This document shows positions 1 through 60,684 of a stretch of DNA of 60,684 bases, one piece after another. A program made the translations under genes and the position numbers. The stretch comes from Nitrospirota bacterium (lineage in GTDB: Bacteria > Nitrospirota > Thermodesulfovibrionia > UBA6902). The notes under the pieces are model-generated. The model saw nothing but the letters and a program-made list of their open reading frames with translations, searched no databases and was not told the origin of the DNA. Every line of letters begins with the position of its first letter. Position 1 is the stretch's first letter. The stretch spans positions 1-60,684 of the forward strand of contig JACQXG010000016.1 of NCBI GenBank assembly GCA_016208905.1, given 5' to 3'.

Positions 1-744
1 ATCAAATTTATATATCCGAGTTTTCCATTGGCATCACAGCCGCTGTTTACAGAAGAGATCAAAGGTTTAATAGGTCTTGCAATGCCCGCCCCTGATATGG
101 AGGCAAAAAATGCAGACGGCCCCGGTTCTCATTCAGACAGGCTTTACAGCTATGCACATCAAATGTATAAAAGGGGGTTAGTGGAACAGGCCCTCTCGCC
201 TCTTAAAAAATCCTTGCAAATGGCCCCGGAATATGCGCCGTCTCATAATCTAATGGGTATTATTTTATGGAAGAGCGGCAGCTTTAAGGATGCCGTAGAT
301 GAGTTTGATCTGGCGATAAAACTGGACCAAAACAGTACCCATGCCCACTTTAATTACGGATTGCTGCTTTTGGAAAATGAAGAATATGACAAAGCGGAAG
401 CGCACATTAAGGCAGCCATTTCCATCAACGGCAATCTGGCGGAGGCGCATTACGTTTTAGGAATGATTTATAAAAAAAGAAAACAAGTCGGTGATGCCTT
501 AAAAGAACTGGAGGAAGCCCTTACACTTTTTGATAAGAAGAAGAAAACGCCGGCTATATATGAACCATCCGACTATAACAGGATATCGGTGTTATATTCC
601 CTGTCTAAACTATATGCCGAAAACGGCGATTATAAGAAAGCCCTGGATTTGCTTATTAAGGCAACACAGGTTTCCCTTGGCCTCGAAGATAAAGAAGAAA
701 CAGACCATCTTCACAGAAGCGGAGATCTGATGATTTATGAATAA
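1..744 (+). CDS. TPR repeat protein (possibly 5'-truncated by window edge; first in-window start is TTG at 28)
   Basis: The frame has no stop between position 1 and 27. 34-aa TPR-like repeats are present (e.g. AEAHYVLGMIYKKRKQVGDALKELEEAL). The stop overlaps the ATG of the next gene (ATGAATAA). Confidence 0.7.
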   Translation: MKFIYPSFPLASQPLFTEEIKGLIGLAMPAPDMEAKNADGPGSHSDRLYSYAHQMYKRGLVEQALSPLKKSLQMAPEYAPSHNLMGIILWKSGSFKDAVDEFDLAIKLDQNSTHAHFNYGLLLLENEEYDKAEAHIKAAISINGNLAEAHYVLGMIYKKRKQVGDALKELEEALTLFDKKKKTPAIYEPSDYNRISVLYSLSKLYAENGDYKKALDLLIKATQVSLGLEDKEETDHLHRSGDLMIYE

Positions 745-2080
745 AGCAAAATTATTGAGAATCTTACCTGCAGCAATTATATTCGTTCTTCCCTTTTTAC
801 AGGTATTGTCTGAAAATGCCTTTCCATTCCAAACGGCAGATGAATATTTTTCCCATACGGGAAGATTCGGCGGATGCATAAGCGGACAGTGTCATGAAAA
901 GTTTATGCCCGGGAAAAAGACATTTCAGCATGGGCCTGCCGTAAACGGTGAATGTGATACATGCCATACAGGCGCCTATCCCAATCCATACGGCCTGGAA
1001 AGCAATCAGAGCGCTGCATGTTACGGCTGTCATAAAAAGATAGAGAAGGAGATCCAGTCAAGCCAATTTATTCACGGTCCCATAAAGGACGGTGATTGTT
1101 CCTACTGCCATGATCCTCACGGGTCCGATAACAGGTTCTTTCTAAGGGCCTCATACAATAAACTATGCTCATTGTGTCATAGCCTGAAAGGTCTTTACGC
1201 GGGTGAATTCATTCATGAGCCTGTTAAGGACGGCAATTGCGGACTCTGCCATGATCCTCATGCCTCGAATTTTAAATCAAGGCTGACCGACGTTGGCGCC
1301 AATCTGTGCGTTATCTGTCATGAAGACATGATATCCGGAATGACGCGGGAATATATTCATGCGCCTCTGATAAAATCCGGATGCACTGATTGTCATGATC
1401 CTCATTCAGGGGACAGTATACTGCGTTTGAAAACTTCTGCGGACAAAATTTGTTTCAACTGTCACGAGGAGAAAAAAAACGAGATCAGTCAATATGCGCG
1501 AAAGCATGAACCGGCAGCAAAAGGACAATGTGTGTCATGCCACTCGCCGCACTTTTCAGACAACAAATATCTGCTGCTTGATAAGATAGATACTCTATGC
1601 TTCACTTGCCACAAAGACAGCAGTATCTGGAAAAAGCGGCGCTTTCAGCACGGCCCGGTGGTCCAGGGAAATTGCTCTGCATGTCACAATCCTCACGGGT
1701 CTGATAATGCCTTTATACTCCGTATGGCTTTCCCTGATAAATTTTATTCTGCTTATGAAAAGGGTGAATATGACCTGTGCTTTAACTGTCATAAGGAAGC
1801 GCTTGTAACAACTGAAAAGACTATAACAATAACGGGCTTCAGGAACGGAGAAACCAATCTTCACATGTTACATGTGAATCAGAAGAAAGGAAGGACATGC
1901 CGCGCATGTCATGACGTCCATGCCTCTGACCAGGAAGACCATATACGAGAAGAATTCCAGTTTGGCAGCGCCAGGATATCTGTTGAATATATCAAAACCG
2001 GGACAGGCGGCAGGTGTATACCTGGATGTCATAGTGAAAGAGGGTATGACAGGGTCAATATGGTGGACAACAAAAAGTAG
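737..2080 (+). CDS. periplasmic multihaem c-type cytochrome (paired-CXXCH type)
   Basis: N-terminal signal peptide. 13 CXXCH motifs plus CISGQCH (CX4CH) and CIPGCH (CX3CH). Recurrent H-G/E-P-V-x-x-G-x-C-x-x-C-H-x-P-H modules. Confidence 0.9.
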   Translation: MNKAKLLRILPAAIIFVLPFLQVLSENAFPFQTADEYFSHTGRFGGCISGQCHEKFMPGKKTFQHGPAVNGECDTCHTGAYPNPYGLESNQSAACYGCHKKIEKEIQSSQFIHGPIKDGDCSYCHDPHGSDNRFFLRASYNKLCSLCHSLKGLYAGEFIHEPVKDGNCGLCHDPHASNFKSRLTDVGANLCVICHEDMISGMTREYIHAPLIKSGCTDCHDPHSGDSILRLKTSADKICFNCHEEKKNEISQYARKHEPAAKGQCVSCHSPHFSDNKYLLLDKIDTLCFTCHKDSSIWKKRRFQHGPVVQGNCSACHNPHGSDNAFILRMAFPDKFYSAYEKGEYDLCFNCHKEALVTTEKTITITGFRNGETNLHMLHVNQKKGRTCRACHDVHASDQEDHIREEFQFGSARISVEYIKTGTGGRCIPGCHSERGYDRVNMVDNKK

Positions 2081-2148
2081 AGTAACGATATCAGGGAAAG
2101 TTTGACACTTTAATATATAATCTCTGTGGTTATTCGAAGGAGACTGAA

Positions 2149-3444
2149 TTGAAAAAACTGCTTTTAATATTACCGAAGACTGAACGGGGTTACTGGGGCA
2201 AGGTGTCAAGCTCGGGCAAGGCCGGTTTTGTGCGCCTTAGTCTGCCGGCAGTTGCGGCGCTGACACCGTCAGACTGGGATGTGGAAATTTTGGACGCCCG
2301 CACTACCCCGGTTGATTTTAACATGAAAGTTGATCTTGTCGGGATTACGGCTTTCACTGCTGAGGTCCCGGGCGCATACGCTATTGCTGACGGTTTCAGG
2401 GAAAAAGGCGTAACAGTGGTCATGGGGGGGATTCATGTCTCGGCCCTGCCTGACGAAGCGCTAAAACATGCAGACAGCGTGGTCGTTGGTGAGGCAGAGG
2501 GAGTGTGGAGGCAGCTGCTTCATGATTTTGAAAAAGGAAAACTGAAAGCCGTATACCATGCTGACGCTCTGATTGATATGAAAGGCATGGCTGTTCCGCG
2601 CAGGGACCTTCTCGACAGGGATATATACACATCATACAATACGTTACAGGCAACACGCGGCTGTCCGTTTAACTGCGAGTATTGCGCTGTCACGGCCTTC
2701 TTCGGCAACAAATTCAGGACCAGGCCCCTCGCCGAAGTAATGCATGAGATAAAGGAATTTCAGGGCAAAGACTTTTTTTTCGTTGATGACAACATTACCG
2801 GCAACCCGAAATACGCTAAAGAGCTTTTCAAAGCGCTCATACCGTTGAAGCGCATCTGGGGAGGACAGACCACAATTAATTTTGCAAAAAACGATGAGCT
2901 GCTTTCTTTGTATGCGAAAAGCGGGGGCAGGTACGCATTCATCGGTTTTGAGACCCTCTCCGAAAACAATCTCAGGAAAATGAGTAAATCATGGAACTCG
3001 CCTGACGGCTACAAAGAGGCGATCAGGAGGATACACAAGGCAGGCATTAATATAATCGGCAGTTTTATTTTAGGGCTGGACGAAGACGATACAACGGTAT
3101 TTGAAAAGACCTTCGACTTTATCATGGAAAACAATATCGACGCCGCGCAATTTCACATACTCACACCTTTCCCCGGCACCAAACTTTATACGGACATGGA
3201 AAAGGAAGGAAGGATAACAGACAGAGACTGGGCCAAATATCACACAGGTGAAGTCATATTCAAACCAAAAAACATGACCGCTGACGAACTCCAGCGCGGC
3301 TACTTCTGGATATTCCGTGAGACATACAGACTCAGGAATATGCTTAAAAGAAGTTTGCGAAGCCCGCGAAATCTCCCCATAAGGATAGGAACGAATTTCA
3401 GCTACAGGAACAAGGCATTGAAAATGCCGGAAGTTCACGATTAA
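2149..3444 (+). CDS. B12-binding-domain radical SAM protein
   Basis: TTG start preceded by AAGGAG. N-terminal cobalamin-binding-like segment (DLVGITAFT...VVMGGIHVS) followed by the radical SAM cluster motif CPFNCEYC. Confidence 0.85.
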   Translation: MKKLLLILPKTERGYWGKVSSSGKAGFVRLSLPAVAALTPSDWDVEILDARTTPVDFNMKVDLVGITAFTAEVPGAYAIADGFREKGVTVVMGGIHVSALPDEALKHADSVVVGEAEGVWRQLLHDFEKGKLKAVYHADALIDMKGMAVPRRDLLDRDIYTSYNTLQATRGCPFNCEYCAVTAFFGNKFRTRPLAEVMHEIKEFQGKDFFFVDDNITGNPKYAKELFKALIPLKRIWGGQTTINFAKNDELLSLYAKSGGRYAFIGFETLSENNLRKMSKSWNSPDGYKEAIRRIHKAGINIIGSFILGLDEDDTTVFEKTFDFIMENNIDAAQFHILTPFPGTKLYTDMEKEGRITDRDWAKYHTGEVIFKPKNMTADELQRGYFWIFRETYRLRNMLKRSLRSPRNLPIRIGTNFSYRNKALKMPEVHD

Positions 3445-3459
3445 GGATCATCTCCAGTT

Positions 3460-5235
3460 TCATTTTATTCCAGCAGCAGATAGGTAGTCTTGTGCTTTTT
3501 TATGTCCCAGTTGAGCGGCCCTCCGGAAGTCCACGATAAATAAATTGTTGATGCCCAGACTTTTATACGCCATCCCGCGATAGTAATAAGCCTTCGCAAG
3601 CTCAGGGTCAAGCTTGACAGCCTCATTTAAATTATCCACGGCCTGCAGATAATTGCCAAGGCTTCCATAGGCGATGCCAAGCTCATTATAATATTTTGCA
3701 TTCTGATGGGACAATTTGATTGCTTTTTTGAAATCCTCAATTGCTTTTTCATGTAATCCTAATGTTCCATAGGCTATCCCGCGATTGAAATAATTGTCCG
3801 GGTCAGATGGATATAATTCTTCAATTTTATTAAATACGACTATCGCCTGTTGATAGTTGCCGTCTCTTACATACGCGTCTGCAAGATTCATATGACCTAA
3901 ATGACTGTCCGGAAATCTATTTATCTGCGCACTCCATAAAGATATGGAACTTTCCCAGATTTTTATCTGTTGTATTGTAAGGATTGACAACGCGCATACG
4001 GTAAGAATGAATACCGTAAATAGAAAATATTTCCTCAGCTGAAGCAGATTTTTATTTGAGAAATATCCGTACAGAGATGTTATGCCCAGACTGATCAAAA
4101 GAAAAGGTCCCAGACCCGGGAGATAAGTGTAGCGGTCTGCTGCTGCGAAATATCCGAATTTTATGATCCCTAATACAGGCAGCAAAGTTGCGATATAAAA
4201 TAGCCAGACTGCTGACCAGATTTTATTCCTCTTCCATTTATAGACGCAAAAGGCGCTGATTGCCAGGAATAATATAAGCGCAGCAATGTATTCCATTGCA
4301 AAAAATGAGACCTTCGATGGATATGGATACATGGGAGCAAGATTTACCGGCCATAGTATCTTGACAGGATAAAAACAGAGGGTCCGGACTGATATTAATA
4401 ATCTGTCTATGAAACCTGCATCCAGTTTTGTTACAGTTATCCCTTCGGACTCATAGGACACCAGAGTGACTATCGATAAGGTAAGACTCAGCGCAAGAAA
4501 AGGGATTTTCTCCTTAATTACGCTTATGCCTGATTTTAGACCGGCTTTGAAATTAAGACTCTCAAGAGGATAGATGTCCAGGATTACTAATATAACGGGA
4601 AGCGTAACTGCTATCGGTTTGCTCATCATTGCCATGACGAAAAAGACAAGACTGAGGACATAATATAGTCTCCTTTTCTTTTTTAAGGAGATTGAAACGA
4701 ATTTCAGATAATAAAGCAGACTGAGAAGCATGAAAAAACAGCTGAGGACATCTTTACGTTCTGTTACCCACGCAACGGATTCCACGCGCAGCGGGTGAAT
4801 TCCGAAGAGAATCCCTGTTAGTCCGCCGGCTATAAGGGTATTTTTTATATATGCCGTGTCACTTCCCGGACCAGGAGCTGGGTCTGAAAAGCCGGGTTTC
4901 TCCATTAAACGTATGACAAGGATGACTACAAGAAAGGTATTGAATCCGTGAAAGACAATGTTTGTAAGATGATGACCCATTGGGTCCAACCCCCATACGG
5001 CATAATTAAGGGCGTGAGAAAGCCTTGTTATCGGGATCCACATTGTGTCCTGAAACGAGAACATGTATTTGAGGAGATTTAAATCAAGGGCTCTTATATA
5101 AGGATTTTCATAGACATTCAATTGATCATCCCAGTTGACAAAGCCGTTTTTAAGGGCAGGGAGATATACAAGAAAAGTTAACGATGCGATGAGTAATGCA
5201 ATTACTTTTATTTTGGTATCATTTTTTAAAAACAC
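3460..5235 (-). CDS. polytopic GT-C (PMT/TMTC-like) glycosyltransferase with C-terminal TPR domain
   Basis: About 10 hydrophobic helices with an acidic NWDD loop near the N-terminus. The C-terminal ~170 aa are TPR repeats (e.g. AKAYYYRGMAYKSLG, YFNRGIAYGTLG). Confidence 0.6.
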   Translation of the reverse strand: MFLKNDTKIKVIALLIASLTFLVYLPALKNGFVNWDDQLNVYENPYIRALDLNLLKYMFSFQDTMWIPITRLSHALNYAVWGLDPMGHHLTNIVFHGFNTFLVVILVIRLMEKPGFSDPAPGPGSDTAYIKNTLIAGGLTGILFGIHPLRVESVAWVTERKDVLSCFFMLLSLLYYLKFVSISLKKKRRLYYVLSLVFFVMAMMSKPIAVTLPVILVILDIYPLESLNFKAGLKSGISVIKEKIPFLALSLTLSIVTLVSYESEGITVTKLDAGFIDRLLISVRTLCFYPVKILWPVNLAPMYPYPSKVSFFAMEYIAALILFLAISAFCVYKWKRNKIWSAVWLFYIATLLPVLGIIKFGYFAAADRYTYLPGLGPFLLISLGITSLYGYFSNKNLLQLRKYFLFTVFILTVCALSILTIQQIKIWESSISLWSAQINRFPDSHLGHMNLADAYVRDGNYQQAIVVFNKIEELYPSDPDNYFNRGIAYGTLGLHEKAIEDFKKAIKLSHQNAKYYNELGIAYGSLGNYLQAVDNLNEAVKLDPELAKAYYYRGMAYKSLGINNLFIVDFRRAAQLGHKKAQDYLSAAGIK

Positions 5236-5291
5236 TATGATGTCCTCAGGACCCCATTCAGAACATAAAGTAACTGATTATTGCCGGAGCG

Positions 5292-5996
5292 TTACAGGCG
5301 CAGCGCCTTCTTTTTAAATTCATATCTCATCTGTAATACCTCTACTAACAAAGCGAACCCCATCGGCAAATAAATGTAAGCCTTGGGAACATGTTTGTGC
5401 AGCCCTTCCATAAAAATAGTAACGCCGATGGTTATCAGGAATGAGAGGGCCAGAATTTTCAGAGACGGATGCCGGATAATATATTCGCCGATAGGTTTTG
5501 CAAAGGCGAGAATAACGGTAAAAGATACCAGGACAGAGGCGACAATAATCCATAATTTATCCGTTAACCCGACGGCAGTTATTACAGAGTCAACGGAAAA
5601 GACGATATCCAGGAGAACGATTTGCAGGATCACGTTAAAATAATTGTTTGAATTGTTTCCAATGGCTATATCCCCTTCTTCTTTCAGCTCAACGGTGTGA
5701 TGTATTTCTCTTACAGCTTTATATAAAAGAAATAGCCCTCCTGCCAGAAGAATCAAGTCCCTGACAGATAAATTCCAGAGAATCGGGTTTGTCAGGTTTG
5801 CCAGGGCCAGGATAACAACAAGCATCAATATCCTGGCAATTAAAGCAAGGCTTAACCCCAGCATCCTTGCCTTGTTTCTTTGTGACTCAGCCAGGCGTCC
5901 TACGAAGATGGCGATCACCAGAACATTGTCTACGCCAAGCACTAATTCAAGGCCTATTAACAAAGACAGTAATGCAATAGAATCTGCGATGGTCAA
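5292..5996 (-). CDS. TerC family integral membrane protein
   Basis: Signature LELVLGVDNVLVIAIF and a second half-repeat VFSVDSVITAVG. Multi-TM protein. TTG start with an AAGGAGA Shine-Dalgarno. Confidence 0.8.
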   Translation of the reverse strand: MTIADSIALLSLLIGLELVLGVDNVLVIAIFVGRLAESQRNKARMLGLSLALIARILMLVVILALANLTNPILWNLSVRDLILLAGGLFLLYKAVREIHHTVELKEEGDIAIGNNSNNYFNVILQIVLLDIVFSVDSVITAVGLTDKLWIIVASVLVSFTVILAFAKPIGEYIIRHPSLKILALSFLITIGVTIFMEGLHKHVPKAYIYLPMGFALLVEVLQMRYEFKKKALRL

Positions 5997-6120
5997 TCTC
6001 CTTTTCGGACAGAATATCTTTATTAGTTGGAAACCGCTGCAAATCAGATGACCTAATTGACAATGAGATTATATAATGGGCTGAAATAAAAATAAAGGGC
6101 GGGCAAAACCATATTTCGCA

Positions 6121-7101
6121 TTAAAAAATATCAATGCGCTTACTATCTATAATACTTAAGTCAACCATTTTATTATAGATGTTTCTTGCTATGAGCTTAT
6201 ATCCAAGGTCGTTTGGATGCCATCGATCATTTCCCCTAATGTTCAATCCCTTTTCGACTGCTTCCCTGAAAAGAGCCGTGTTATCTATGGTTATAGTCCC
6301 AAGTTTGGCATAAGTTTCATGTATTGCTCTCTCCGGGCGGCCCCAACCGCCATTATGATATTTCATGAAAATAACAGTGATGCCATTCTCTTGTGCAATA
6401 TGATTTATTTCAGCGATATTATTTTCGATCGCTTTATATAAGGCGATTGATTTGAAAGGGTCACGTAGCGAATGTTTAAACCCCTTGCTTATTGTTTCAT
6501 CATTTAAGTCAGGGATTACAAGTTCCTGTTCCGATTGAAACATCGCATCTTGATTTTCTCTAGGCTTGTTAAATTTATTTGAAATTGATACTAATTTAAA
6601 GAACTGATATGTTTTTAATTTATTCAGGAGAAAATCAATGCTGAAAAATAATTTTTTAAAGATGTTTGCTTCATAATATTTTATTATGCTGCTTTCTTCA
6701 AGATTCCAGGGGTCATTTATTCCAACCATCACAATAATCAATTCAGGCTCATATCTCTTTATATTATTTCTAAATCTGTTTAATACCTGTGATGAATTAA
6801 TACCCGGGACTCCAAGATTTATTACTTCAAAGTTCTTGTTTGCTGCTTTCTCATCGAGAAGCCGCTGCAATTGACTTGGATAGCTATATTTTATTGCGTC
6901 ACTTGCTCCAATCCCATAAGTGCTGGAATCGCCAATACATAACACTCTATTTGTGGTTGATTTCTTAAAATTATAGCTTTTGATATTATTTGTATTTAGA
7001 ATGAATCCGCCGAGCCGGAAAAAAAGCTCAATCAACAAAATAAAAATAAATAGTCCAAATATAATCAATAATAATTTCTGTGTTAATGATGTGTTATGCA
7101 A
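6121..7101 (-). CDS. membrane-anchored SGNH/GDSL-family hydrolase
   Basis: N-terminal TM helix. Block I CIGDSSTYG, block III VGINDPW and block V DRWHPN are present. Confidence 0.7.
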   Translation of the reverse strand: MHNTSLTQKLLLIIFGLFIFILLIELFFRLGGFILNTNNIKSYNFKKSTTNRVLCIGDSSTYGIGASDAIKYSYPSQLQRLLDEKAANKNFEVINLGVPGINSSQVLNRFRNNIKRYEPELIIVMVGINDPWNLEESSIIKYYEANIFKKLFFSIDFLLNKLKTYQFFKLVSISNKFNKPRENQDAMFQSEQELVIPDLNDETISKGFKHSLRDPFKSIALYKAIENNIAEINHIAQENGITVIFMKYHNGGWGRPERAIHETYAKLGTITIDNTALFREAVEKGLNIRGNDRWHPNDLGYKLIARNIYNKMVDLSIIDSKRIDIF

Positions 7102-7210
7102 TTTCTGTCATCCCAATGTTTCAGCAATGCTCATTAATGAAAACTATGTAATACCGGTATTCGTGCTCTTATTATGTTTTTGAATCCAGCTGTCTTCCGG
7201 GCGGGAGTCT

Positions 7211-8965
7211 TCATCTTAGCAGTGATTCACCTGCGAGGATGTTCCTGTTGGCTCTTTCAAGATTGCTCTGAATAAGAGATAGCAGCTGCTGACCCATGTC
7301 CTTCTCTTTAAGGGAAATATTTTCAAGTTCATCCGGATCACTCTTCAGATTGAAAAGTAAAGATTCGTGTTTATCAAGATCATATATCAACTTATAATCA
7401 TCCTGCCAGACAGCAATGGTGCCCCTGCTGATTTCTTTCCCGCGGGGGTTACCGGCAATAGCCATTGAGAACGCAGTCCTTGATGGGAGTATTTTACCAC
7501 GCATAAGCGGTACTAATGACCGCCCCTCCATCCATTCCGGAACAGGAATGAGCGCTAAATCCAGAATTGTTGCAGGTATATCTATTTGTTCAACGAGATC
7601 ATGAATGATTCTTCCATTGTGCTGATCAGGCTCTTTGATAATAAGTGGCACATGTGTGACCTGTTCATAAAGATATTGATCACCGTGCCCCAAATATCCA
7701 TGTTCAAAACTCTCTCCATGGTCTGACGATAAAATAATTATTGTATTTTTCAGTTTCTCTCTTGCTGTTAACATTTCAATAAAAGTTTCGAGCTGTTTAT
7801 CACAATATCTTATAAATTCGTCGTACCGTGTCCTGATGAAATTCCAATCTCTCCAAAGCTGTATTTCTGAAGCTTGTGATCTTTTCAAATTATCTGAAGT
7901 ATCAAACATTCCAAGGTATGGCTCAGGCGGCGAATAAGGAGTGTGAGGCGGAAGGACATGGATCCATGCAAAAAAAGGGACCGATGGATTATCATCAACA
8001 GACGACAGAAACATGTTAAAAGCTATTTCGGGCGGCACTTCTGTTTTGGTGGCTTCTTTGGAAATCTGAGACAAAAAATATAAAAAAGGAAAATCTGCCT
8101 TCATAATCCAATTATATAATCGGAATTTATTTGCAAAATGCTTGTATAGAAATACATTAATAGTTTCGGACAAAGAGGCAGGAGTTGTGAACTCCATTGT
8201 TCTGGGAGCCAAATCAAAACTTTCTTTAATACCGAGCAATCTGGGAGATGCCATATTATTTGCAATAAAAGCCATAGTATAGTAGCCATTATTTCTGAGA
8301 ATTAACGGCAGATTTTCGGTACTGCTTTTAAGAGGCGCTGTGGCGCCTTCTGCGTTTACGTATGTTTGATGGGTCCATAATCTTTTTCCTGTCATAAGGC
8401 TGGATTGGGATGTTTCTTGCGGGACAGTACTTGCAGGCTGTTTAACCAATAAGCAGTAACTTACCAAAAGGGCAGAGAATATAAGCCAGATACTATATAA
8501 CCATACTAAAGGTGATATTCTCTCCTGAATACGGAGAACCTTTATAATCCCCTCTGCTTTATTACGAAACAGCCATGTTAACAATAGCGCTATAATGGAT
8601 AAACAAATAGCAATTATCGATTTCTCATGGGCCGTTGTTCCGTGGAGGAATAATTGTATTTTAAAATACCAAACTATGACAGCCAGGAAAACAAATATAG
8701 TTATAAATGTAATGTACAGTTCTATCCTGATTTTCCACCTGATTCGCAGGAGCACCCATTCAAAAATTTTTAGAAACAGCCATACTGCTGTGGCAGCAAA
8801 TGCCGCTACTATAGTCCAGAGAACAGATATCCAGGCCATACTCGGAAGATAATCAGAAAATGAAGCATAATATTTAAACCCATCCCAGCGATAAAATACA
8901 TCACCCATGAGATGAAGAAAGAAAATAACAAACATTAGCCGGAAAATATTTCGGTAAGATGTCAT
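7211..8965 (-). CDS. membrane-anchored sulfatase/alkaline-phosphatase-superfamily protein
   Basis: 5-6 N-terminal TM helices followed by a sulfatase-fold C-terminal part (WIHVLPPHTPY, IIILSSDHGESFEHGYLGHG). Confidence 0.7.
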   Translation of the reverse strand: MTSYRNIFRLMFVIFFLHLMGDVFYRWDGFKYYASFSDYLPSMAWISVLWTIVAAFAATAVWLFLKIFEWVLLRIRWKIRIELYITFITIFVFLAVIVWYFKIQLFLHGTTAHEKSIIAICLSIIALLLTWLFRNKAEGIIKVLRIQERISPLVWLYSIWLIFSALLVSYCLLVKQPASTVPQETSQSSLMTGKRLWTHQTYVNAEGATAPLKSSTENLPLILRNNGYYTMAFIANNMASPRLLGIKESFDLAPRTMEFTTPASLSETINVFLYKHFANKFRLYNWIMKADFPFLYFLSQISKEATKTEVPPEIAFNMFLSSVDDNPSVPFFAWIHVLPPHTPYSPPEPYLGMFDTSDNLKRSQASEIQLWRDWNFIRTRYDEFIRYCDKQLETFIEMLTAREKLKNTIIILSSDHGESFEHGYLGHGDQYLYEQVTHVPLIIKEPDQHNGRIIHDLVEQIDIPATILDLALIPVPEWMEGRSLVPLMRGKILPSRTAFSMAIAGNPRGKEISRGTIAVWQDDYKLIYDLDKHESLLFNLKSDPDELENISLKEKDMGQQLLSLIQSNLERANRNILAGESLLR

Positions 8966-9165
8966 TATGAATTCTCAGCCAATCTTATCCACAATTTATT
9001 TAGGGTTACAGAGACTTGTTGATCGCAACTCGTAATCTTTTGTCAAATTATCGTTATGTCTGTTACAGTTTAACATAAATACTTTCCCGTTGAAATATTA
9101 TTTTTACTGCGATGCTTTCGAGAAACAGGAATAAATTAAGATTATTTCTCAAACAGCTTATGGCT

Positions 9166-10554
9166 CTAAAACTTTATCGACTGCGGCGCCCGTGGGCATG
9201 GGATGACGTCGCGGATATTGCTCATCCCGGTTATGTATTGCACCATACGTTCAAACCCGAGGCCGAATCCTGCATGGGGCGCTGAGCCGTATCTTCTCAG
9301 ATCTAGATACCACTGGATGTTTTCAAGCGGAAGTCCCATGTCATTCATCCGGCCTTCAAGTAATTCCAGTCTTTCTTCGCGCTGGCTGCCGCCGATGATC
9401 TCTCCCACTTTCGGCACCAGGACATCCATGGCTGCGACGGTCTTTCCGTCTGTATTCTGCCTCATATAAAAGGCCTTTATTCCTTTGGGATAATCAACCA
9501 CAATGACAGGCCCTTTAAAAACTTTGTCTGTAAGATAGCGTTCATGCTCTGACTGTAAATCCAGTCCCCATTTAACAGGGAACTCAAATTTCTCTTTAGT
9601 CTTCTCCAGCACTTTAATCGCCTCGGTGTAGGTCATACGGACAAAAGGCTTTTCAGCCAAAGACCTGAGGTCATTAATTGAGGTGTTCTTGTAGAACTTT
9701 TCAAAAAAAGCAATTTCATCTTCGCATTTTTCCAGCGCCATGCCGCATAAGGAATGAATAAAGTCTTCAGCCAGCTGCATAACATCATTGATGTCCGCAA
9801 AGGCCATCTCCGGCTCGATCATCCAAAATTCAGACAGATGACGCGAGGTATTGGAATTTTCCGCCCTGAAAGTAGGGCCGAATGTGTAAACATCGCCCAG
9901 TGACATGGCGAGAAATTCCGCCTCTAATTGCCCGCTGACTGTAAGGTATGCGCGTTTGCCGAAGAAATCCTGGGAGAAGTCGATATCTCCGTTATTGCCG
10001 GCGGGCAGTTTTTCAAGATCAAGAGAGGTCACGGTAAACAAGTCGCCGGCCCCTTCACAGTCGCTTGCAGTAATGATAGGAGTATGCACCCAGATAAAAC
10101 CGCGACTTTGGAAAAATTCATGTACTGCATTTGAAAGAACATTGCGGACCCTGAACACGGCGCCGAAAGTATTTGTCCTCGGCCTGAGATGGCCGATCTC
10201 GCGCAGGAATTCTAATGTATGCCCTTTCTTCTGTAAAGGATATGCTTCAGAATCAGCTTCCCCGAATATTTCAAGGTCTGATACTTCTACTTCATACTTC
10301 TGTCCTTTCCCCAACGATTCTTTAAGCAAGCCTGCGGCCCTGATGGCGGCCCCTGTATTGCAGCCTGATAATTTATTGAAGGCAGATGAATCAGAAGGAA
10401 CAACAAGCTGTAAGGTGTCTTGTGTTGAACCGTCATTCAATGCTATAAAAGCTACGCCCTTTGATTCACGTTTTGATCTTACCCAGCCGCAGATTGTTAT
10501 CGTCTGACCGATATTGCCCTCTGAGAAAATATTCTTAATACGAGTTCTTTTCAT
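9166..10554 (-). CDS. asnS: asparagine--tRNA ligase
   Basis: Class IIb layout. OB-fold N-terminus (ITICGWVRSKRESKGVAFIALNDGS), motif 2 FRAENSNTSRHLSEFWMIE and motif 3 GFGLGFERMVQY. The 462-aa length is typical of AsnRS. Confidence 0.9.
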   Translation of the reverse strand: MKRTRIKNIFSEGNIGQTITICGWVRSKRESKGVAFIALNDGSTQDTLQLVVPSDSSAFNKLSGCNTGAAIRAAGLLKESLGKGQKYEVEVSDLEIFGEADSEAYPLQKKGHTLEFLREIGHLRPRTNTFGAVFRVRNVLSNAVHEFFQSRGFIWVHTPIITASDCEGAGDLFTVTSLDLEKLPAGNNGDIDFSQDFFGKRAYLTVSGQLEAEFLAMSLGDVYTFGPTFRAENSNTSRHLSEFWMIEPEMAFADINDVMQLAEDFIHSLCGMALEKCEDEIAFFEKFYKNTSINDLRSLAEKPFVRMTYTEAIKVLEKTKEKFEFPVKWGLDLQSEHERYLTDKVFKGPVIVVDYPKGIKAFYMRQNTDGKTVAAMDVLVPKVGEIIGGSQREERLELLEGRMNDMGLPLENIQWYLDLRRYGSAPHAGFGLGFERMVQYITGMSNIRDVIPCPRAPQSIKF

Positions 10555-10572
10555 AATGCACCCTCACGAAAT

Positions 10573-11517
10573 CTAAAATGCCCTCACCTGGAAGAGCAGG
10601 CCCTGATAGTCGAAGATCACTCCGCTTATGGTTATTTCCCTGACCTTTAGTCCCTTAATTACTTCTTCCCCTTCCCGTATGTTAGAACCATTTATGTTGG
10701 CAATCCGGGCCCCCGGATTATTTGAATATATATGCGCGGAAATGGAAATATTGGGAAGCTCTTTTTTTGTTTCCTCAGGCAATTGACTGAATTCAAGGAC
10801 CTGCTTATTTGATTCAGCTTTAACATTATTAACAGGCTTGTTTTTTAAGACGGGGACGTCAGTTGCAAATGATGTCTCTTCTTTTATTTTTTTACGGAGG
10901 ACTGTCAGTTCCTGCGAAGAAGTATTTAATCTGAGCGCAGTCGGACTTTCTTCGGCCATGTTTTGATTATTAACAGGGCCCTCTTCAACCTGACCGGGCC
11001 CCTTTATTTTTTCTTCAGGCGTCGTCGGGGGATTTTCACCTTTTTGACTGTGTGTATCAATCTTTGTTTTCGAAGCAATTGTAACCGGACCCTTAGAGGT
11101 TTTTTTTGCTGTTTTTTTATCAGGAAGAGCAGGCCCCTCTTTGATTTGAGAAGACGCGGATGCCTGCATTTTGCCTTTGACACCTGTCTGATTTGATATT
11201 TCAGTTAGTGTCTGTGTTCTATGTTCTGTATTCTGTGATCCTCTACCAGTTATCTGCTTTGATATCTCAGGGATTCTTGTTTGCTGTGTTTCAACAGTCG
11301 CCGGAGCGGCAGGCTTTTGATCTTTAGCTTCCCAGGGGCGGAACACGGCTGCCAATATACCCGCATTTAATATTAATGCCCCCATGACAAAATAGGGCCA
11401 GATCCTGTGTTTTTCAGGCCGTTGGCGTTCAGCTGCATGAACAGTCATCAGGTCAGGGACCGTGCCTTGCTGACGTTTTTGTTCCAGTTTTTTAAGGGCA
11501 TCAAGTATAAATGACAT
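10573..11517 (-). CDS. GspB/ExeB-like protein
   Basis: N-terminus MSFILDALKKLEQKRQ, one TM helix, a low-complexity linker and a C-terminal NGSNIREGEEVIKGLKVREI motif. It sits immediately downstream of the ExeA-like ATPase gene. Confidence 0.55.
   Translation of the reverse strand: MSFILDALKKLEQKRQQGTVPDLMTVHAAERQRPEKHRIWPYFVMGALILNAGILAAVFRPWEAKDQKPAAPATVETQQTRIPEISKQITGRGSQNTEHRTQTLTEISNQTGVKGKMQASASSQIKEGPALPDKKTAKKTSKGPVTIASKTKIDTHSQKGENPPTTPEEKIKGPGQVEEGPVNNQNMAEESPTALRLNTSSQELTVLRKKIKEETSFATDVPVLKNKPVNNVKAESNKQVLEFSQLPEETKKELPNISISAHIYSNNPGARIANINGSNIREGEEVIKGLKVREITISGVIFDYQGLLFQVRAF
11211..11238 (-). repeat. heptanucleotide tandem tract (sense strand: TCACAGA ATACAGA ACATAGA ACACAGA) inside a CDS
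   Basis: The plus strand reads TCTGTGT TCTATGT TCTGTAT TCTGTGA. It is in frame and encodes the low-complexity segment SQNTEHRTQ. Confidence 0.8.
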
Positions 11518-11519
11518 TT

Positions 11520-13037
11520 CTAACGGTCCTTTTGCATTTCAACTAATGACGGCTTATCACTGCTGTCGGCAGCGTCAAGATGGATCATTGTTTGAGTTCC
11601 TGCTTTTCCGTCAGGTACAAGGCCTTTAGCGAGCTGGAATATTTTCACCCGCTTTACAAGCTCATCGTCATACTGCAGATTTTCGCGGGGTAAATTTGGT
11701 CCCCCCTCAAATAGTGTGAGCTGCTTATCAAGCCATTGAACTACCGGGCCCTGTACACCCGGCTTGATAACATCTTTAGAATCAGCCGGAGGACGCCATA
11801 ATAGGATATACTCTCCGGGCCAGAATGACTCGACATCTTTAAGAGAAACTTCTCTCGTTTCAGCGCCGACTATTATTTTTGCTGAATCTCCCTTCATTGC
11901 AGTTAATGCAGCATAATACTGATTTCCCTCACTGTCGGAAAGCTTGAGCACTGCGGGTCTGTTTATGTTTCGGAGACGGTTTAAACTACCGAGGCTTTCA
12001 TAACATTTCAGTCCGCCGGCTTCGGCCTGGTCACAGGCGGGGACATTGTTCGCCGGCTGATAAGGTATGCCTACTTTTTCGTAACCTGTTGTCACTTGTG
12101 ATTTCTCTTTATAATGTGATTTCTCTTTATAATAAGTTGCCGCCAGGACGACTCCGACTGCGATAATGATAAGAGAAGAAAATACCCATGCAGCCGCTTT
12201 TCTATATTGTCCGGGTCTCCGGGATTTTAATTCCCCGAATACCTCGCGCGCCGCTTTTTTCAACGTTGATGTATTGACAAACTTTTTATTCAGGGTGTAC
12301 GTGCCGAGAAGGGCCCTGTCACATAGTACATTGATTAACCTCGGCACCCCTCCACTCAGGCGGTAAAGCTTATTGATAGTCGCACCGGGGAACAATTGAT
12401 CTTGCAGTCCCGCAACAGACAGGCGATGTGACACATAAGAGCCGACATCTTTCCTGGAAAGAACTCCTAAATGATAACGGGCAATGATCCGCTGGGAGAG
12501 CTGCCGCAAATCGGGTTTCGACAATTTGTCCCTGAGCTCAGGCTGTCCGATCAGGATTATCTGAAGCAGCTTTCTCTGATTTGTTTCAAGATTAGTCAGC
12601 AGTCTCAGCTGCTCAAGGACTTCTGAGCTGAGATTTTGCGCTTCGTCGATAAGGAGCACGGTCTTACGGCCGGTTGCATGGGTCTCAAGCAAACAGACAT
12701 TAATCAAATCTACAAAAACTTTTATGCTGGAATTGTCTTTTGGGTACTTGATCCCCAGTTCATCACAGACAGTTGCCAGAAGCTCCGGTACAGTAAGTTT
12801 TGGATTAAGAATATAAGCAATGGACGTATTATCATGAGTTTGCTCCAGCAGGCAGCGGCAGACGGTGGTTTTGCCTGTCCCTACTTCACCTGTGAGCAAT
12901 ACAAAGCCTCCGTCGCTGTTAAAACCATATACCAGATGCGCCAATGCCTCCCGGTGCTCTTTGCTCATGTAGAGGTAACGGGGATCCGGGGCAATGGAGA
13001 AAGGCGGTTCTTTTAAGCCAAAGTATTCGTTGTACAT
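11520..13037 (-). CDS. ExeA/GspA-like AAA ATPase with C-terminal peptidoglycan-binding domain
   Basis: N-terminus YFGLKEPPFSIAPDPRYLY, Walker A GEVGTGKT, Walker B VLLIDEAQ, one TM helix and a PG-binding-like motif FQLAKGLVPDGKAGTQT. Confidence 0.8.
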   Translation of the reverse strand: MYNEYFGLKEPPFSIAPDPRYLYMSKEHREALAHLVYGFNSDGGFVLLTGEVGTGKTTVCRCLLEQTHDNTSIAYILNPKLTVPELLATVCDELGIKYPKDNSSIKVFVDLINVCLLETHATGRKTVLLIDEAQNLSSEVLEQLRLLTNLETNQRKLLQIILIGQPELRDKLSKPDLRQLSQRIIARYHLGVLSRKDVGSYVSHRLSVAGLQDQLFPGATINKLYRLSGGVPRLINVLCDRALLGTYTLNKKFVNTSTLKKAAREVFGELKSRRPGQYRKAAAWVFSSLIIIAVGVVLAATYYKEKSHYKEKSQVTTGYEKVGIPYQPANNVPACDQAEAGGLKCYESLGSLNRLRNINRPAVLKLSDSEGNQYYAALTAMKGDSAKIIVGAETREVSLKDVESFWPGEYILLWRPPADSKDVIKPGVQGPVVQWLDKQLTLFEGGPNLPRENLQYDDELVKRVKIFQLAKGLVPDGKAGTQTMIHLDAADSSDKPSLVEMQKDR

Positions 13038-13149
13038 AAGTTAGTTATACAGGTGTCAGATGTTCAATTAAAGAGTAATACATGGATCAGGGAAAAAACA
13101 ACCACGATGTATTATAAGGTCAAAGAAGTATTGTGAAGCTAATCTTGAT

Positions 13150-13383
13150 TCAATGGCTGTTATTTTTCTTGGCCATGCGCATCTGTTTATATCTCCGGCG
13201 CGCTTCGGGGGATATGGTCACCCTGTCTTCAATGTTCCATCTCTGAAGGTCTTCGTAGGGGCTGGTTCTTGCTTTTATATGTGAAACCCGGTTCTCTGCT
13301 TGTACAGGCTCTGCTTCATCTGTTGCAATTTCGGGATGGATGACAGCAGGTACCCGCGGCCCGCTTATTTCATCTATATCCAT
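13150..13383 (-). CDS. small hypothetical protein (78 aa from the internal ATG with an AAGGAGAG SD; the ORF track extends to 13437)
   Basis: Only ORF in this spacer. Good SD before the ATG at 13383. No recognisable domain. Confidence 0.35.
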   Translation of the reverse strand: MDIDEISGPRVPAVIHPEIATDEAEPVQAENRVSHIKARTSPYEDLQRWNIEDRVTISPEARRRYKQMRMAKKNNSH

Positions 13384-13534
13384 TTTCTCTCCTTTTGTAA
13401 GATTCACTATTTTAAAATACTTTCTCATAAATGTCACATAAAAAATGTCGCATTCTGACAGTCATGAAGATAAGGCGTGCAAGAGAGCGGAATATCCTGC
13501 GCCAACTATCAGTATTCGAATAGAATTTGTTCAC

Positions 13535-13562
13535 TCAAGTACCCCCCTGCAGCTTCCGATAA
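13535..13562 (+). promoter_or_regulatory. weak sigma-28 (FliA)-like promoter candidate
   Basis: TCAAGTAC-N12-TCCGATAA compared with consensus TAAAGTTT-N11-GCCGATAA. It lies ~50 nt upstream of the HD-GYP gene. Confidence 0.3.
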
Positions 13563-13614
13563 GATAAATAAAATATCAGGATCAAAGCGGGAGTAAACCT
13601 CCGGATAATTAATC

Positions 13615-14859
13615 ATGGTAAAAAAAATAAAAGTTGATCAATTAAAGCCGGGCATGTATGTGCATGATCTGAATTGCAGCTGGCTGGACCATCCTTTTTT
13701 TGGAAGCAGTTTAAAGGTAAAAGACAATAATGTTATTGAAAAAATCATCAAGTTCGGTATCCGTGAGCTTTATATTGACACGGACAAGGGACGAGATGTT
13801 GAAGGCGTGCCATCGAAAGAAGAAGCCGATAAGGAAGAAAAAGTAAAACTCAAAAAACATGACCGGCATGAAGAACATGATGAGACGGATGAAATTCATT
13901 TTGAGAAAGTCAAACCTGCCCCGGTAGAAATAGAAATCATCAAAGCGAAAATGATAAAAAAAGAGTCAATGCTGACAGTACAGAAAGTAATGAGTGATAT
14001 TAAGTCAGGTAATCAAATTCAAAAAGAATCTGTGGCGCATACTGTTGATGATATTCTTGCTTCGATACTTAGGAATAAAAATGCCCTTACAGGACTTGGA
14101 AGACTCAGGAAGGCCGATGAATATTTATATAGCCATTCGATAAATGTATGCACTCTGATGGTTGCATTTGGCAAATACCTGGGTTTTGATTCTCAGCTGC
14201 TGAGAGAAGTCGGGGTCGGTGCGCTGCTGCATGATATCGGAGCAATAAATGTTCCGACAGATATCTTAACAAAGGAAGGGGAATTGTCTGCGGAAGAATT
14301 CAATATAATCAAAGGCCATGTACAGTATGGGCGGAGCATACTTGAAAAAACAGAGGGCATTACCGAAACTTCAATTATAACGGCTTATCAGCATCATGAA
14401 AGAGCGGATGGGTCAGGGTACCCTAATGGCTTAAAGGGGGATAAAATTTCTTATACCGGGCAGGCCATTGCTATTATTGACGTATATGATGCATTGACAA
14501 CCAAAAGATGTTATAGACGCAAGATTGCGCCAACTCAGGCGCTCCGGATGATCTATGAATGGAGCGATACTCAATTCAATAAAGAGCTGGTCCAGAAATT
14601 TATCCGTTGTATGGGTATTTATCCTGTAGGTTCGCTGGTATGTCTGGAAAGCGGCTTGATCGGTGTTGTTACAAGTCACAGTGAAGATAATATGCTGCAG
14701 CCGGTTATACGCGTTATTTACAATAAAACGAACAAAAGATATATTTCAGTGCCCTATGATATTGATCTCTCTAAGCCAGGAAAAAAGGGAGAAGGAGAAC
14801 GGATCACTGGATATGAATTTCAGGAAGATTTGAATATCCAGCCGGAGATGTATTTATAA
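13615..14859 (+). CDS. HD-GYP domain c-di-GMP phosphodiesterase
   Basis: HD motif LLHDIG and the HHERADGSGYP motif are present. The N-terminal domain is uncharacterised. Confidence 0.85.
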   Translation: MVKKIKVDQLKPGMYVHDLNCSWLDHPFFGSSLKVKDNNVIEKIIKFGIRELYIDTDKGRDVEGVPSKEEADKEEKVKLKKHDRHEEHDETDEIHFEKVKPAPVEIEIIKAKMIKKESMLTVQKVMSDIKSGNQIQKESVAHTVDDILASILRNKNALTGLGRLRKADEYLYSHSINVCTLMVAFGKYLGFDSQLLREVGVGALLHDIGAINVPTDILTKEGELSAEEFNIIKGHVQYGRSILEKTEGITETSIITAYQHHERADGSGYPNGLKGDKISYTGQAIAIIDVYDALTTKRCYRRKIAPTQALRMIYEWSDTQFNKELVQKFIRCMGIYPVGSLVCLESGLIGVVTSHSEDNMLQPVIRVIYNKTNKRYISVPYDIDLSKPGKKGEGERITGYEFQEDLNIQPEMYL

Positions 14860-15020
14860 CTGAATATCAGTTAAGAAGTTTTGATGGAAAGCCGGTGGAG
14901 GGCGAATTTAAGAAGTCATTTCGATACACTAAGAGCAGTCTTGAACCTGCAGAACTGATATTTGATCAGCGGTATATAAAGGATAATGACTGGCAATATA
15001 TAATTTAATGCCCTATCGAA

Positions 15021-15764
15021 TTATGAATTATTAAATTTGACCTTCACTGGCTTGGATGCAACCATTGGAAAAGAGTTCTGGTCTTCCAGTTTCCATTTCC
15101 CTTTTTTTGTACTTTTCAGCAAAGCTGATTTCAGCAGCTCCAAAAAATCGGTTCGAGGTATTTCCTTGGCTCCGAGGCTGATAAGATGCGGGGTCGTGAG
15201 TTGGCAGTCAATCAATGAGAATTTCCATGTCATGAGCTGTTGTACAAGTGATATAAAAGCGACTTTTGATGCATTGCTTTTTTTTGTAAACATGGATTCT
15301 CCAAAAAATGCAGACCCTAACGATACCCCGTAGAGTCCGCCAACGAGTTTTTTATCAAACCAAGCTTCGGCGGAGTGAGCAAAACCCGATTTATAGAGAC
15401 GAATGTATGCTTCTATCATGTCATCAGTAATCCATGTGCCGCCGTCATCTTTCCGATGAACTGAAGCGCAATTTATTATGACCTCTTCAAACGCAGTATC
15501 CAGGGTGATATTGAAAATCTTTTTTTTGATCGTCTGTTTCAAGCTCTTGGATGCTTTCAATTCACCTGGAAATAAAACAAGCCGCGGGTCAGGAGACCAC
15601 CACAGGATGGGATCGTCTTCAGAGTACCATGGAAAGATCCCCATTGAGTATGCAAGAAGCAAACGTGATTCGCTGAGGTCCCCTTCCACCGCAAGAAGAC
15701 CGTTGTCTTCTGCAAGCTCAGGAGGAGGGAAGATGTGTTCGTCCGGGAGTCTGAAGATCGTCAC
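15021..15764 (-). CDS. aat: leucyl/phenylalanyl-tRNA--protein transferase
   Basis: FPPPELAEDNGLLAVEGDLSESRLLLAYSMGIFPW and WWSPDPR are typical Aat motifs. The gene overlaps the clpA stop. Confidence 0.85.
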   Translation of the reverse strand: MTIFRLPDEHIFPPPELAEDNGLLAVEGDLSESRLLLAYSMGIFPWYSEDDPILWWSPDPRLVLFPGELKASKSLKQTIKKKIFNITLDTAFEEVIINCASVHRKDDGGTWITDDMIEAYIRLYKSGFAHSAEAWFDKKLVGGLYGVSLGSAFFGESMFTKKSNASKVAFISLVQQLMTWKFSLIDCQLTTPHLISLGAKEIPRTDFLELLKSALLKSTKKGKWKLEDQNSFPMVASKPVKVKFNNS

Positions 15765-18010
15765 GAATAATTAAAGGTCAGCTTGTCTTTATCCAGATCA
15801 ATAGCGACTTTTCCGCCTTTGAAGAGTTTACCGAACAGCACTTCTTCTGATAAAACATCCTTAATCTCGGTCTGGATAAGTCTTCCTAATGGCCTTGCTC
15901 CGAATTGAGGATCGTAGCCGTGCCCGGCAAGCCAGTTTCTTGCTTTGTCTGAAAGAGCAATAAGCACTTTCTTCTGGCTTACTTGCTGCTGCAGTTCATT
16001 TATGAATTTGTCGACCACCTTCTTCATTATTTCCGGTGTCAGTGAATTAAACGTGATAGTAGAGTCAAGCCTGTTTCTGAATTCAGCGCTGAAGAGCCTG
16101 TTAATGGCGTCCTTGCCTTTTGAACGGGTGTCCCTGCTTCTGTCCCCGAAGCCGATAGTGTCTTTACTCATTTCATTAGTTCCGGCATTTGAGGTCATGA
16201 TGAGAATTACATTCCGGAAGTCTGCCTTTTTCCCGTTATTGTCAGTCAATGTAGCATAATCCATTACCTGAAGCAGGATGCTGAAAATATCCGGATGGGC
16301 CTTTTCGATCTCATCCATCAGAAGAACGCTGTAAGGATATTTTCGTATGGCATCGGTCAGAAGTCCTCCCTGATCAAAGCCCACATAACCCGGAGGTGCC
16401 CCGATTAACCGGGCCACCGTATGCTTTTCCATATATTCGCTCATATCGAATCTTGTAAACTGGATACCGAGAACAGAGGCAATTGTTTTTGATACCTCAG
16501 TCTTTCCGACGCCTGTCGGACCAGAGAACAAAAATGATCCTATGGGTTTCTCAGGTGATCCAAGCCCTGCACGCGTTCTCTTGATTGAAGAGGCGAGGGA
16601 ATGGATGGCCTCTTCCTGTCCGAAAACCGTCTTTTTCAATTCGTCTTCGAGCTTTTTCAGTTTGTCCATGTCCGATGTTGAGACATTACGCTTTGGTATC
16701 TTTGCAATCTTTGAGACAACCGATTCAACTTCAGACTGCCCCACTGTCTTTTTGTGTTCATAAGCAGGTGAAAGCTTGAGCAGGGCCCCGGCTTCATCTA
16801 TAACGTCAATTGCCTTGTCCGGGAGATATTTATCATTTATGTATTTTGCTGAAAGATCGGCGGCGGCCCTTAGCGCCGTGTCCGTATATTTCACCCCATG
16901 GTGTTCTTCGTAATAGGACTTTAAACCTTTGAGTATCTGAAATGTTTCTTTTGCATCGGGCTCATATATCTCAATTTTCTGGAAACGCCTTGAAAGGGCC
17001 CTGTCTTTTTCAAAATGATTCTTGTATTCCTCATAAGTGCTTGCGCCGATACAGCGCAGCTTCCCGGTATTTAATACGGGCTTAAGAATGTTTGAAGCAT
17101 CCATGGAACCGCCGCTTGTTGCGCCTGCCCCTACGACTGTATGTATCTCATCAATGAAAAGGATTGCATTGGGCATGGATTCGAGTTTTTTTACGGTAGA
17201 TTTCAGACGCGCTTCAAAGTCGCCCCTGTATTTTGTTCCGGCAAGCAGTCCACCCATATCAAGTAAGTAAATTCGTGCACTTTTAAGGAGATCAGGAACT
17301 TCACCTTTATGAATATTTAAAGCGAGACCTTCGACGATTGCGGTCTTGCCTACTCCAGGTTCGCCTATAAGCACGGCATTATTTTTTCTGCGCCTGCAAA
17401 GTATTTGAATGATTCTTTTAAGCTCTTTTTCACGGCCTACGAGGGGATCAATTCCTCCGTCAGCTGCTTTTTGCACCAGTTCGATTGTAAATTGTGTTAA
17501 GGGGTCCTTCTTGAAAGTCTGTTTTTTTACGGGTATATTTTCTCTCTCAAGAGGAATATCTCCCAAAGGTCCATCTGCTGTCTTTGATATCCCATGAGAG
17601 ATAAAATTCAGCACATCAAGACGTGTTACACCTTCCAGTAAAAGAAAATGGACGGCATGGGACTCTTTTTCCAGAAAGATGGCTGACAAAATGTCGCCTG
17701 CATCAGCCTCCGGTTTTTCAGATGCTCTGACATGATTTAATGCTGTCTGGAAAACACGTCTGAATGCAATTGTGGGCTCTGGATAGCCTTCTGAATCCTT
17801 TGGAAACTTTGAAACTTTTTTATTAAAAAAATCTTCCAGTTCTGACTTGAGCTTTTCAACATCAGCGCCGCAGTTTGTAATAATATCAATGCCCCATTCA
17901 TCATGGAGGATGGCGAACAGAATATGCTCTACAGTAAGATATTCATGACGCCGAGCCTCCGCGTCCCGAACAGTGGCCTCTATAGTTATTTCAAGTTCTT
18001 TGTTGATCAT
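15761..18010 (-). CDS. clpA: ATP-dependent Clp protease ATP-binding subunit ClpA
   Basis: Clp N-domain and two AAA+ modules ([16 protein letters not shown]). The ATG at 18010 overlaps the clpS stop (ATGA); the ORF track starts 18 nt upstream. Confidence 0.95.
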
Positions 18011-18324
18011 TCCTTCTCCATTGTGCACTGAAGCGGAAAACCGCTTTGCTGTCCGATCTTATGAACAGCGGCTATTTTGGTCTCCGCTATTTCATGTGTA
18101 TATATGCCTGCAAGTCCCTTTCCGTTTTTGTGGACGTGAAGCATTATTCGCGTGGCTTCTACATGAGTTTTGTGAAATATTTTTTCGAGAACATGAACAA
18201 CAAATTCCATAGTTGTATAATCGTCATTCAAAAGGAATACCTTATATAAGGGCGGAGATTTTACTTCCTGATGGTCTCTAACATCTAGTGCTTCGTCTAA
18301 TCCAATTCCGTATTTATCTTTCAT
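18007..18324 (-). CDS. clpS: Clp protease adaptor ClpS
   Basis: 105 aa. PPLYKVFLLNDDYTTMEFVVHVL is the canonical ClpS core. Confidence 0.9.
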   Translation of the reverse strand: MKDKYGIGLDEALDVRDHQEVKSPPLYKVFLLNDDYTTMEFVVHVLEKIFHKTHVEATRIMLHVHKNGKGLAGIYTHEIAETKIAAVHKIGQQSGFPLQCTMEKE

Positions 18325-18603
18325 GCTGAAACCTCATAATTATTCTAACGCGAAAAAAATTTAAAGGGAAGCATTGCTGAACTTTGTTCCAATGACTGCA
18401 AAGAGTGTCAGTGATTAGTGACAGACTCAGGAAATAAATTAACTGACACTATGCGATTACACTGACACTGACACTAATTTTTTAAATTCGTCCTCCACTG
18501 GCTTTTTATCGAAACATCTTTAAATAATGTTCAAGATATTTGATGATCAATAACTTATATGAAGAATTTCTGTGTGAAACTACGGAATTGCGGACATGTA
18601 GAA

Positions 18604-19536
18604 CTAAAGATGATTTTTAAGAATATTTCTTATCTCTTCAATGTCTTTTCTCATCTGTGTTCCGAGTTCTTCCACGCTTGAAAATTTCATTTCATCTCTA
18701 ACTCGTTTAATAAAATATACCCTCAAAGTTTTACCCAAAAGCTGGCCGTCAAAATCAAGGACATGAGTCTCGAAACTGAATTTTTTATCTTCGAATGTCG
18801 GGTTATGACCTATGTTGGTGGCCCCGCCGTATAATTTTCCGTCCACATCAACAGTTACAGCATAAACACCATCTTTTGGAAGAAGTTCATTTGCAGTAAG
18901 CAGATTTGCAGTTGGGGTATTAAGAAGGCTCTTACCTCGTTTTGCCCCTTCAACTACTATACCTGCAACAGAATATGGCCTACCCAGGAATTTAGCTGCC
19001 TCGCCAACCTTGCCTTTTGCAATTAGCGTACGAATTTTGGAACTGCTTAGTGTTGAGTTGTTTAACATTATTTCATCTATTACTGTCACGCTAAAGCCGC
19101 ATTCTTTACTGAGTTTTTTTAACAGATCAGGAGAACCTTTTCTTCCCTTGCCAAATAAATAATTTGGGCCGATGAATATTTCTTTTACCCCCAGAGTTTT
19201 GTAAAGAATTTCCTTAACGAAGTCTTCAGCGCTTATGTTAGCAAACTCTTTAGTGAAATTTGCACATATAATAACGTCTATTCCGGATTCTTCTATGAGT
19301 TTTAGTTTGTCCTTGTAAGTAGAAAGCAATTTGGGAGCTCGTTCCGGCGCAATCACACTTAGCGGGTGAGGCACAAATGTGTATACTACGGAGGTTCCCT
19401 TCTTTTCCCGGGCCCTTTCATTTAACATACGGAAGATGGCTTGATGACCAAGATGTACCCCGTCAAAATTACCGAGTGTCAATATGGGGTAGGGCAATTT
19501 CTTTTTTATATTCTCTATTCCGTCAATTATCTTCAT
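18604..19536 (-). CDS. ribF: bifunctional riboflavin kinase / FMN adenylyltransferase
   Basis: GNFDGVHLGHQ nucleotidyltransferase motif plus a C-terminal riboflavin kinase domain (PTANL, ETHVLDF). Confidence 0.9.
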   Translation of the reverse strand: MKIIDGIENIKKKLPYPILTLGNFDGVHLGHQAIFRMLNERAREKKGTSVVYTFVPHPLSVIAPERAPKLLSTYKDKLKLIEESGIDVIICANFTKEFANISAEDFVKEILYKTLGVKEIFIGPNYLFGKGRKGSPDLLKKLSKECGFSVTVIDEIMLNNSTLSSSKIRTLIAKGKVGEAAKFLGRPYSVAGIVVEGAKRGKSLLNTPTANLLTANELLPKDGVYAVTVDVDGKLYGGATNIGHNPTFEDKKFSFETHVLDFDGQLLGKTLRVYFIKRVRDEMKFSSVEELGTQMRKDIEEIRNILKNHL

Positions 19537-19913
19537 TCCGAATCCACTAACCCAGAAAATGCATTTAAGATAAAACCCTGATATTAATAAAAATATAAAA
19601 TTTTGTGTTAAATATAATATTAGGATATAACAGCATACGATTTATTAATTAGTTATTTAATTTTTATATTGACAATTTTTCTTAACATGAATAAAATTCT
19701 ATATTCTTATTGCTAACTTGTGAAATTATAAAAAATATGATAGAGAGAATGCCTGTTTTTTGTCAATGATTGGATGTGTTATGTTTGTTAATTTTACAGT
19801 TGATGTAAATAATTGTATAAGCTATAATAAAAAAGTAATTAAATATCCAACGATATACAATTATTAAATTCAAGATTCAATAATTGACTCCTTAAATAAA
19901 AGAAAGAGTAATT

Positions 19914-21491
19914 ATGTCGAAGTCAATAATATCTATTTTGGTAGCAGACAATAGTTCTCCATCAATAGATATTATTAAATCAACATTGGGTAATGATGAC
20001 ATAAAATATAAAATTGATACAGCCATTTCTGGCACGGATGCCCTTAATAAGGCGAGTGATAATGCTTTTGATCTTTTATTAGTAGATCAGGACCTTCCGG
20101 GAGCAAAAGGCATCAAGATGGTTCAGGAGATAATTAAGAGGAAATTGGGCGTGCCGGTTATCATGATTGTTGCAGAGGGCAAAGAGAAATTGGGCGTTAA
20201 AGCTATGGATCAGGGGGCTTATGATTATTTAACTAAAGGCGAAGTTAAAACTGTTGCATTAAACCGCGCTATTCAAAGAGTAATGCAGAGAAAAAAACTG
20301 GAGAATGATATAAGAGATTCCTTTAAAAGACTGGAAAAGCTGGCGATCAGGGACGGACTAACAGGATTATATAACCATAGTCATTTTCGTGAAGTTTTGA
20401 GAAAAGAATTTAAGAAATCACAGAGGCATATACAGCAACTTTCCTGCTTAATGATTGATCTTGATCACTTCAAGAGTGTAAATGATAATTATGGTCATCA
20501 ATTTGGAGATTTCGTGCTTGCCCAGTCAGCCGGGATTCTTAAGAAACTGGTTCGAGATACAGACTTTGTTGCCAGATACGGGGGTGAGGAATTTTTTGCC
20601 ATCCTGCCGAATACGGACTTAGAGGGTGCATTTATTCTGGCTGAAAGAATCCGTATGGTTTTTATGAACAATAGTATTACTAAAGATAAGATTTCTGAGA
20701 CAGTTACTATAAGTGTGGGTATATCATCCACATCGGATAACAATATTATCAGTGATGAGGATCTGATTGCAAATGCAGACAAGGCGCTTTATCGTGCCAA
20801 GTGGAGGGGAAGAAACAACGTCTGTTTCTTTGGTGAAATTGAGTCTGAAGATACGGTTAGTCTCAAGGAAGAAGCAAAAAAGATGGAAGAATTCTACAGC
20901 AGATTTAATACCATAAACGAAAATATTAAAGAAACCTGCATAGAATCTGCACATGATATATTGTGTGAGATCGAAAGCGGGTGGGCCTATATCAATGAAC
21001 ATTCTGTGAGGGTGAGCCGTTATGCGGAGAAATTGAGCAGAGAATTAGCATTATCGGAAGAAGAAATTAATGTAATCAAACGTGCTGCGTTACTTCATGA
21101 CATAGGTATGGTTGGAATTGGATCTAATATTTTAAAGAAGAAGGATAAATTAACTGATACGGAATACAACCAGATAAAAAGACACTCCAATATAGGCGTT
21201 AAACTAATTGAAAGGACAAAATTATTTCAGAAAGAACTGCCTTTGATTTTACACCATCATGAAAGATATGACGGAAGTGGTTATCCTTACGGCCTCAAAG
21301 GAGACACTATACCTTATGGTGCCCGGATTATTGCCATTGCAGAAGCTTATGATGTAATGAGATCAAAGACAGCATACAAGAAAGCCAATTCAGCAGATGA
21401 TACGATTGCAGAGCTTAAAGTATGTGCCGGCACTCAGTTTGATTCCCGGATGGTTAATGCCTTTGTCAGAGTAATTGAAAAAGTAATTTAA
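19914..21491 (+). CDS. response regulator with GGDEF and HD-GYP domains
   Basis: REC domain (LLLVDQDLPG), GGDEF domain (RDTD I-site followed by GGEEF) and a C-terminal HD-GYP domain (LLHDIGM, HHHERYDGSGYP). Confidence 0.85.
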   Translation: MSKSIISILVADNSSPSIDIIKSTLGNDDIKYKIDTAISGTDALNKASDNAFDLLLVDQDLPGAKGIKMVQEIIKRKLGVPVIMIVAEGKEKLGVKAMDQGAYDYLTKGEVKTVALNRAIQRVMQRKKLENDIRDSFKRLEKLAIRDGLTGLYNHSHFREVLRKEFKKSQRHIQQLSCLMIDLDHFKSVNDNYGHQFGDFVLAQSAGILKKLVRDTDFVARYGGEEFFAILPNTDLEGAFILAERIRMVFMNNSITKDKISETVTISVGISSTSDNNIISDEDLIANADKALYRAKWRGRNNVCFFGEIESEDTVSLKEEAKKMEEFYSRFNTINENIKETCIESAHDILCEIESGWAYINEHSVRVSRYAEKLSRELALSEEEINVIKRAALLHDIGMVGIGSNILKKKDKLTDTEYNQIKRHSNIGVKLIERTKLFQKELPLILHHHERYDGSGYPYGLKGDTIPYGARIIAIAEAYDVMRSKTAYKKANSADDTIAELKVCAGTQFDSRMVNAFVRVIEKVI

Positions 21492-21590
21492 TAAAAAATC
21501 GTTTTATAATCCTGCCAGATAAGACATATCTTTTCTTAATGTGATATCCTGTTTACTATACGTTAAAGTGGTTTATTCAGGAAGGCTAAA

Positions 21591-22163
21591 ATGAACGTAA
21601 TAGTTTTTTGCGGCAGTCCGAGAAGAAACGGGAATACGGAACTTCTGTTAAAAGAAGCAGTAAAAGGTATTGCAGATGCCGGAATGTCTGCTCAGGTATT
21701 TAATCTGAATTTGATGAAGATTAAGCCCTGTCAGGATTGCGGCAGCTGTAATGAAACAGGTAAGTGTGTTTTTGAAGATGACATGTCTCTCATTTATGAT
21801 GCAATAAGGACTGCAGACAGAATCATTCTTGCCTCTCCTATCTTCTTCTTTGCCCTCAGCGCACAGACAAAGGTTATGATAGACAGATGTCAGAGTATCT
21901 GGTGTGAAAAATATCTGTTAAAGCGGCCTATCGAAAGCGGGCAATTTGGAAGAAAAGGGCTTCTACTACTTGTAGGTGGAATGAAAAAAGATATTGGTAT
22001 TCAATGTGGGGAAGCCTGTGCAAAGGCCTTTTTCAGAACCATTAGTGTACCGGAGCATAAGACGCTGTTTTATTTAGGCGTTGATCAAAAGGGGGATATA
22101 ATGAAACATCCAACTGCTCTTGAAGATGCGTATAAGGCGGGAAAGAAACTTGTGGCAGAGTAG
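21591..22163 (+). CDS. flavodoxin-fold iron-sulfur flavoprotein (Isf / NADPH-dependent FMN reductase-like)
   Basis: VFCGSPRRNGNT P-loop-like FMN site and a compact Cys motif, CQDCGSCNETGKC. Confidence 0.65.
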   Translation: MNVIVFCGSPRRNGNTELLLKEAVKGIADAGMSAQVFNLNLMKIKPCQDCGSCNETGKCVFEDDMSLIYDAIRTADRIILASPIFFFALSAQTKVMIDRCQSIWCEKYLLKRPIESGQFGRKGLLLLVGGMKKDIGIQCGEACAKAFFRTISVPEHKTLFYLGVDQKGDIMKHPTALEDAYKAGKKLVAE

Positions 22164-22166
22164 TAA

Positions 22167-23255
22167 TTATTTGATAACCTGATACGTTGCCTTCAGCTGA
22201 CCACATGCTGCTGAAATATCTGCTCCCATGCTTTTTCTGATTATTACAGTCAGGCCGGCTTTTTTTAATAAATTTTGAAATTCCTGTGTTTTGCTTTCAG
22301 TCGGCTGCTTGAATTCAGATGAGTTAAAAAAAGGATTAAAAGGTATCAGGTTTACCTTAGATTTTATGCCTATCAACAAATTAACGAGACGCTGCGCATC
22401 TTCTCTGGTATCATTTATTTCACCTAATAATACATATTCAAAAGTAATGCGCCTGGTTGGGGGCAAGGGGAACTCTCTGCAGGCTTTAATAAGTTTCTTA
22501 AGGGGATATTTTTTATTTATCGGCATAATCCTGTTTCTTATCTCATCGGTTGTAGCATTAAGTGATATTGCAAGGTTTGCAACTGGATTAATTTCAGCAA
22601 GTTTATAAATACTGGGGACTATTCCCGATGTTGAAACAGTAATGCTCCTTTTAGAAAAACCCACAAGTTCAGTCAGTATCGATAGGGCGTGGCTTACCTC
22701 GTTGAAGTTATTGAATGGTTCACCCATTCCCATAAAAACAATATTCGTAATTTTATCTGTTTTGCCTTCCGGTTTTAGAGATAACATGCCGGGAATTTCA
22801 GAAATTTGAGAAATGAATCTTTTTACAGCAATAACCTGGTCGACTATTTCATGCGCTTTCAGATTTCTTTTTAATCCCAGTCTGCCGGTCATACAAAACT
22901 TGCACCCTGAGGCACAGCCAACTTGTGAAGATATGCACAGGGTAAAGCAATCATCACCTCTGTTATTAGGAATGAGAACGCTTTCTATGGTTTCTCCGTC
23001 TTCCAGCTCAAATAGAAATTTCTGCGTGCCATCTTTTGAAACCTCTCTTTTTAAAAGGACCGGATTGCTTATAAAGGCTGCTGTTTGAAGCCTTTCACGA
23101 AAGTCCTTAGAAAGATCGGTCATGTCGTCAAATGATGTTGTATTTTTTTTATATATCCAGTTAATAATCTGGTTTACCCTGTATGGTTTTTGCCCGAGAC
23201 TCTGCAAAAACAGGATTAGTTCCTCTTTTGATAATTGGTTAAGGTTGGTTTTCAT
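22167..23255 (-). CDS. rlmN: 23S rRNA/tRNA (adenine-C2)-methyltransferase RlmN (radical SAM)
   Basis: PYRVNQIINWIY N-terminus, radical SAM motif CASGCKFC, and C-terminal SAACGQL. Confidence 0.9.
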   Translation of the reverse strand: MKTNLNQLSKEELILFLQSLGQKPYRVNQIINWIYKKNTTSFDDMTDLSKDFRERLQTAAFISNPVLLKREVSKDGTQKFLFELEDGETIESVLIPNNRGDDCFTLCISSQVGCASGCKFCMTGRLGLKRNLKAHEIVDQVIAVKRFISQISEIPGMLSLKPEGKTDKITNIVFMGMGEPFNNFNEVSHALSILTELVGFSKRSITVSTSGIVPSIYKLAEINPVANLAISLNATTDEIRNRIMPINKKYPLKKLIKACREFPLPPTRRITFEYVLLGEINDTREDAQRLVNLLIGIKSKVNLIPFNPFFNSSEFKQPTESKTQEFQNLLKKAGLTVIIRKSMGADISAACGQLKATYQVIK

Positions 23256-23483
23256 TTTTCAAGTAATACTATGGAAAGCATTTAATGTATTATATCCAAA
23301 AGATATAAAAAGTTTATCTCTGAAATTGATTCGTTTTGACAATAGGATATCCTTTAAAGAACATAGTTATTTATCCGGACAACCATAAAGAATTTTACAT
23401 TAAGAAATTTACTTAAGATAAAATATGAAAAGTCCGTATGATACATTTATAGTCATTATATAAATAGATTTCTTACTAATAAA

Positions 23484-23861
23484 ATGATAAAAAAAATATT
23501 GATAGTAGATGATTCGCCCATTGCAAGGAAAATGTTGAAAAGCTGTCTGCCAAAAGATCAGGGATATGAATTTACTGAGGCGGGTGACGGCAGGGAAGGT
23601 TTTGAAAAATATAAAGATTTAAAACCCGATGTAACCTTTATGGACTTGACTATGCCGGTTATGACTGGATATGAGGCAATTGAAGCGATAATGAATCATG
23701 ACAAAAACGCCGTAATTATTGTCGTGACAGCCGATGTTCAGATGAAAGCGATCAAAACAGTTATGGAATCAGGCGCCTACATGGTATTAAAGAAGCCGTT
23801 AAAAAGGGAGGAAATTCAGTCTGCCTTATTGAAGGTTAAGGACACATTGCAAAAAGCCTGA
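23484..23861 (+). CDS. single-domain CheY-like response regulator
   Basis: ILIVDDS, phospho-acceptor context VTFMDLTMP, VTAD and LKKP. Confidence 0.85.
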   Translation: MIKKILIVDDSPIARKMLKSCLPKDQGYEFTEAGDGREGFEKYKDLKPDVTFMDLTMPVMTGYEAIEAIMNHDKNAVIIVVTADVQMKAIKTVMESGAYMVLKKPLKREEIQSALLKVKDTLQKA

Positions 23862-23863
23862 AT

Positions 23864-24508
23864 ATGAACATGCAGGAAGAAAAAATTCTGTCAGATGAAG
23901 AAATAGAAATCCTTCAGGAAATAATGAATATTTCCTTTGGAAAGTCGGCAGCTGACCTTGCGGATGTCATCGACACTCATGTAGTTTTAAGTGTGCCTTT
24001 TATAAAAATAATGCAGGTGCCTGATCTTCCGGCTTATTTCAAAGATCATGTAAAAGAGTATAAAACAATCAGCATTGTCGAGCAGAAATTCTGGGGAAGA
24101 TTTAAAGGAGATGCCCTGCTGGTTTTTTCCTCCGGAGCCGGGAGAGAATTGATCAATATGCTTCAGCACGATGAAAGCTCCGGTTTTGAGTCCGATCCAA
24201 TAGACATTCTTGAGAGAGAAACTCTGATGGAGATAGGAAACATCCTTATCGGGGCCTGCGTTGGTAAGCTCGCTGAACTGCTTAAGGATGTTGTGACTTA
24301 TACCCCGCCGATGGTTGTTGTAGAGAAAAATTGTAGTGATGCTATTACGGAGGGACAGTATGATCCGAATAACACTGCAATCGTTTTAAAGACCGACTTC
24401 CGTTTTGATGAAGGCGATGTCAGCGGTTTTCTGTTTTTAATAACCAGTCATGATTCTGTGACATGGATGAAGGAAGCCTTGCGTTTATTCATCGAACAAT
24501 ATGAATGA
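23864..24508 (+). CDS. CheC-family CheY-P phosphatase-like protein
   Basis: Two E-x2-N-x22-P active-site motifs (LQEIMN...VP and LMEIGN...PP). It starts 3 nt after the CheY-like gene. Confidence 0.75.
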   Translation: MNMQEEKILSDEEIEILQEIMNISFGKSAADLADVIDTHVVLSVPFIKIMQVPDLPAYFKDHVKEYKTISIVEQKFWGRFKGDALLVFSSGAGRELINMLQHDESSGFESDPIDILERETLMEIGNILIGACVGKLAELLKDVVTYTPPMVVVEKNCSDAITEGQYDPNNTAIVLKTDFRFDEGDVSGFLFLITSHDSVTWMKEALRLFIEQYE

Positions 24509-25407
24509 TATTTAATCAGATATTTAATGCCATAAATATCGGTCTTGTCATACTGGACAGAGATCTTAAAGTTCAAAAATGGAACCGCTGGATGGAGATT
24601 CACAGCGGAATTTCCGAAGATAAGATTGTAGGATCATCCCTTTTAGAGACTTTTCCAAATCTGAACAAACCAAAGTTCAAGCGGAGCTGCAAGTCCGTAT
24701 TTTCTTTTGGGAATTTTTGTTTCTTTTCGCAGAAACTCCATCATTACCTGTTCCCGTTTAAATCGACCAGCTACTTTGAGCCCATTTTTGAGTATATGCA
24801 GCAGAGTTGCGCCATGGGTCCTCTCCGTGATGAAAACAATGTCATTCAGAATTTATTTATTTATATCCAGGATGTGACTGAAGTTGCCGTGTATGAGCAT
24901 AAACTTGTTGAGATGAATATGAAAGACGGGCTCACCGGAATATTTAACAGAAGATATATGGAAATAAAACTCAAAGAAGAGTTTAAAAGGTGTAAGAGGT
25001 ATGGCGGCAATATAAGCATAATTATGTTTGATATAGATCATTTCAAGAAAGTTAATGATGCATATGGGCATCAATGCGGTGATTTTATCTTGAAATCGGT
25101 CAGTGCAAGGATATCATCCGTAATTAGAAATGTGGATTGTCTTTTCCGGTACGGCGGGGAGGAGTTTTGCTGTATGCTTCCTGAAACTAAACTTGATGGT
25201 GCATTACAGGCAGCGGAAAGGTTTAGAAAAGCTATAATGGAAATGGAAAGTTATTTTAACGGCACAATTGTTAAGGTCACTGTCAGTCTTGGAGTAGCAG
25301 GGTTAAATGAAAGCATTGAAACGTCGGAAATGTTTCTTAAAAAAGCTGATGAAGCTCTGTACAGGGCAAAAAGGGAAGGACGAAACAGGGCTTTGGCAAT
25401 GAGCTGA
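24505..25407 (+). CDS. PAS-GGDEF diguanylate cyclase
   Basis: ATGA overlap with the upstream gene. PAS-like N-terminus, RNVD I-site and GGEEF active site. Confidence 0.85.
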   Translation: MIFNQIFNAINIGLVILDRDLKVQKWNRWMEIHSGISEDKIVGSSLLETFPNLNKPKFKRSCKSVFSFGNFCFFSQKLHHYLFPFKSTSYFEPIFEYMQQSCAMGPLRDENNVIQNLFIYIQDVTEVAVYEHKLVEMNMKDGLTGIFNRRYMEIKLKEEFKRCKRYGGNISIIMFDIDHFKKVNDAYGHQCGDFILKSVSARISSVIRNVDCLFRYGGEEFCCMLPETKLDGALQAAERFRKAIMEMESYFNGTIVKVTVSLGVAGLNESIETSEMFLKKADEALYRAKREGRNRALAMS

Positions 25408-25442
25408 ATAAATAATTAATCACCTTTATATTCCCCCAAACA

Positions 25443-25621
25443 ATTAACCCAAATAATGCAGACATTGAAAAATAATTTGTTTAACTCGATTAATTTATTA
25501 TTGAATCATGCATATGGCTTTAACTAAAAGAATACATTCTAACCTTGATTGAAAATGCGTTTAAGGAATCGAAAAACAAATAATTTTCCAACATCCGCAT
25601 TATTTTAGATGCATTTTTCGG
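25443..25621 (+). repeat. ~180-bp dispersed repeat, copy A (internal ~17-31 nt inverted repeat)
   Basis: Roughly 85-90% identical by eye to 27082-27261. Arms AAATAATGCAGACATTG (25451-25467) and CAACATCCGCATTATTT (25589-25605). Confidence 0.85.
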
Positions 25622-25684
25622 ATTAATAACATAAAAAGCCGTCAAAGTGTTGACGTTGTTTTAATAATATGGCAATATAGTCAT

Positions 25685-27076
25685 ATGCATCGCATATTGG
25701 TTATTGACGACGAAGAATCTATCCGGGAATTATTAAAAGATTTTCTTGAAAGCAAAGGCTCGGAAGTTGTTTCAGCATCAGATGGTGAGACAGGTCTGAA
25801 TCTTCTGAAAGAGGAGAAATTCGATCTGTTTTTACTCGATCTGATGATGCCTGGTATGAGCGGCATGGATGTACTGAGGGAGACGGCTTCAGAGAAAATA
25901 GAAGTTCCCTCAATAGTAATAACCGCTCATGCAACAGTGCAGACTGCGGTAGAAGCGATGAAGCTCGGCGCATTTGATTATATTACAAAACCTTTTAATC
26001 TTGAAGAATTTTACATTGCAGTTAAAAGAGCTCTCGATGTTTCAAAACTGCAGGAGGAAAACATACGGCTCAAGAAAGAACTTAAGAAAAAATATGGTTA
26101 CAACAAGATTATAGGAAATTCACCGCCAATACAGAATGTTATTAAATTTATCGAGAAGATTGCTGATACGGACAGTACCGTCCTTATCACAGGAGAGAGC
26201 GGCACCGGTAAAGAACTTGTTGCACAGACGATACATTACAATAGTTCACGATCAAAAAAGATGTTTGTCCCATTAAATTGTGCGGCCATACCAAAGGATA
26301 TTCTCGAGTCGGAACTTTTCGGCCACGAAAAAGGCGCTTTCACCGGGGCCATAAACACAAGGATAGGACGTTTTGAACTTGCCAATAACGGTACGCTCTT
26401 CCTTGATGAGATTGGAGAACTTGCTCCGGCGCTTCAGGTCAAAATGCTCAGAGTGCTGCAGGAAAAAGAATTCGAAAGGGTAGGCGGTGTAAAAACTATA
26501 AAGGTTGACGTCAGAATACTGGCAGCGACTAACAGGGATCTTGAGACAGCCGTAAGAGAAGGAACTTTCAGAGAAGATCTTTATTACAGATTAAACGTAA
26601 TACCATTCCATCTGCCTTCACTCAGGAAAATGAAGGAGGATATACCGTTACTTGCCGACTATTTTATTAAAGATATTTCAAAAAGAAAGAAGAAAAACAT
26701 GCCTGAGTTTTCCAGAGAGGCCATGCATTGTCTGGAAAATTACAGGTGGCCGGGAAATGTTCGCGAACTTGAAAATCTGATTGAAAGGATGATCATCCTC
26801 AAGGAGGGAGAGGTGATCACTCCTGATGACCTTCCCGAAAGATTGCGTGAGAAGCGTCAGACCCAAAAGCTTCATTCAGGAGAACAGGTATTATCGTCTG
26901 ACGGAGTTGACCTTAATCTGATACTTGATGATATAGAAAATAATATGATTAAGCAGGCGCTGGAAATATCAAAAGGCGTTAAGAGCAAGGCAGCAAGTCT
27001 TCTGGGTCTTAATAGAACTACTCTTATTGAAAAAATGAAGAAAAAAGAAATAGAGTACGGCGTTTCTCAAAAATAA
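25685..27076 (+). CDS. sigma-54-dependent response regulator (NtrC family enhancer-binding protein)
   Basis: REC domain ([11 protein letters not shown]), AAA+ domain ([24 protein letters not shown]) and a C-terminal Fis-type HTH. Confidence 0.9.
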
Positions 27077-27081
27077 TCGAT

Positions 27082-27261
27082 ATTAACCTAAATAATGCAG
27101 ACATTGAAAAATAATTTGTTTAACTCGATAGATTTATTATTGTATTATGCATTTGGCTTTGAATAAAAATGTACATCCTGACCTTGATTGATCATGCGAT
27201 TAAGGAATCGAAAAACAAATAATTTTCCAATATCTGCATTATTTTAAATGCATATTATGGG
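27082..27261 (+). repeat. ~180-bp dispersed repeat, copy B
   Basis: Direct repeat of 25443-25621. Arms AAATAATGCAGACATTG (27090-27106) and CAATATCTGCATTATTT (27228-27244) are complementary at 16 of 17 positions. Confidence 0.85.
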
Positions 27262-27361
27262 TCAATTATAAGTTGTAAATAATCTTCCAGAAAGCACCTC
27301 AGACGTCATCTATATGACAGTTCCGAAAGTCGGTTTCTTTTTAAAAATCAGCAGTTAATTT

Positions 27362-27377
27362 TGGCATACTAATTGCT
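27362..27377 (+). promoter_or_regulatory. sigma-54 (-24/-12) promoter candidate
   Basis: TGGCAT-N5-TTGCT compared with consensus TGGCAC-N5-TTGCW, with correct GG/GC spacing. It lies just upstream of the AMIN/TPR gene and ~120 bp downstream of the repeat copy B arm. Confidence 0.6.
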
Positions 27378-27380
27378 TTT

Positions 27381-29792
27381 GTGAACGTAATGAATTATAT
27401 GCGTGTCATTGCGTTCATGTTTATAACTCTGAATCCACTCTTAAACATTGCAGATGCTGCTATAGCTGGAGACGCGGCCGATTTTTTACAGATCAGGGCA
27501 GGAGAACATTCCGGTTTCATGAGAATAGTTATTGAAGGACAAGACTCCATCTTATCAGGGGGGAAGGTAAGTCAGCAAGGGAAAGACATAATAGTCAGTT
27601 TTGCAGAAAAGATATCTGAAATAAAAAAGAAAGATCTGCCGATTAAATGCAAAGTGGATAAAGATGTTGTTACATTCTCTCTGAAGCAGGCAGGGAGGCT
27701 GAAAACGTATTCCCTCCAAAATCCAAGTCGTTTTGTAATAGATGTATACCCTAAAGAGGAAGAAGTAATAAATCAGGCAAAGACAGAAACAAAGCCGGAG
27801 ATTGAAAAAGCTGAAAAAATAAAAACAAATGCAGCGACAAAAAATCCAAGTCGTTTTGTAATGGATGCGCACGCTGAAGAGAAAGAAGTAAAAAAACAGG
27901 TAAAGACTGAAACGAAGCCGGAGGCTGGAAAAGCTGAAATAATAAAAACAGGCATTATGACTGAAGCTTCCAGCAAAGGTTATGCTTATCAAAGGGACAG
28001 AAATGTTGGAACAACGACGGAAAAAGAATATGATGAAATTAATTTTATTCCTGAAAAATACAAGGCGATGTGGTCACTTTTGGAAGGAGGCAACTTTTAC
28101 GCTGTCTTAAAAGAACTTCCTGCTTTTAAACCGGATAAAGCTGAGTCTCTTGCGGCTTTTTATTATATATTTGCAAAGGCAAATATAATGGCAAAGCAAT
28201 ATCTGGATGCAGTTAAACATTTAAGGCTGGCATATATATATGCAACCGAAAATGCATTAAAGGAACAGGCGCTTTTAAAAAGGGCCGGAATGTACATGGA
28301 GTTAAAACTTATTTATGAAGCAAGGGCGGACTATCTTGTATTTATCAGGGACTTTCCATCTTCACGATACATTGAAAAAGCACATTTCGGACTGGCAGAG
28401 AGTCTCTCCAGGATCGGCTCTTTCAGCGAAGCAATTGAGCATTATAAACAGGCAGGTAAGCAGACCGGGGTCCTCTTTGGTATGGCAAATACCCTGCAAA
28501 AAATTGATAGAGTGGAGGAAGCAAAAAAGGCATATAATGAAGCACTGCTAGTTGAGAATACCTATCCGGCAAGTTCCCCTGAAACCTATTTTCTGATTGG
28601 TGAGAATATGCGCATGTCAGGGGACATGGAAAATGCCAAAAAACAATTATCACTGATAGGGTCCGGACCTTTTAAAGATAATGCAAGCATAAGTATGGGG
28701 CTTATAGCCATGGAAGAGTCAAACATTCAGGAGGCTGTAGGGCACTTTAGCGCGGCGGCCCAGTCAAAGGAGCAAAAAGTAAGGGTGCAGGCCTTATTTA
28801 ATTTATCGCTGGCATACATAAAAGAAGGAAAGGTCAAGGAGGCGACATCGAGCCTGGAAGAAATCAGACATCACCATATTGATTCAAATATGTACAAGGA
28901 AGCCCTTCTTGCACTGGCAAAGATATACAAAAAAGGTAGCAGGGGAAAGGAAGCCGTTTCCCTGCTGAAAGAACTGGTTTACGGGAAGCAGCCTCCGGCG
29001 GATGCCTTCAGCACGCTAGAGGAAATAGTGCTTGAAACAGGCGAAAAATCATCAACGGGCGGTTTGACGTTCGTAACGTTATGGAATGATGTTGGACAAT
29101 GGCTTGTTGACGAAACAAGAGAAGAGTTTCTGCTGAAAGTCGTTAAACGTCTGAGACATGAAGGTAAACCTTTTATAGATTTATGCTCATGGCTTGTTGA
29201 AAATGGGTCTCAACACGCAAGGGGCAAGGCTGCGGCCGATCTGGCGGACTATTACATCGGTACCGGCAACGCCGAAATCTCCCGGGATTACATAAATATC
29301 GCAAAGGATTCAAAGGAATCAGGAGACGCAGTATTAAGAGTTGAAGCAAGAGTACTTCACATGGAAGGGAATCAAACAGCAGCATTAAAGCAGATAATAA
29401 TGATAAAAGAAATAGAAAAGAGTGACCTGGACCTGCTCGGTAATATTATATCCGGTATAAATGATCCGGGGTCAAAAGAGGTCCAAAAAGCAATTGCGTT
29501 TTATGAAAAGGCATTAAATGAATCCGACGGTGACGCTGAGAACTATGCTGCTCTCGCCGATATCCTTTACGCAAACAACGACAGGAGCAAGTCTCTTAAA
29601 TATTACAGGATAGCTAAAGAAAAGAGTCCTGACAATGAATGGGTCATGTACAGGGTAGCGAGGGACGCCGGCATGCCGGAAGCAGAGGACATATTAAACC
29701 GTCTGCAAAAAGGAGATAATCTATACGGGCGCCTGGCTAAGTCAAAACTTACGGAGATGGCCCTCCTGAATAAAGTCAAGGAGATGTATTAA
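27381..29792 (+). CDS. secreted AMIN-like / TPR repeat protein (true start may be the ATG at 27390 or 27399)
   Basis: Signal peptide (VIAFMFITLNPLLNIADA). AMIN-like segment (FMRIVIEG...NPSRFVIDVYP). A long C-terminal TPR-like helical repeat region. TAATG overlap with the kinase gene. Confidence 0.6.
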   Translation: MNVMNYMRVIAFMFITLNPLLNIADAAIAGDAADFLQIRAGEHSGFMRIVIEGQDSILSGGKVSQQGKDIIVSFAEKISEIKKKDLPIKCKVDKDVVTFSLKQAGRLKTYSLQNPSRFVIDVYPKEEEVINQAKTETKPEIEKAEKIKTNAATKNPSRFVMDAHAEEKEVKKQVKTETKPEAGKAEIIKTGIMTEASSKGYAYQRDRNVGTTTEKEYDEINFIPEKYKAMWSLLEGGNFYAVLKELPAFKPDKAESLAAFYYIFAKANIMAKQYLDAVKHLRLAYIYATENALKEQALLKRAGMYMELKLIYEARADYLVFIRDFPSSRYIEKAHFGLAESLSRIGSFSEAIEHYKQAGKQTGVLFGMANTLQKIDRVEEAKKAYNEALLVENTYPASSPETYFLIGENMRMSGDMENAKKQLSLIGSGPFKDNASISMGLIAMEESNIQEAVGHFSAAAQSKEQKVRVQALFNLSLAYIKEGKVKEATSSLEEIRHHHIDSNMYKEALLALAKIYKKGSRGKEAVSLLKELVYGKQPPADAFSTLEEIVLETGEKSSTGGLTFVTLWNDVGQWLVDETREEFLLKVVKRLRHEGKPFIDLCSWLVENGSQHARGKAAADLADYYIGTGNAEISRDYINIAKDSKESGDAVLRVEARVLHMEGNQTAALKQIIMIKEIEKSDLDLLGNIISGINDPGSKEVQKAIAFYEKALNESDGDAENYAALADILYANNDRSKSLKYYRIAKEKSPDNEWVMYRVARDAGMPEAEDILNRLQKGDNLYGRLAKSKLTEMALLNKVKEMY
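27718..27963 (+). repeat. tandem duplication, 2 x 123 bp (41 aa), in frame
   Basis: NPSRFVIDVYPKEEEVINQAKTETKPEIEKAEKIKT is followed by NPSRFVMDAHAEEKEVKKQVKTETKPEAGKAEIIKT. Unit starts are at 27718 and 27841. Confidence 0.9.
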
Positions 29793-30994
29793 TGGAAAAA
29801 GCAGTAAAGCTGAATGAGGCTTTCCATAATTTTACCGAGGCGTCCAGGAACTTGCAGACATACTACGATAAGCTCCGGGAAAAGGTCCAATATCTTACAC
29901 AGGAACTGGAGAAGAAAAACATCCAGCTTAACAAGGCCATTCTGGAAGTAGGAGAGTCAAAGGATTATCTGCAGGCTGTTTTACAGAGCATAGGCGAGGC
30001 GATAGTAGTCCTTGATCAGGAAGATAAAATAACAATGATGAACAGAGCAGCCGAGGAACTTCTTTGTTCCTGCAAAAATGATGTTGCCGGGAAGATGTTT
30101 AATGATCTGGACTTTACTATTGAAGAAAACAGTTCAGGTACAAGACTGATTGTCAACGGGACGACTTATGATGTAATAATATCACGCTCAACCGTGTCAG
30201 GGCCGGAAGGATCAGTCAGGGGCTACGTGATTCTGATCAAGGACATAACAAAGCTCAAGGACCTTGAGCGCCGGCATGAAAGAAATCAGAGGCTTATAGC
30301 AATGGGTGAGATGGCCGCAAAGATAGTCCATGAGATAAGAAGTCCGTTATGCAGCATTGAACTTTTTTCCACCATGCTTTCAAATGATCTCAAGGGCACT
30401 GCCCATTCTGATATGGCAAACGGTATCTCTACGGGCATCAAAAGTCTTAATAATATCCTCACGAATATGCTTTTCTTTGCCAAGCCTCAAAAACCTTTGT
30501 TTAAGGATGTAAAACTCGCTGACGCCGTTGAAGCATCCATCAACATGCTTGTCCCGCTTATACAGATAAGAGGGATTAATCTTTTTCAAAATATGACTGA
30601 TGTGGTTGTGCGCAGCGACGCGGAATTATTGAAGCAGGTATTTATGAATATAATTTTAAACGCCGTACAGGCCATGCCCGATGGAGGAAATCTGAAAATT
30701 GTCATAGAGGAAAACACTGAATACGTGACAGTTTCTGTTATTGATGACGGAGATGGCATTAATCCTCAGAATATTGAAAAGATATTTGACCCGTTTTTCA
30801 GCACAAAGGACAAGGGAACAGGTCTGGGACTTGCTATTGCGCACAAGATAATGCAGACCCACGGCGGGTTCATAAGGGCGTATAGAAATGAAGGGAGGGG
30901 TAGCACCTTCTGCGTATCATTCCCGAATTTAAACATTAAAAGCAGCGATGATGTTCAAGAAACTTTAGTAACTACTCAGGTGGATAGTCTGTAG
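29792..30994 (+). CDS. soluble PAS sensor histidine kinase (FlrB/FlgS-like position)
   Basis: No TM helix. Coiled coil followed by PAS, H-box HEIRSPL, N-box NAVQAM, G1 DDGDGI and G2 GTGLGL. Confidence 0.85.
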   Translation: MEKAVKLNEAFHNFTEASRNLQTYYDKLREKVQYLTQELEKKNIQLNKAILEVGESKDYLQAVLQSIGEAIVVLDQEDKITMMNRAAEELLCSCKNDVAGKMFNDLDFTIEENSSGTRLIVNGTTYDVIISRSTVSGPEGSVRGYVILIKDITKLKDLERRHERNQRLIAMGEMAAKIVHEIRSPLCSIELFSTMLSNDLKGTAHSDMANGISTGIKSLNNILTNMLFFAKPQKPLFKDVKLADAVEASINMLVPLIQIRGINLFQNMTDVVVRSDAELLKQVFMNIILNAVQAMPDGGNLKIVIEENTEYVTVSVIDDGDGINPQNIEKIFDPFFSTKDKGTGLGLAIAHKIMQTHGGFIRAYRNEGRGSTFCVSFPNLNIKSSDDVQETLVTTQVDSL

Positions 30995-31090
30995 GTATTT
31001 AGGTAGATAGGGGGAATAACCATGCGAGATCACACAAAGCCCAGAGCAGCAGTCCTAACAGACTACAGTCTAAACAACCTGAGTAGTTAC
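30968..31090. repeat. 123-bp element with perfect 14-bp terminal inverted repeats (GTAACTACTCAGGT), copy 1
   Basis: Left TIR 30968-30981, right TIR 31077-31090. The sub-terminal ~30 nt are shared with 55586-55749. The element contains the kinase stop codon. Confidence 0.8.
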
Positions 31091-31123
31091 AATAACTTTA
31101 TATGAAAAAGCGGGTAAATAATC

Positions 31124-32431
31124 ATGAATGAGAATATGAAATCAATACTTGTTGTGGATGATGACTTGCAGATGAGGGCCGCCATGAAAGAAGCTGTCGT
31201 CAGGATGGGATATAAATCAGTTGTTGCCGAAGATCCCGTTGATGCCTTAAAAAAGCTTGAGGACGTGTCCGTGTCCATGATTATCACGGACATGAAGATG
31301 CCGAAAATGGACGGTCTTTCTTTTATTAGAGAGGCAAGAAAGAGGATCGGGAGTTTGCCGATCCTTGTGATAACAGGCTATGCGACCGTAGAAAATGCAG
31401 TGGATGTCATGAAGGAAGGGGTATGTGATTATCTGATTAAACCGTTTTCCTTTGAGGACCTGATGAATTCAATCGAAACGATAATGTCCAGGGGCAGCGA
31501 TAACGGCAGGGATATTATAACATCCGATGAAAATATGAAGAACCTGCTGCAGCTTACAGGAAGTGTTGCGGCCAGCGATATGACAGTCCTTATTCTTGGT
31601 GAAAGCGGTACAGGCAAAGAGATACTCGCAAGATATATTCATAAATCAAGCCGGAGAAACAGGAAGCCCCTAATAGCAGTAAACTGTGCAGCTATTCCTG
31701 ATAACCTTCTGGAATCAGAGCTCTTCGGATATGAAAAAGGGTCGTTCACCGGAGCTGCAGAGAAAAAAATGGGCAAATTCGAATATGCCAATGGAGGCAC
31801 TATTTTACTTGATGAAATAGGTGAAATGACGCCAACATTACAGGCAAAATTGCTTAGGGTATTGCAGGAAAAAGAAATAGACCGGATAGGAGGCAAGCAG
31901 CCTATCCCTGTTGATGTGAGAGTAATAGCCACAACAAACAGGGATTTGCAAAAAGAGATAGAGGAAGCAAGATTCAGGGAAGACCTTTATTTCAGACTGA
32001 GCGTGTTTCCGATCCAGTTGCCGCCTCTGAGGGAAAGGCCTGAAGACATCAAACTGCTTGCAGGGCATTTCGCGGAAAAATTTTCAGTGGAGCTTAATAA
32101 AAACATTTCAGGTTTTACTGATGAAGCCGCTGAATTCCTCAGGACAAGGAAATGGAAGGGCAACATAAGGGAGCTTGAAAACGCGGTCCACAGGGCGGTA
32201 CTTATTGCCCGTGAAGAAAGGATTGGTGTGGAGGATTTTATGCTCGAGGGAAGTGTTTCACAAAACACGACGAATGAAGGAAGTATAAAAGATATGGAGA
32301 TGGACCTGATAGTAAAGACACTTGAGACAACAAACGGCAATAAAACCAAGGCTGCCAGGCTTCTTGGTGTAAGTGTAAGGACAATCAGGAACAAGCTGAA
32401 TGGATATGGGAAAAAATTTCCTGTTGCATGA
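31124..32431 (+). CDS. sigma-54-dependent response regulator (FlrC/FlgR-like by position)
   Basis: REC domain (MIITDMKMPKMDG), AAA+ domain ([14 protein letters not shown]) and an HTH (KTKAARLLGVSVRTIRNKL). It sits directly upstream of flgB. Confidence 0.9.
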   Translation: MNENMKSILVVDDDLQMRAAMKEAVVRMGYKSVVAEDPVDALKKLEDVSVSMIITDMKMPKMDGLSFIREARKRIGSLPILVITGYATVENAVDVMKEGVCDYLIKPFSFEDLMNSIETIMSRGSDNGRDIITSDENMKNLLQLTGSVAASDMTVLILGESGTGKEILARYIHKSSRRNRKPLIAVNCAAIPDNLLESELFGYEKGSFTGAAEKKMGKFEYANGGTILLDEIGEMTPTLQAKLLRVLQEKEIDRIGGKQPIPVDVRVIATTNRDLQKEIEEARFREDLYFRLSVFPIQLPPLRERPEDIKLLAGHFAEKFSVELNKNISGFTDEAAEFLRTRKWKGNIRELENAVHRAVLIAREERIGVEDFMLEGSVSQNTTNEGSIKDMEMDLIVKTLETTNGNKTKAARLLGVSVRTIRNKLNGYGKKFPVA

Positions 32432-32509
32432 AAAAATGTACTGTCAAATAATAAACACTGACTTGCTGAATTTGACAATAAAAAGCCCGGATATAATTGA
32501 AATGAGAAA

Positions 32510-32558
32510 ATCACAAATTACAAATCACAAATTGCAAACAAATTCCAATTACCAAATT
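32510..32558 (+). repeat. heptanucleotide tandem tract (ATCACAA ATTACAA ATCACAA ATTGCAA, then degenerate)
   Basis: Read directly from the sequence. Intergenic, between the EBP gene and flgB. Confidence 0.75.
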
Positions 32559-32649
32559 CTTAAAACATTCAAGAGGTTTGGTCATCATGATTCCGTATGT
32601 GATTATTGTCCTGTGAATTGATATCTGTATTGATAGTATTTAATTATCA

Positions 32650-32665
32650 TGGCATGGTTCTTGAT
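32650..32665 (+). promoter_or_regulatory. sigma-54-like promoter candidate upstream of flgB (imperfect -12)
   Basis: TGGCAT-N5-TTGAT. The -24 element is good but the -12 reads GA instead of GC. It lies ~40 nt upstream of the flgB ATG. Confidence 0.35.
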
Positions 32666-32701
32666 AGATAATGAGAATGGCGGTTTCAGGAGAATATAAG
32701 A

Positions 32702-33073
32702 ATGGATAAGAGTTTCAGGGTCCTTCATAAAATAATACAGCAGGCTGATGTAAGGCAGAAGGTGATTGCCTCTAATATTGCAAACTCTGATACCCCGGGT
32801 TACAAAGCAAAGGATGTAAAATTTAATAATTTACTTAATAATGAGGTCAAGCTCCTGACCACAGACCCGAAACACATCAGCAGTAAAAACGGCGGTAAGA
32901 TCAGCTCTGAAATTATGACTGAAAGTAATCTCTCATGGGGTGACAGCAATAACGTAGAGCTTGATGTCGAGGTCGGCAAAATGACGGAAAATGCCCTTAG
33001 ACACGATGCTGCCATAAGAATTATGAACTCAAAAATTAAAATGTACAAGACCGCCATAAGAGGGGGTAGATAA
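32702..33073 (+). CDS. flgB: flagellar basal-body rod protein FlgB
   Basis: VIASNIANSDTPGYKAKDV rod-protein N-terminal motif. First gene of the operon. Confidence 0.9.
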   Translation: MDKSFRVLHKIIQQADVRQKVIASNIANSDTPGYKAKDVKFNNLLNNEVKLLTTDPKHISSKNGGKISSEIMTESNLSWGDSNNVELDVEVGKMTENALRHDAAIRIMNSKIKMYKTAIRGGR

Positions 33074-33480
33074 TGGATATATTTAAAGTAAGTTCATCGG
33101 CCCTTGAGTCACAGAGGATAAGGATGAACACGATAGCTTCCAATATGGCAAATTCCCGGACGACAAGAACAGAAGCCGGCGGGCCCTACGTGAAAAAAAA
33201 TGTTGTATTTCAAACAATGCCTGTAAATGCAAAGGCATCAGAAGGTCTTGACGGTGTAGAGGTCTCAGGAGTTGTGGAGAGCACAAAACCGCCGATAGTA
33301 ATTTATGAACCGGGACATCCGGATGCGGATGAAAACGGATATGTTTCAATGCCGGATATCAATGTCATTGAAGAGATGACAAATATGATGATGGCATTAA
33401 GGGCATACGAAGCTAACGTCAGGGCCTTTAATATATCAAAGGGTATGTATCAGAAAGCCCTTGAACTCGGGAGGTTTTAA
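33073..33480 (+). CDS. flgC: flagellar basal-body rod protein FlgC
   Basis: MNTIASNMANSRTTRT...GGPY and the C-terminal ALRAYEANV motif. Confidence 0.9.
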   Translation: MDIFKVSSSALESQRIRMNTIASNMANSRTTRTEAGGPYVKKNVVFQTMPVNAKASEGLDGVEVSGVVESTKPPIVIYEPGHPDADENGYVSMPDINVIEEMTNMMMALRAYEANVRAFNISKGMYQKALELGRF

Positions 33481-33779
33481 TGACTGATATTCCAATTAAA
33501 GACATCGGCAGCAATCAAGGCGTTTCAGGAAGCGCACAAATAAAATCCATAAAAAATGAGTCCGGAAGCGGTTTTGATAAAGTCATTGATGAGGCATTAA
33601 GCAAGGTCTCGCAGGTGCAGGAAGATGTAGAAAAAGCAGTAAATAAACTGGCATCGGGCGGAGACATTACGGACGCAGTGCTGGCAATAGAAAAGGCGGA
33701 CATGTCATTTCAGTTAATGGTTGAGATAAGGAACAAACTCATAAGCACTTATGAGGAAGTCATGAAGATGCCGGTGTAA
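33480..33779 (+). CDS. fliE: flagellar hook-basal body complex protein FliE
   Basis: 99 aa. The C-terminal FQLMVEIRNKLISTYEEVMKMPV is typical of FliE. Gene order supports the call. Confidence 0.85.
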   Translation: MTDIPIKDIGSNQGVSGSAQIKSIKNESGSGFDKVIDEALSKVSQVQEDVEKAVNKLASGGDITDAVLAIEKADMSFQLMVEIRNKLISTYEEVMKMPV

Positions 33780-33786
33780 AAAACAA

Positions 33787-33828
33787 GTGAGAAGCAAGAA
33801 GTAAGAAGTGGGAAGTGGGAAGTAAAAA
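33787..33828 (+). repeat. heptanucleotide tandem tract (GTGAGAA GCAAGAA GTAAGAA GTGGGAA GTGGGAA GTAAAAA)
   Basis: Read directly from the sequence. Located in the fliE-fliF spacer. Confidence 0.8.
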
Positions 33829-33872
33829 AAATTAAAAGTAAAACTAAAACTAAGGACTGAGAAGGGACAAAT

Positions 33873-35420
33873 ATGGCTGCTTTTGACAATATCGTTGAAC
33901 AACTCAAGGCAATGCCGGCCAGCAAAAAGACAGCTTTATTAGCTGTTATCGTGGTATGTGTTGCAGGCATGCTGCTTTTATTTTCGTGGACACAGAAGGC
34001 TGATTATCAGGTCCTGTTCTCAAATCTTGAGGATGATGACGCGGGAAGGATAATCCAGGAACTGAAAGACAAGAAAATCCCGTACGAGCTTGGCGCATCA
34101 GGCGCCATACTTGTATCGTCCGATAAAGTTTATGACCTCAGGCTTCAGCTTGCATCACAGGGGCTTCCACAGGGAGGCGGGGTCGGCTTTGAGATCTTTG
34201 ACAATACAAATTTTACTGTAAGCGAGTTTGTCCAGAAACTTAATTACCGGAGGGCGCTGGAAGGTGAATTGGCAAGAACTATCAAATCAATGTCAGGCGT
34301 CCAGCAGGGCAGAGTTCATCTGGTAATTCCCGATAAATCCATATTCGCATTTCAGGAGAGCAAATCCAAGACATCTGCTGCTGTATTTCTCACCCTTAAA
34401 AATGGAAGGAAACTTGCCGGCTCGGAGGTTGAGGCGATAGTCCATCTTGTGTCAAGCAGTGTTGAGGACCTGGGTTCCAATAATATTACTGTTATTGATA
34501 ACAAGGGCAATCTACTTACAAAACCTTCTGACGACGGCCTCATGAGCCTTACCGGATCACAGCTGGAATATCAGCATAATTTCGAGCAAAATCTGATGTC
34601 CCAGGTTGTAAGCATCCTTGAACCGGTTGTAGGGAGAGGTAAAGTTAATGCCAGGGTCTCGGCGGCATTTGACTTTAAAAGAAGTGAAAGGACGGAAGAA
34701 AAGTTTGACCCTGAAGGAGTCGTCGTCAGGAGTGAACAAAAGAGCACTGAGAAGAGCACTTCCGGAGGACGGGGCGGCGTACCGGGGGTAGAATCAAACC
34801 TCCCCGGAGGAGGAGCACAGCCTTCTGCTTCATTACTCGGTCAATCGCAGAAACAGGACGAGATGATTAATTATGAAACGAGTAAAACCGTAACACGGAC
34901 AATCGATTCACCGATTAGCCTCGAAAGACTTTCCGTTGCAATTCTTATCGACGGCATTCTCTCTTCACAAAAGGGGACAACAGAAAATGCGGATAAATAC
35001 ACTGTACGTTCTGATGAGGACCTTAAATACTATGAAGATATAGTCAAAAAGACCGTTGGGTTCAGCGGGGAAAGGGGAGATGAAATAAGCGTGAATATAA
35101 TGCCCTTTAAAGAAATGGAAACTGCGGAAATGCCTCCTGCTGAAAGGGAATATATGCCGATTGTTCTCAGCTTGCTGAAATATATCGTGCCGTTAATAGT
35201 TGCAATTCTCTTTTTCCTTTTTGTTGTAAAACCTCTTATTGCATCACTTTCAAAATCCATACCTCAGGCAGCAACAAGAGTCGCCATTTCAGAAGAACAG
35301 GCCAGGCTGGAAGCTCCTCTTCAGGCAAAGGAGATACCTCTGCAGAAACAGGTAGTTGACTGGGCAAATACTAATCCTCAACAGGCAGCGGGATTGGTAA
35401 AGGGCTGGCTGGAGGAATAA
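33873..35420 (+). CDS. fliF: flagellar MS-ring protein FliF
   Basis: N-terminal TM helix, YQVLFSNLEDDDAGRIIQELKDKKIPYEL, a second TM helix near the C-terminus, and 515-aa length. Confidence 0.9.
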   Translation: MAAFDNIVEQLKAMPASKKTALLAVIVVCVAGMLLLFSWTQKADYQVLFSNLEDDDAGRIIQELKDKKIPYELGASGAILVSSDKVYDLRLQLASQGLPQGGGVGFEIFDNTNFTVSEFVQKLNYRRALEGELARTIKSMSGVQQGRVHLVIPDKSIFAFQESKSKTSAAVFLTLKNGRKLAGSEVEAIVHLVSSSVEDLGSNNITVIDNKGNLLTKPSDDGLMSLTGSQLEYQHNFEQNLMSQVVSILEPVVGRGKVNARVSAAFDFKRSERTEEKFDPEGVVVRSEQKSTEKSTSGGRGGVPGVESNLPGGGAQPSASLLGQSQKQDEMINYETSKTVTRTIDSPISLERLSVAILIDGILSSQKGTTENADKYTVRSDEDLKYYEDIVKKTVGFSGERGDEISVNIMPFKEMETAEMPPAEREYMPIVLSLLKYIVPLIVAILFFLFVVKPLIASLSKSIPQAATRVAISEEQARLEAPLQAKEIPLQKQVVDWANTNPQQAAGLVKGWLEE

Positions 35421-35423
35421 TAA

Positions 35424-36410
35424 ATGGCAATGAACGGATATGAAAAAGCCGCGATTTTTTTGACTTCTGTCGGAGAGGACGTTGCCGCCCAGATATTAAA
35501 AAACCTTAAACCTGAAGATATCGGGAAGATTTCTTCATACATGACCAAGGGCGGGAAAAAGGACCATGCCAAACTTGAGAGTGTATTAACAGAGACAATG
35601 GAAAAGGTGACAGGAGGAGATATCAACGAATCCGGCGATGATTACGTAAAAAAGATACTCACAAAAGGCCTCGGAGGCGATGATGCAGCGAAGATACTCG
35701 ATATGGTTTCAAAGGAAAGTCCGCTTGAATCTCTTAAGTGGGTAAATTCGAAGACACTGTCAAGTTTTCTGAGTACTGAACATCCTCAAACAATCGCATT
35801 GGTTTTATGTCTTCTGGAAGCTGAACAGGCCGCGGAAGTTATGACGGCGCTGCCTGAGCATATAAGGGGTGATGTAGCAATGAGGGTTGCAAAAACAGAA
35901 AGGATACCGGAAAGCGCTTTGGTAGAAATAGAAGCGGTACTTAAAGGGCAGCTGGATATGAGAAAGGGTAAAGAGGGAAGGTCCTTCCAGGGCACAAAGA
36001 TGCTTGCAGAGATTCTCAATTCATGTGAAAGAAGCACGGAGCAGGCTATACTTGAGAAAATAGAAGGACAAAACGAATCACTGGCAGAGTCAATAAGGGA
36101 ACTTATGCTTGTCTTTGATGATCTTGAGAATGTCGATGACAGGGGAATTCAGATGATATTAAAAGAGCTCAGTACGGAAGACCTGTCTCTGGCCTTAAAA
36201 ACAGCCTCGACTGGACTGAGAGACAAGATTTATAAAAATATGTCTCAGAGAGCTGTTCAGATATTAAAAGAAGAAATGGAGACGAGAGGGCCTGTCAAGG
36301 TATCGGATGTTGAAGCGGCACAGCAAAATATCGTCAGGGTGGCCAGAAAACTTGATGAAGAAGGCAAAATTGTAATTGCCGGCAGGGGCGGGGAGGAAAT
36401 GGTTGGATAA
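35424..36410 (+). CDS. fliG: flagellar motor switch protein FliG
   Basis: GYEKAAIFLTSVGEDVAAQILKNL, the MLVFDDL motif and RAVQILKEEME. Confidence 0.9.
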   Translation: MAMNGYEKAAIFLTSVGEDVAAQILKNLKPEDIGKISSYMTKGGKKDHAKLESVLTETMEKVTGGDINESGDDYVKKILTKGLGGDDAAKILDMVSKESPLESLKWVNSKTLSSFLSTEHPQTIALVLCLLEAEQAAEVMTALPEHIRGDVAMRVAKTERIPESALVEIEAVLKGQLDMRKGKEGRSFQGTKMLAEILNSCERSTEQAILEKIEGQNESLAESIRELMLVFDDLENVDDRGIQMILKELSTEDLSLALKTASTGLRDKIYKNMSQRAVQILKEEMETRGPVKVSDVEAAQQNIVRVARKLDEEGKIVIAGRGGEEMVG

Positions 36411-37149
36411 TGACATAATTACAAATAACAGTAATGTATCTCTTTACCATATGCCTTCTTTAGAAGATGAAAGGTCCCCTAAAAGTAATGATGAAATAAT
36501 ACAGAGCATCGAAGAAATCCAGAGAAAAGCGTATGAAGAAGGTTTTGCGTCAGGTGAAAAGGCCGGCTTTAAAGACGGAGAGCAAAAGGCAGCCATTCTG
36601 ATAGAACGGCTCGAAAACATTATAGAAGAGGTAGCGGTTTTTAAGGAAAACCTTGTTAAAGAGCTTGAAGCCCAGGTCGTTAATCTTGCAATTGCCATGG
36701 CGCGGAAAATAATAATCGAAGAAATCAGCATGAGACCTGAAGTCATCGTTACAGTAGTCAGGGAGGCCCTGAAGAAATTACGGCGGACGGGCGCTATCAC
36801 GATAAAAATTAACCCGTCCCTTTACGATCTGTTTATGAAAAAGAAACCGGAGTTGATTGATATCCATGAAGATATCCTCTTTGATGTCACCTCGAATGTG
36901 TCGCTTACAGGTCCTCTTGTCATCAGCCAGACGGAAGAAGTTGTAACTGATATTGATGCCCTGATTGCCAACATTATTGAAGATATAAATATTGTGAAGG
37001 CACAGAGCATAGAAAAAAGAACACAGAGGACAGACCACAGAGGACAGACCACAGAGGACAGACCACAGAGGACTAATTACGTACTGCAGGTCATAGAACA
37101 AAATCCGGGCGCTATAGTACAGACTGAAGATGAAGGGCAGGTATCATGA
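36376..37149 (+). CDS. fliH: flagellar assembly protein FliH (likely real start is the TTG at 36403 after GGAGG)
   Basis: Position between fliG and fliI. Coiled-coil region followed by a FliH C-domain (GAITIKINPS...VISQTEEVVTDIDA). The stop overlaps the fliI ATG. Confidence 0.75.
   Translation: MPAGAGRKWLDNDIITNNSNVSLYHMPSLEDERSPKSNDEIIQSIEEIQRKAYEEGFASGEKAGFKDGEQKAAILIERLENIIEEVAVFKENLVKELEAQVVNLAIAMARKIIIEEISMRPEVIVTVVREALKKLRRTGAITIKINPSLYDLFMKKKPELIDIHEDILFDVTSNVSLTGPLVISQTEEVVTDIDALIANIIEDINIVKAQSIEKRTQRTDHRGQTTEDRPQRTNYVLQVIEQNPGAIVQTEDEGQVS
37021..37076 (+). repeat. heptanucleotide tandem tract (NNACAGA x7-8; equivalently a 14-mer ACAGACCACAGAGG x3) inside the fliH 3' end
   Basis: ACACAGA GGACAGA CCACAGA GGACAGA CCACAGA GGACAGA CCACAGA GGACTAA. 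It encodes RTQRTDHRGQTTEDRPQRT. Confidence 0.9.
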
Positions 37150-38477
37150 TCAATATCGATCTCAGCCCCTATGTCGAAGCTGTTAATGCTTCGGACCATT
37201 TAAGAGTCTACGGACGTATTGTTGAGATCACAGGGCTTACTATTAAGGCAACCGGTCTGGACGTCAGTATTGGTGAGGCATGTAAGATTTATTCCGATAA
37301 CGCCCCTCCTATAGATGCGGAGGTAGTGGGTTTTAAAGAGGGGAAGGTCATTCTGATGGCAACAGGAGAGGTATCGGGAATAAGACATGGAAGCAGGGTA
37401 TTGCCGCTGGGGAAAAATATTATTGTAAAGGTCAGTAATGAACTTATAGGAAGGGTCATCGATGCGGCAGGCAATCCCATTGACGGGAAAGGCCCGATAG
37501 ACGGAGCGGATTATTCCCTCTTTGCATTGTCACCGAATCCTCTTATGAGGCAGAGGATTAGAGAACCTCTGGATATTGGCATAAGGGCAATAAACGGTTT
37601 ACTGACTTGTGGGAAAGGACAAAGGGTCGGCATTATGGCAGGCTCCGGTGTCGGTAAAAGTGTTTTGCTGGGCATGATCGCAAAGTACTCAGAAGCGGAA
37701 GTTAATGTAATAGCGCTGATTGGTGAGCGGAGTCGTGAAGTAAGAGAGTTTGTTGAAAAAAACCTTGGCGAAGAAGGCCTGAAGAAATCCATTGTTGTTG
37801 TATCAACATCCGAACAGGCGCCATTGGCAAAGGTTAGGGGGGCCTTTACGGCTACTGCGATAGCAGAGTATTTCAGGGGACGCGGAAAAAATGTCCTGCT
37901 CCTGATGGATTCACTTACCAGGGTCGCAATGGCGCAAAGGGAAATTGGTCTTGCCGTCGGAGAGCCGCCCACTACAAGAGGCTATACCCCCTCGGTTTTC
38001 GCCCTGCTGCCGAAACTTCTTGAGAGGGTCGGAACAGCGGAAAATGACGGCAGCATAACAGGGCTTTACACGGTCCTTGTTGAAGGCGATGATATGCTGG
38101 AACCCGTTGCCGACATGTCAAGGTCGGTGCTGGACGGACATATTGTGCTTTCGAGAGACCTTGCAATGGACAATCATTATCCTTCTATCGATGTACTGCA
38201 GTCCATCAGCAGGGTCATGCCTCATGTAATTGATAAGAGACATAAAGAGTATGCAGGAAAGTTTATAGAGGTGTTTTCCACATATAAAAAATTTGAGGAC
38301 ATGATTAATCTCGGGGCATATAAACAGGGATCGAATTTCAAGGTCGATTATTCAATAAAAATAATTGAGCGCTTAAAAAACTATCTGAGACAGGACATGA
38401 ATGAGCTGATAGATTATACGGACAGTATGCAGGGGCTTTATTCAATATTCGATGAAATGGAGAAAGAGAATGCATAA
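37146..38477 (+). CDS. fliI: flagellum-specific ATP synthase FliI
   Basis: Walker A GSGVGKS, Walker B VLLLMDSLTR, and F1/T3SS ATPase-like sequence throughout. Confidence 0.95.
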   Translation: MINIDLSPYVEAVNASDHLRVYGRIVEITGLTIKATGLDVSIGEACKIYSDNAPPIDAEVVGFKEGKVILMATGEVSGIRHGSRVLPLGKNIIVKVSNELIGRVIDAAGNPIDGKGPIDGADYSLFALSPNPLMRQRIREPLDIGIRAINGLLTCGKGQRVGIMAGSGVGKSVLLGMIAKYSEAEVNVIALIGERSREVREFVEKNLGEEGLKKSIVVVSTSEQAPLAKVRGAFTATAIAEYFRGRGKNVLLLMDSLTRVAMAQREIGLAVGEPPTTRGYTPSVFALLPKLLERVGTAENDGSITGLYTVLVEGDDMLEPVADMSRSVLDGHIVLSRDLAMDNHYPSIDVLQSISRVMPHVIDKRHKEYAGKFIEVFSTYKKFEDMINLGAYKQGSNFKVDYSIKIIERLKNYLRQDMNELIDYTDSMQGLYSIFDEMEKENA

Positions 38478-38907
38478 AAACAGGACAATATCGAAGATCC
38501 TGAAATTAAAAAGCAGAAAGAAAATGGAACTGGAACTTGAAGTAAAAAAGGCGTCCGACAGGGTTGATGAGGAGAGCTCCAAGCTTCACGGCCTTGAAAA
38601 GGACTACAAGGAAACACTTGAGGTCTTTGCTGATAAAAGCTCTGAAGGCGCTATGAATGCGAGTAATATCAATTCATATTACGATTTTTTTTCACGCATT
38701 AATGGAAAAATAAATGATCAGAAAATAATTCATGATCAGCGTAAAAGCGAGTTGAAATCTGTAAAAAATAACCTTGTCGAGGCGCATAAGGACAAGAAGG
38801 CATTTGAAATATTAAATGATAAGGCGGTCAAAAAGGACATCAGGGAAAAACTGTCATTGGAACAGAAAGAAGCGGATTTTTTCGCAATAACAAGGAGATC
38901 AAAATGA
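38470..38907 (+). CDS. fliJ: flagellar export chaperone FliJ (the ORF track starts at 38452; the ATG at 38470 has a GGAGAAAGAG SD)
   Basis: ~145-aa coiled-coil protein directly after fliI. Called on position and composition only. Confidence 0.65.
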   Translation: MHKNRTISKILKLKSRKKMELELEVKKASDRVDEESSKLHGLEKDYKETLEVFADKSSEGAMNASNINSYYDFFSRINGKINDQKIIHDQRKSELKSVKNNLVEAHKDKKAFEILNDKAVKKDIREKLSLEQKEADFFAITRRSK

Positions 38908-39350
38908 AAAGAGCGGGTCTAATTATATTGGCGGTCATATTTCTGGTCATTAATGCATACGCAGAGGAGGATGTTGCAAGCGTTATCGAAAAACAGCGTA
39001 TTGAACTTAGCAAAAAAGAAGAAATAGTAAAGAAGGAAACAGAAAGGCTTATGACATTAAAAAAAGATGTTGAAGATGACATTGCAAAATATACGCTGCT
39101 TCTTGAACAGATTGATAAATCCCTCAAACAGGCGGAAGAAATCGGCAACAAAAGATTGAAGCATGTATCAAAGGCATATGAGGCAATGCAGCCTGAAGAT
39201 GCCGCTTCAAGGCTTTCAGGTCTTGATAATGAGACAGCGGTCCAGATACTGCTGAAGATGGAAAGCAAAAAAGCCGGCCTTGTAATTGGAATGATGGAAG
39301 CCAGAAAGGCCACGACATTGACGAAAGAGATTGCAAAACTGAAGATGTAA
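38904..39350 (+). CDS. YlxF-like flagellar operon protein with MgtE-N-like segment
   Basis: Signal/anchor helix followed by a coiled coil and MQPEDAASRLSGLDNETAVQILLKMESKKAGLVIGMME. It occupies the same position as ylxF in Bacillus fla/che. Confidence 0.55.
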   Translation: MKRAGLIILAVIFLVINAYAEEDVASVIEKQRIELSKKEEIVKKETERLMTLKKDVEDDIAKYTLLLEQIDKSLKQAEEIGNKRLKHVSKAYEAMQPEDAASRLSGLDNETAVQILLKMESKKAGLVIGMMEARKATTLTKEIAKLKM

Positions 39351-39374
39351 AAACCCCCCCCCTCTTTACGCTGA

Positions 39375-39402
39375 CCCTTCCTGTAAATGGAAGGGTTTTT
39401 TT
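39375..39402 (+). terminator. intrinsic terminator-like hairpin plus T7 run
   Basis: CCCTTCC-TGTAAAT-GGAAGGG followed by TTTTTTT, 25 nt after the ylxF-like stop. Confidence 0.6.
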
Positions 39403-41494
39403 GTTTGCCCGGCGGAGCGGGCAAACCCAGTCCCGCAAGGCGGGACGTCGCCCCGATCAGGGGGAAGACAATCCGAATCGCAAGGGCGTTGCCGGCAACA
39501 GCAGGGTCTGAAGGAAGCGATAGGAAGAGAGCGGCACACAGCGCAAGCGAACCTGATACGGTGGCACGGGAGGGCAAGCGTGCAAAAAGGCGTGACGCCC
39601 AGTACCTGATCAAACCCGTGACATGATTGAGGGTGGAGCTGCTCACAGGGAGCCCGCAGTAACCGGGGAAGCCTTACATAGTTCCAACCGGGATTAACCG
39701 GGAAGGATAGGGAGGCCCAAGAGGAGACTCAAGGCTGAGCGAAGCGGTGTAAGGTGGCAGAAGACTCCGTAGTAGTGAAGAAGACCCGGCCTGAGAAAGC
39801 TGGTAACAGACTGGAGGAGAAAACCGGGATGACCCGCAGCGTAGTCTGTGGGGTCTGATGCAAGCCAAAAGCTGTATCAGAATGCGAAGGGAGGAAGTTT
39901 ATTTGAAGGTTTCCGGAAGCTGACCGTGATGTAGTGTTGAACACAAGCCGCCAGACGTGGCGGGAGACCTTATTGGCGGTAATGTTGTTAAAGGCGCTCT
40001 GCTGAAAAGGGTTGTTCGCCGGAGTAACCTGATGCACCGGTTGTAAATTGCCCGAAAGGGATAGAAGGCGACTGAATCAGGAGAAGGACCGAAAGCATGG
40101 CATGCTGGTCAAGTGGAAGGAGACGCAGGAGGGAGCATGACAAGGGTATATTACAGTCTCTATGACAGGATGATATCAGAAGAGAGGCTGCACAAAGCAT
40201 TTCTTAAGGTAAAGACAGCCAAAGGAGCTGCCGGAGTGGACGGGCAGACAATAGAGGACTTTGCCTGTGATTTGCAGAAGAACCTTGAGATGCTTCTAAA
40301 AGAACTGAGGGGAAAGAGCTACAGGCCGCAGCCGGTAAAAAGGGTGGAAATACCCAAAGCCGGAGGTGGAAAGAGGAAGCTCGGAATTCCATCGGTACGA
40401 GACCGGGTAGTACAGCAGGCTTTGTTGGAAATCTTGCAGCCGATATATGACCCTGAGTTTCACCCGTCAAGTTATGGATATCGACCGGGCAGGAGCTGTC
40501 ATCAGGCCATAGCCAAGGCAACGATGTTTATCCGTAACTATGAGAGGCAATGGGTAGTGGACATGGATTTGACGAAGTGTTTCGACACGTTGGATCATGA
40601 CATTATCATAGAGGCCTTTCGTAAACGTGTAACAGACGGGAGCATATTGAAACTGCTGAGGATGTTTTTGCAAAGCGGAGTGATGACAGAAGAGGGATGG
40701 CAGGCGAGTACAGAGGGCAGTCCACAGGGAGGAGTAATCAGCCCTTTGGTTGCGAATGTCTACCTTGATGCATTCGACCAGTATATGAAAAGTCGGAAGC
40801 AACGAATTGTCAGGTATGCTGATGATACACTGATCTTCACCCGGTCAAAGAGTGCGGCGGAGAACGCCCTGAAACAGGCAACACGCTATCTGGAGGGGAA
40901 ATTAAAGCTCACCGTAAATCAGCAGAAGACCCACATCGTGCACAGCAGTGAAGGAGTGAAGTTTTTGGGGGTAGTAATCCGCACAGGCTTCACCGGGATA
41001 CAGGACAAGAAGATACGGGCGTTCAAGGAAAAGGTGAAGAAAATAACCCGGAGGAATTCTCCGGTCAATCTGGGGAAGGTCATAGCTGATCTGAACCCGC
41101 TTGTCCGGGGATTTGCAAATTACTTCAGAATAGCAAACTGCAAAGAGGTATTTAAGGAACTGTCGGGATGGGTCAGAAGACGGCTTAGAGCCAAGCAACT
41201 GGCGTTATGGAAAAAGCCGACGAGGCTTCACCGGAGGCTGAGGCAGCTTGGTTACAGAGGCGAATTCAAGGCAATAAAAATGAATTCGTGGAGAAATGCC
41301 GCAAGTCCTCTGGCCAGCTTTGCGATACCTAACAAATACCTCAGGGAACTCGGACTCTTTGATCTCTGTTCAGTACATACCGGGATTCCTGTCTCGGTTT
41401 AGGAGGGACGAATAAACAGGAGCCGTATACGAGACCCGTACGTACGGTTCTGTGAGAGGGCTAAGGTGAGTTTGATCTGCTCACCTTACCCTAC
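39403..41494 (+). mobile_element. group II intron (RNA domains plus intron-encoded RT/maturase); boundaries approximate
   Basis: A GC-rich block in an AT-rich context begins right after the T-run. The RT ORF lies in domain IV. Domain V-like GAGCCGUAUACGAGACCCGUACGUACGGUUC is at 41420-41450, followed by a domain VI-like hairpin ending ...CCCUAC at 41494. Confidence 0.85.
40137..41402 (+). CDS. group II intron reverse transcriptase/maturase (no endonuclease domain seen)
   Basis: RT motifs (KAGGGKRKLGIPSVRDRVVQQA, YADD as RYADDTLIF) and a maturase X region (LNPLVRGFANYFRIAN). AGGAGGGAGC SD before the ATG at 40137; the track starts at a GTG at 40113. Confidence 0.9.
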   Translation: MTRVYYSLYDRMISEERLHKAFLKVKTAKGAAGVDGQTIEDFACDLQKNLEMLLKELRGKSYRPQPVKRVEIPKAGGGKRKLGIPSVRDRVVQQALLEILQPIYDPEFHPSSYGYRPGRSCHQAIAKATMFIRNYERQWVVDMDLTKCFDTLDHDIIIEAFRKRVTDGSILKLLRMFLQSGVMTEEGWQASTEGSPQGGVISPLVANVYLDAFDQYMKSRKQRIVRYADDTLIFTRSKSAAENALKQATRYLEGKLKLTVNQQKTHIVHSSEGVKFLGVVIRTGFTGIQDKKIRAFKEKVKKITRRNSPVNLGKVIADLNPLVRGFANYFRIANCKEVFKELSGWVRRRLRAKQLALWKKPTRLHRRLRQLGYRGEFKAIKMNSWRNAASPLASFAIPNKYLRELGLFDLCSVHTGIPVSV

Positions 41495-41737
41495 TCGATT
41501 ATGGAAAAGAAGAGAACATTATGCGTTATCGCTGCATGGAAAAACTTTCCCATATCAGAAACATTTTCTATATTATTATCCCGGGCCTCAACTATGAACG
41601 GTTGCCGGTTATCGGCATGCAGCTTTAATTACATTGATAATAAGCCCTTTACTGCTGGTGATGGACACCGGCCGGATCCGGAAAGTTTCTGGCATGCCTC
41701 TTGCTCATTGTCCGGCGTGGACATATTAATTAACAGC

Positions 41738-43204
41738 ATGCCGGAAATGAAAATAACCCCCCGGTCTGATTATTATTCACACTACAAACCTTCTGCTGCA
41801 AAACCAAAATTTGATTCTATAGTCAGGGACGAGCATTTGAAGGCTGCCGGTAATAAATCACGTAAAGAAGATATTCATTATGAAAGCAGGATGAAACAGG
41901 ACGATAGATTGAAAGCGGATGACTCTGCATGCAGTCAATGTTCAGCAGATGTTGAGAATAGAATGAAAGAAATCCGGCAGGATCAAGACCGTCAGAGAAT
42001 TGAAGATGCAGAAACGCAGAGCAGGGACACCAAAGATGCAGAGACTGTAACTGAGTCCGACAATGGTTTGAAGGTTGGGGCATTGTTGAAGGAACTGATA
42101 AACAAGTATGCTGCAGGCGAAGCTGTAACTGAGTCCGGCAATGGTTTGAAGATCGGGGCATTGCTGAATGAACTGATAAACAAGTATGCTGCGGGCGAAG
42201 CGGGGACTGGAACTGATTCTGAAAATGGTTTGAAAATCGGGGCATTGTTGAATGAACTGATAAACAAGTATGCTGCAGGGACTGAAGGTGGGCCTGAACT
42301 CAATGAATTAATAAATATTGAATCAGCCGGAGAAGGGAAGAATCCGAACTCTAAAGACGGCTTAAAGATTGGTCATCTGCTGAATAAGCTGTTTAACCTG
42401 TCAGGTTCAAGTGATCAGGTAAAAGAAGATGTAAGTGCTTTATCGGCTGATCAGGCGATTAAAGTTAAAGCGGAGTCAAACGTTTCTAAAGCTGATACTC
42501 CGCTATTAAAAAAGGAAATGATTGCTCAGGCTGAATTAATAAATGAAGCATTAAGGCAGATGAATAATGTTCAAAGTAATAAAGCTGGTGATCTGAATGT
42601 ACAGGAAAAGAATATCGTCGCTGAAGGACTGAACAATAAACTGATGTCCGGATTATCAGATCAGTTTAATAATGGACACAGTCCGAGAAATGACTCATTT
42701 AATCTTGCAAAGTCTTTATATAATTCAGGGCATGATTCTGCTGCCAATAATATAAATCTTCTTAACAATACAAATACCTCAAGCGATGCAGCAGGATCTA
42801 TCAAACATACCTTATCTGTTAATGCCGCAAAAACACCGGCGTTCAGGGAATTACTGGATAATGTTGTTTATGTGATAAAGGACAATAATAAGATGGGTGT
42901 TACTGTTGAGCATGATAATTTCGGCAAGTTAAATATCAATCTCAGCATGGACAAAGGCATGGTCAATGTTCACATTAATACATCAGACAATGTGGTCAGG
43001 GAGTTCCTTGAAAATAATATACAGCATATTATAGACAGTCTTAATAAGGACGGAGTCAGCGTCGGAGAGTTTTCTATAGCATTAAAGGACAGGAGAGAGA
43101 ACGAGGGGGATGATTTCTCTTTTAACAACGGACAGGTCAATGAACATTTACATGAAACACAAAAAGATCTCCCTGGCAGCGGTCTTGTAAATATTTTTGC
43201 ATGA
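41738..43204 (+). CDS. fliK: flagellar hook-length control protein FliK (the open frame extends upstream to 41501)
   Basis: C-terminal Flg_hook-like domain (GVTVEHDNFGKLNINLSMDKGMVNVHINTSDNVVREFLENNIQHIIDSLNKDGVSVGEF). Polar, repeat-rich middle region. Position before flgD. Confidence 0.7.
   Translation: MPEMKITPRSDYYSHYKPSAAKPKFDSIVRDEHLKAAGNKSRKEDIHYESRMKQDDRLKADDSACSQCSADVENRMKEIRQDQDRQRIEDAETQSRDTKDAETVTESDNGLKVGALLKELINKYAAGEAVTESGNGLKIGALLNELINKYAAGEAGTGTDSENGLKIGALLNELINKYAAGTEGGPELNELINIESAGEGKNPNSKDGLKIGHLLNKLFNLSGSSDQVKEDVSALSADQAIKVKAESNVSKADTPLLKKEMIAQAELINEALRQMNNVQSNKAGDLNVQEKNIVAEGLNNKLMSGLSDQFNNGHSPRNDSFNLAKSLYNSGHDSAANNINLLNNTNTSSDAAGSIKHTLSVNAAKTPAFRELLDNVVYVIKDNNKMGVTVEHDNFGKLNINLSMDKGMVNVHINTSDNVVREFLENNIQHIIDSLNKDGVSVGEFSIALKDRRENEGDDFSFNNGQVNEHLHETQKDLPGSGLVNIFA
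42044..42290 (+). repeat. three tandem 78-84-bp repeats (26-28 aa) in fliK, plus a degenerate fourth to ~42400
   Basis: TESDNGLKVGALLKELINKYAAGE, then TESGNGLKIGALLNELINKYAAGE, then DSENGLKIGALLNELINKYAAG, then a degenerate KDGLKIGHLLNKLFN. Confidence 0.9.
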
Positions 43205-43233
43205 TATTTGATTTTAAATAGGAAGGAGGACAT

Positions 43234-43890
43234 ATGGATATTTCTACAATAGCAAGCATCGGCAGTGCAACCCCTTATTCCGATGGAGCCAAAGGAGGCA
43301 ACGCTCTTGGAAAGCAGGATTTTCTGAACCTGCTCCTTATGCAGTTGAGTCAGCAGGACCCGCTGAATCCCATGGACAACACAGAGTTTACCGCCCAGCT
43401 TTCTCAATTCAGCTCACTGGAAGAACTGGCTAATATCAACAGTACCTTAAATGATGTGCTCGTTTTTCAGCAGTCGATGCAGAATGCGTCGATTGCTAAT
43501 CTTATAGGCAAGTCAGTAAAAGCAGACGGGAATACAGCTTATCTTACAAATAATGCTGATATGTATTATGAACTTTCAGATGATGCTTCATCAGTGGAAA
43601 TCACAATTTATGATAGTTCAGGGAAGCTTGTCAGGACAGATAACCTCACTGCAAAAAATGCCGGCGCTCAAAATTATGTTTGGGACGGGAAAGACGATAA
43701 CGGTAATCAGCTGTCTGAAGGCTTATATACTTTTGGAGTAGATGCCCAGGATGCTTCGGGCAATCCGGTCCATGCCCAGACCAGCGCTTCAGGGACTGTT
43801 AAAGAAGTGTTGTTCGAGAAAGGTTTTACATTCATAATACTGGACAGCGGCGCAAAAATTAACCTTAGTGATATTAAATCAATAGGATAA
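43234..43890 (+). CDS. flgD: flagellar hook assembly/capping protein FlgD
   Basis: LGKQDFLNLLLMQLSQQDPLNPMDNTEFTAQLSQFSSLE is the canonical FlgD N-domain. An Ig-like (FlgD_ig) C-terminal domain follows. Confidence 0.9.
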   Translation: MDISTIASIGSATPYSDGAKGGNALGKQDFLNLLLMQLSQQDPLNPMDNTEFTAQLSQFSSLEELANINSTLNDVLVFQQSMQNASIANLIGKSVKADGNTAYLTNNADMYYELSDDASSVEITIYDSSGKLVRTDNLTAKNAGAQNYVWDGKDDNGNQLSEGLYTFGVDAQDASGNPVHAQTSASGTVKEVLFEKGFTFIILDSGAKINLSDIKSIG

Positions 43891-43903
43891 AGGAGGATTT
43901 AAC

Positions 43904-45172
43904 ATGGCCCTAACATCATTATTTACAGCAGTCAGCGGAATGAACGCTAATGGTACGGCGCTCTCGGTAATCGGTGATAATATCGCAAATATGAACACAA
44001 TAGGATTCAAGTCCAGCAGGGCGGCTTTTGGAGACATTCTTAGTCAGCAGCTCGGAGAATCACAGGTTGGCCGAGGAGTATTACTGAGCGATGTTAAGCC
44101 GCAATTTACACAGGGCACATTTGAGAATACCGCAAGTGTGCTCGATTTGGCTGTTGACGGAGATGGCCTGTTCATATTAAACGATTCGTCAGGGACTTAT
44201 TACTCAAGGGCCGGGCAGTTCAGCGTTGATAAAAACGGTTATGTGGTAAATTCCGGCGGAATTAATCTGCAGGGCTACTCATTAGACGCATTAGGAAATA
44301 CAAGCGGTCTTGGGGACATCAACGTATCTTCAGTCAATAGTCAGCCTAATGATACCGGCACTGTGACAACATCAGCGAATCTTGACTCAACGGCATCTGC
44401 TATTGCCGGAGGATTTCTCATAACAGATCCCAGCGGCACTTCCAATTTTTCAAGCTCAATCACCGTCTATGACTCTCTTGGAAGCGGACATGTTCTCAAT
44501 GTCTACTTTACGAAAACTGCCGCGAATACCTGGACCTGGAATGCAGTCGTCAATGCCGCTGATTCATTTAGCGGTTCAACGGAAGTACAGGCAAACGGTA
44601 CATTAAACTTTAATTCAAACGGCGCTCTAACCTCTGAAAGCGCTATAACATATCCATTAGGCGGATTTGATTTTACAGGCGGCTCTACCCAGAATCAGAC
44701 TATAGCCTTTGATTTCGGCACCTCAATAGCCGAAAGTGGCACCGGTCTGGACGGCACCACGCAGTATGCTGCTGCTTCTGCCACTTCATTCCAGAACCAG
44801 GATGGTTATTCCTCCGGCTCATTAAAGAGTATAACAATCTCTCAGGATGGAACGATGACAGGTATCTTTACTAATGGACAGACGAGAGGCATTGCCCAGA
44901 TAGCGCTTGCAAAATTTGTTGCTCCTACAGAACTTAATAAGCAGGGGAGAGGTCTCTATGCAGAATCTACCGATTCAGGACAGCCTATAATCAGCACGCC
45001 GGGAACATCAGGCACGGGTACGGTCCTTTCAAATACTCTTGAATTGAGCAATGTAGACCTTGCCGAGGAGTTTGTTAAGATGATCCTGGCCCAGAGAGGC
45101 TTCCAGGCGAATTCAAGGGTCATATCCACATCAGATGAGTTGATGCAGGAACTGGTGAATCTGAAACGGTAA
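43904..45172 (+). CDS. flgE: flagellar hook protein FlgE
   Basis: N-terminal LFTAVSGMNANGTALSVIGDNIANMNT and C-terminal LSNVDLAEEFVKMILAQRGFQANSRVI. Confidence 0.9.
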   Translation: MALTSLFTAVSGMNANGTALSVIGDNIANMNTIGFKSSRAAFGDILSQQLGESQVGRGVLLSDVKPQFTQGTFENTASVLDLAVDGDGLFILNDSSGTYYSRAGQFSVDKNGYVVNSGGINLQGYSLDALGNTSGLGDINVSSVNSQPNDTGTVTTSANLDSTASAIAGGFLITDPSGTSNFSSSITVYDSLGSGHVLNVYFTKTAANTWTWNAVVNAADSFSGSTEVQANGTLNFNSNGALTSESAITYPLGGFDFTGGSTQNQTIAFDFGTSIAESGTGLDGTTQYAAASATSFQNQDGYSSGSLKSITISQDGTMTGIFTNGQTRGIAQIALAKFVAPTELNKQGRGLYAESTDSGQPIISTPGTSGTGTVLSNTLELSNVDLAEEFVKMILAQRGFQANSRVISTSDELMQELVNLKR

Positions 45173-45221
45173 GACGCGGATCAGTGAAGATTTCTAACTG
45201 ATTATCACTGGTCATGAACAA

Positions 45222-45251
45222 AGCAGGGGCACGCTGCAGCGTGCCCCTGCT
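45222..45251. terminator. 13-bp GC-rich hairpin between convergent flgE and the two-CW gene (likely bidirectional terminator)
   Basis: AGCAGGGGCACGC-TGCA-GCGTGCCCCTGCT. A T-rich tail is present only on the minus-strand side. Confidence 0.5.
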
Positions 45252-45277
45252 AATTATCGGATTGAGAATTGGATATG

Positions 45278-45589
45278 TTATCTGGCGTTAGCGTGATAAA
45301 CCTGTCCTGGTTTTAACAAGACGAAGTTCTCTGAACCTTCTTCAGCTTTGATCTGTTTGAATACTTCACAAGACATGCAGGATACGGATTTTTGTGCAAA
45401 GTCTCCCTGTACTTTACCACCGCAGAATGTACCGGCTATGGCCCAGCATATACGGCCGGCATTTTTCCCGCTGTTAATTCCGGTACACGACGCATCTCTG
45501 GCTGCCGGACAGATTCCGAGTTCACCATTCTTGTTTCCCCCGGGCTCTCTGCCACACCTTTTTATTTCCCAGCAATTTAATCTTGGCAT
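45278..45589 (-). CDS. small cysteine-rich protein with duplicated CW motif (two-CW-domain-like)
   Basis: 103 aa. NCWEIKRCG...ICPA...CTG...RICWAIAGTFCGG...CMSCEVF. AGGGGG SD. Confidence 0.6.
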   Translation of the reverse strand: MPRLNCWEIKRCGREPGGNKNGELGICPAARDASCTGINSGKNAGRICWAIAGTFCGGKVQGDFAQKSVSCMSCEVFKQIKAEEGSENFVLLKPGQVYHANAR

Positions 45590-45673
45590 TTTCTGACCCC
45601 CTTTTTTGTTTATGATTTAATCATTATCAATATCTCTTATCGAAAGTTCTCAATGAAATACTTTGTTGTATCT

Positions 45674-45700
45674 TTATCGACATTTAGGACTAAAACTTTA
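45674..45700 (-). promoter_or_regulatory. near-consensus sigma-28 (FliA) promoter
   Basis: The minus strand reads TAAAGTTT-N11-GTCGATAA compared with consensus TAAAGTTT-N11-GCCGATAA. It lies ~85 nt upstream of the two-CW ATG. Confidence 0.65.
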
Positions 45701-45754
45701 ATCAAAAGAATTCCTCGAAGCTCTGCATCGGGTTAATGATCTTTTTCTTTGGCC

Positions 45755-45834
45755 GTCATTCCCGCAATCTTCTGAGCGGGAATCCAGTCTTTTTAATAAG
45801 TTCTGGATGCCCGATTACAGACTTCGGGCATGAC
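45755..45834. repeat. REP/BIME-like pair of inverted hairpin units
   Basis: GTCATTCCCGC-loop-GCGGGAATCCAG, then a 15-nt spacer, then CTGGATGCCCGA-loop-TCGGGCATGAC. The second unit is the reverse complement of the first type. Confidence 0.6.
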
Positions 45835-45854
45835 AAAAATAAAAAATGGCAGTA

Positions 45855-46895
45855 TTACACTGAGTTAATGATCTCTCCTGCGATTTCATCCAGAGGTACG
45901 ATCTTATCTGCATTTCCGGCTTCTATAACTGATCGGGGCATTCCATAAACAATACATGTTTTTTCACTTTCAGCTATTGTTCTGCCGCCTTTATTTTTGA
46001 TTTCTTTCATCCCTTTTGAACCGTCATTTCCAAGTCCTGTAAGAATTACGCCAAGTACATGTCCTGAGAAGTTTTCAACAACTGAAAGCATGAGCAGGTC
46101 AACGGACGGCCTATAGATATATTCACCTCTGCCTTCGGATATTGAAATTGAGGTTTCAGTTAATTTCCTGCGAATAATTTCCATATGGCCTCTGCCGGGA
46201 GCTATATATACTACTCCTTTTTTAATAGGTTCACCGTGTTCGGCCTCTTTGACTTCAACAGCGCTTAGCTGATTTAATCTCTCTGCAAAAGGTCCTGTAA
46301 AAGACGGCGGCATGTGCTGGGCTATAAGAATAGGGACGGGGAAATCTTTCGGGATCATGGTGATTATATTTTGTAATGCCTTGGGACCTCCGGTAGATGA
46401 CCCTATAGCAACAACACTTATTCTCCTATGTGAAATATGCTGGGTTTGTGACGGCATAGCAAGCGGTTTATAAGATTTACGGGCAATGTTTCTAACAAGT
46501 CCTTTTCTGCCGATAGTCTTAATTTTATCAATTAATATTTCTTTGATTTTTATGATGTTTATGGAGAGGTCTGCAAGGTTTTTGGGTATAAAATCGACGG
46601 CCCCGATCTCAAGCGCGTCAAGTGTGGTCTTAGCTCCTTCTGTAGTTATTGAACTGACCATTAATACAGGAAGCGGATATTTTGCCATTATCTGTTTAAG
46701 CGCCTCAATGCCGTTCATCCTTGGCATTTCAACATCAAGTGTAACGATATCCGGCTTCAGCAAGGCTACCTTTTCCACTGCTTCAATGCCATCTCTTGCG
46801 ATGCCTACCACCTGAATCTCAGGGTCAGAAGATATCATGCTGGAGATAGCATTTCTCATAAACCCGGAATCATCAACGATTAAGACCCTGATCAT
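45855..46895 (-). CDS. cheB: chemotaxis response regulator protein-glutamate methylesterase CheB
   Basis: REC domain (IVTLDVEMPRMNG) and a methylesterase domain (GSSTGGPKAL, GLGNDG). Confidence 0.9.
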   Translation of the reverse strand: MIRVLIVDDSGFMRNAISSMISSDPEIQVVGIARDGIEAVEKVALLKPDIVTLDVEMPRMNGIEALKQIMAKYPLPVLMVSSITTEGAKTTLDALEIGAVDFIPKNLADLSINIIKIKEILIDKIKTIGRKGLVRNIARKSYKPLAMPSQTQHISHRRISVVAIGSSTGGPKALQNIITMIPKDFPVPILIAQHMPPSFTGPFAERLNQLSAVEVKEAEHGEPIKKGVVYIAPGRGHMEIIRRKLTETSISISEGRGEYIYRPSVDLLMLSVVENFSGHVLGVILTGLGNDGSKGMKEIKNKGGRTIAESEKTCIVYGMPRSVIEAGNADKIVPLDEIAGEIINSV

Positions 46896-46969
46896 TATGC
46901 GACCCCTTTTTTAGCAGATAAAGTTAATGCTCAATATATACTGCAATATATGTGATGAGCATACTGCTT

Positions 46970-47437
46970 TTATAAATGAACAGCTCCGCCTATGAGCTTA
47001 TCAATATCAATAAGTATTATAAGTCTGTCTTTCATCTTTGCTATGCCTTTTATAAACTTGTTGCTGAAATCCGCAGACATAGGAGGAGGCGGATCTATTA
47101 TGCTTTTAGGGACTCTCAGCACTTCGGATACGGAATCTACGATAACTCCATTCGTTATTCCGTTTATTTCCATAATAATAATTCTGGATGTATCGTCTGT
47201 TTGTTTTTCTTTAAAATTGAATTTTTTTCTCAGATTTACAACAGGTATTACTTTACCCCTTAAATTGATAACTCCTTCAACATAGTCCGGTGAATTGGGA
47301 ACTCTCGTTATTTCTGTTATCCTGTTTATTTCCTGAACATTCAGGATGTCTACGGCATATTCCTCATTATTAAGAGTGAATGTAACAAACTGTTGCAGCT
47401 CTTCGTTTGCTACTGCACCATTTCCCGTGGTTTTCAT
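46970..47437 (-). CDS. cheW: chemotaxis coupling protein CheW
   Basis: 155 aa. FVTFTLNNEEYAVDILNVQEI...VINLRGKVIPVVNLR. Confidence 0.9.
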   Translation of the reverse strand: MKTTGNGAVANEELQQFVTFTLNNEEYAVDILNVQEINRITEITRVPNSPDYVEGVINLRGKVIPVVNLRKKFNFKEKQTDDTSRIIIMEINGITNGVIVDSVSEVLRVPKSIIDPPPPMSADFSNKFIKGIAKMKDRLIILIDIDKLIGGAVHL

Positions 47438-47521
47438 AACATGACCTCCATATAATATGTGAAATAATTAAATGCTATTTTTTTCATGCTTCTTCTGACG
47501 CACTATTTTCATTTACTTTCT

Positions 47522-48760
47522 TTAGAAACCAAAATCATTTAATAGGGCTTCAACGTCAGACTGAGTGACCTTTTCAGCCATTTTTCCTTCGCTGTCAGTC
47601 ATAGCGGCTTGATCTGATCCGGCTGCAACTGCAGTTTTCGCCGGTTCAGTCTTGACCTGCATGCCGAATTTTGTTATTAAAGTAAGCATCTCGACTTCAA
47701 CCTGGTTTACAAGGTCAATTACTTTCTTAATAGTTTGGCCCGTAATATCCTGAAACTGCTGCGCGGTAAGAATTGTAGTCATGTCATTATCCAGTGAGTC
47801 TTTGAAAATTCTGAGATAGTTTACGCTTTCATCATTCCCTTTTAAGTTCTCGACATGTCTCGTAAATTCATTGGACTCTTCAAAATATCTCTCGACTATT
47901 CCCATGGTCTTGTTGGCGGCATCTTCCGTCTTTGTAATGACAAATTGAAGTTTATCAATGGCATTAGGGACATCATCTTTTGTAAGCCTCTGGAGTCCGC
48001 TGTCAATTGAGCCTTTGAATTCCTCAAGAGAGTCATGAAGTTTTCTCGTTATTTTTCCAACTTCCCTGAAAAGACCCGTATCTGTTTCCTTGACTAACTG
48101 TTCGACGATGACCTCCGCCTTTTGATATTCATGGTCTGACAGGGCGTTCATAAAGTTTAATATCATGTTATATGCATTCTGTTTCGGGTCGTTTTGTTTG
48201 ATTTTGTCGCTAAAATACTGCTTCGCGTCATGCATTTCCTTTATAATTACCTTGCCCCCTATAGTATCGATCTCCCTGGTAATTTCAACGCTGTTTCCGT
48301 TATCTGTCTCGTTAACCTCAACAATGGCATCTTCAAAGAGACTCATATCATCAAGGGGAAGCAGTTTTTTTGTATTGAGCAAAACGATGAGTTTATTATT
48401 TAGTTTTGCAACACCCTCTATATTGTCAATGTTATTATTAAAAAAATTCTCGGGGGGCTCAATATCGGATTCATCTGCTTTAACAACGCCGGTAATCCCG
48501 TCAACAATAATACCGAATATGATTTTTCCGGTTGCAAGCACTATTACAGTATTCCCATCGCCTTCACTGGCATATGAATTAAGCAGATATTTCAGATTTA
48601 CTATTGGTATAATGCTTCCTCTCAGGTTTGTAACCCCTTTCACGTATGATGGCAGGTGGGGCAGGGCAGTTATGGAAGGCATACTGATTATTTCGCGGAC
48701 CTTTAAGATAGGAATCATATATTCACTTGAGTTGATATTAAATCCTATAAACTGTTGCAC
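47522..48760 (-). CDS. CheW-domain / CheZ-like phosphatase fusion protein
   Basis: The N-terminal ~140 aa are CheW-like (FIGFNINSSEYMIPILKVREI...VTNLRGSIIPIVNLK). The C-terminal ~220 aa are CheZ-like (GKITRKLHDSLEEF, AQQFQDITGQTIKKVIDLV, and the terminal DVEALLNDFGF). Confidence 0.8.
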   Translation of the reverse strand: MQQFIGFNINSSEYMIPILKVREIISMPSITALPHLPSYVKGVTNLRGSIIPIVNLKYLLNSYASEGDGNTVIVLATGKIIFGIIVDGITGVVKADESDIEPPENFFNNNIDNIEGVAKLNNKLIVLLNTKKLLPLDDMSLFEDAIVEVNETDNGNSVEITREIDTIGGKVIIKEMHDAKQYFSDKIKQNDPKQNAYNMILNFMNALSDHEYQKAEVIVEQLVKETDTGLFREVGKITRKLHDSLEEFKGSIDSGLQRLTKDDVPNAIDKLQFVITKTEDAANKTMGIVERYFEESNEFTRHVENLKGNDESVNYLRIFKDSLDNDMTTILTAQQFQDITGQTIKKVIDLVNQVEVEMLTLITKFGMQVKTEPAKTAVAAGSDQAAMTDSEGKMAEKVTQSDVEALLNDFGF

Positions 48761-48775
48761 GGAAACCTCCTGAAT

Positions 48776-50389
48776 TTATGATACGGTTTCACTATTACCA
48801 TTATTGACCTTGAAATTGGCAATCACAGACTTAAGCTCCTCGGAAAGCACATTTAATTCTTTTGTTGTTCCGAAGTATTCCTGGGCTATATCCGCAGTCC
48901 GCTGGTTTTCATCGAATATCTGCTGCAGGTTGGAAGAAACGTCTTCACCTGTAGAGCTTTGCTGTCTGGCAGATTCAGCGATCTGCTGTACCATATCCAT
49001 TACGTTTTGGACTGAACCCATTATTTGCTTTAAGGAATCATCAGCCTGATTTGCCAGCTTAACTCCTTCCTCAACTTCTTTGGTCGCAGATTGCATGGAT
49101 TCCACCGCATTTCTTGTCTCTTCCTGGATATGTTTTATCATGTCTCCAATTTCTTTGGTGGCTGATGTCGTTCTCTCAGCCAATTTCCTGACCTCATCTG
49201 CAACTACTGCAAAACCCCTTCCCTGTTCTCCCGCGCGTGCCGCCTCAATTGCTGCATTCAATGCAAGCAGATTGGTCTGGTTGGCTATATCGTTTATTAC
49301 CTTAATAATTTCACCGATTTGTTCAGATCTCTCTCCCAGTATTGTAATGGTGCCTGCAGATCTGTTTACTGATTGAGATATTTTATTCATGCCGTTAATA
49401 GTCTCGGCGACAACAGTGCCGCCTCTGGTTGCCAGTTCTGCGGCTTCTGTTGCGGATTTGGCTGCGTTGGTAGAGTTTCTGGTCACGTCGTATACTACAA
49501 TACTCATCATTTCGACGGCGCTGGCAACTTTGCCTGTATTTTCTACTTGTATTCTTGTATCTTTACTTATAATTTCAGAAGAGGACAATAAATTATCTGC
49601 AAAGGAAGATAATTTATTTATTGTAGATTTGATTTTAATGACGATGTTGGTTAAATTATATTTTACATTATTTAAAGAGTCACCGAATTTCTCAAGTTCA
49701 TCATGGGTCGTAACATTTATATTACGGGCAGTTAAATCTCCTTTAGAAATTGCCTGGGCAATCTCAACAATTTTATCAACAGAACTGCCATAGTCCCTGT
49801 GAGTCAGGTAAACTGCAGCGATAACTGAAAGGACTGTCAATATAGTTATTAATAAAATGAAATACCTTGATCCGAGCGAGGACTTTCTGATTGTCAGTAT
49901 GTTTTCCATTAACAAATTGTGCTTAATATGATAAAACCCATTGATTTTGTCCTCCGCTTTATTGATGATTTCAGTCAACTCGCTGCCGGCATTCGTTATG
50001 GCCTGCTCAGATGAGTTAGTTAATAACGGTTTTGACCTCTCAAAATATTGCTGGAACAGTCTTTCGATTTCACTTATCCTTTTGTCTTCTGAAAGGTCTT
50101 TTAAATTCTTTAAAGCTGATTCAATCTGCTCCCGGTTCTCAAGGAGCTTTTGCATTTCAACGACAGATGCAGTTTTAACAGCGTCTTTGGATTTCGCAAG
50201 GTACTGGATCAGAAAATGTGATTCAGCTACTTCAGGGGAGCTTTCTGTAAGGCGCAGGACATTCGAATTATAAAAAAATGTCCCCACTGTAATCAGGCCT
50301 ATCAATAAAGAAAATGGAATTATTCCTATCAAAAGTTTTTTTCTGATACTGATTGCAAAATTGCCGATAAAAGGAATATCAAATTTCAC
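48776..50389 (-). CDS. methyl-accepting chemotaxis protein
   Basis: GTG start. Two TM helices flank a ~150-aa sensor region. A HAMP domain is followed by the conserved signalling hairpin ([38 protein letters not shown]). Confidence 0.9.
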
Positions 50390-50479
50390 TTGCCCGCCCC
50401 CTTTTTGATTGAGTGTACTTAATTATTATTCCTGATAAGTTATCATTAATAAATAACTCCGTTAAATTTCTCACTTGAA

Positions 50480-52324
50480 TTAACCTTTTCCCGATCCCAG
50501 AAGATTTCTTGACATACCGGTAACGTCAAGGATGAATACAACTTTCCCGTCGCCGGTTATTGTTGCTCCAAGTACGTTAGACGACGTCGTGTCTATTCCG
50601 TCGAGTGTTTTTATAACTACTTCCTCCTGTCCAAGAAGTTTGTCGACTGCAATACAGAACCTTTTATCACCCAAGGCAATAACTACAATGTATTTATGAT
50701 CTGACTCGTTTTCTTCATGTCCGTTATATCTGTTGCCAAGGAGGCTGTTTAATTCGAATAAAGGACATATTTTATCACGTATAACTATTACGTTCTGGCC
50801 TGTAATATTATTAATTTCCTTTTTTGAGATCTTAAGAGTTTCTTCGATGGGTGAAAGAGGGATTGCGTATTTACATCCTGAAACCTCGACCATTAATGCC
50901 TGAATTATCGCCAGGGTCAGAGGAATACATATTCTAAATGTTGTACCCACATTTTTTTCAGTTGATATTTCAACATACCCGTTCAGAAGGGATATATTGG
51001 TCTTTACAACGTCCATGCCGACACCGCGGCCGCTGAGTTCTGTTGCTACTTCTTTGGTAGAAAATCCCGGCATAAAAATAATTTCAGTGGCAGCATCGTC
51101 AGACATTTTATTTGCCTCTTCTTCAGTCAAGAGACCTTTTTCAACGGCTTTTCTCTTTAGATTTTCTACATCCATGCCTTTTCCGTCATCTGAAATTTCA
51201 ATAACGATCTGGTTGCCCTTCTGAAATATGTTTATTATGATTTTACCCTTAGCAGGCTTGCCCTTGGCCAAGCGTTCTTCGGTGGGTTCAAGGCCGTGGT
51301 CCAGGGAGTTCCTCATTATATGTGTTAAAGGGTCTCCAATATGCTCAATGACTGATTTGTCAACCTCTGTACCTTCACCGTAAATTATCAGCTCAACATC
51401 TTTGTTGACGGAAGCAGACATGTCTCTTACAAGTCTCGGGAATTTAGAGAGGACTTTTTTAATGGGCTGCATACGTATTTTCATTACAGCGAGCTGCAAA
51501 TCTGAAGTAACTCTATCCAGGAATGACACGGTCTCCATCAGTGTCTCGGTTTGTGAATCATTCGAATATTTCTGGTCAAAGTAATTGGATATATTTAAGA
51601 GCCTGTTTCTGACCAGGACCACTTCACCTGCAAGGTCCATTACCTTGTCTATCCGTTCAATATCTACTCTTAAATTATGCGCTGTGTCCTTTGGTTTCTG
51701 CGCAGCTTCCTTTAATTTTTGGTCCTCCGGAAGAGAGGCCTGCACTTTTTCTTCGGATTCTTGCATGGCGCTATCGGCAGCAACGGTAATGTCAGGCCTG
51801 GGTTTGGGCTCTTCAGACGTCTGAACGATAGCAGCGGTCAATTGTTCCGCAGTCTCAGATGATCTGATTTCCTGAGCTGCGGTCCCAACCGGGTCTGCTT
51901 TTTGTGCCGCTTCTCCGATTCCGCCGGAAACAGATATGGCATTATTTAAAGCAGATTCCAATTCTTTAACCAGGGGAGCAACATTTTCTTCAATACCATC
52001 TTTATTTTTTAAATGCGCAAGCAGCAGTTTAAGCATATCAACGGATTTAAGAATCACGTCCATTATCTTTTTTGATATTGATATTTCCCCTTCTCTGAGT
52101 TTCTTCATTATATTTTCAGATGTATGAGCTACATCTACTATTGGTTGAAAACCCAGGAAACCTGCAGCGCCTTTGATGGTGTGCATAGACCTGAAAATAT
52201 CATTAAGAAGTTCCTTGTCCTCACCTTTTTGCTCAAGCTCAACAAATAATGGCTCTATCCTGTCAAGGGATTCCTCCGCTTCCGTAATGAACTCGGATAT
52301 TATTTCTTCCATTTCATCATTCAT
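50480..52324 (-). CDS. cheA: chemotaxis histidine kinase CheA (ATG at 52324 after GGAG; the track starts at 52342)
   Basis: Hpt domain HTIKGAAGFLG, HATPase domain (DDGKGMD, GRGVGMD) and a C-terminal CheW-like P5 domain. Confidence 0.9.
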   Translation of the reverse strand: MNDEMEEIISEFITEAEESLDRIEPLFVELEQKGEDKELLNDIFRSMHTIKGAAGFLGFQPIVDVAHTSENIMKKLREGEISISKKIMDVILKSVDMLKLLLAHLKNKDGIEENVAPLVKELESALNNAISVSGGIGEAAQKADPVGTAAQEIRSSETAEQLTAAIVQTSEEPKPRPDITVAADSAMQESEEKVQASLPEDQKLKEAAQKPKDTAHNLRVDIERIDKVMDLAGEVVLVRNRLLNISNYFDQKYSNDSQTETLMETVSFLDRVTSDLQLAVMKIRMQPIKKVLSKFPRLVRDMSASVNKDVELIIYGEGTEVDKSVIEHIGDPLTHIMRNSLDHGLEPTEERLAKGKPAKGKIIINIFQKGNQIVIEISDDGKGMDVENLKRKAVEKGLLTEEEANKMSDDAATEIIFMPGFSTKEVATELSGRGVGMDVVKTNISLLNGYVEISTEKNVGTTFRICIPLTLAIIQALMVEVSGCKYAIPLSPIEETLKISKKEINNITGQNVIVIRDKICPLFELNSLLGNRYNGHEENESDHKYIVVIALGDKRFCIAVDKLLGQEEVVIKTLDGIDTTSSNVLGATITGDGKVVFILDVTGMSRNLLGSGKG

Positions 52325-52348
52325 TATATAGTCTCCATACAATGCTTC

Positions 52349-52744
52349 TTACTGCTGCGCCTGAAGTCTTTCAATTATTTTGTCCATCTTTTCCTTTAAA
52401 ACTTCCCCTGTAAATGGTTTAACAATATAATTGTTGACGCCTGCCTGAATGGCGGTAATGACTTTTTCTTTTTCAGCCTCTGCAGTAACCATAAGAATGG
52501 GCAGCCCTTTCAGTTCAGGATCGCTTCGTACCGCTTTTATAAGTTCAAGACCATCCATATTAGGCATGTTCCAGTCGCTGACGACAAAGCCATATCCTCC
52601 ATTTTTTAACTTTGAAAATGCCTGGGCCCCGTCTTCAGCCTCATCAATGTTAGAATATCCAATTTGTCTTAGAAGGTTTTTTACAATTCTTCTCATTGTT
52701 GAAAAATCATCGACTACGAGTACTTTAATGCTTAAATCAGCCAT
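52349..52744 (-). CDS. cheY: chemotaxis response regulator CheY
   Basis: [35 protein letters not shown] and YIVKPF are canonical CheY residues. Confidence 0.9.
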
Positions 52745-53129
52745 GTTGAATTCCTCCTTTGGTGAAAATCTGTTTTATGATGTCCTTAATATTTTGCGCA
52801 ATTGCGTCTCCTGTTACAGGTTTTACCAGATACCCGTTTGCCCCGTTACTGTAAGCCTTCTTTCTCTCTATCTCATCATTTTCAGTTGTAACCATCAGGA
52901 TAGGGATATCTGATAAATTAGGATCTGAACGCAGGGTTTTTATTAATTCCATACCGTCCATATAAGGCATGTTAAGATCTGTGAGAATAAGATTGACCGT
53001 GTCTGCCCCAAGTTTTTCCAGGGCATCGAGGCCATTTTCAGCAAACACTACGGAATAGCCCCTGGATTTCAAATAATGTCCGAGCAGTTTTCTTGTAGTT
53101 TGACAATCGTCTACAATCATTATTTTCAT
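52737..53129 (-). CDS. second single-domain CheY-like response regulator
   Basis: [22 protein letters not shown] and YLVKP. The gene overlaps cheY by 8 nt. Confidence 0.85.
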
Positions 53130-53199
53130 CTCAATTCACCTGATGTTAACCGGAATTCATAATTATTGATATTTGGTGTCTCTTTAAATTTATTCATTT

Positions 53200-54024
53200 T
53201 CATACCTTCTGATACATAATGACTTTATCTATTACGCAGGGCCTGAAAGCCCTTGTCACATTATGAAGACTTTCTGAGGAACCGATTAATAAATAGCCCC
53301 CGGGATTTAAACTGTCATAAAGATTTGAAACCACTTTCTGTTTTGACTTGGTATCAAAGTATATAAGTACATTCCGGCAGAAAATAATATCCATCCCGCG
53401 AAATGATTTTAAATTCTTATTGTCTATAAGATTGGCCTTCATGAATTTGACAGTGTTTTTGACGGAAGCATTCAGGGTATAGGACTGGCCGCTGATTGTA
53501 AAATATTTTTTATGATAGGATTCAGGTATATTTCTCACTGAATAAGAATTGTAAATAGCCCTCTTTGCAGACTCTAAAACCCCTGTGCTCAGGTCTGATG
53601 CTAAAATCTCAAATTGATTAGTTGATAAATGCTTTTCCATAAGCATCATAGAAATTGTATAAGGCTCTTCCCCCGTGGAACATGCAGCCGACCATATTCT
53701 TATGTTTTTAACACCCTTCTTTTGTTCAAACACTTTCGGGAAAATACTTTCGGAAAATACGTTTAATTGTTGAGGTTCCCTGAAGAAGTAAGTTTCATTA
53801 GTGGTTACGGCGTCAAAAAGCCTTGTGAGTTCATCTCCGTTTGGGCTGAATTTTAACAGCTTGATATAATCTTCAAAGCTGTTAAGTTTTTTTTCCTGTA
53901 GTATTCTTGAAAGCCTGTTTTCAATCAGATATTTTTTGCTATCGCTTACATAGATGCCACTATTATCATATATATAGTCTCTGAGATCTCTAAATGATGA
54001 TTCGGAAATGTGTATATTTAACAT
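53200..54024 (-). CDS. cheR: chemotaxis protein methyltransferase CheR
   Basis: TNETYFFRE, IWSAACSTGEEPYT and IFCRNVLIYF. Confidence 0.9.
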   Translation of the reverse strand: MLNIHISESSFRDLRDYIYDNSGIYVSDSKKYLIENRLSRILQEKKLNSFEDYIKLLKFSPNGDELTRLFDAVTTNETYFFREPQQLNVFSESIFPKVFEQKKGVKNIRIWSAACSTGEEPYTISMMLMEKHLSTNQFEILASDLSTGVLESAKRAIYNSYSVRNIPESYHKKYFTISGQSYTLNASVKNTVKFMKANLIDNKNLKSFRGMDIIFCRNVLIYFDTKSKQKVVSNLYDSLNPGGYLLIGSSESLHNVTRAFRPCVIDKVIMYQKV

Positions 54025-55442
54025 GTGTACCCCGAATTCAATTCTGATGTGAACTTTGTGGCCATCTCGCGAATATTATCATTTAATTCATTTATGCGCG
54101 ATAAAAATAAATCGGGATTTATATTTATTAGCGCATTTATGAATTCATCGATAACGTCATTATATTTTTCATTTTGCAGCATCTTCATAAGAGGCTCAAA
54201 GGCCGTCATGTCTCCTATTTTTCCAAGGCTGCTTACAGCCGTTTTCCTGACATGGCTGTCGGGATCGGCAATTGCCTCCATGAGGCAGTTTTTTGCCTCG
54301 TCGCTCTCTATTTGGCTGAGTGATTTTATGCTTGATCTTCTAACATCCCTGTAATCGCTTTTCAAAAGATCAATTAGAATCGTCACTGCATTTTTGCATT
54401 TCAGATCGCCGATTATTTCAATAGCTGCGACTTTTCCCCGATATTTGACGGAGGCATCATTAAGCAGATCTATGAGTGAGGATGTGCATCCTAAACCATA
54501 AATAGCTTCCTTGATAATAGTCAGTTTATCTTCGCTTTCAGGATCGGAGAGATCAAGTGAACCGGCCGCGTCAATCATATGATAAATAGCGGTCTCGTCT
54601 TTTAGCGCTGCGAGTCCTTTAATTGCAGTAAATTTCTCATCCCAGTCATCGTCCGCTAACATATCAATAAGTGCATCTGATACTCCCGGCATTGAAGGAA
54701 CAGTTCCTATTTGGACAAGACTTCTTATGGCCGCCTTTTTTTCAAATCCTTCTGCCCTTGATATATGATCTGAAATGGACTGGACTGCATTATGAGAGCC
54801 GATTTTCCCAAGGGCTTCAATAGCTGCATATCTTATTGTCTCAGAAGGACTGTTCAAGAGATCAACAATAGAGCTTATCGCTTCTTCTTCTTTTAAATCG
54901 ATAAGGGCTTCGAGCGCTGAGAAACAAACCCACTCTTCATCTTTTAAGGCGGCTGTGAGTTGCGGTAAGGCTTTTTTTAACTGCAGCCTGCCTATTGTTT
55001 TTGCGGCTGCTGCACGTACATTCGCATTCGTGTCGCCTGTGAGCATTTCAACCAGTTTTTCAGGATAACTGCATTGTTGAATATCATGTATAAGATCCAG
55101 AGCAAATTTTCTTACATCATCATCTCTGTCATTCAAAAGAATTTGCAGCAGCGGAACGGTAATTGTGCCCATCTCTCTTAAGATTAATATTGCGGTGTTT
55201 CTCAGGAAGGAGTTTTCCCGCAGAAGCGGCAGCACCATATATGCGGTAGTTTCCCCTTTTATGTTCATTAGGGAGCGCATTGCCGCATCCTGTACTCCAA
55301 AATTATCATCTCGCAGCGCCTTGATCAACGGATAGACGGCCCTTTCATCGCCATCTGAAAGGGCTTCTGCAGCAGAACGCCTCTTTGAGGCATCTTCATC
55401 AGTGATATCTCTTAATAATTTATTAAGTCTTGCTGTATGCAT
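54018..55442 (-). CDS. HEAT (PBS-lyase-type) repeat protein, first gene of the che operon
   Basis: At least 10 repeats of the form D-x-D/N-x-x-VR-x-x-A-x-x-AL. It overlaps the cheR start by 7 nt. Confidence 0.75.
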   Translation of the reverse strand: MHTARLNKLLRDITDEDASKRRSAAEALSDGDERAVYPLIKALRDDNFGVQDAAMRSLMNIKGETTAYMVLPLLRENSFLRNTAILILREMGTITVPLLQILLNDRDDDVRKFALDLIHDIQQCSYPEKLVEMLTGDTNANVRAAAAKTIGRLQLKKALPQLTAALKDEEWVCFSALEALIDLKEEEAISSIVDLLNSPSETIRYAAIEALGKIGSHNAVQSISDHISRAEGFEKKAAIRSLVQIGTVPSMPGVSDALIDMLADDDWDEKFTAIKGLAALKDETAIYHMIDAAGSLDLSDPESEDKLTIIKEAIYGLGCTSSLIDLLNDASVKYRGKVAAIEIIGDLKCKNAVTILIDLLKSDYRDVRRSSIKSLSQIESDEAKNCLMEAIADPDSHVRKTAVSSLGKIGDMTAFEPLMKMLQNEKYNDVIDEFINALININPDLFLSRINELNDNIREMATKFTSELNSGYTC

Positions 55443-55554
55443 TAGCGACCTCTAATCTGGTTAATAATTTAATTCTTTAATATGAGCAAGCTTTACGATC
55501 AAGCATATTTGAATTCAAGATGAAATCAAAAACATACAATCATCTTATGCGTAA

Positions 55555-55582
55555 TTATCGGTACATTATTTTGATTACTTTA
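55555..55582 (-). promoter_or_regulatory. sigma-28 (FliA)-like promoter candidate for the che operon
   Basis: The minus strand reads TAAAGTAA-N12-ACCGATAA. It lies ~113 nt upstream of the HEAT gene ATG. Confidence 0.4.
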
Positions 55583-55585
55583 ATC

Positions 55586-55749
55586 GTAACTATTCAGGTG
55601 GATAGTCTGAAGGTGTTTAGTCTATTAGCAACTGGAAAATACCAACAGTAGGCGCGTTAGTCGCTGGATGAGGCACGCTTTGTACCCTTAGTTCCGATTG
55701 TTTTTTGCTAACAGACTACAGTCTAATAGACTACAACCTGAGTAGTTAC
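55586..55749. repeat. 164-bp element with 14-bp terminal inverted repeats, copy 2
   Basis: Left GTAACTATTCAGGT (55586-55599), right ACCTGAGTAGTTAC (55736-55749). The sub-terminal sequences match 30968-31090 and the centre differs. Confidence 0.8.
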
Positions 55750-57047
55750 GCGCATTCAATATTTGCGCACTCATTAAGCGTGTCATTCTCGCTCTTGACC
55801 TGATTCCTGCCGGACCTCTTGGCAAGGTAGAGGGCGCTGTCGGCCCTTTCAAATACAGTATTGCCGTTATCTCCCTTCCTGAAGGCGCTGACTCCTACAC
55901 TTATAGTAAGGGAGATTTTTTGATTTTTATAGGAAAAGACGGACTTGTCAATATAAGAGCGAATGCCTTCCCCGGCCAGTGTTGCCCCGTTTAAATCCGT
56001 ATGCGGAAGGATAACTGCAAATTCTTCTCCGCCGTATCTGGATACGAAATCATTTATTCTGAGTCTCTCTTTAAGCAGTGAGGCGAGTTTTTTCAGGGCA
56101 AGGTCCCCGACATTATGGCCGTATGTATCATTTATTTTTTTAAAAAAGTCTATATCACAGATCATCAGAGAAGCGGGGACATTATAACGCTCAAAATTGG
56201 CAAGTGTTTCTATCATTCTTTGATCATATGCCCTCCGATTATATATACCTGTAAGATTGTCCTGAAATGTTTCGACTTCCAGCTCCTGGGACCGCTTTCT
56301 TATATCATCGGCTTCACGTTTAATTTCCAACATGCGCTTGCTCATCTTCTCAAGAGTGTTCTCAGTCTCTTTCAAACGCTGCATGTCCCGGTCTCTTTTT
56401 ATTTCGATTCCCCGGTTAATATTCTCTATTTTGCTCATAAGCGCCATCTTAACCGAATTGAAATCATTGGAGTTATTTATATTGTTTTTTATGTAACCCA
56501 TGTTTTCAGATATATTATCTTCAAAGATTCTGTCATCTTTTAATCTTTGATGCTGCGAAGTCGATTCACTTATTATATTCCCTTCAGTTTCTGCAAGATA
56601 ATTCATCGTCTGCTGAATGAAGTTCTCAAGATCGCTGTTCCGGAGAACAAGGGAGTCTATATATTTCCTGACAATTTTAATCGGCGAATCTAACCATTCC
56701 CGGGAACCGCCAGCGATCTCTTTATTATGAAGCTTTTCTTTCAGGTCACTGAGTTTTTCTGTTATGGAAGAGGGCATAAGATCAGTGAGTCTGCCCAGGA
56801 GAGTGTTGGACAACTCTTTCAGACAGTCTGGCTCTATTTCTTCTTTTGAAGCAGTGCCCCTGTTAACAAACAGTAAATTTTTGACTGAATCTCTCCAGAT
56901 CATCTTTTCGGCTATGGCCTTGCCGCTTATCTGCTTTTTATTCTCCAGGGACAATTCCTTTAAGATACTAAGAACTTCATCTGCCATAACGTAAACTTTT
57001 TCCTCAAATTCTATATTTGCGTCAGTAAGATTAATCTCCTGATTCAT
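55746..57047 (-). CDS. GGDEF diguanylate cyclase with long coiled-coil N-terminal region
   Basis: RIND I-site followed by GGEEF. GIYNRR and ALYLAKRSGRN are present. The stop codon lies inside the TIR of the adjacent element. Confidence 0.85.
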   Translation of the reverse strand: MNQEINLTDANIEFEEKVYVMADEVLSILKELSLENKKQISGKAIAEKMIWRDSVKNLLFVNRGTASKEEIEPDCLKELSNTLLGRLTDLMPSSITEKLSDLKEKLHNKEIAGGSREWLDSPIKIVRKYIDSLVLRNSDLENFIQQTMNYLAETEGNIISESTSQHQRLKDDRIFEDNISENMGYIKNNINNSNDFNSVKMALMSKIENINRGIEIKRDRDMQRLKETENTLEKMSKRMLEIKREADDIRKRSQELEVETFQDNLTGIYNRRAYDQRMIETLANFERYNVPASLMICDIDFFKKINDTYGHNVGDLALKKLASLLKERLRINDFVSRYGGEEFAVILPHTDLNGATLAGEGIRSYIDKSVFSYKNQKISLTISVGVSAFRKGDNGNTVFERADSALYLAKRSGRNQVKSENDTLNECANIECA

Positions 57048-57442
57048 TTTGTTACCCTCCTGAGAATATTGAAGTTACACAAAGACGTCTCTCACAACAA
57101 TAGTTTCCCTCCATGAACTAGTAAGCTTGTACTATTCAACTGTTTTTTTATAGTAATTTAATCGGACATTTCAATATTTACTTTAGTGAAGAAGACTATT
57201 ATATTGGCTTTTTTCGTAATGAGAACGTTAAAATGAGCGTGTCAATTTTAAAGAAGAGAGGCTGGTTAAGAATCAACTCTAAAAAGAACTACTTGAAACT
57301 GTATGTTGTTATCTTCTTGCGCGTGAACTTGATCCCTGCTTTATTAATTTAAATTTTTGCGGTACATTTTGATTGCATATTTTTGTTCTCCTTTTATGTT
57401 GTGGAATTATAGGCTTTCTAACCCTTTAATTCTTTCAAAAGG

Positions 57443-57477
57443 AGAACTTCTTTCAGGCTCTTAAGAAGTTCTTTTTT
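57443..57477 (+). terminator. weak terminator-like hairpin plus T5, overlapping an alternative upstream hairpin
   Basis: AGAACTTCTT-(10 nt)-AAGAAGTTCT-TTTTT. The 5' arm shares AGAAC with the 11-bp pairing GTTCTCCTTTT (57385-57395) / AAAAGGAGAAC (57437-57447). Confidence 0.3.
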
Positions 57478-57577
57478 CTTTAAGAAGTGTTAAGTAAACT
57501 TAAAAAAGTGTAAGTTAAGTTAACATATAATGGTATTATATTTTTGCTGATGCCTGTAAAATCAAAGTGTTATATCT

Positions 57578-57593
57578 TGGTATTAAATTTGCT
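57578..57593 (+). promoter_or_regulatory. sigma-54 (-24/-12) promoter candidate
   Basis: TGGTAT-N5-TTGCT with correct GG-N10-GC spacing. It lies 68 nt upstream of the RCC1 gene ATG. Confidence 0.5.
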
Positions 57594-57660
57594 AACTTAT
57601 TAATGACTAACTAGCATAATGTTAACATCTTAATTATACTGTTATCTTCACAAAGCAAAT

Positions 57661-60600
57661 ATGAAAATTTTAAGATTTATTTTTTACATTAAGAATAAGA
57701 TAAAATTGCATCTGATTATTGCCTTTGCTCTGGTGCAACTCATACCTATGGTATCATTAGCAGCATCTTCGAAGATTGCAGCGGGTTTTGCACATTCAAT
57801 ATCGCTCAAATCAAATGGGACATTATGGGCTTGGGGATCTAACAGCTTTGGTCAGCTTGGTGACGGCTCAACTACTGACACAAGCGCCCCTGTCCAGGTC
57901 GGCACAGATAACAAATGGGTTGCCATATCTGCTGGAGACAATTACACCATTGCCCTGAAATCAAATGGCACTTTATGGGCTTGGGGATCTAACAGCTTTG
58001 GCCAGTTGGGTGACGGCACAACTACTGACACAAGCACCCCTGTCCAAATCGGGATAGAAACTAACTGGATTGCCATATCTGCTGGAAGTAATCACACAGT
58101 GGCCCTGAAATCAAATGGGACGTTATGGGCCTGGGGATCTAACAGTTTTGGAAAATTAGGTGATGGCTCAACCACTGACATAAGCACACCTGTCCAAATC
58201 GGCACAGACAACGAATGGGTCGCCATATCTGCTGGAGACAATCACACCATTGCCCTGAAATCAAACGGGACGTTATGGGCCTGGGGTTACAATAGTTATG
58301 GCCAGCTTGGTGACGGTTCGACATCTGACAGGTTATCTCCAACCCAGATAGGCACTGATACCAGGTGGGTTACTGTCTCTGCGGGAGCCGATCACACCAT
58401 TGCCCTGAAATCAAACGGGACGTTATGGGCCTGGGGCTACAATTTATATGGCCAGCTTGGAGACGGCTCCACAATAAATAAATTATCCCCTGTCAAGATA
58501 GGCACAAATAACAACTGGGTTGCCATTTCTGCGGGAAGCGATCACTCCATGGCACTGAATACGTATGGGACGTTATGGGCCTGGGGTTACAATAGTTATG
58601 GCCAGCTTGGTGACGGCTCCACAACCGACAGGTTATCTCCAACCCAGATAGGCACAACTGATGATTGGGTCTCTATTGATGCCGGACATAATCATTCGAT
58701 ATCACTTCAATTAGGACACACGTTATCAACCTGGGGTTCTAACGGTTTTGGTCAGCTTGGTGACGGCTCCACAACCGACAAATATATTCCTGCTCAAATA
58801 TGGATGGAAAATAATTGGCGTTATGTCTCAGTTGGCACCTATCACACTGTTTTTACGAAACTGAACGGAACGTTATGGATTACTGGAAGCAACGAAGAAG
58901 GACAATTAGGTCGCAATACAACAGATACGTGCAATAGTATCCCCTGCCTGATCTATCCCGGACAGGTTAATTCTGATAATGACTGGAACTTGATAAAAGA
59001 AGGCGGCGGCGGTCACCATACAGTAGCAATCAAATCAAACGGGACCTTGTGGGCCTGGGGACGGAATGTCGAAGGCGAAATTGGAGACGGTACATTTGTC
59101 CAGAAGGACCTCCCTGTTCAGATCGGGACTAATAACACTTGGGTATCAATTGCCCTTGGAAGCCATGACACAATAGCCCTCAGATCAGACGGTACATTAT
59201 GGGGATGGGGAGATAATAGCAGTGGTCAATTAGGATTCTCTACACCTTACTCATTTAATACTCCTACGCAACTCACTGGTAATAATTATATTGCCGTGGC
59301 ATCAGGACATGACAACACAGCAGCCATCAAGGCAGATGGAACATTATGGACATGGGGAATCAATGACCGTGGCCAATTAGGTGACGGTACGACAACTACC
59401 AGAAGGTATCCGGGACAGGTAGGTTCAGACAGAGATTGGGTCTCTGTCCTTGCAGGATTCCGTCATACGGTGGCTCTGAAATCAAACGGTACTTTATGGG
59501 CCTGGGGCGGCAACTGGAATGGTCAGTTAGGAGACGGGACAACAGTTGATAAATACTCGACTGTTCAGATAGGCACGGACAATGACTGGGCGTCTATTGC
59601 ACCCGCAGAAGGCATTCATACACTGGCCCTGAAATCAAACGGGACCCTGTGGTCCTGGGGCTATAACCGTTACGGGCAATTAGGGCGCACCTCAACAGAA
59701 ACGTGTGGGACCAATCCATGTTCAACCACGCCAGGGCAGATAGGAACGGAGGATACCTGGGTCTCTATTACAGTAAGTCTGTGGACCTCATCCGCCATGA
59801 AATCAGATGGGACATTGTGGGCATGGGGCCAAAATACTAATGGTCAATTAGGAGACGGTTCAACAATCAACAAGTTTGCTCCTGTTAGAATAACCAACCG
59901 CCCGGTCGCCAATTCCGGCGGGCCGTTTGCAGGGACTGAAGGACAGCCGATAATATTGAATGGGTCCGGTTCTACGGATCTTGACGGAACTATTGAAATT
60001 TACGAATGGGATATAGATAATGACGGAATATTCGATTATAGCTCTTCATCGCCGACTCAGAGTCACTCTTATAATCAACAAGGAATATACACAGTGAAAT
60101 TAAGGGTAACAGATGATGCAGGCGCAACACATGAGGACTTGACAACGGCAAATATCTCTGACTCTTCACCGACAGCAGATTTCAGCGGAACTCCTGTGAC
60201 CGGAGCTGAATCACTTACAGTTAATTTTACCAATAACTCTGCAGGCAATGACCAGCCATTAAGTTATGAATGGGATTTTGATAATAACGGCACTGTCGAT
60301 TCAACAATCCAGAATCCGTCATATGTTTATAATGATTCCGGTATCTATACTGTAAAACTTACAGTGACGGATTCGGATGGGAGCTTGGATACATTATCAA
60401 AGATAGATTACATAACAGTCCTTCTGGATTCAGATGGAGATGGATATCCTGCGGGTCCTGATTGTGATGATACTAACGCGTCAATCAACCCCGGAGCAGT
60501 GGAAACATGCGACGGCATAGATAATGACTGCAATTCATCAACATCAGACGGTGAGGGGGAATTATGGTATGGGAATATAACAAACTGCGGTACAGGCGAG

Positions 60601-60684
60601 TGCAGTAATACAGGTCAATGGATATGTTCCGGAGGTATTAAGACAGATACATGTTCACCTGAGCAACCACTCACAGAAGGTCCC
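57661..60684 (+). CDS. secreted RCC1-repeat (2 x 7 blades) / PKD x2 / Cys-rich metal-binding-motif protein, 3'-truncated by the window
   Basis: The frame is open from the ATG at 57661 to the window end (1008 codons), so it is absent from the ORF track. Signal peptide. 14 units of the type [25 protein letters not shown]. Two PKD units (YEWDIDNDG...[12 protein letters not shown] and YEWDFDNNG...[12 protein letters not shown]). Then [36 protein letters not shown]. Confidence 0.85.
   Translation, partial: [1008 protein letters not shown]
57790..59870 (+). repeat. 14 tandem ~150-bp coding repeats (RCC1 blades), several nearly identical at the DNA level
   Basis: For example, the 46-nt string ATCACACCATTGCCCTGAAATCAAACGGGACGTTATGGGCCTGGGG occurs at both 58241-58286 and 58391-58436. 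Confidence 0.85.

Follow-up and report, generated by a model that had tools for sequence, protein, structure and literature searches.

A CheW-CheZ fusion protein conserved in Thermodesulfovibrionia, a candidate array-docked CheY-P phosphatase

A single gene in the chemotaxis operon of a Nitrospirota bacterium (class Thermodesulfovibrionia) encodes a complete CheW adaptor domain that continues, in the same chain, into what its sequence identifies as a complete long-form CheZ phosphatase. The fusion is a genuine gene and is conserved across the whole bacterial class. Judged from conserved contact residues and the predicted fold, we consider it probable that the protein is a CheY-P phosphatase which is covalently docked in the receptor-kinase array. 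The gene lies in a 60,684-nucleotide stretch of contig JACQXG010000016.1 (GenBank assembly GCA_016208905.1), hereafter called the window. A preliminary description of the window had proposed the fusion and had named two findings that would speak against it, namely a lack of profile support for the CheZ half and the artificial joining of two genes by a frameshift in sequencing or assembly. The features discussed here are collected in Table 1.

Table 1. Coordinates of the fusion gene, its domains, its operon and other signalling genes in the window
Feature	Position (nt)	Strand	Basis and remarks
c-di-GMP genes	13615-14859, 19914-21491, 24505-25407, 55746-57047
CheC/CheX-family protein	23864-24508		In separate REC-CheC-PAS/GGDEF operon
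cheB	45855-46895	minus	Pfam; receiver domain and methylesterase
Stand-alone cheW	46970-47437	minus	Pfam, 140.3 bits; 39% identical to fused CheW domain
cheW-cheZ fusion gene	47522-48760	minus	ORF list; 412 aa, GTG start, stop codon 47522-47524; both Pfam domains in one frame
C-terminal CheY-binding peptide (by homology), residues 400-412	47525-47563	minus	QSDVEALLNDFGF; aligns with E. coli CheZ C-terminus to residue 214
Variable, probably disordered tether, residues 366-399	47564-47665	minus	pLDDT 26-53; poorly conserved in alignments
CheZ core, residues 231-365	47666-48070	minus	Pfam CheZ, phmmer against 1KMI_Z; N-helix with GKITRKLHDSLEEF, then predicted long helical hairpin
Catalytic DxxxQ motif, D338-I-T-G-Q342	47735-47749	minus	Alignment to 1KMI_Z
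N-terminal helical extension of long-form CheZ, residues 172-230	48071-48247	minus	Aligns with unfused CheZ N-termini
Fusion-specific linker, residues 143-171	48248-48334	minus	Alignments; motif VE(V/I)xREIxTIGGK
CheW domain, residues 1-142	48335-48760	minus	Pfam match, residues 3-134
Ribosome-binding site AGGAGG	48766-48771	minus	Read directly from the sequence; 5 nt upstream of fusion GTG
Methyl-accepting chemotaxis protein gene (mcp), between cheA and fusion	48776-50389	minus	Pfam MCPsignal, HAMP
cheA	50480-52342	minus	Pfam Hpt, dimerisation, HATPase and CheW-like P5 domains
cheY2	52349-52744	minus	Pfam; phmmer against CheY of 1djm and 1kmi, E = 4.5e-54
cheY1, more divergent single-domain response regulator	52737-53129	minus	Pfam; phmmer against E. 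coli CheY, ~1e-25
cheR	53200-54024	minus	Pfam
HEAT-repeat protein gene, operon head	54018-55442	minus	Pfam HEAT_2; overlaps cheR by 7 nt

The fusion gene and its occurrence

A species-level genome collection was searched with an alignment of the fusion, which yielded 369 loci, and the best 80 of these were examined. A query of the same collection with the single protein, which uses exact back-translated peptides and reaches close relatives only, returned no relatives. At the best 80 of the 369 loci the protein was matched at full length, and in 78 of the 80 the fusion is one continuous open reading frame; of the two others, L022 is left with no more than the final ~50 codons of the CheW part, at the start of its contig, and the gene in L059 runs off the end of its contig. 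More than 120 full-length two-domain homologues were found. The architecture occurs in hundreds of metagenome proteins and in hundreds of independent assemblies, among them the complete genomes CP070788.1 and OY760142.1, and it is present in cultured Thermodesulfovibrio isolates, such as T. thiophilus and T. hydrogeniphilus, as well as in motile magnetotactic Nitrospirota.

A frameshift or assembly join is thus excluded. The chance that we are dealing with such an artefact, or with a decaying pseudogene with one dead half, appears negligible: nothing speaks in favour of an artefact, the identical architecture recurs in independent assemblies, complete chromosomes and isolates, a ribosome-binding site precedes the gene whereas a conserved internal Met is lacking, and the alignments point to strong purifying selection on both halves with catalytic and interface residues kept.

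The stop codon of the preceding mcp (48776-48778) lies upstream of the fusion's ribosome-binding site. Internal starts from which a separate CheZ could be made, comparable to CheA-short, were considered and rejected. Hereby, M139 is variable among 78 fusions (M in 36, L in 19, I in 10), and the consensus of the fusion alignments has L at the position of M176. A Met at the latter position recurs in some unfused CheZ relatives.

Domains of the fusion protein

The CheW-like domain that had been placed at residues ~1-140 is borne out by a PF01584 match (E = 2.9e-32, 111.6 bits; Pfam cut-off 23.5). The domain aligns with residues 17-158 of E. coli CheW, the C-terminal LLxxxEM segment included (phmmer against PDB 2ho9, E = 4.9e-25), with 38% identity over its whole length. 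In a Foldseek search of the PDB, the predicted domain (AF2, pLDDT 75-86) matched CheW of the E. coli core signalling unit (6s1k, 8c5v) with TM 0.82-0.87 and rmsd 2.1-2.9 Å (6s1k_C: E = 1.3e-14, TM 0.82; 8c5v_E: TM 0.87, rmsd 2.1 Å), and CheA P5 domains were matched likewise. The AF2 model, for which pLDDT was 58.8 with 20 close homologues and 67.3 with a 78-sequence two-clade alignment, is moderately confident overall and unreliable in the linker and in the relative placement of the two domains.

The residues by which CheW contacts its partners are largely retained. Using the published lists of receptor-contact and P5 interface residues (PMC13098124), the E. coli receptor contacts I33, L34, V36, E38, I39, V108 and R62 correspond to I18, L19, V21, E23, I24, V92 and R47 of the fusion. 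Among 78 fusions, R47, E23, I18 and I24 are invariant, and L19, V21 and V92 occur in no fewer than 74. R62 and E38 form the salt bridge that couples the receptor-binding with the kinase-binding site of CheW (PMC3828127). At P5 interface 1, most of the 78 fusions retain T46, P52, N60, G63, P67 and E155, the last as Asp, and the positions of V58, I65, M156 and L158 keep their hydrophobic character. The residues of the array-extending interface 2 (R117, E121 and F122 in E. coli CheW) are not conserved in the fused domain. The stand-alone CheW of the same organism also differs at interface 2. Compared to E. coli CheW, the fused domain thus has the same fold, the receptor-binding and most P5-binding residues and the R62-E38 pair in common, but it differs at interface 2 as well as in the residues of the CheW-ring interface, and it carries an additional C-terminal enzyme of ~270 residues.

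Among relatives, conservation of the fused CheW domain is similar to that of the stand-alone CheW and exceeds that of the CheZ half. A recent duplication of the adjacent cheW as the source of the fused domain was considered and rejected: any two of the fused domain, the operon CheW and E. coli CheW have ~38-39% identity, which indicates that the fusion is old.

For the C-terminal half, CheZ homology is supported by a PF04344 match (E = 9.4e-36, 124 bits; Pfam gathering score 30.7), and the threshold of this family is also passed by all ten of ten distant fusion representatives. The preliminary description had let the CheZ likeness begin at residue ~190; the homology holds, whereas the E. coli-like part begins near 230. 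Hereby, phmmer aligns residues 230-295 with E. coli CheZ 17-79 (1KMI chain Z) and residues 327-412 with CheZ 132-214, and E. coli residues 80-131 find no alignment to the fusion. The three motifs quoted earlier are indeed present, with GKITRKLHDSLEEF at residues 235-248, FQDITGQ at 336-342 and DVEALLNDFGF at 402-412. In line with the catalytic role assigned to Asp and Gln, D338 aligns with D143 and Q342 with Q147 of E. coli CheZ, and both residues are invariant in 78 fusions as well as in 13 distant fusion clusters at 30-48% identity. In the C-terminal peptide, Q400 and L407 are invariant in 78 fusions and D402, V403, L406, F410, G411 and F412 nearly so; a helix is predicted for residues 400-409. 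The AF2 monomer contains the two hairpin helices (229-304 and 310-364) with pLDDT 78-87 over residues 270-350.

A Foldseek search of the PDB with the helical half did not retrieve CheZ (1KMI). Since long coiled hairpins match poorly in Foldseek, we base the assignment to CheZ on sequence profiles and motif conservation. The CheW and CheZ equivalog models of NCBIfam also match, with scores well short of the full-length cut-offs, as would be expected of a divergent protein of two domains.

Compared to E. coli CheZ, the fusion has the catalytic Asp and Gln, the N-helix motif GxxTRxLxDSL, a long helical hairpin as predicted by AF2 and the tether with C-terminal CheY-binding peptide in common, but it possesses an additional N-terminal helical extension of ~60 residues. 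Two helices are predicted in this extension (192-208 and 212-225). The predicted apical loop, residues 300-312 (TRHVENLKGNDES; NLKGNDES), contains no aromatic residue and no counterpart of Phe97 and Trp98, through which E. coli CheZ binds CheA-short (PMC7750401). Closer counterparts are the unfused long-form CheZ proteins of Thermodesulfobacteriota and related bacteria (259-270 residues, e.g. P0363), which are 31-35% identical to fusion residues 141-412. They align from about residue 172 onwards and have the extension, the catalytic motif and the C-terminal peptide in common with the fusion; they differ in lacking the CheW domain and the linker and in an apical hairpin that is ~11 residues longer.

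The linker between the two halves is seen in fusions only and is absent from the unfused CheZ relatives in the alignment. Its motif is conserved in both fusion clades, its length varies among distant fusions, and its pLDDT in the AF2 model is below 50. A Pfam scan of residues 134-233 with E values up to 10 gave two weak matches (E ~0.01), which are below the cut-offs of both families.

Operon context

In relatives the operon is arranged as HEAT-cheR-cheY-cheY-cheA-[mcp]-cheWZ-[cheW]-cheB, and the fusion gene is always part of it, either immediately behind cheA or separated from it by one inserted mcp. Such an intervening mcp, present in the window, was found in just 6 of the 80 related loci. 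The HEAT-repeat gene lies upstream of cheR in all related loci that extend that far. A two-CW protein is a further unusual conserved accessory gene of the operon. No P2 domain was detected by Pfam in CheA. Of the 53 related loci whose flanks extend for 7 kb or more on both sides, 26 contain no other cheW locally. The operon adjoins flagellar genes and converges on the hook gene flgE (43904-45172), which stands at the end of a flagellar cluster at ~32.7-45.2 kb.

The canonical CheW and the two CheY paralogues that had been reported for the window are confirmed by Pfam (Table 1). With 64% identity to E. coli CheY, CheY2 is the likely main substrate of the fusion. It had furthermore been suggested that two phosphatase families coexist; a CheC-type protein is in fact encoded in the window, but it belongs to a separate operon, so that the two phosphatase families need not act in one pathway.

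Proposed function and competing readings

Docking in the array gains support from the fact that the residues contacting the receptor and CheA P5 are kept and that the predicted fold matches CheW. In the mechanism that we propose, the CheW domain would occupy CheW sites of the receptor/CheA/CheW lattice by binding the receptor tip and CheA P5, whereby the CheZ helical bundle would be held just beneath the kinase. By analogy with E. coli, the CheZ part probably forms a dimer, and the resulting molecule would present two CheW domains. The flexible tail would then capture CheY-P via its C-terminal peptide, and the DxxxQ site (D338, Q342) would dephosphorylate it. Kinase and phosphatase would thus be co-localised in a ratio that is set by the gene itself. 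Since a stand-alone cheW adjoins the fusion gene in the window, the fusion need not serve as scaffold here. In the many relatives whose cluster includes no separate cheW, it may also be the cognate coupling protein, which raises the question of whether an array could consist entirely of phosphatase-bearing adaptors.

Known routes of CheZ localisation are CheA-short in enteric bacteria, ChePep in epsilon-proteobacteria and a CheA-independent route in alpha-proteobacteria (PMC7750401). The presumed outcome in E. coli is the same as proposed here, a phosphatase beside the kinase, which enteric bacteria achieve indirectly by way of CheA-short, but localisation of the fusion would be covalent, through its N-terminal CheW domain. 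H. pylori CheZ with ChePep and A. caulinodans CheZ are likewise localised without CheA-short (PMC7750401); they use a partner protein or the CheZ N-helix and are array-independent, whereas the module of the fusion is a CheW domain in the same chain. If docking holds true, covalent fusion would represent a fourth and most direct route, by which the phosphatase is fixed in its position as well as in its ratio to the kinase. A related design is found in CheV, a CheW domain fused to a phosphorylatable receiver domain. In both proteins a CheW-like domain would dock an accessory phosphoryl-flow module into the array, but unlike CheV the fusion protein contains no receiver domain (Response_reg) detectable by Pfam.

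The CheY-P gradient, the speed of the response and chemotaxis noise all depend on the position of the CheY-P phosphatase with respect to the kinase. Because it is conserved across the class, including magnetotactic Nitrospirota and culturable Thermodesulfovibrio, the fusion provides a natural setting in which to test the co-localisation hypothesis. It also represents a ready design for placing a phosphatase in engineered E. coli arrays. The architecture is already recorded in databases, as "protein phosphatase CheZ" in RefSeq and as CheW/CheZ at JGI. In agreement with the earlier remark that the fusion had not been characterised, our full-text literature search, whose reach did not extend to the Wuichet & Zhulin 2010 classification, found no functional study; the sole mention that it returned is one sentence in which CheW-like domains fused to CheZ are listed among rare architectures excluded from analysis.

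We regard it as rather unlikely that the fusion is a receptor-regulated phosphatase, in which the CheW domain would act mainly as a sensor and signals from the receptor or CheA P5 would switch CheZ through the linker. Such a switch could account for the linker motif kept in both clades, which is unexpected for a passive tether, and for the R62-E38 coupling pair (PMC3828127), which is invariant as R47 and E23. If it existed, the array would control kinase and phosphatase alike, comparable to bifunctional sensor kinases. However, a linker of such low pLDDT and of variable length across distant fusions argues against a switch. Furthermore, we know of no example of allosteric control of CheZ via its N-terminus. 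Since it also requires array binding, regulation by the receptor would extend the docking explanation rather than replace it.

Also improbable, in our view, is a joint reading according to which the fusion is a baseplate-building coupling protein, with the CheZ dimer bridging two CheW sites and a phosphatase activity that perhaps depends on the receptor state via the CheW domain and the linker. Each core signalling unit would then possess a built-in phosphatase at fixed stoichiometry, and the array would be a bifunctional kinase/phosphatase machine. To our knowledge, no chemosensory system of this kind has been described.

An output other than the flagellar motor appears very unlikely. In this case the fusion would terminate the signal of a non-motor response regulator, for example in c-di-GMP signalling or development, which would be in line with the abundance of c-di-GMP genes in the window (Table 1), the two CheY paralogues and the unusual conserved accessory genes of the operon (HEAT-repeat and two-CW proteins). 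Against this stand the close similarity of CheY2 to the motor-binding CheY of E. coli, the convergence of the operon on flgE at the end of the flagellar cluster and the presence of the family in motile magnetotactic Nitrospirota and in Thermodesulfovibrio.

Architecture and distribution of the CheW-CheZ fusion

The gene that the preliminary description had read as a CheW domain joined to CheZ indeed encodes both halves in one open reading frame. Its product matches the Pfam families CheW (PF01584, residues 3-134) with 111.6 bits (cut-off 23.5) and CheZ (PF04344) with 124 bits (cut-off 30.7), the latter confirming the proposed homology of the C-terminal half. In phmmer searches of the PDB, residues 2-149 align to E. 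coli CheW (2ho9, E = 4.9e-25) and residues 230-295 and 327-412 to E. coli CheZ (1KMI chain Z). In the latter alignment D338 corresponds to the catalytic D143 and Q342 to Q147, and the last residues align with the CheY-binding C-terminus of E. coli CheZ; the three motifs quoted previously are found at residues 235-248, 336-342 and 402-412. The start codon follows the mcp stop by 15 nt and has an AGGAGG ribosome-binding site 5 nt upstream of it.

Since unfused CheZ proteins of 259-270 aa (e.g. from Thermodesulfobacteriota) align with the fusion from about residue 172 to the C-terminus, we divided the protein into CheW, linker and long-form CheZ (see table). The linker motif VE(V/I)xREIxTIGGK is conserved in both Nitrospirota fusion clades, is missing from unfused CheZ and matches no Pfam family. 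In the better AF2 model (78-sequence input, mean pLDDT 67.3), pLDDT values are 75-86 for the CheW domain, 78-87 for the mid-hairpin and below 50 for linker and tether. The predicted CheW half matches solved CheW folds in Foldseek, namely CheW in the E. coli core signalling unit (6s1k_C, E = 1.3e-14, TM 0.82; 8c5v_E, TM 0.87, rmsd 2.1 Å). For the predicted helical half Foldseek did not retrieve CheZ, so that the CheZ assignment rests on sequence profiles.

Features of the fusion protein, the che operon and the c-di-GMP-related genes
Feature	Residues	Window position	Strand	Remarks
cheW-cheZ fusion ORF		47522-48760	-	412 aa, GTG start
CheW	1-142
Fusion-specific linker	143-171	48248-48334	-
Long-form CheZ	172-412
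CheZ N-terminal helical extension	172-230
CheZ core hairpin	231-365
Variable tether	366-399
C-terminal peptide	400-412
HEAT-repeat protein (PBS-lyase-like)		54018-55442	-	head of che operon; 474 aa, 7-nt overlap with cheR
CheA		50480-52342	-	Hpt (residues 13-104), dimerisation (224-289), HATPase, P5
Two-CW-domain gene		45278-45589	-	last of che operon, before hairpin 45222-45251; 103 aa, cysteine-rich
GGDEF protein (c-di-GMP turnover)		55746-57047	-	flanks che operon
DUF3391-HD-GYP-type protein (c-di-GMP turnover)		13615-14859	+
REC-GGDEF-HD protein (c-di-GMP turnover)		19914-21491	+
Single-domain receiver		23484-23861	+
CheC/CheX-family protein		23864-24508	+	two ExxN-x22-P motifs
PAS-GGDEF diguanylate cyclase		24505-25407	+

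An artificial joining of two genes by a frameshift or by misassembly can be dismissed. Scanning GTDB (one genome per species) with the family alignment yielded 369 loci, and among the best 80 both parts lie in a single unbroken frame in 78; at the other two, the contig either begins within the gene, leaving just the final ~50 codons of the CheW part (L022), or ends before the gene does (L059). Matches in the best 80 cover residues 1-412 or 3-412, one stopping at 371 at a contig end, and nearly all belong to Nitrospirota, class Thermodesulfovibrionia. The fusion is likewise present in cultured Thermodesulfovibrio (T. thiophilus, T. aggregans, T. hydrogeniphilus and a RefSeq 'MULTISPECIES' entry). 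A search of ~5.8 billion proteins gave 1324 matches. Both Pfam domains are present in each of the best 120, which are ~398-420 aa long with 59-82% identity; where a source is named, it is a Nitrospirota assembly. In an exhaustive search of cluster representatives, full-length fusions make up at least 13 clusters, with identity to the query falling to 33% in some; both domains are present in all 10 distant clusters checked. Further carriers of the fusion are a second clade, to which the magnetotactic 'Candidatus Magnetobacterium' and 'Ca. Magnetoovum' belong, and one distant cluster labelled Thermodesulfobacteriota.

In agreement with the earlier remark that no characterisation of the fusion was known, full-text literature searches brought up no work on such a protein. 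Its one mention is a sentence that places CheW-like domains fused to CheZ among rare architectures (under 40 sequences), which the authors excluded from analysis (bioRxiv 10.1101/2022.05.07.491035). Databases already use the names 'protein phosphatase CheZ' or 'CheW-like domain-containing protein' for these sequences, so that the architecture is on record, though uncharacterised.

Array-binding residues and proposed mode of action

Interface residues of E. coli CheW, taken from a 2026 review (PMC13098124), were mapped onto the fusion and 78 fusion sequences. The receptor contacts I33/L34/V36/E38/I39/V108 correspond to I18/L19/V21/E23/I24/V92 and, like R62 (R47 in the fusion), are invariant or nearly so; R62 and E38 form a conserved salt bridge connecting the receptor- and kinase-binding sites of CheW (PMC3828127). 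At interface 1 with CheA-P5, T46/P52/N60/G63/P67/E155 are kept in most of the 78 sequences (E155 as Asp), and the V58/I65/M156/L158 positions remain hydrophobic. The interface-2 residues R117/E121/F122 are not conserved and differ also in the stand-alone CheW of the same organism. Fused domain, operon CheW and E. coli CheW share 38-39% identity in each pairing; the fused domain is therefore a complete CheW of long standing, not one that has degenerated. Across relatives its conservation is roughly level with that of stand-alone CheW and exceeds that of the CheZ half.

CheZ is localised by CheA-short binding via the apical-loop residues Phe97/Trp98 in enterics, via ChePep in epsilon-proteobacteria and by a CheA-independent route in A. 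caulinodans (PMC7750401). Because the predicted apical loop of the fusion, in contrast to that of enteric CheZ, carries no aromatic residue, the enteric mechanism would not be expected here. The nearest design analogue is CheV, which combines a CheW domain with a receiver domain.

Building on the observed architecture, catalytic and docking residue conservation and operon context, we consider the following scheme reasonably probable. The CheW domain would occupy CheW sites in the receptor-kinase lattice, with the CheZ part, probably dimeric as in E. coli, suspended below the kinase; the C-terminal peptide would catch CheY-P, which the DxxxQ site would then dephosphorylate. A stronger version, in which the fusion would be the cognate coupling protein and receptor state would govern phosphatase output, is possible but improbable, its support being limited to the absence of cheW from some loci and to linker conservation.

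The che operon and neighbouring genes

The operon reads HEAT-repeat gene, cheR, cheY1, cheY2, cheA, mcp, cheW-cheZ, cheW, cheB and two-CW-domain gene (minus strand), with short or overlapping intergenic gaps and its sole strong terminator-like hairpin 3' of the last gene. The order HEAT-cheR-cheY-cheY-cheA-fusion is kept in every related locus reaching far enough; the HEAT-repeat protein, encoded upstream of cheR in all of these, is therefore probably an uncharacterised component of the fusion's chemosensory system. Of the 53 loci flanked by 7 kb or more on each side, 13 have a stand-alone cheW directly after the fusion gene (the arrangement of the window), 14 have it elsewhere in the locus and 26 lack it. 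The two-CW protein (NCBIfam 'two-CW domain', 104 bits, cut-off 35) has counterparts with 73-86% identity, likewise encoded after cheB, in 14 of the most closely related loci. In the window's CheA the CheY-binding P2 domain was not detected, and residues 105-223 resemble a low-complexity linker rich in Ala/Glu/Gln/Pro.

CheY2 (52349-52744, -) shares 64% identity with its E. coli counterpart over 127 residues, a likeness that suits a CheZ-type partner; the adjacent CheY1 is far more divergent. For Nitrospirota such identity is unusually high. The MAG SURF_45 holds two complete HEAT-cheR-cheY-cheY-cheA-cheWZ-cheW-cheB operons (L003, QZJG01000015.1; L007, QZJG01000016.1), which encode fusions with 75% and 67% identity to the query; the entire system may have been duplicated, or the bin may be mixed.

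Of the two coexisting phosphatase families proposed earlier, the CheC/CheX-family protein is real, and we found no evidence of a pathway common with the fusion. Its gene lies in its own operon, flanked by the receiver and PAS-GGDEF genes, which suggests a CheC-type phosphatase linked to c-di-GMP signalling rather than to the che operon.

The che operon is convergent with flgE (43904-45172) and adjoins a large flagellar cluster. Here, a 148-aa ORF (38904-39350, +) gives a weak, sub-threshold match (31 bits, cut-off 110) to FlbB, a spirochaete flagellar collar protein. Between fliJ plus this small ORF (38452-39350) and fliK (41501-43204) lies a group II intron (39489-41402, +), comprising an Rfam group-II-D1D4-3 match (39489-39657, 60.5 bits) followed by a reverse-transcriptase/maturase ORF (40113-41402).
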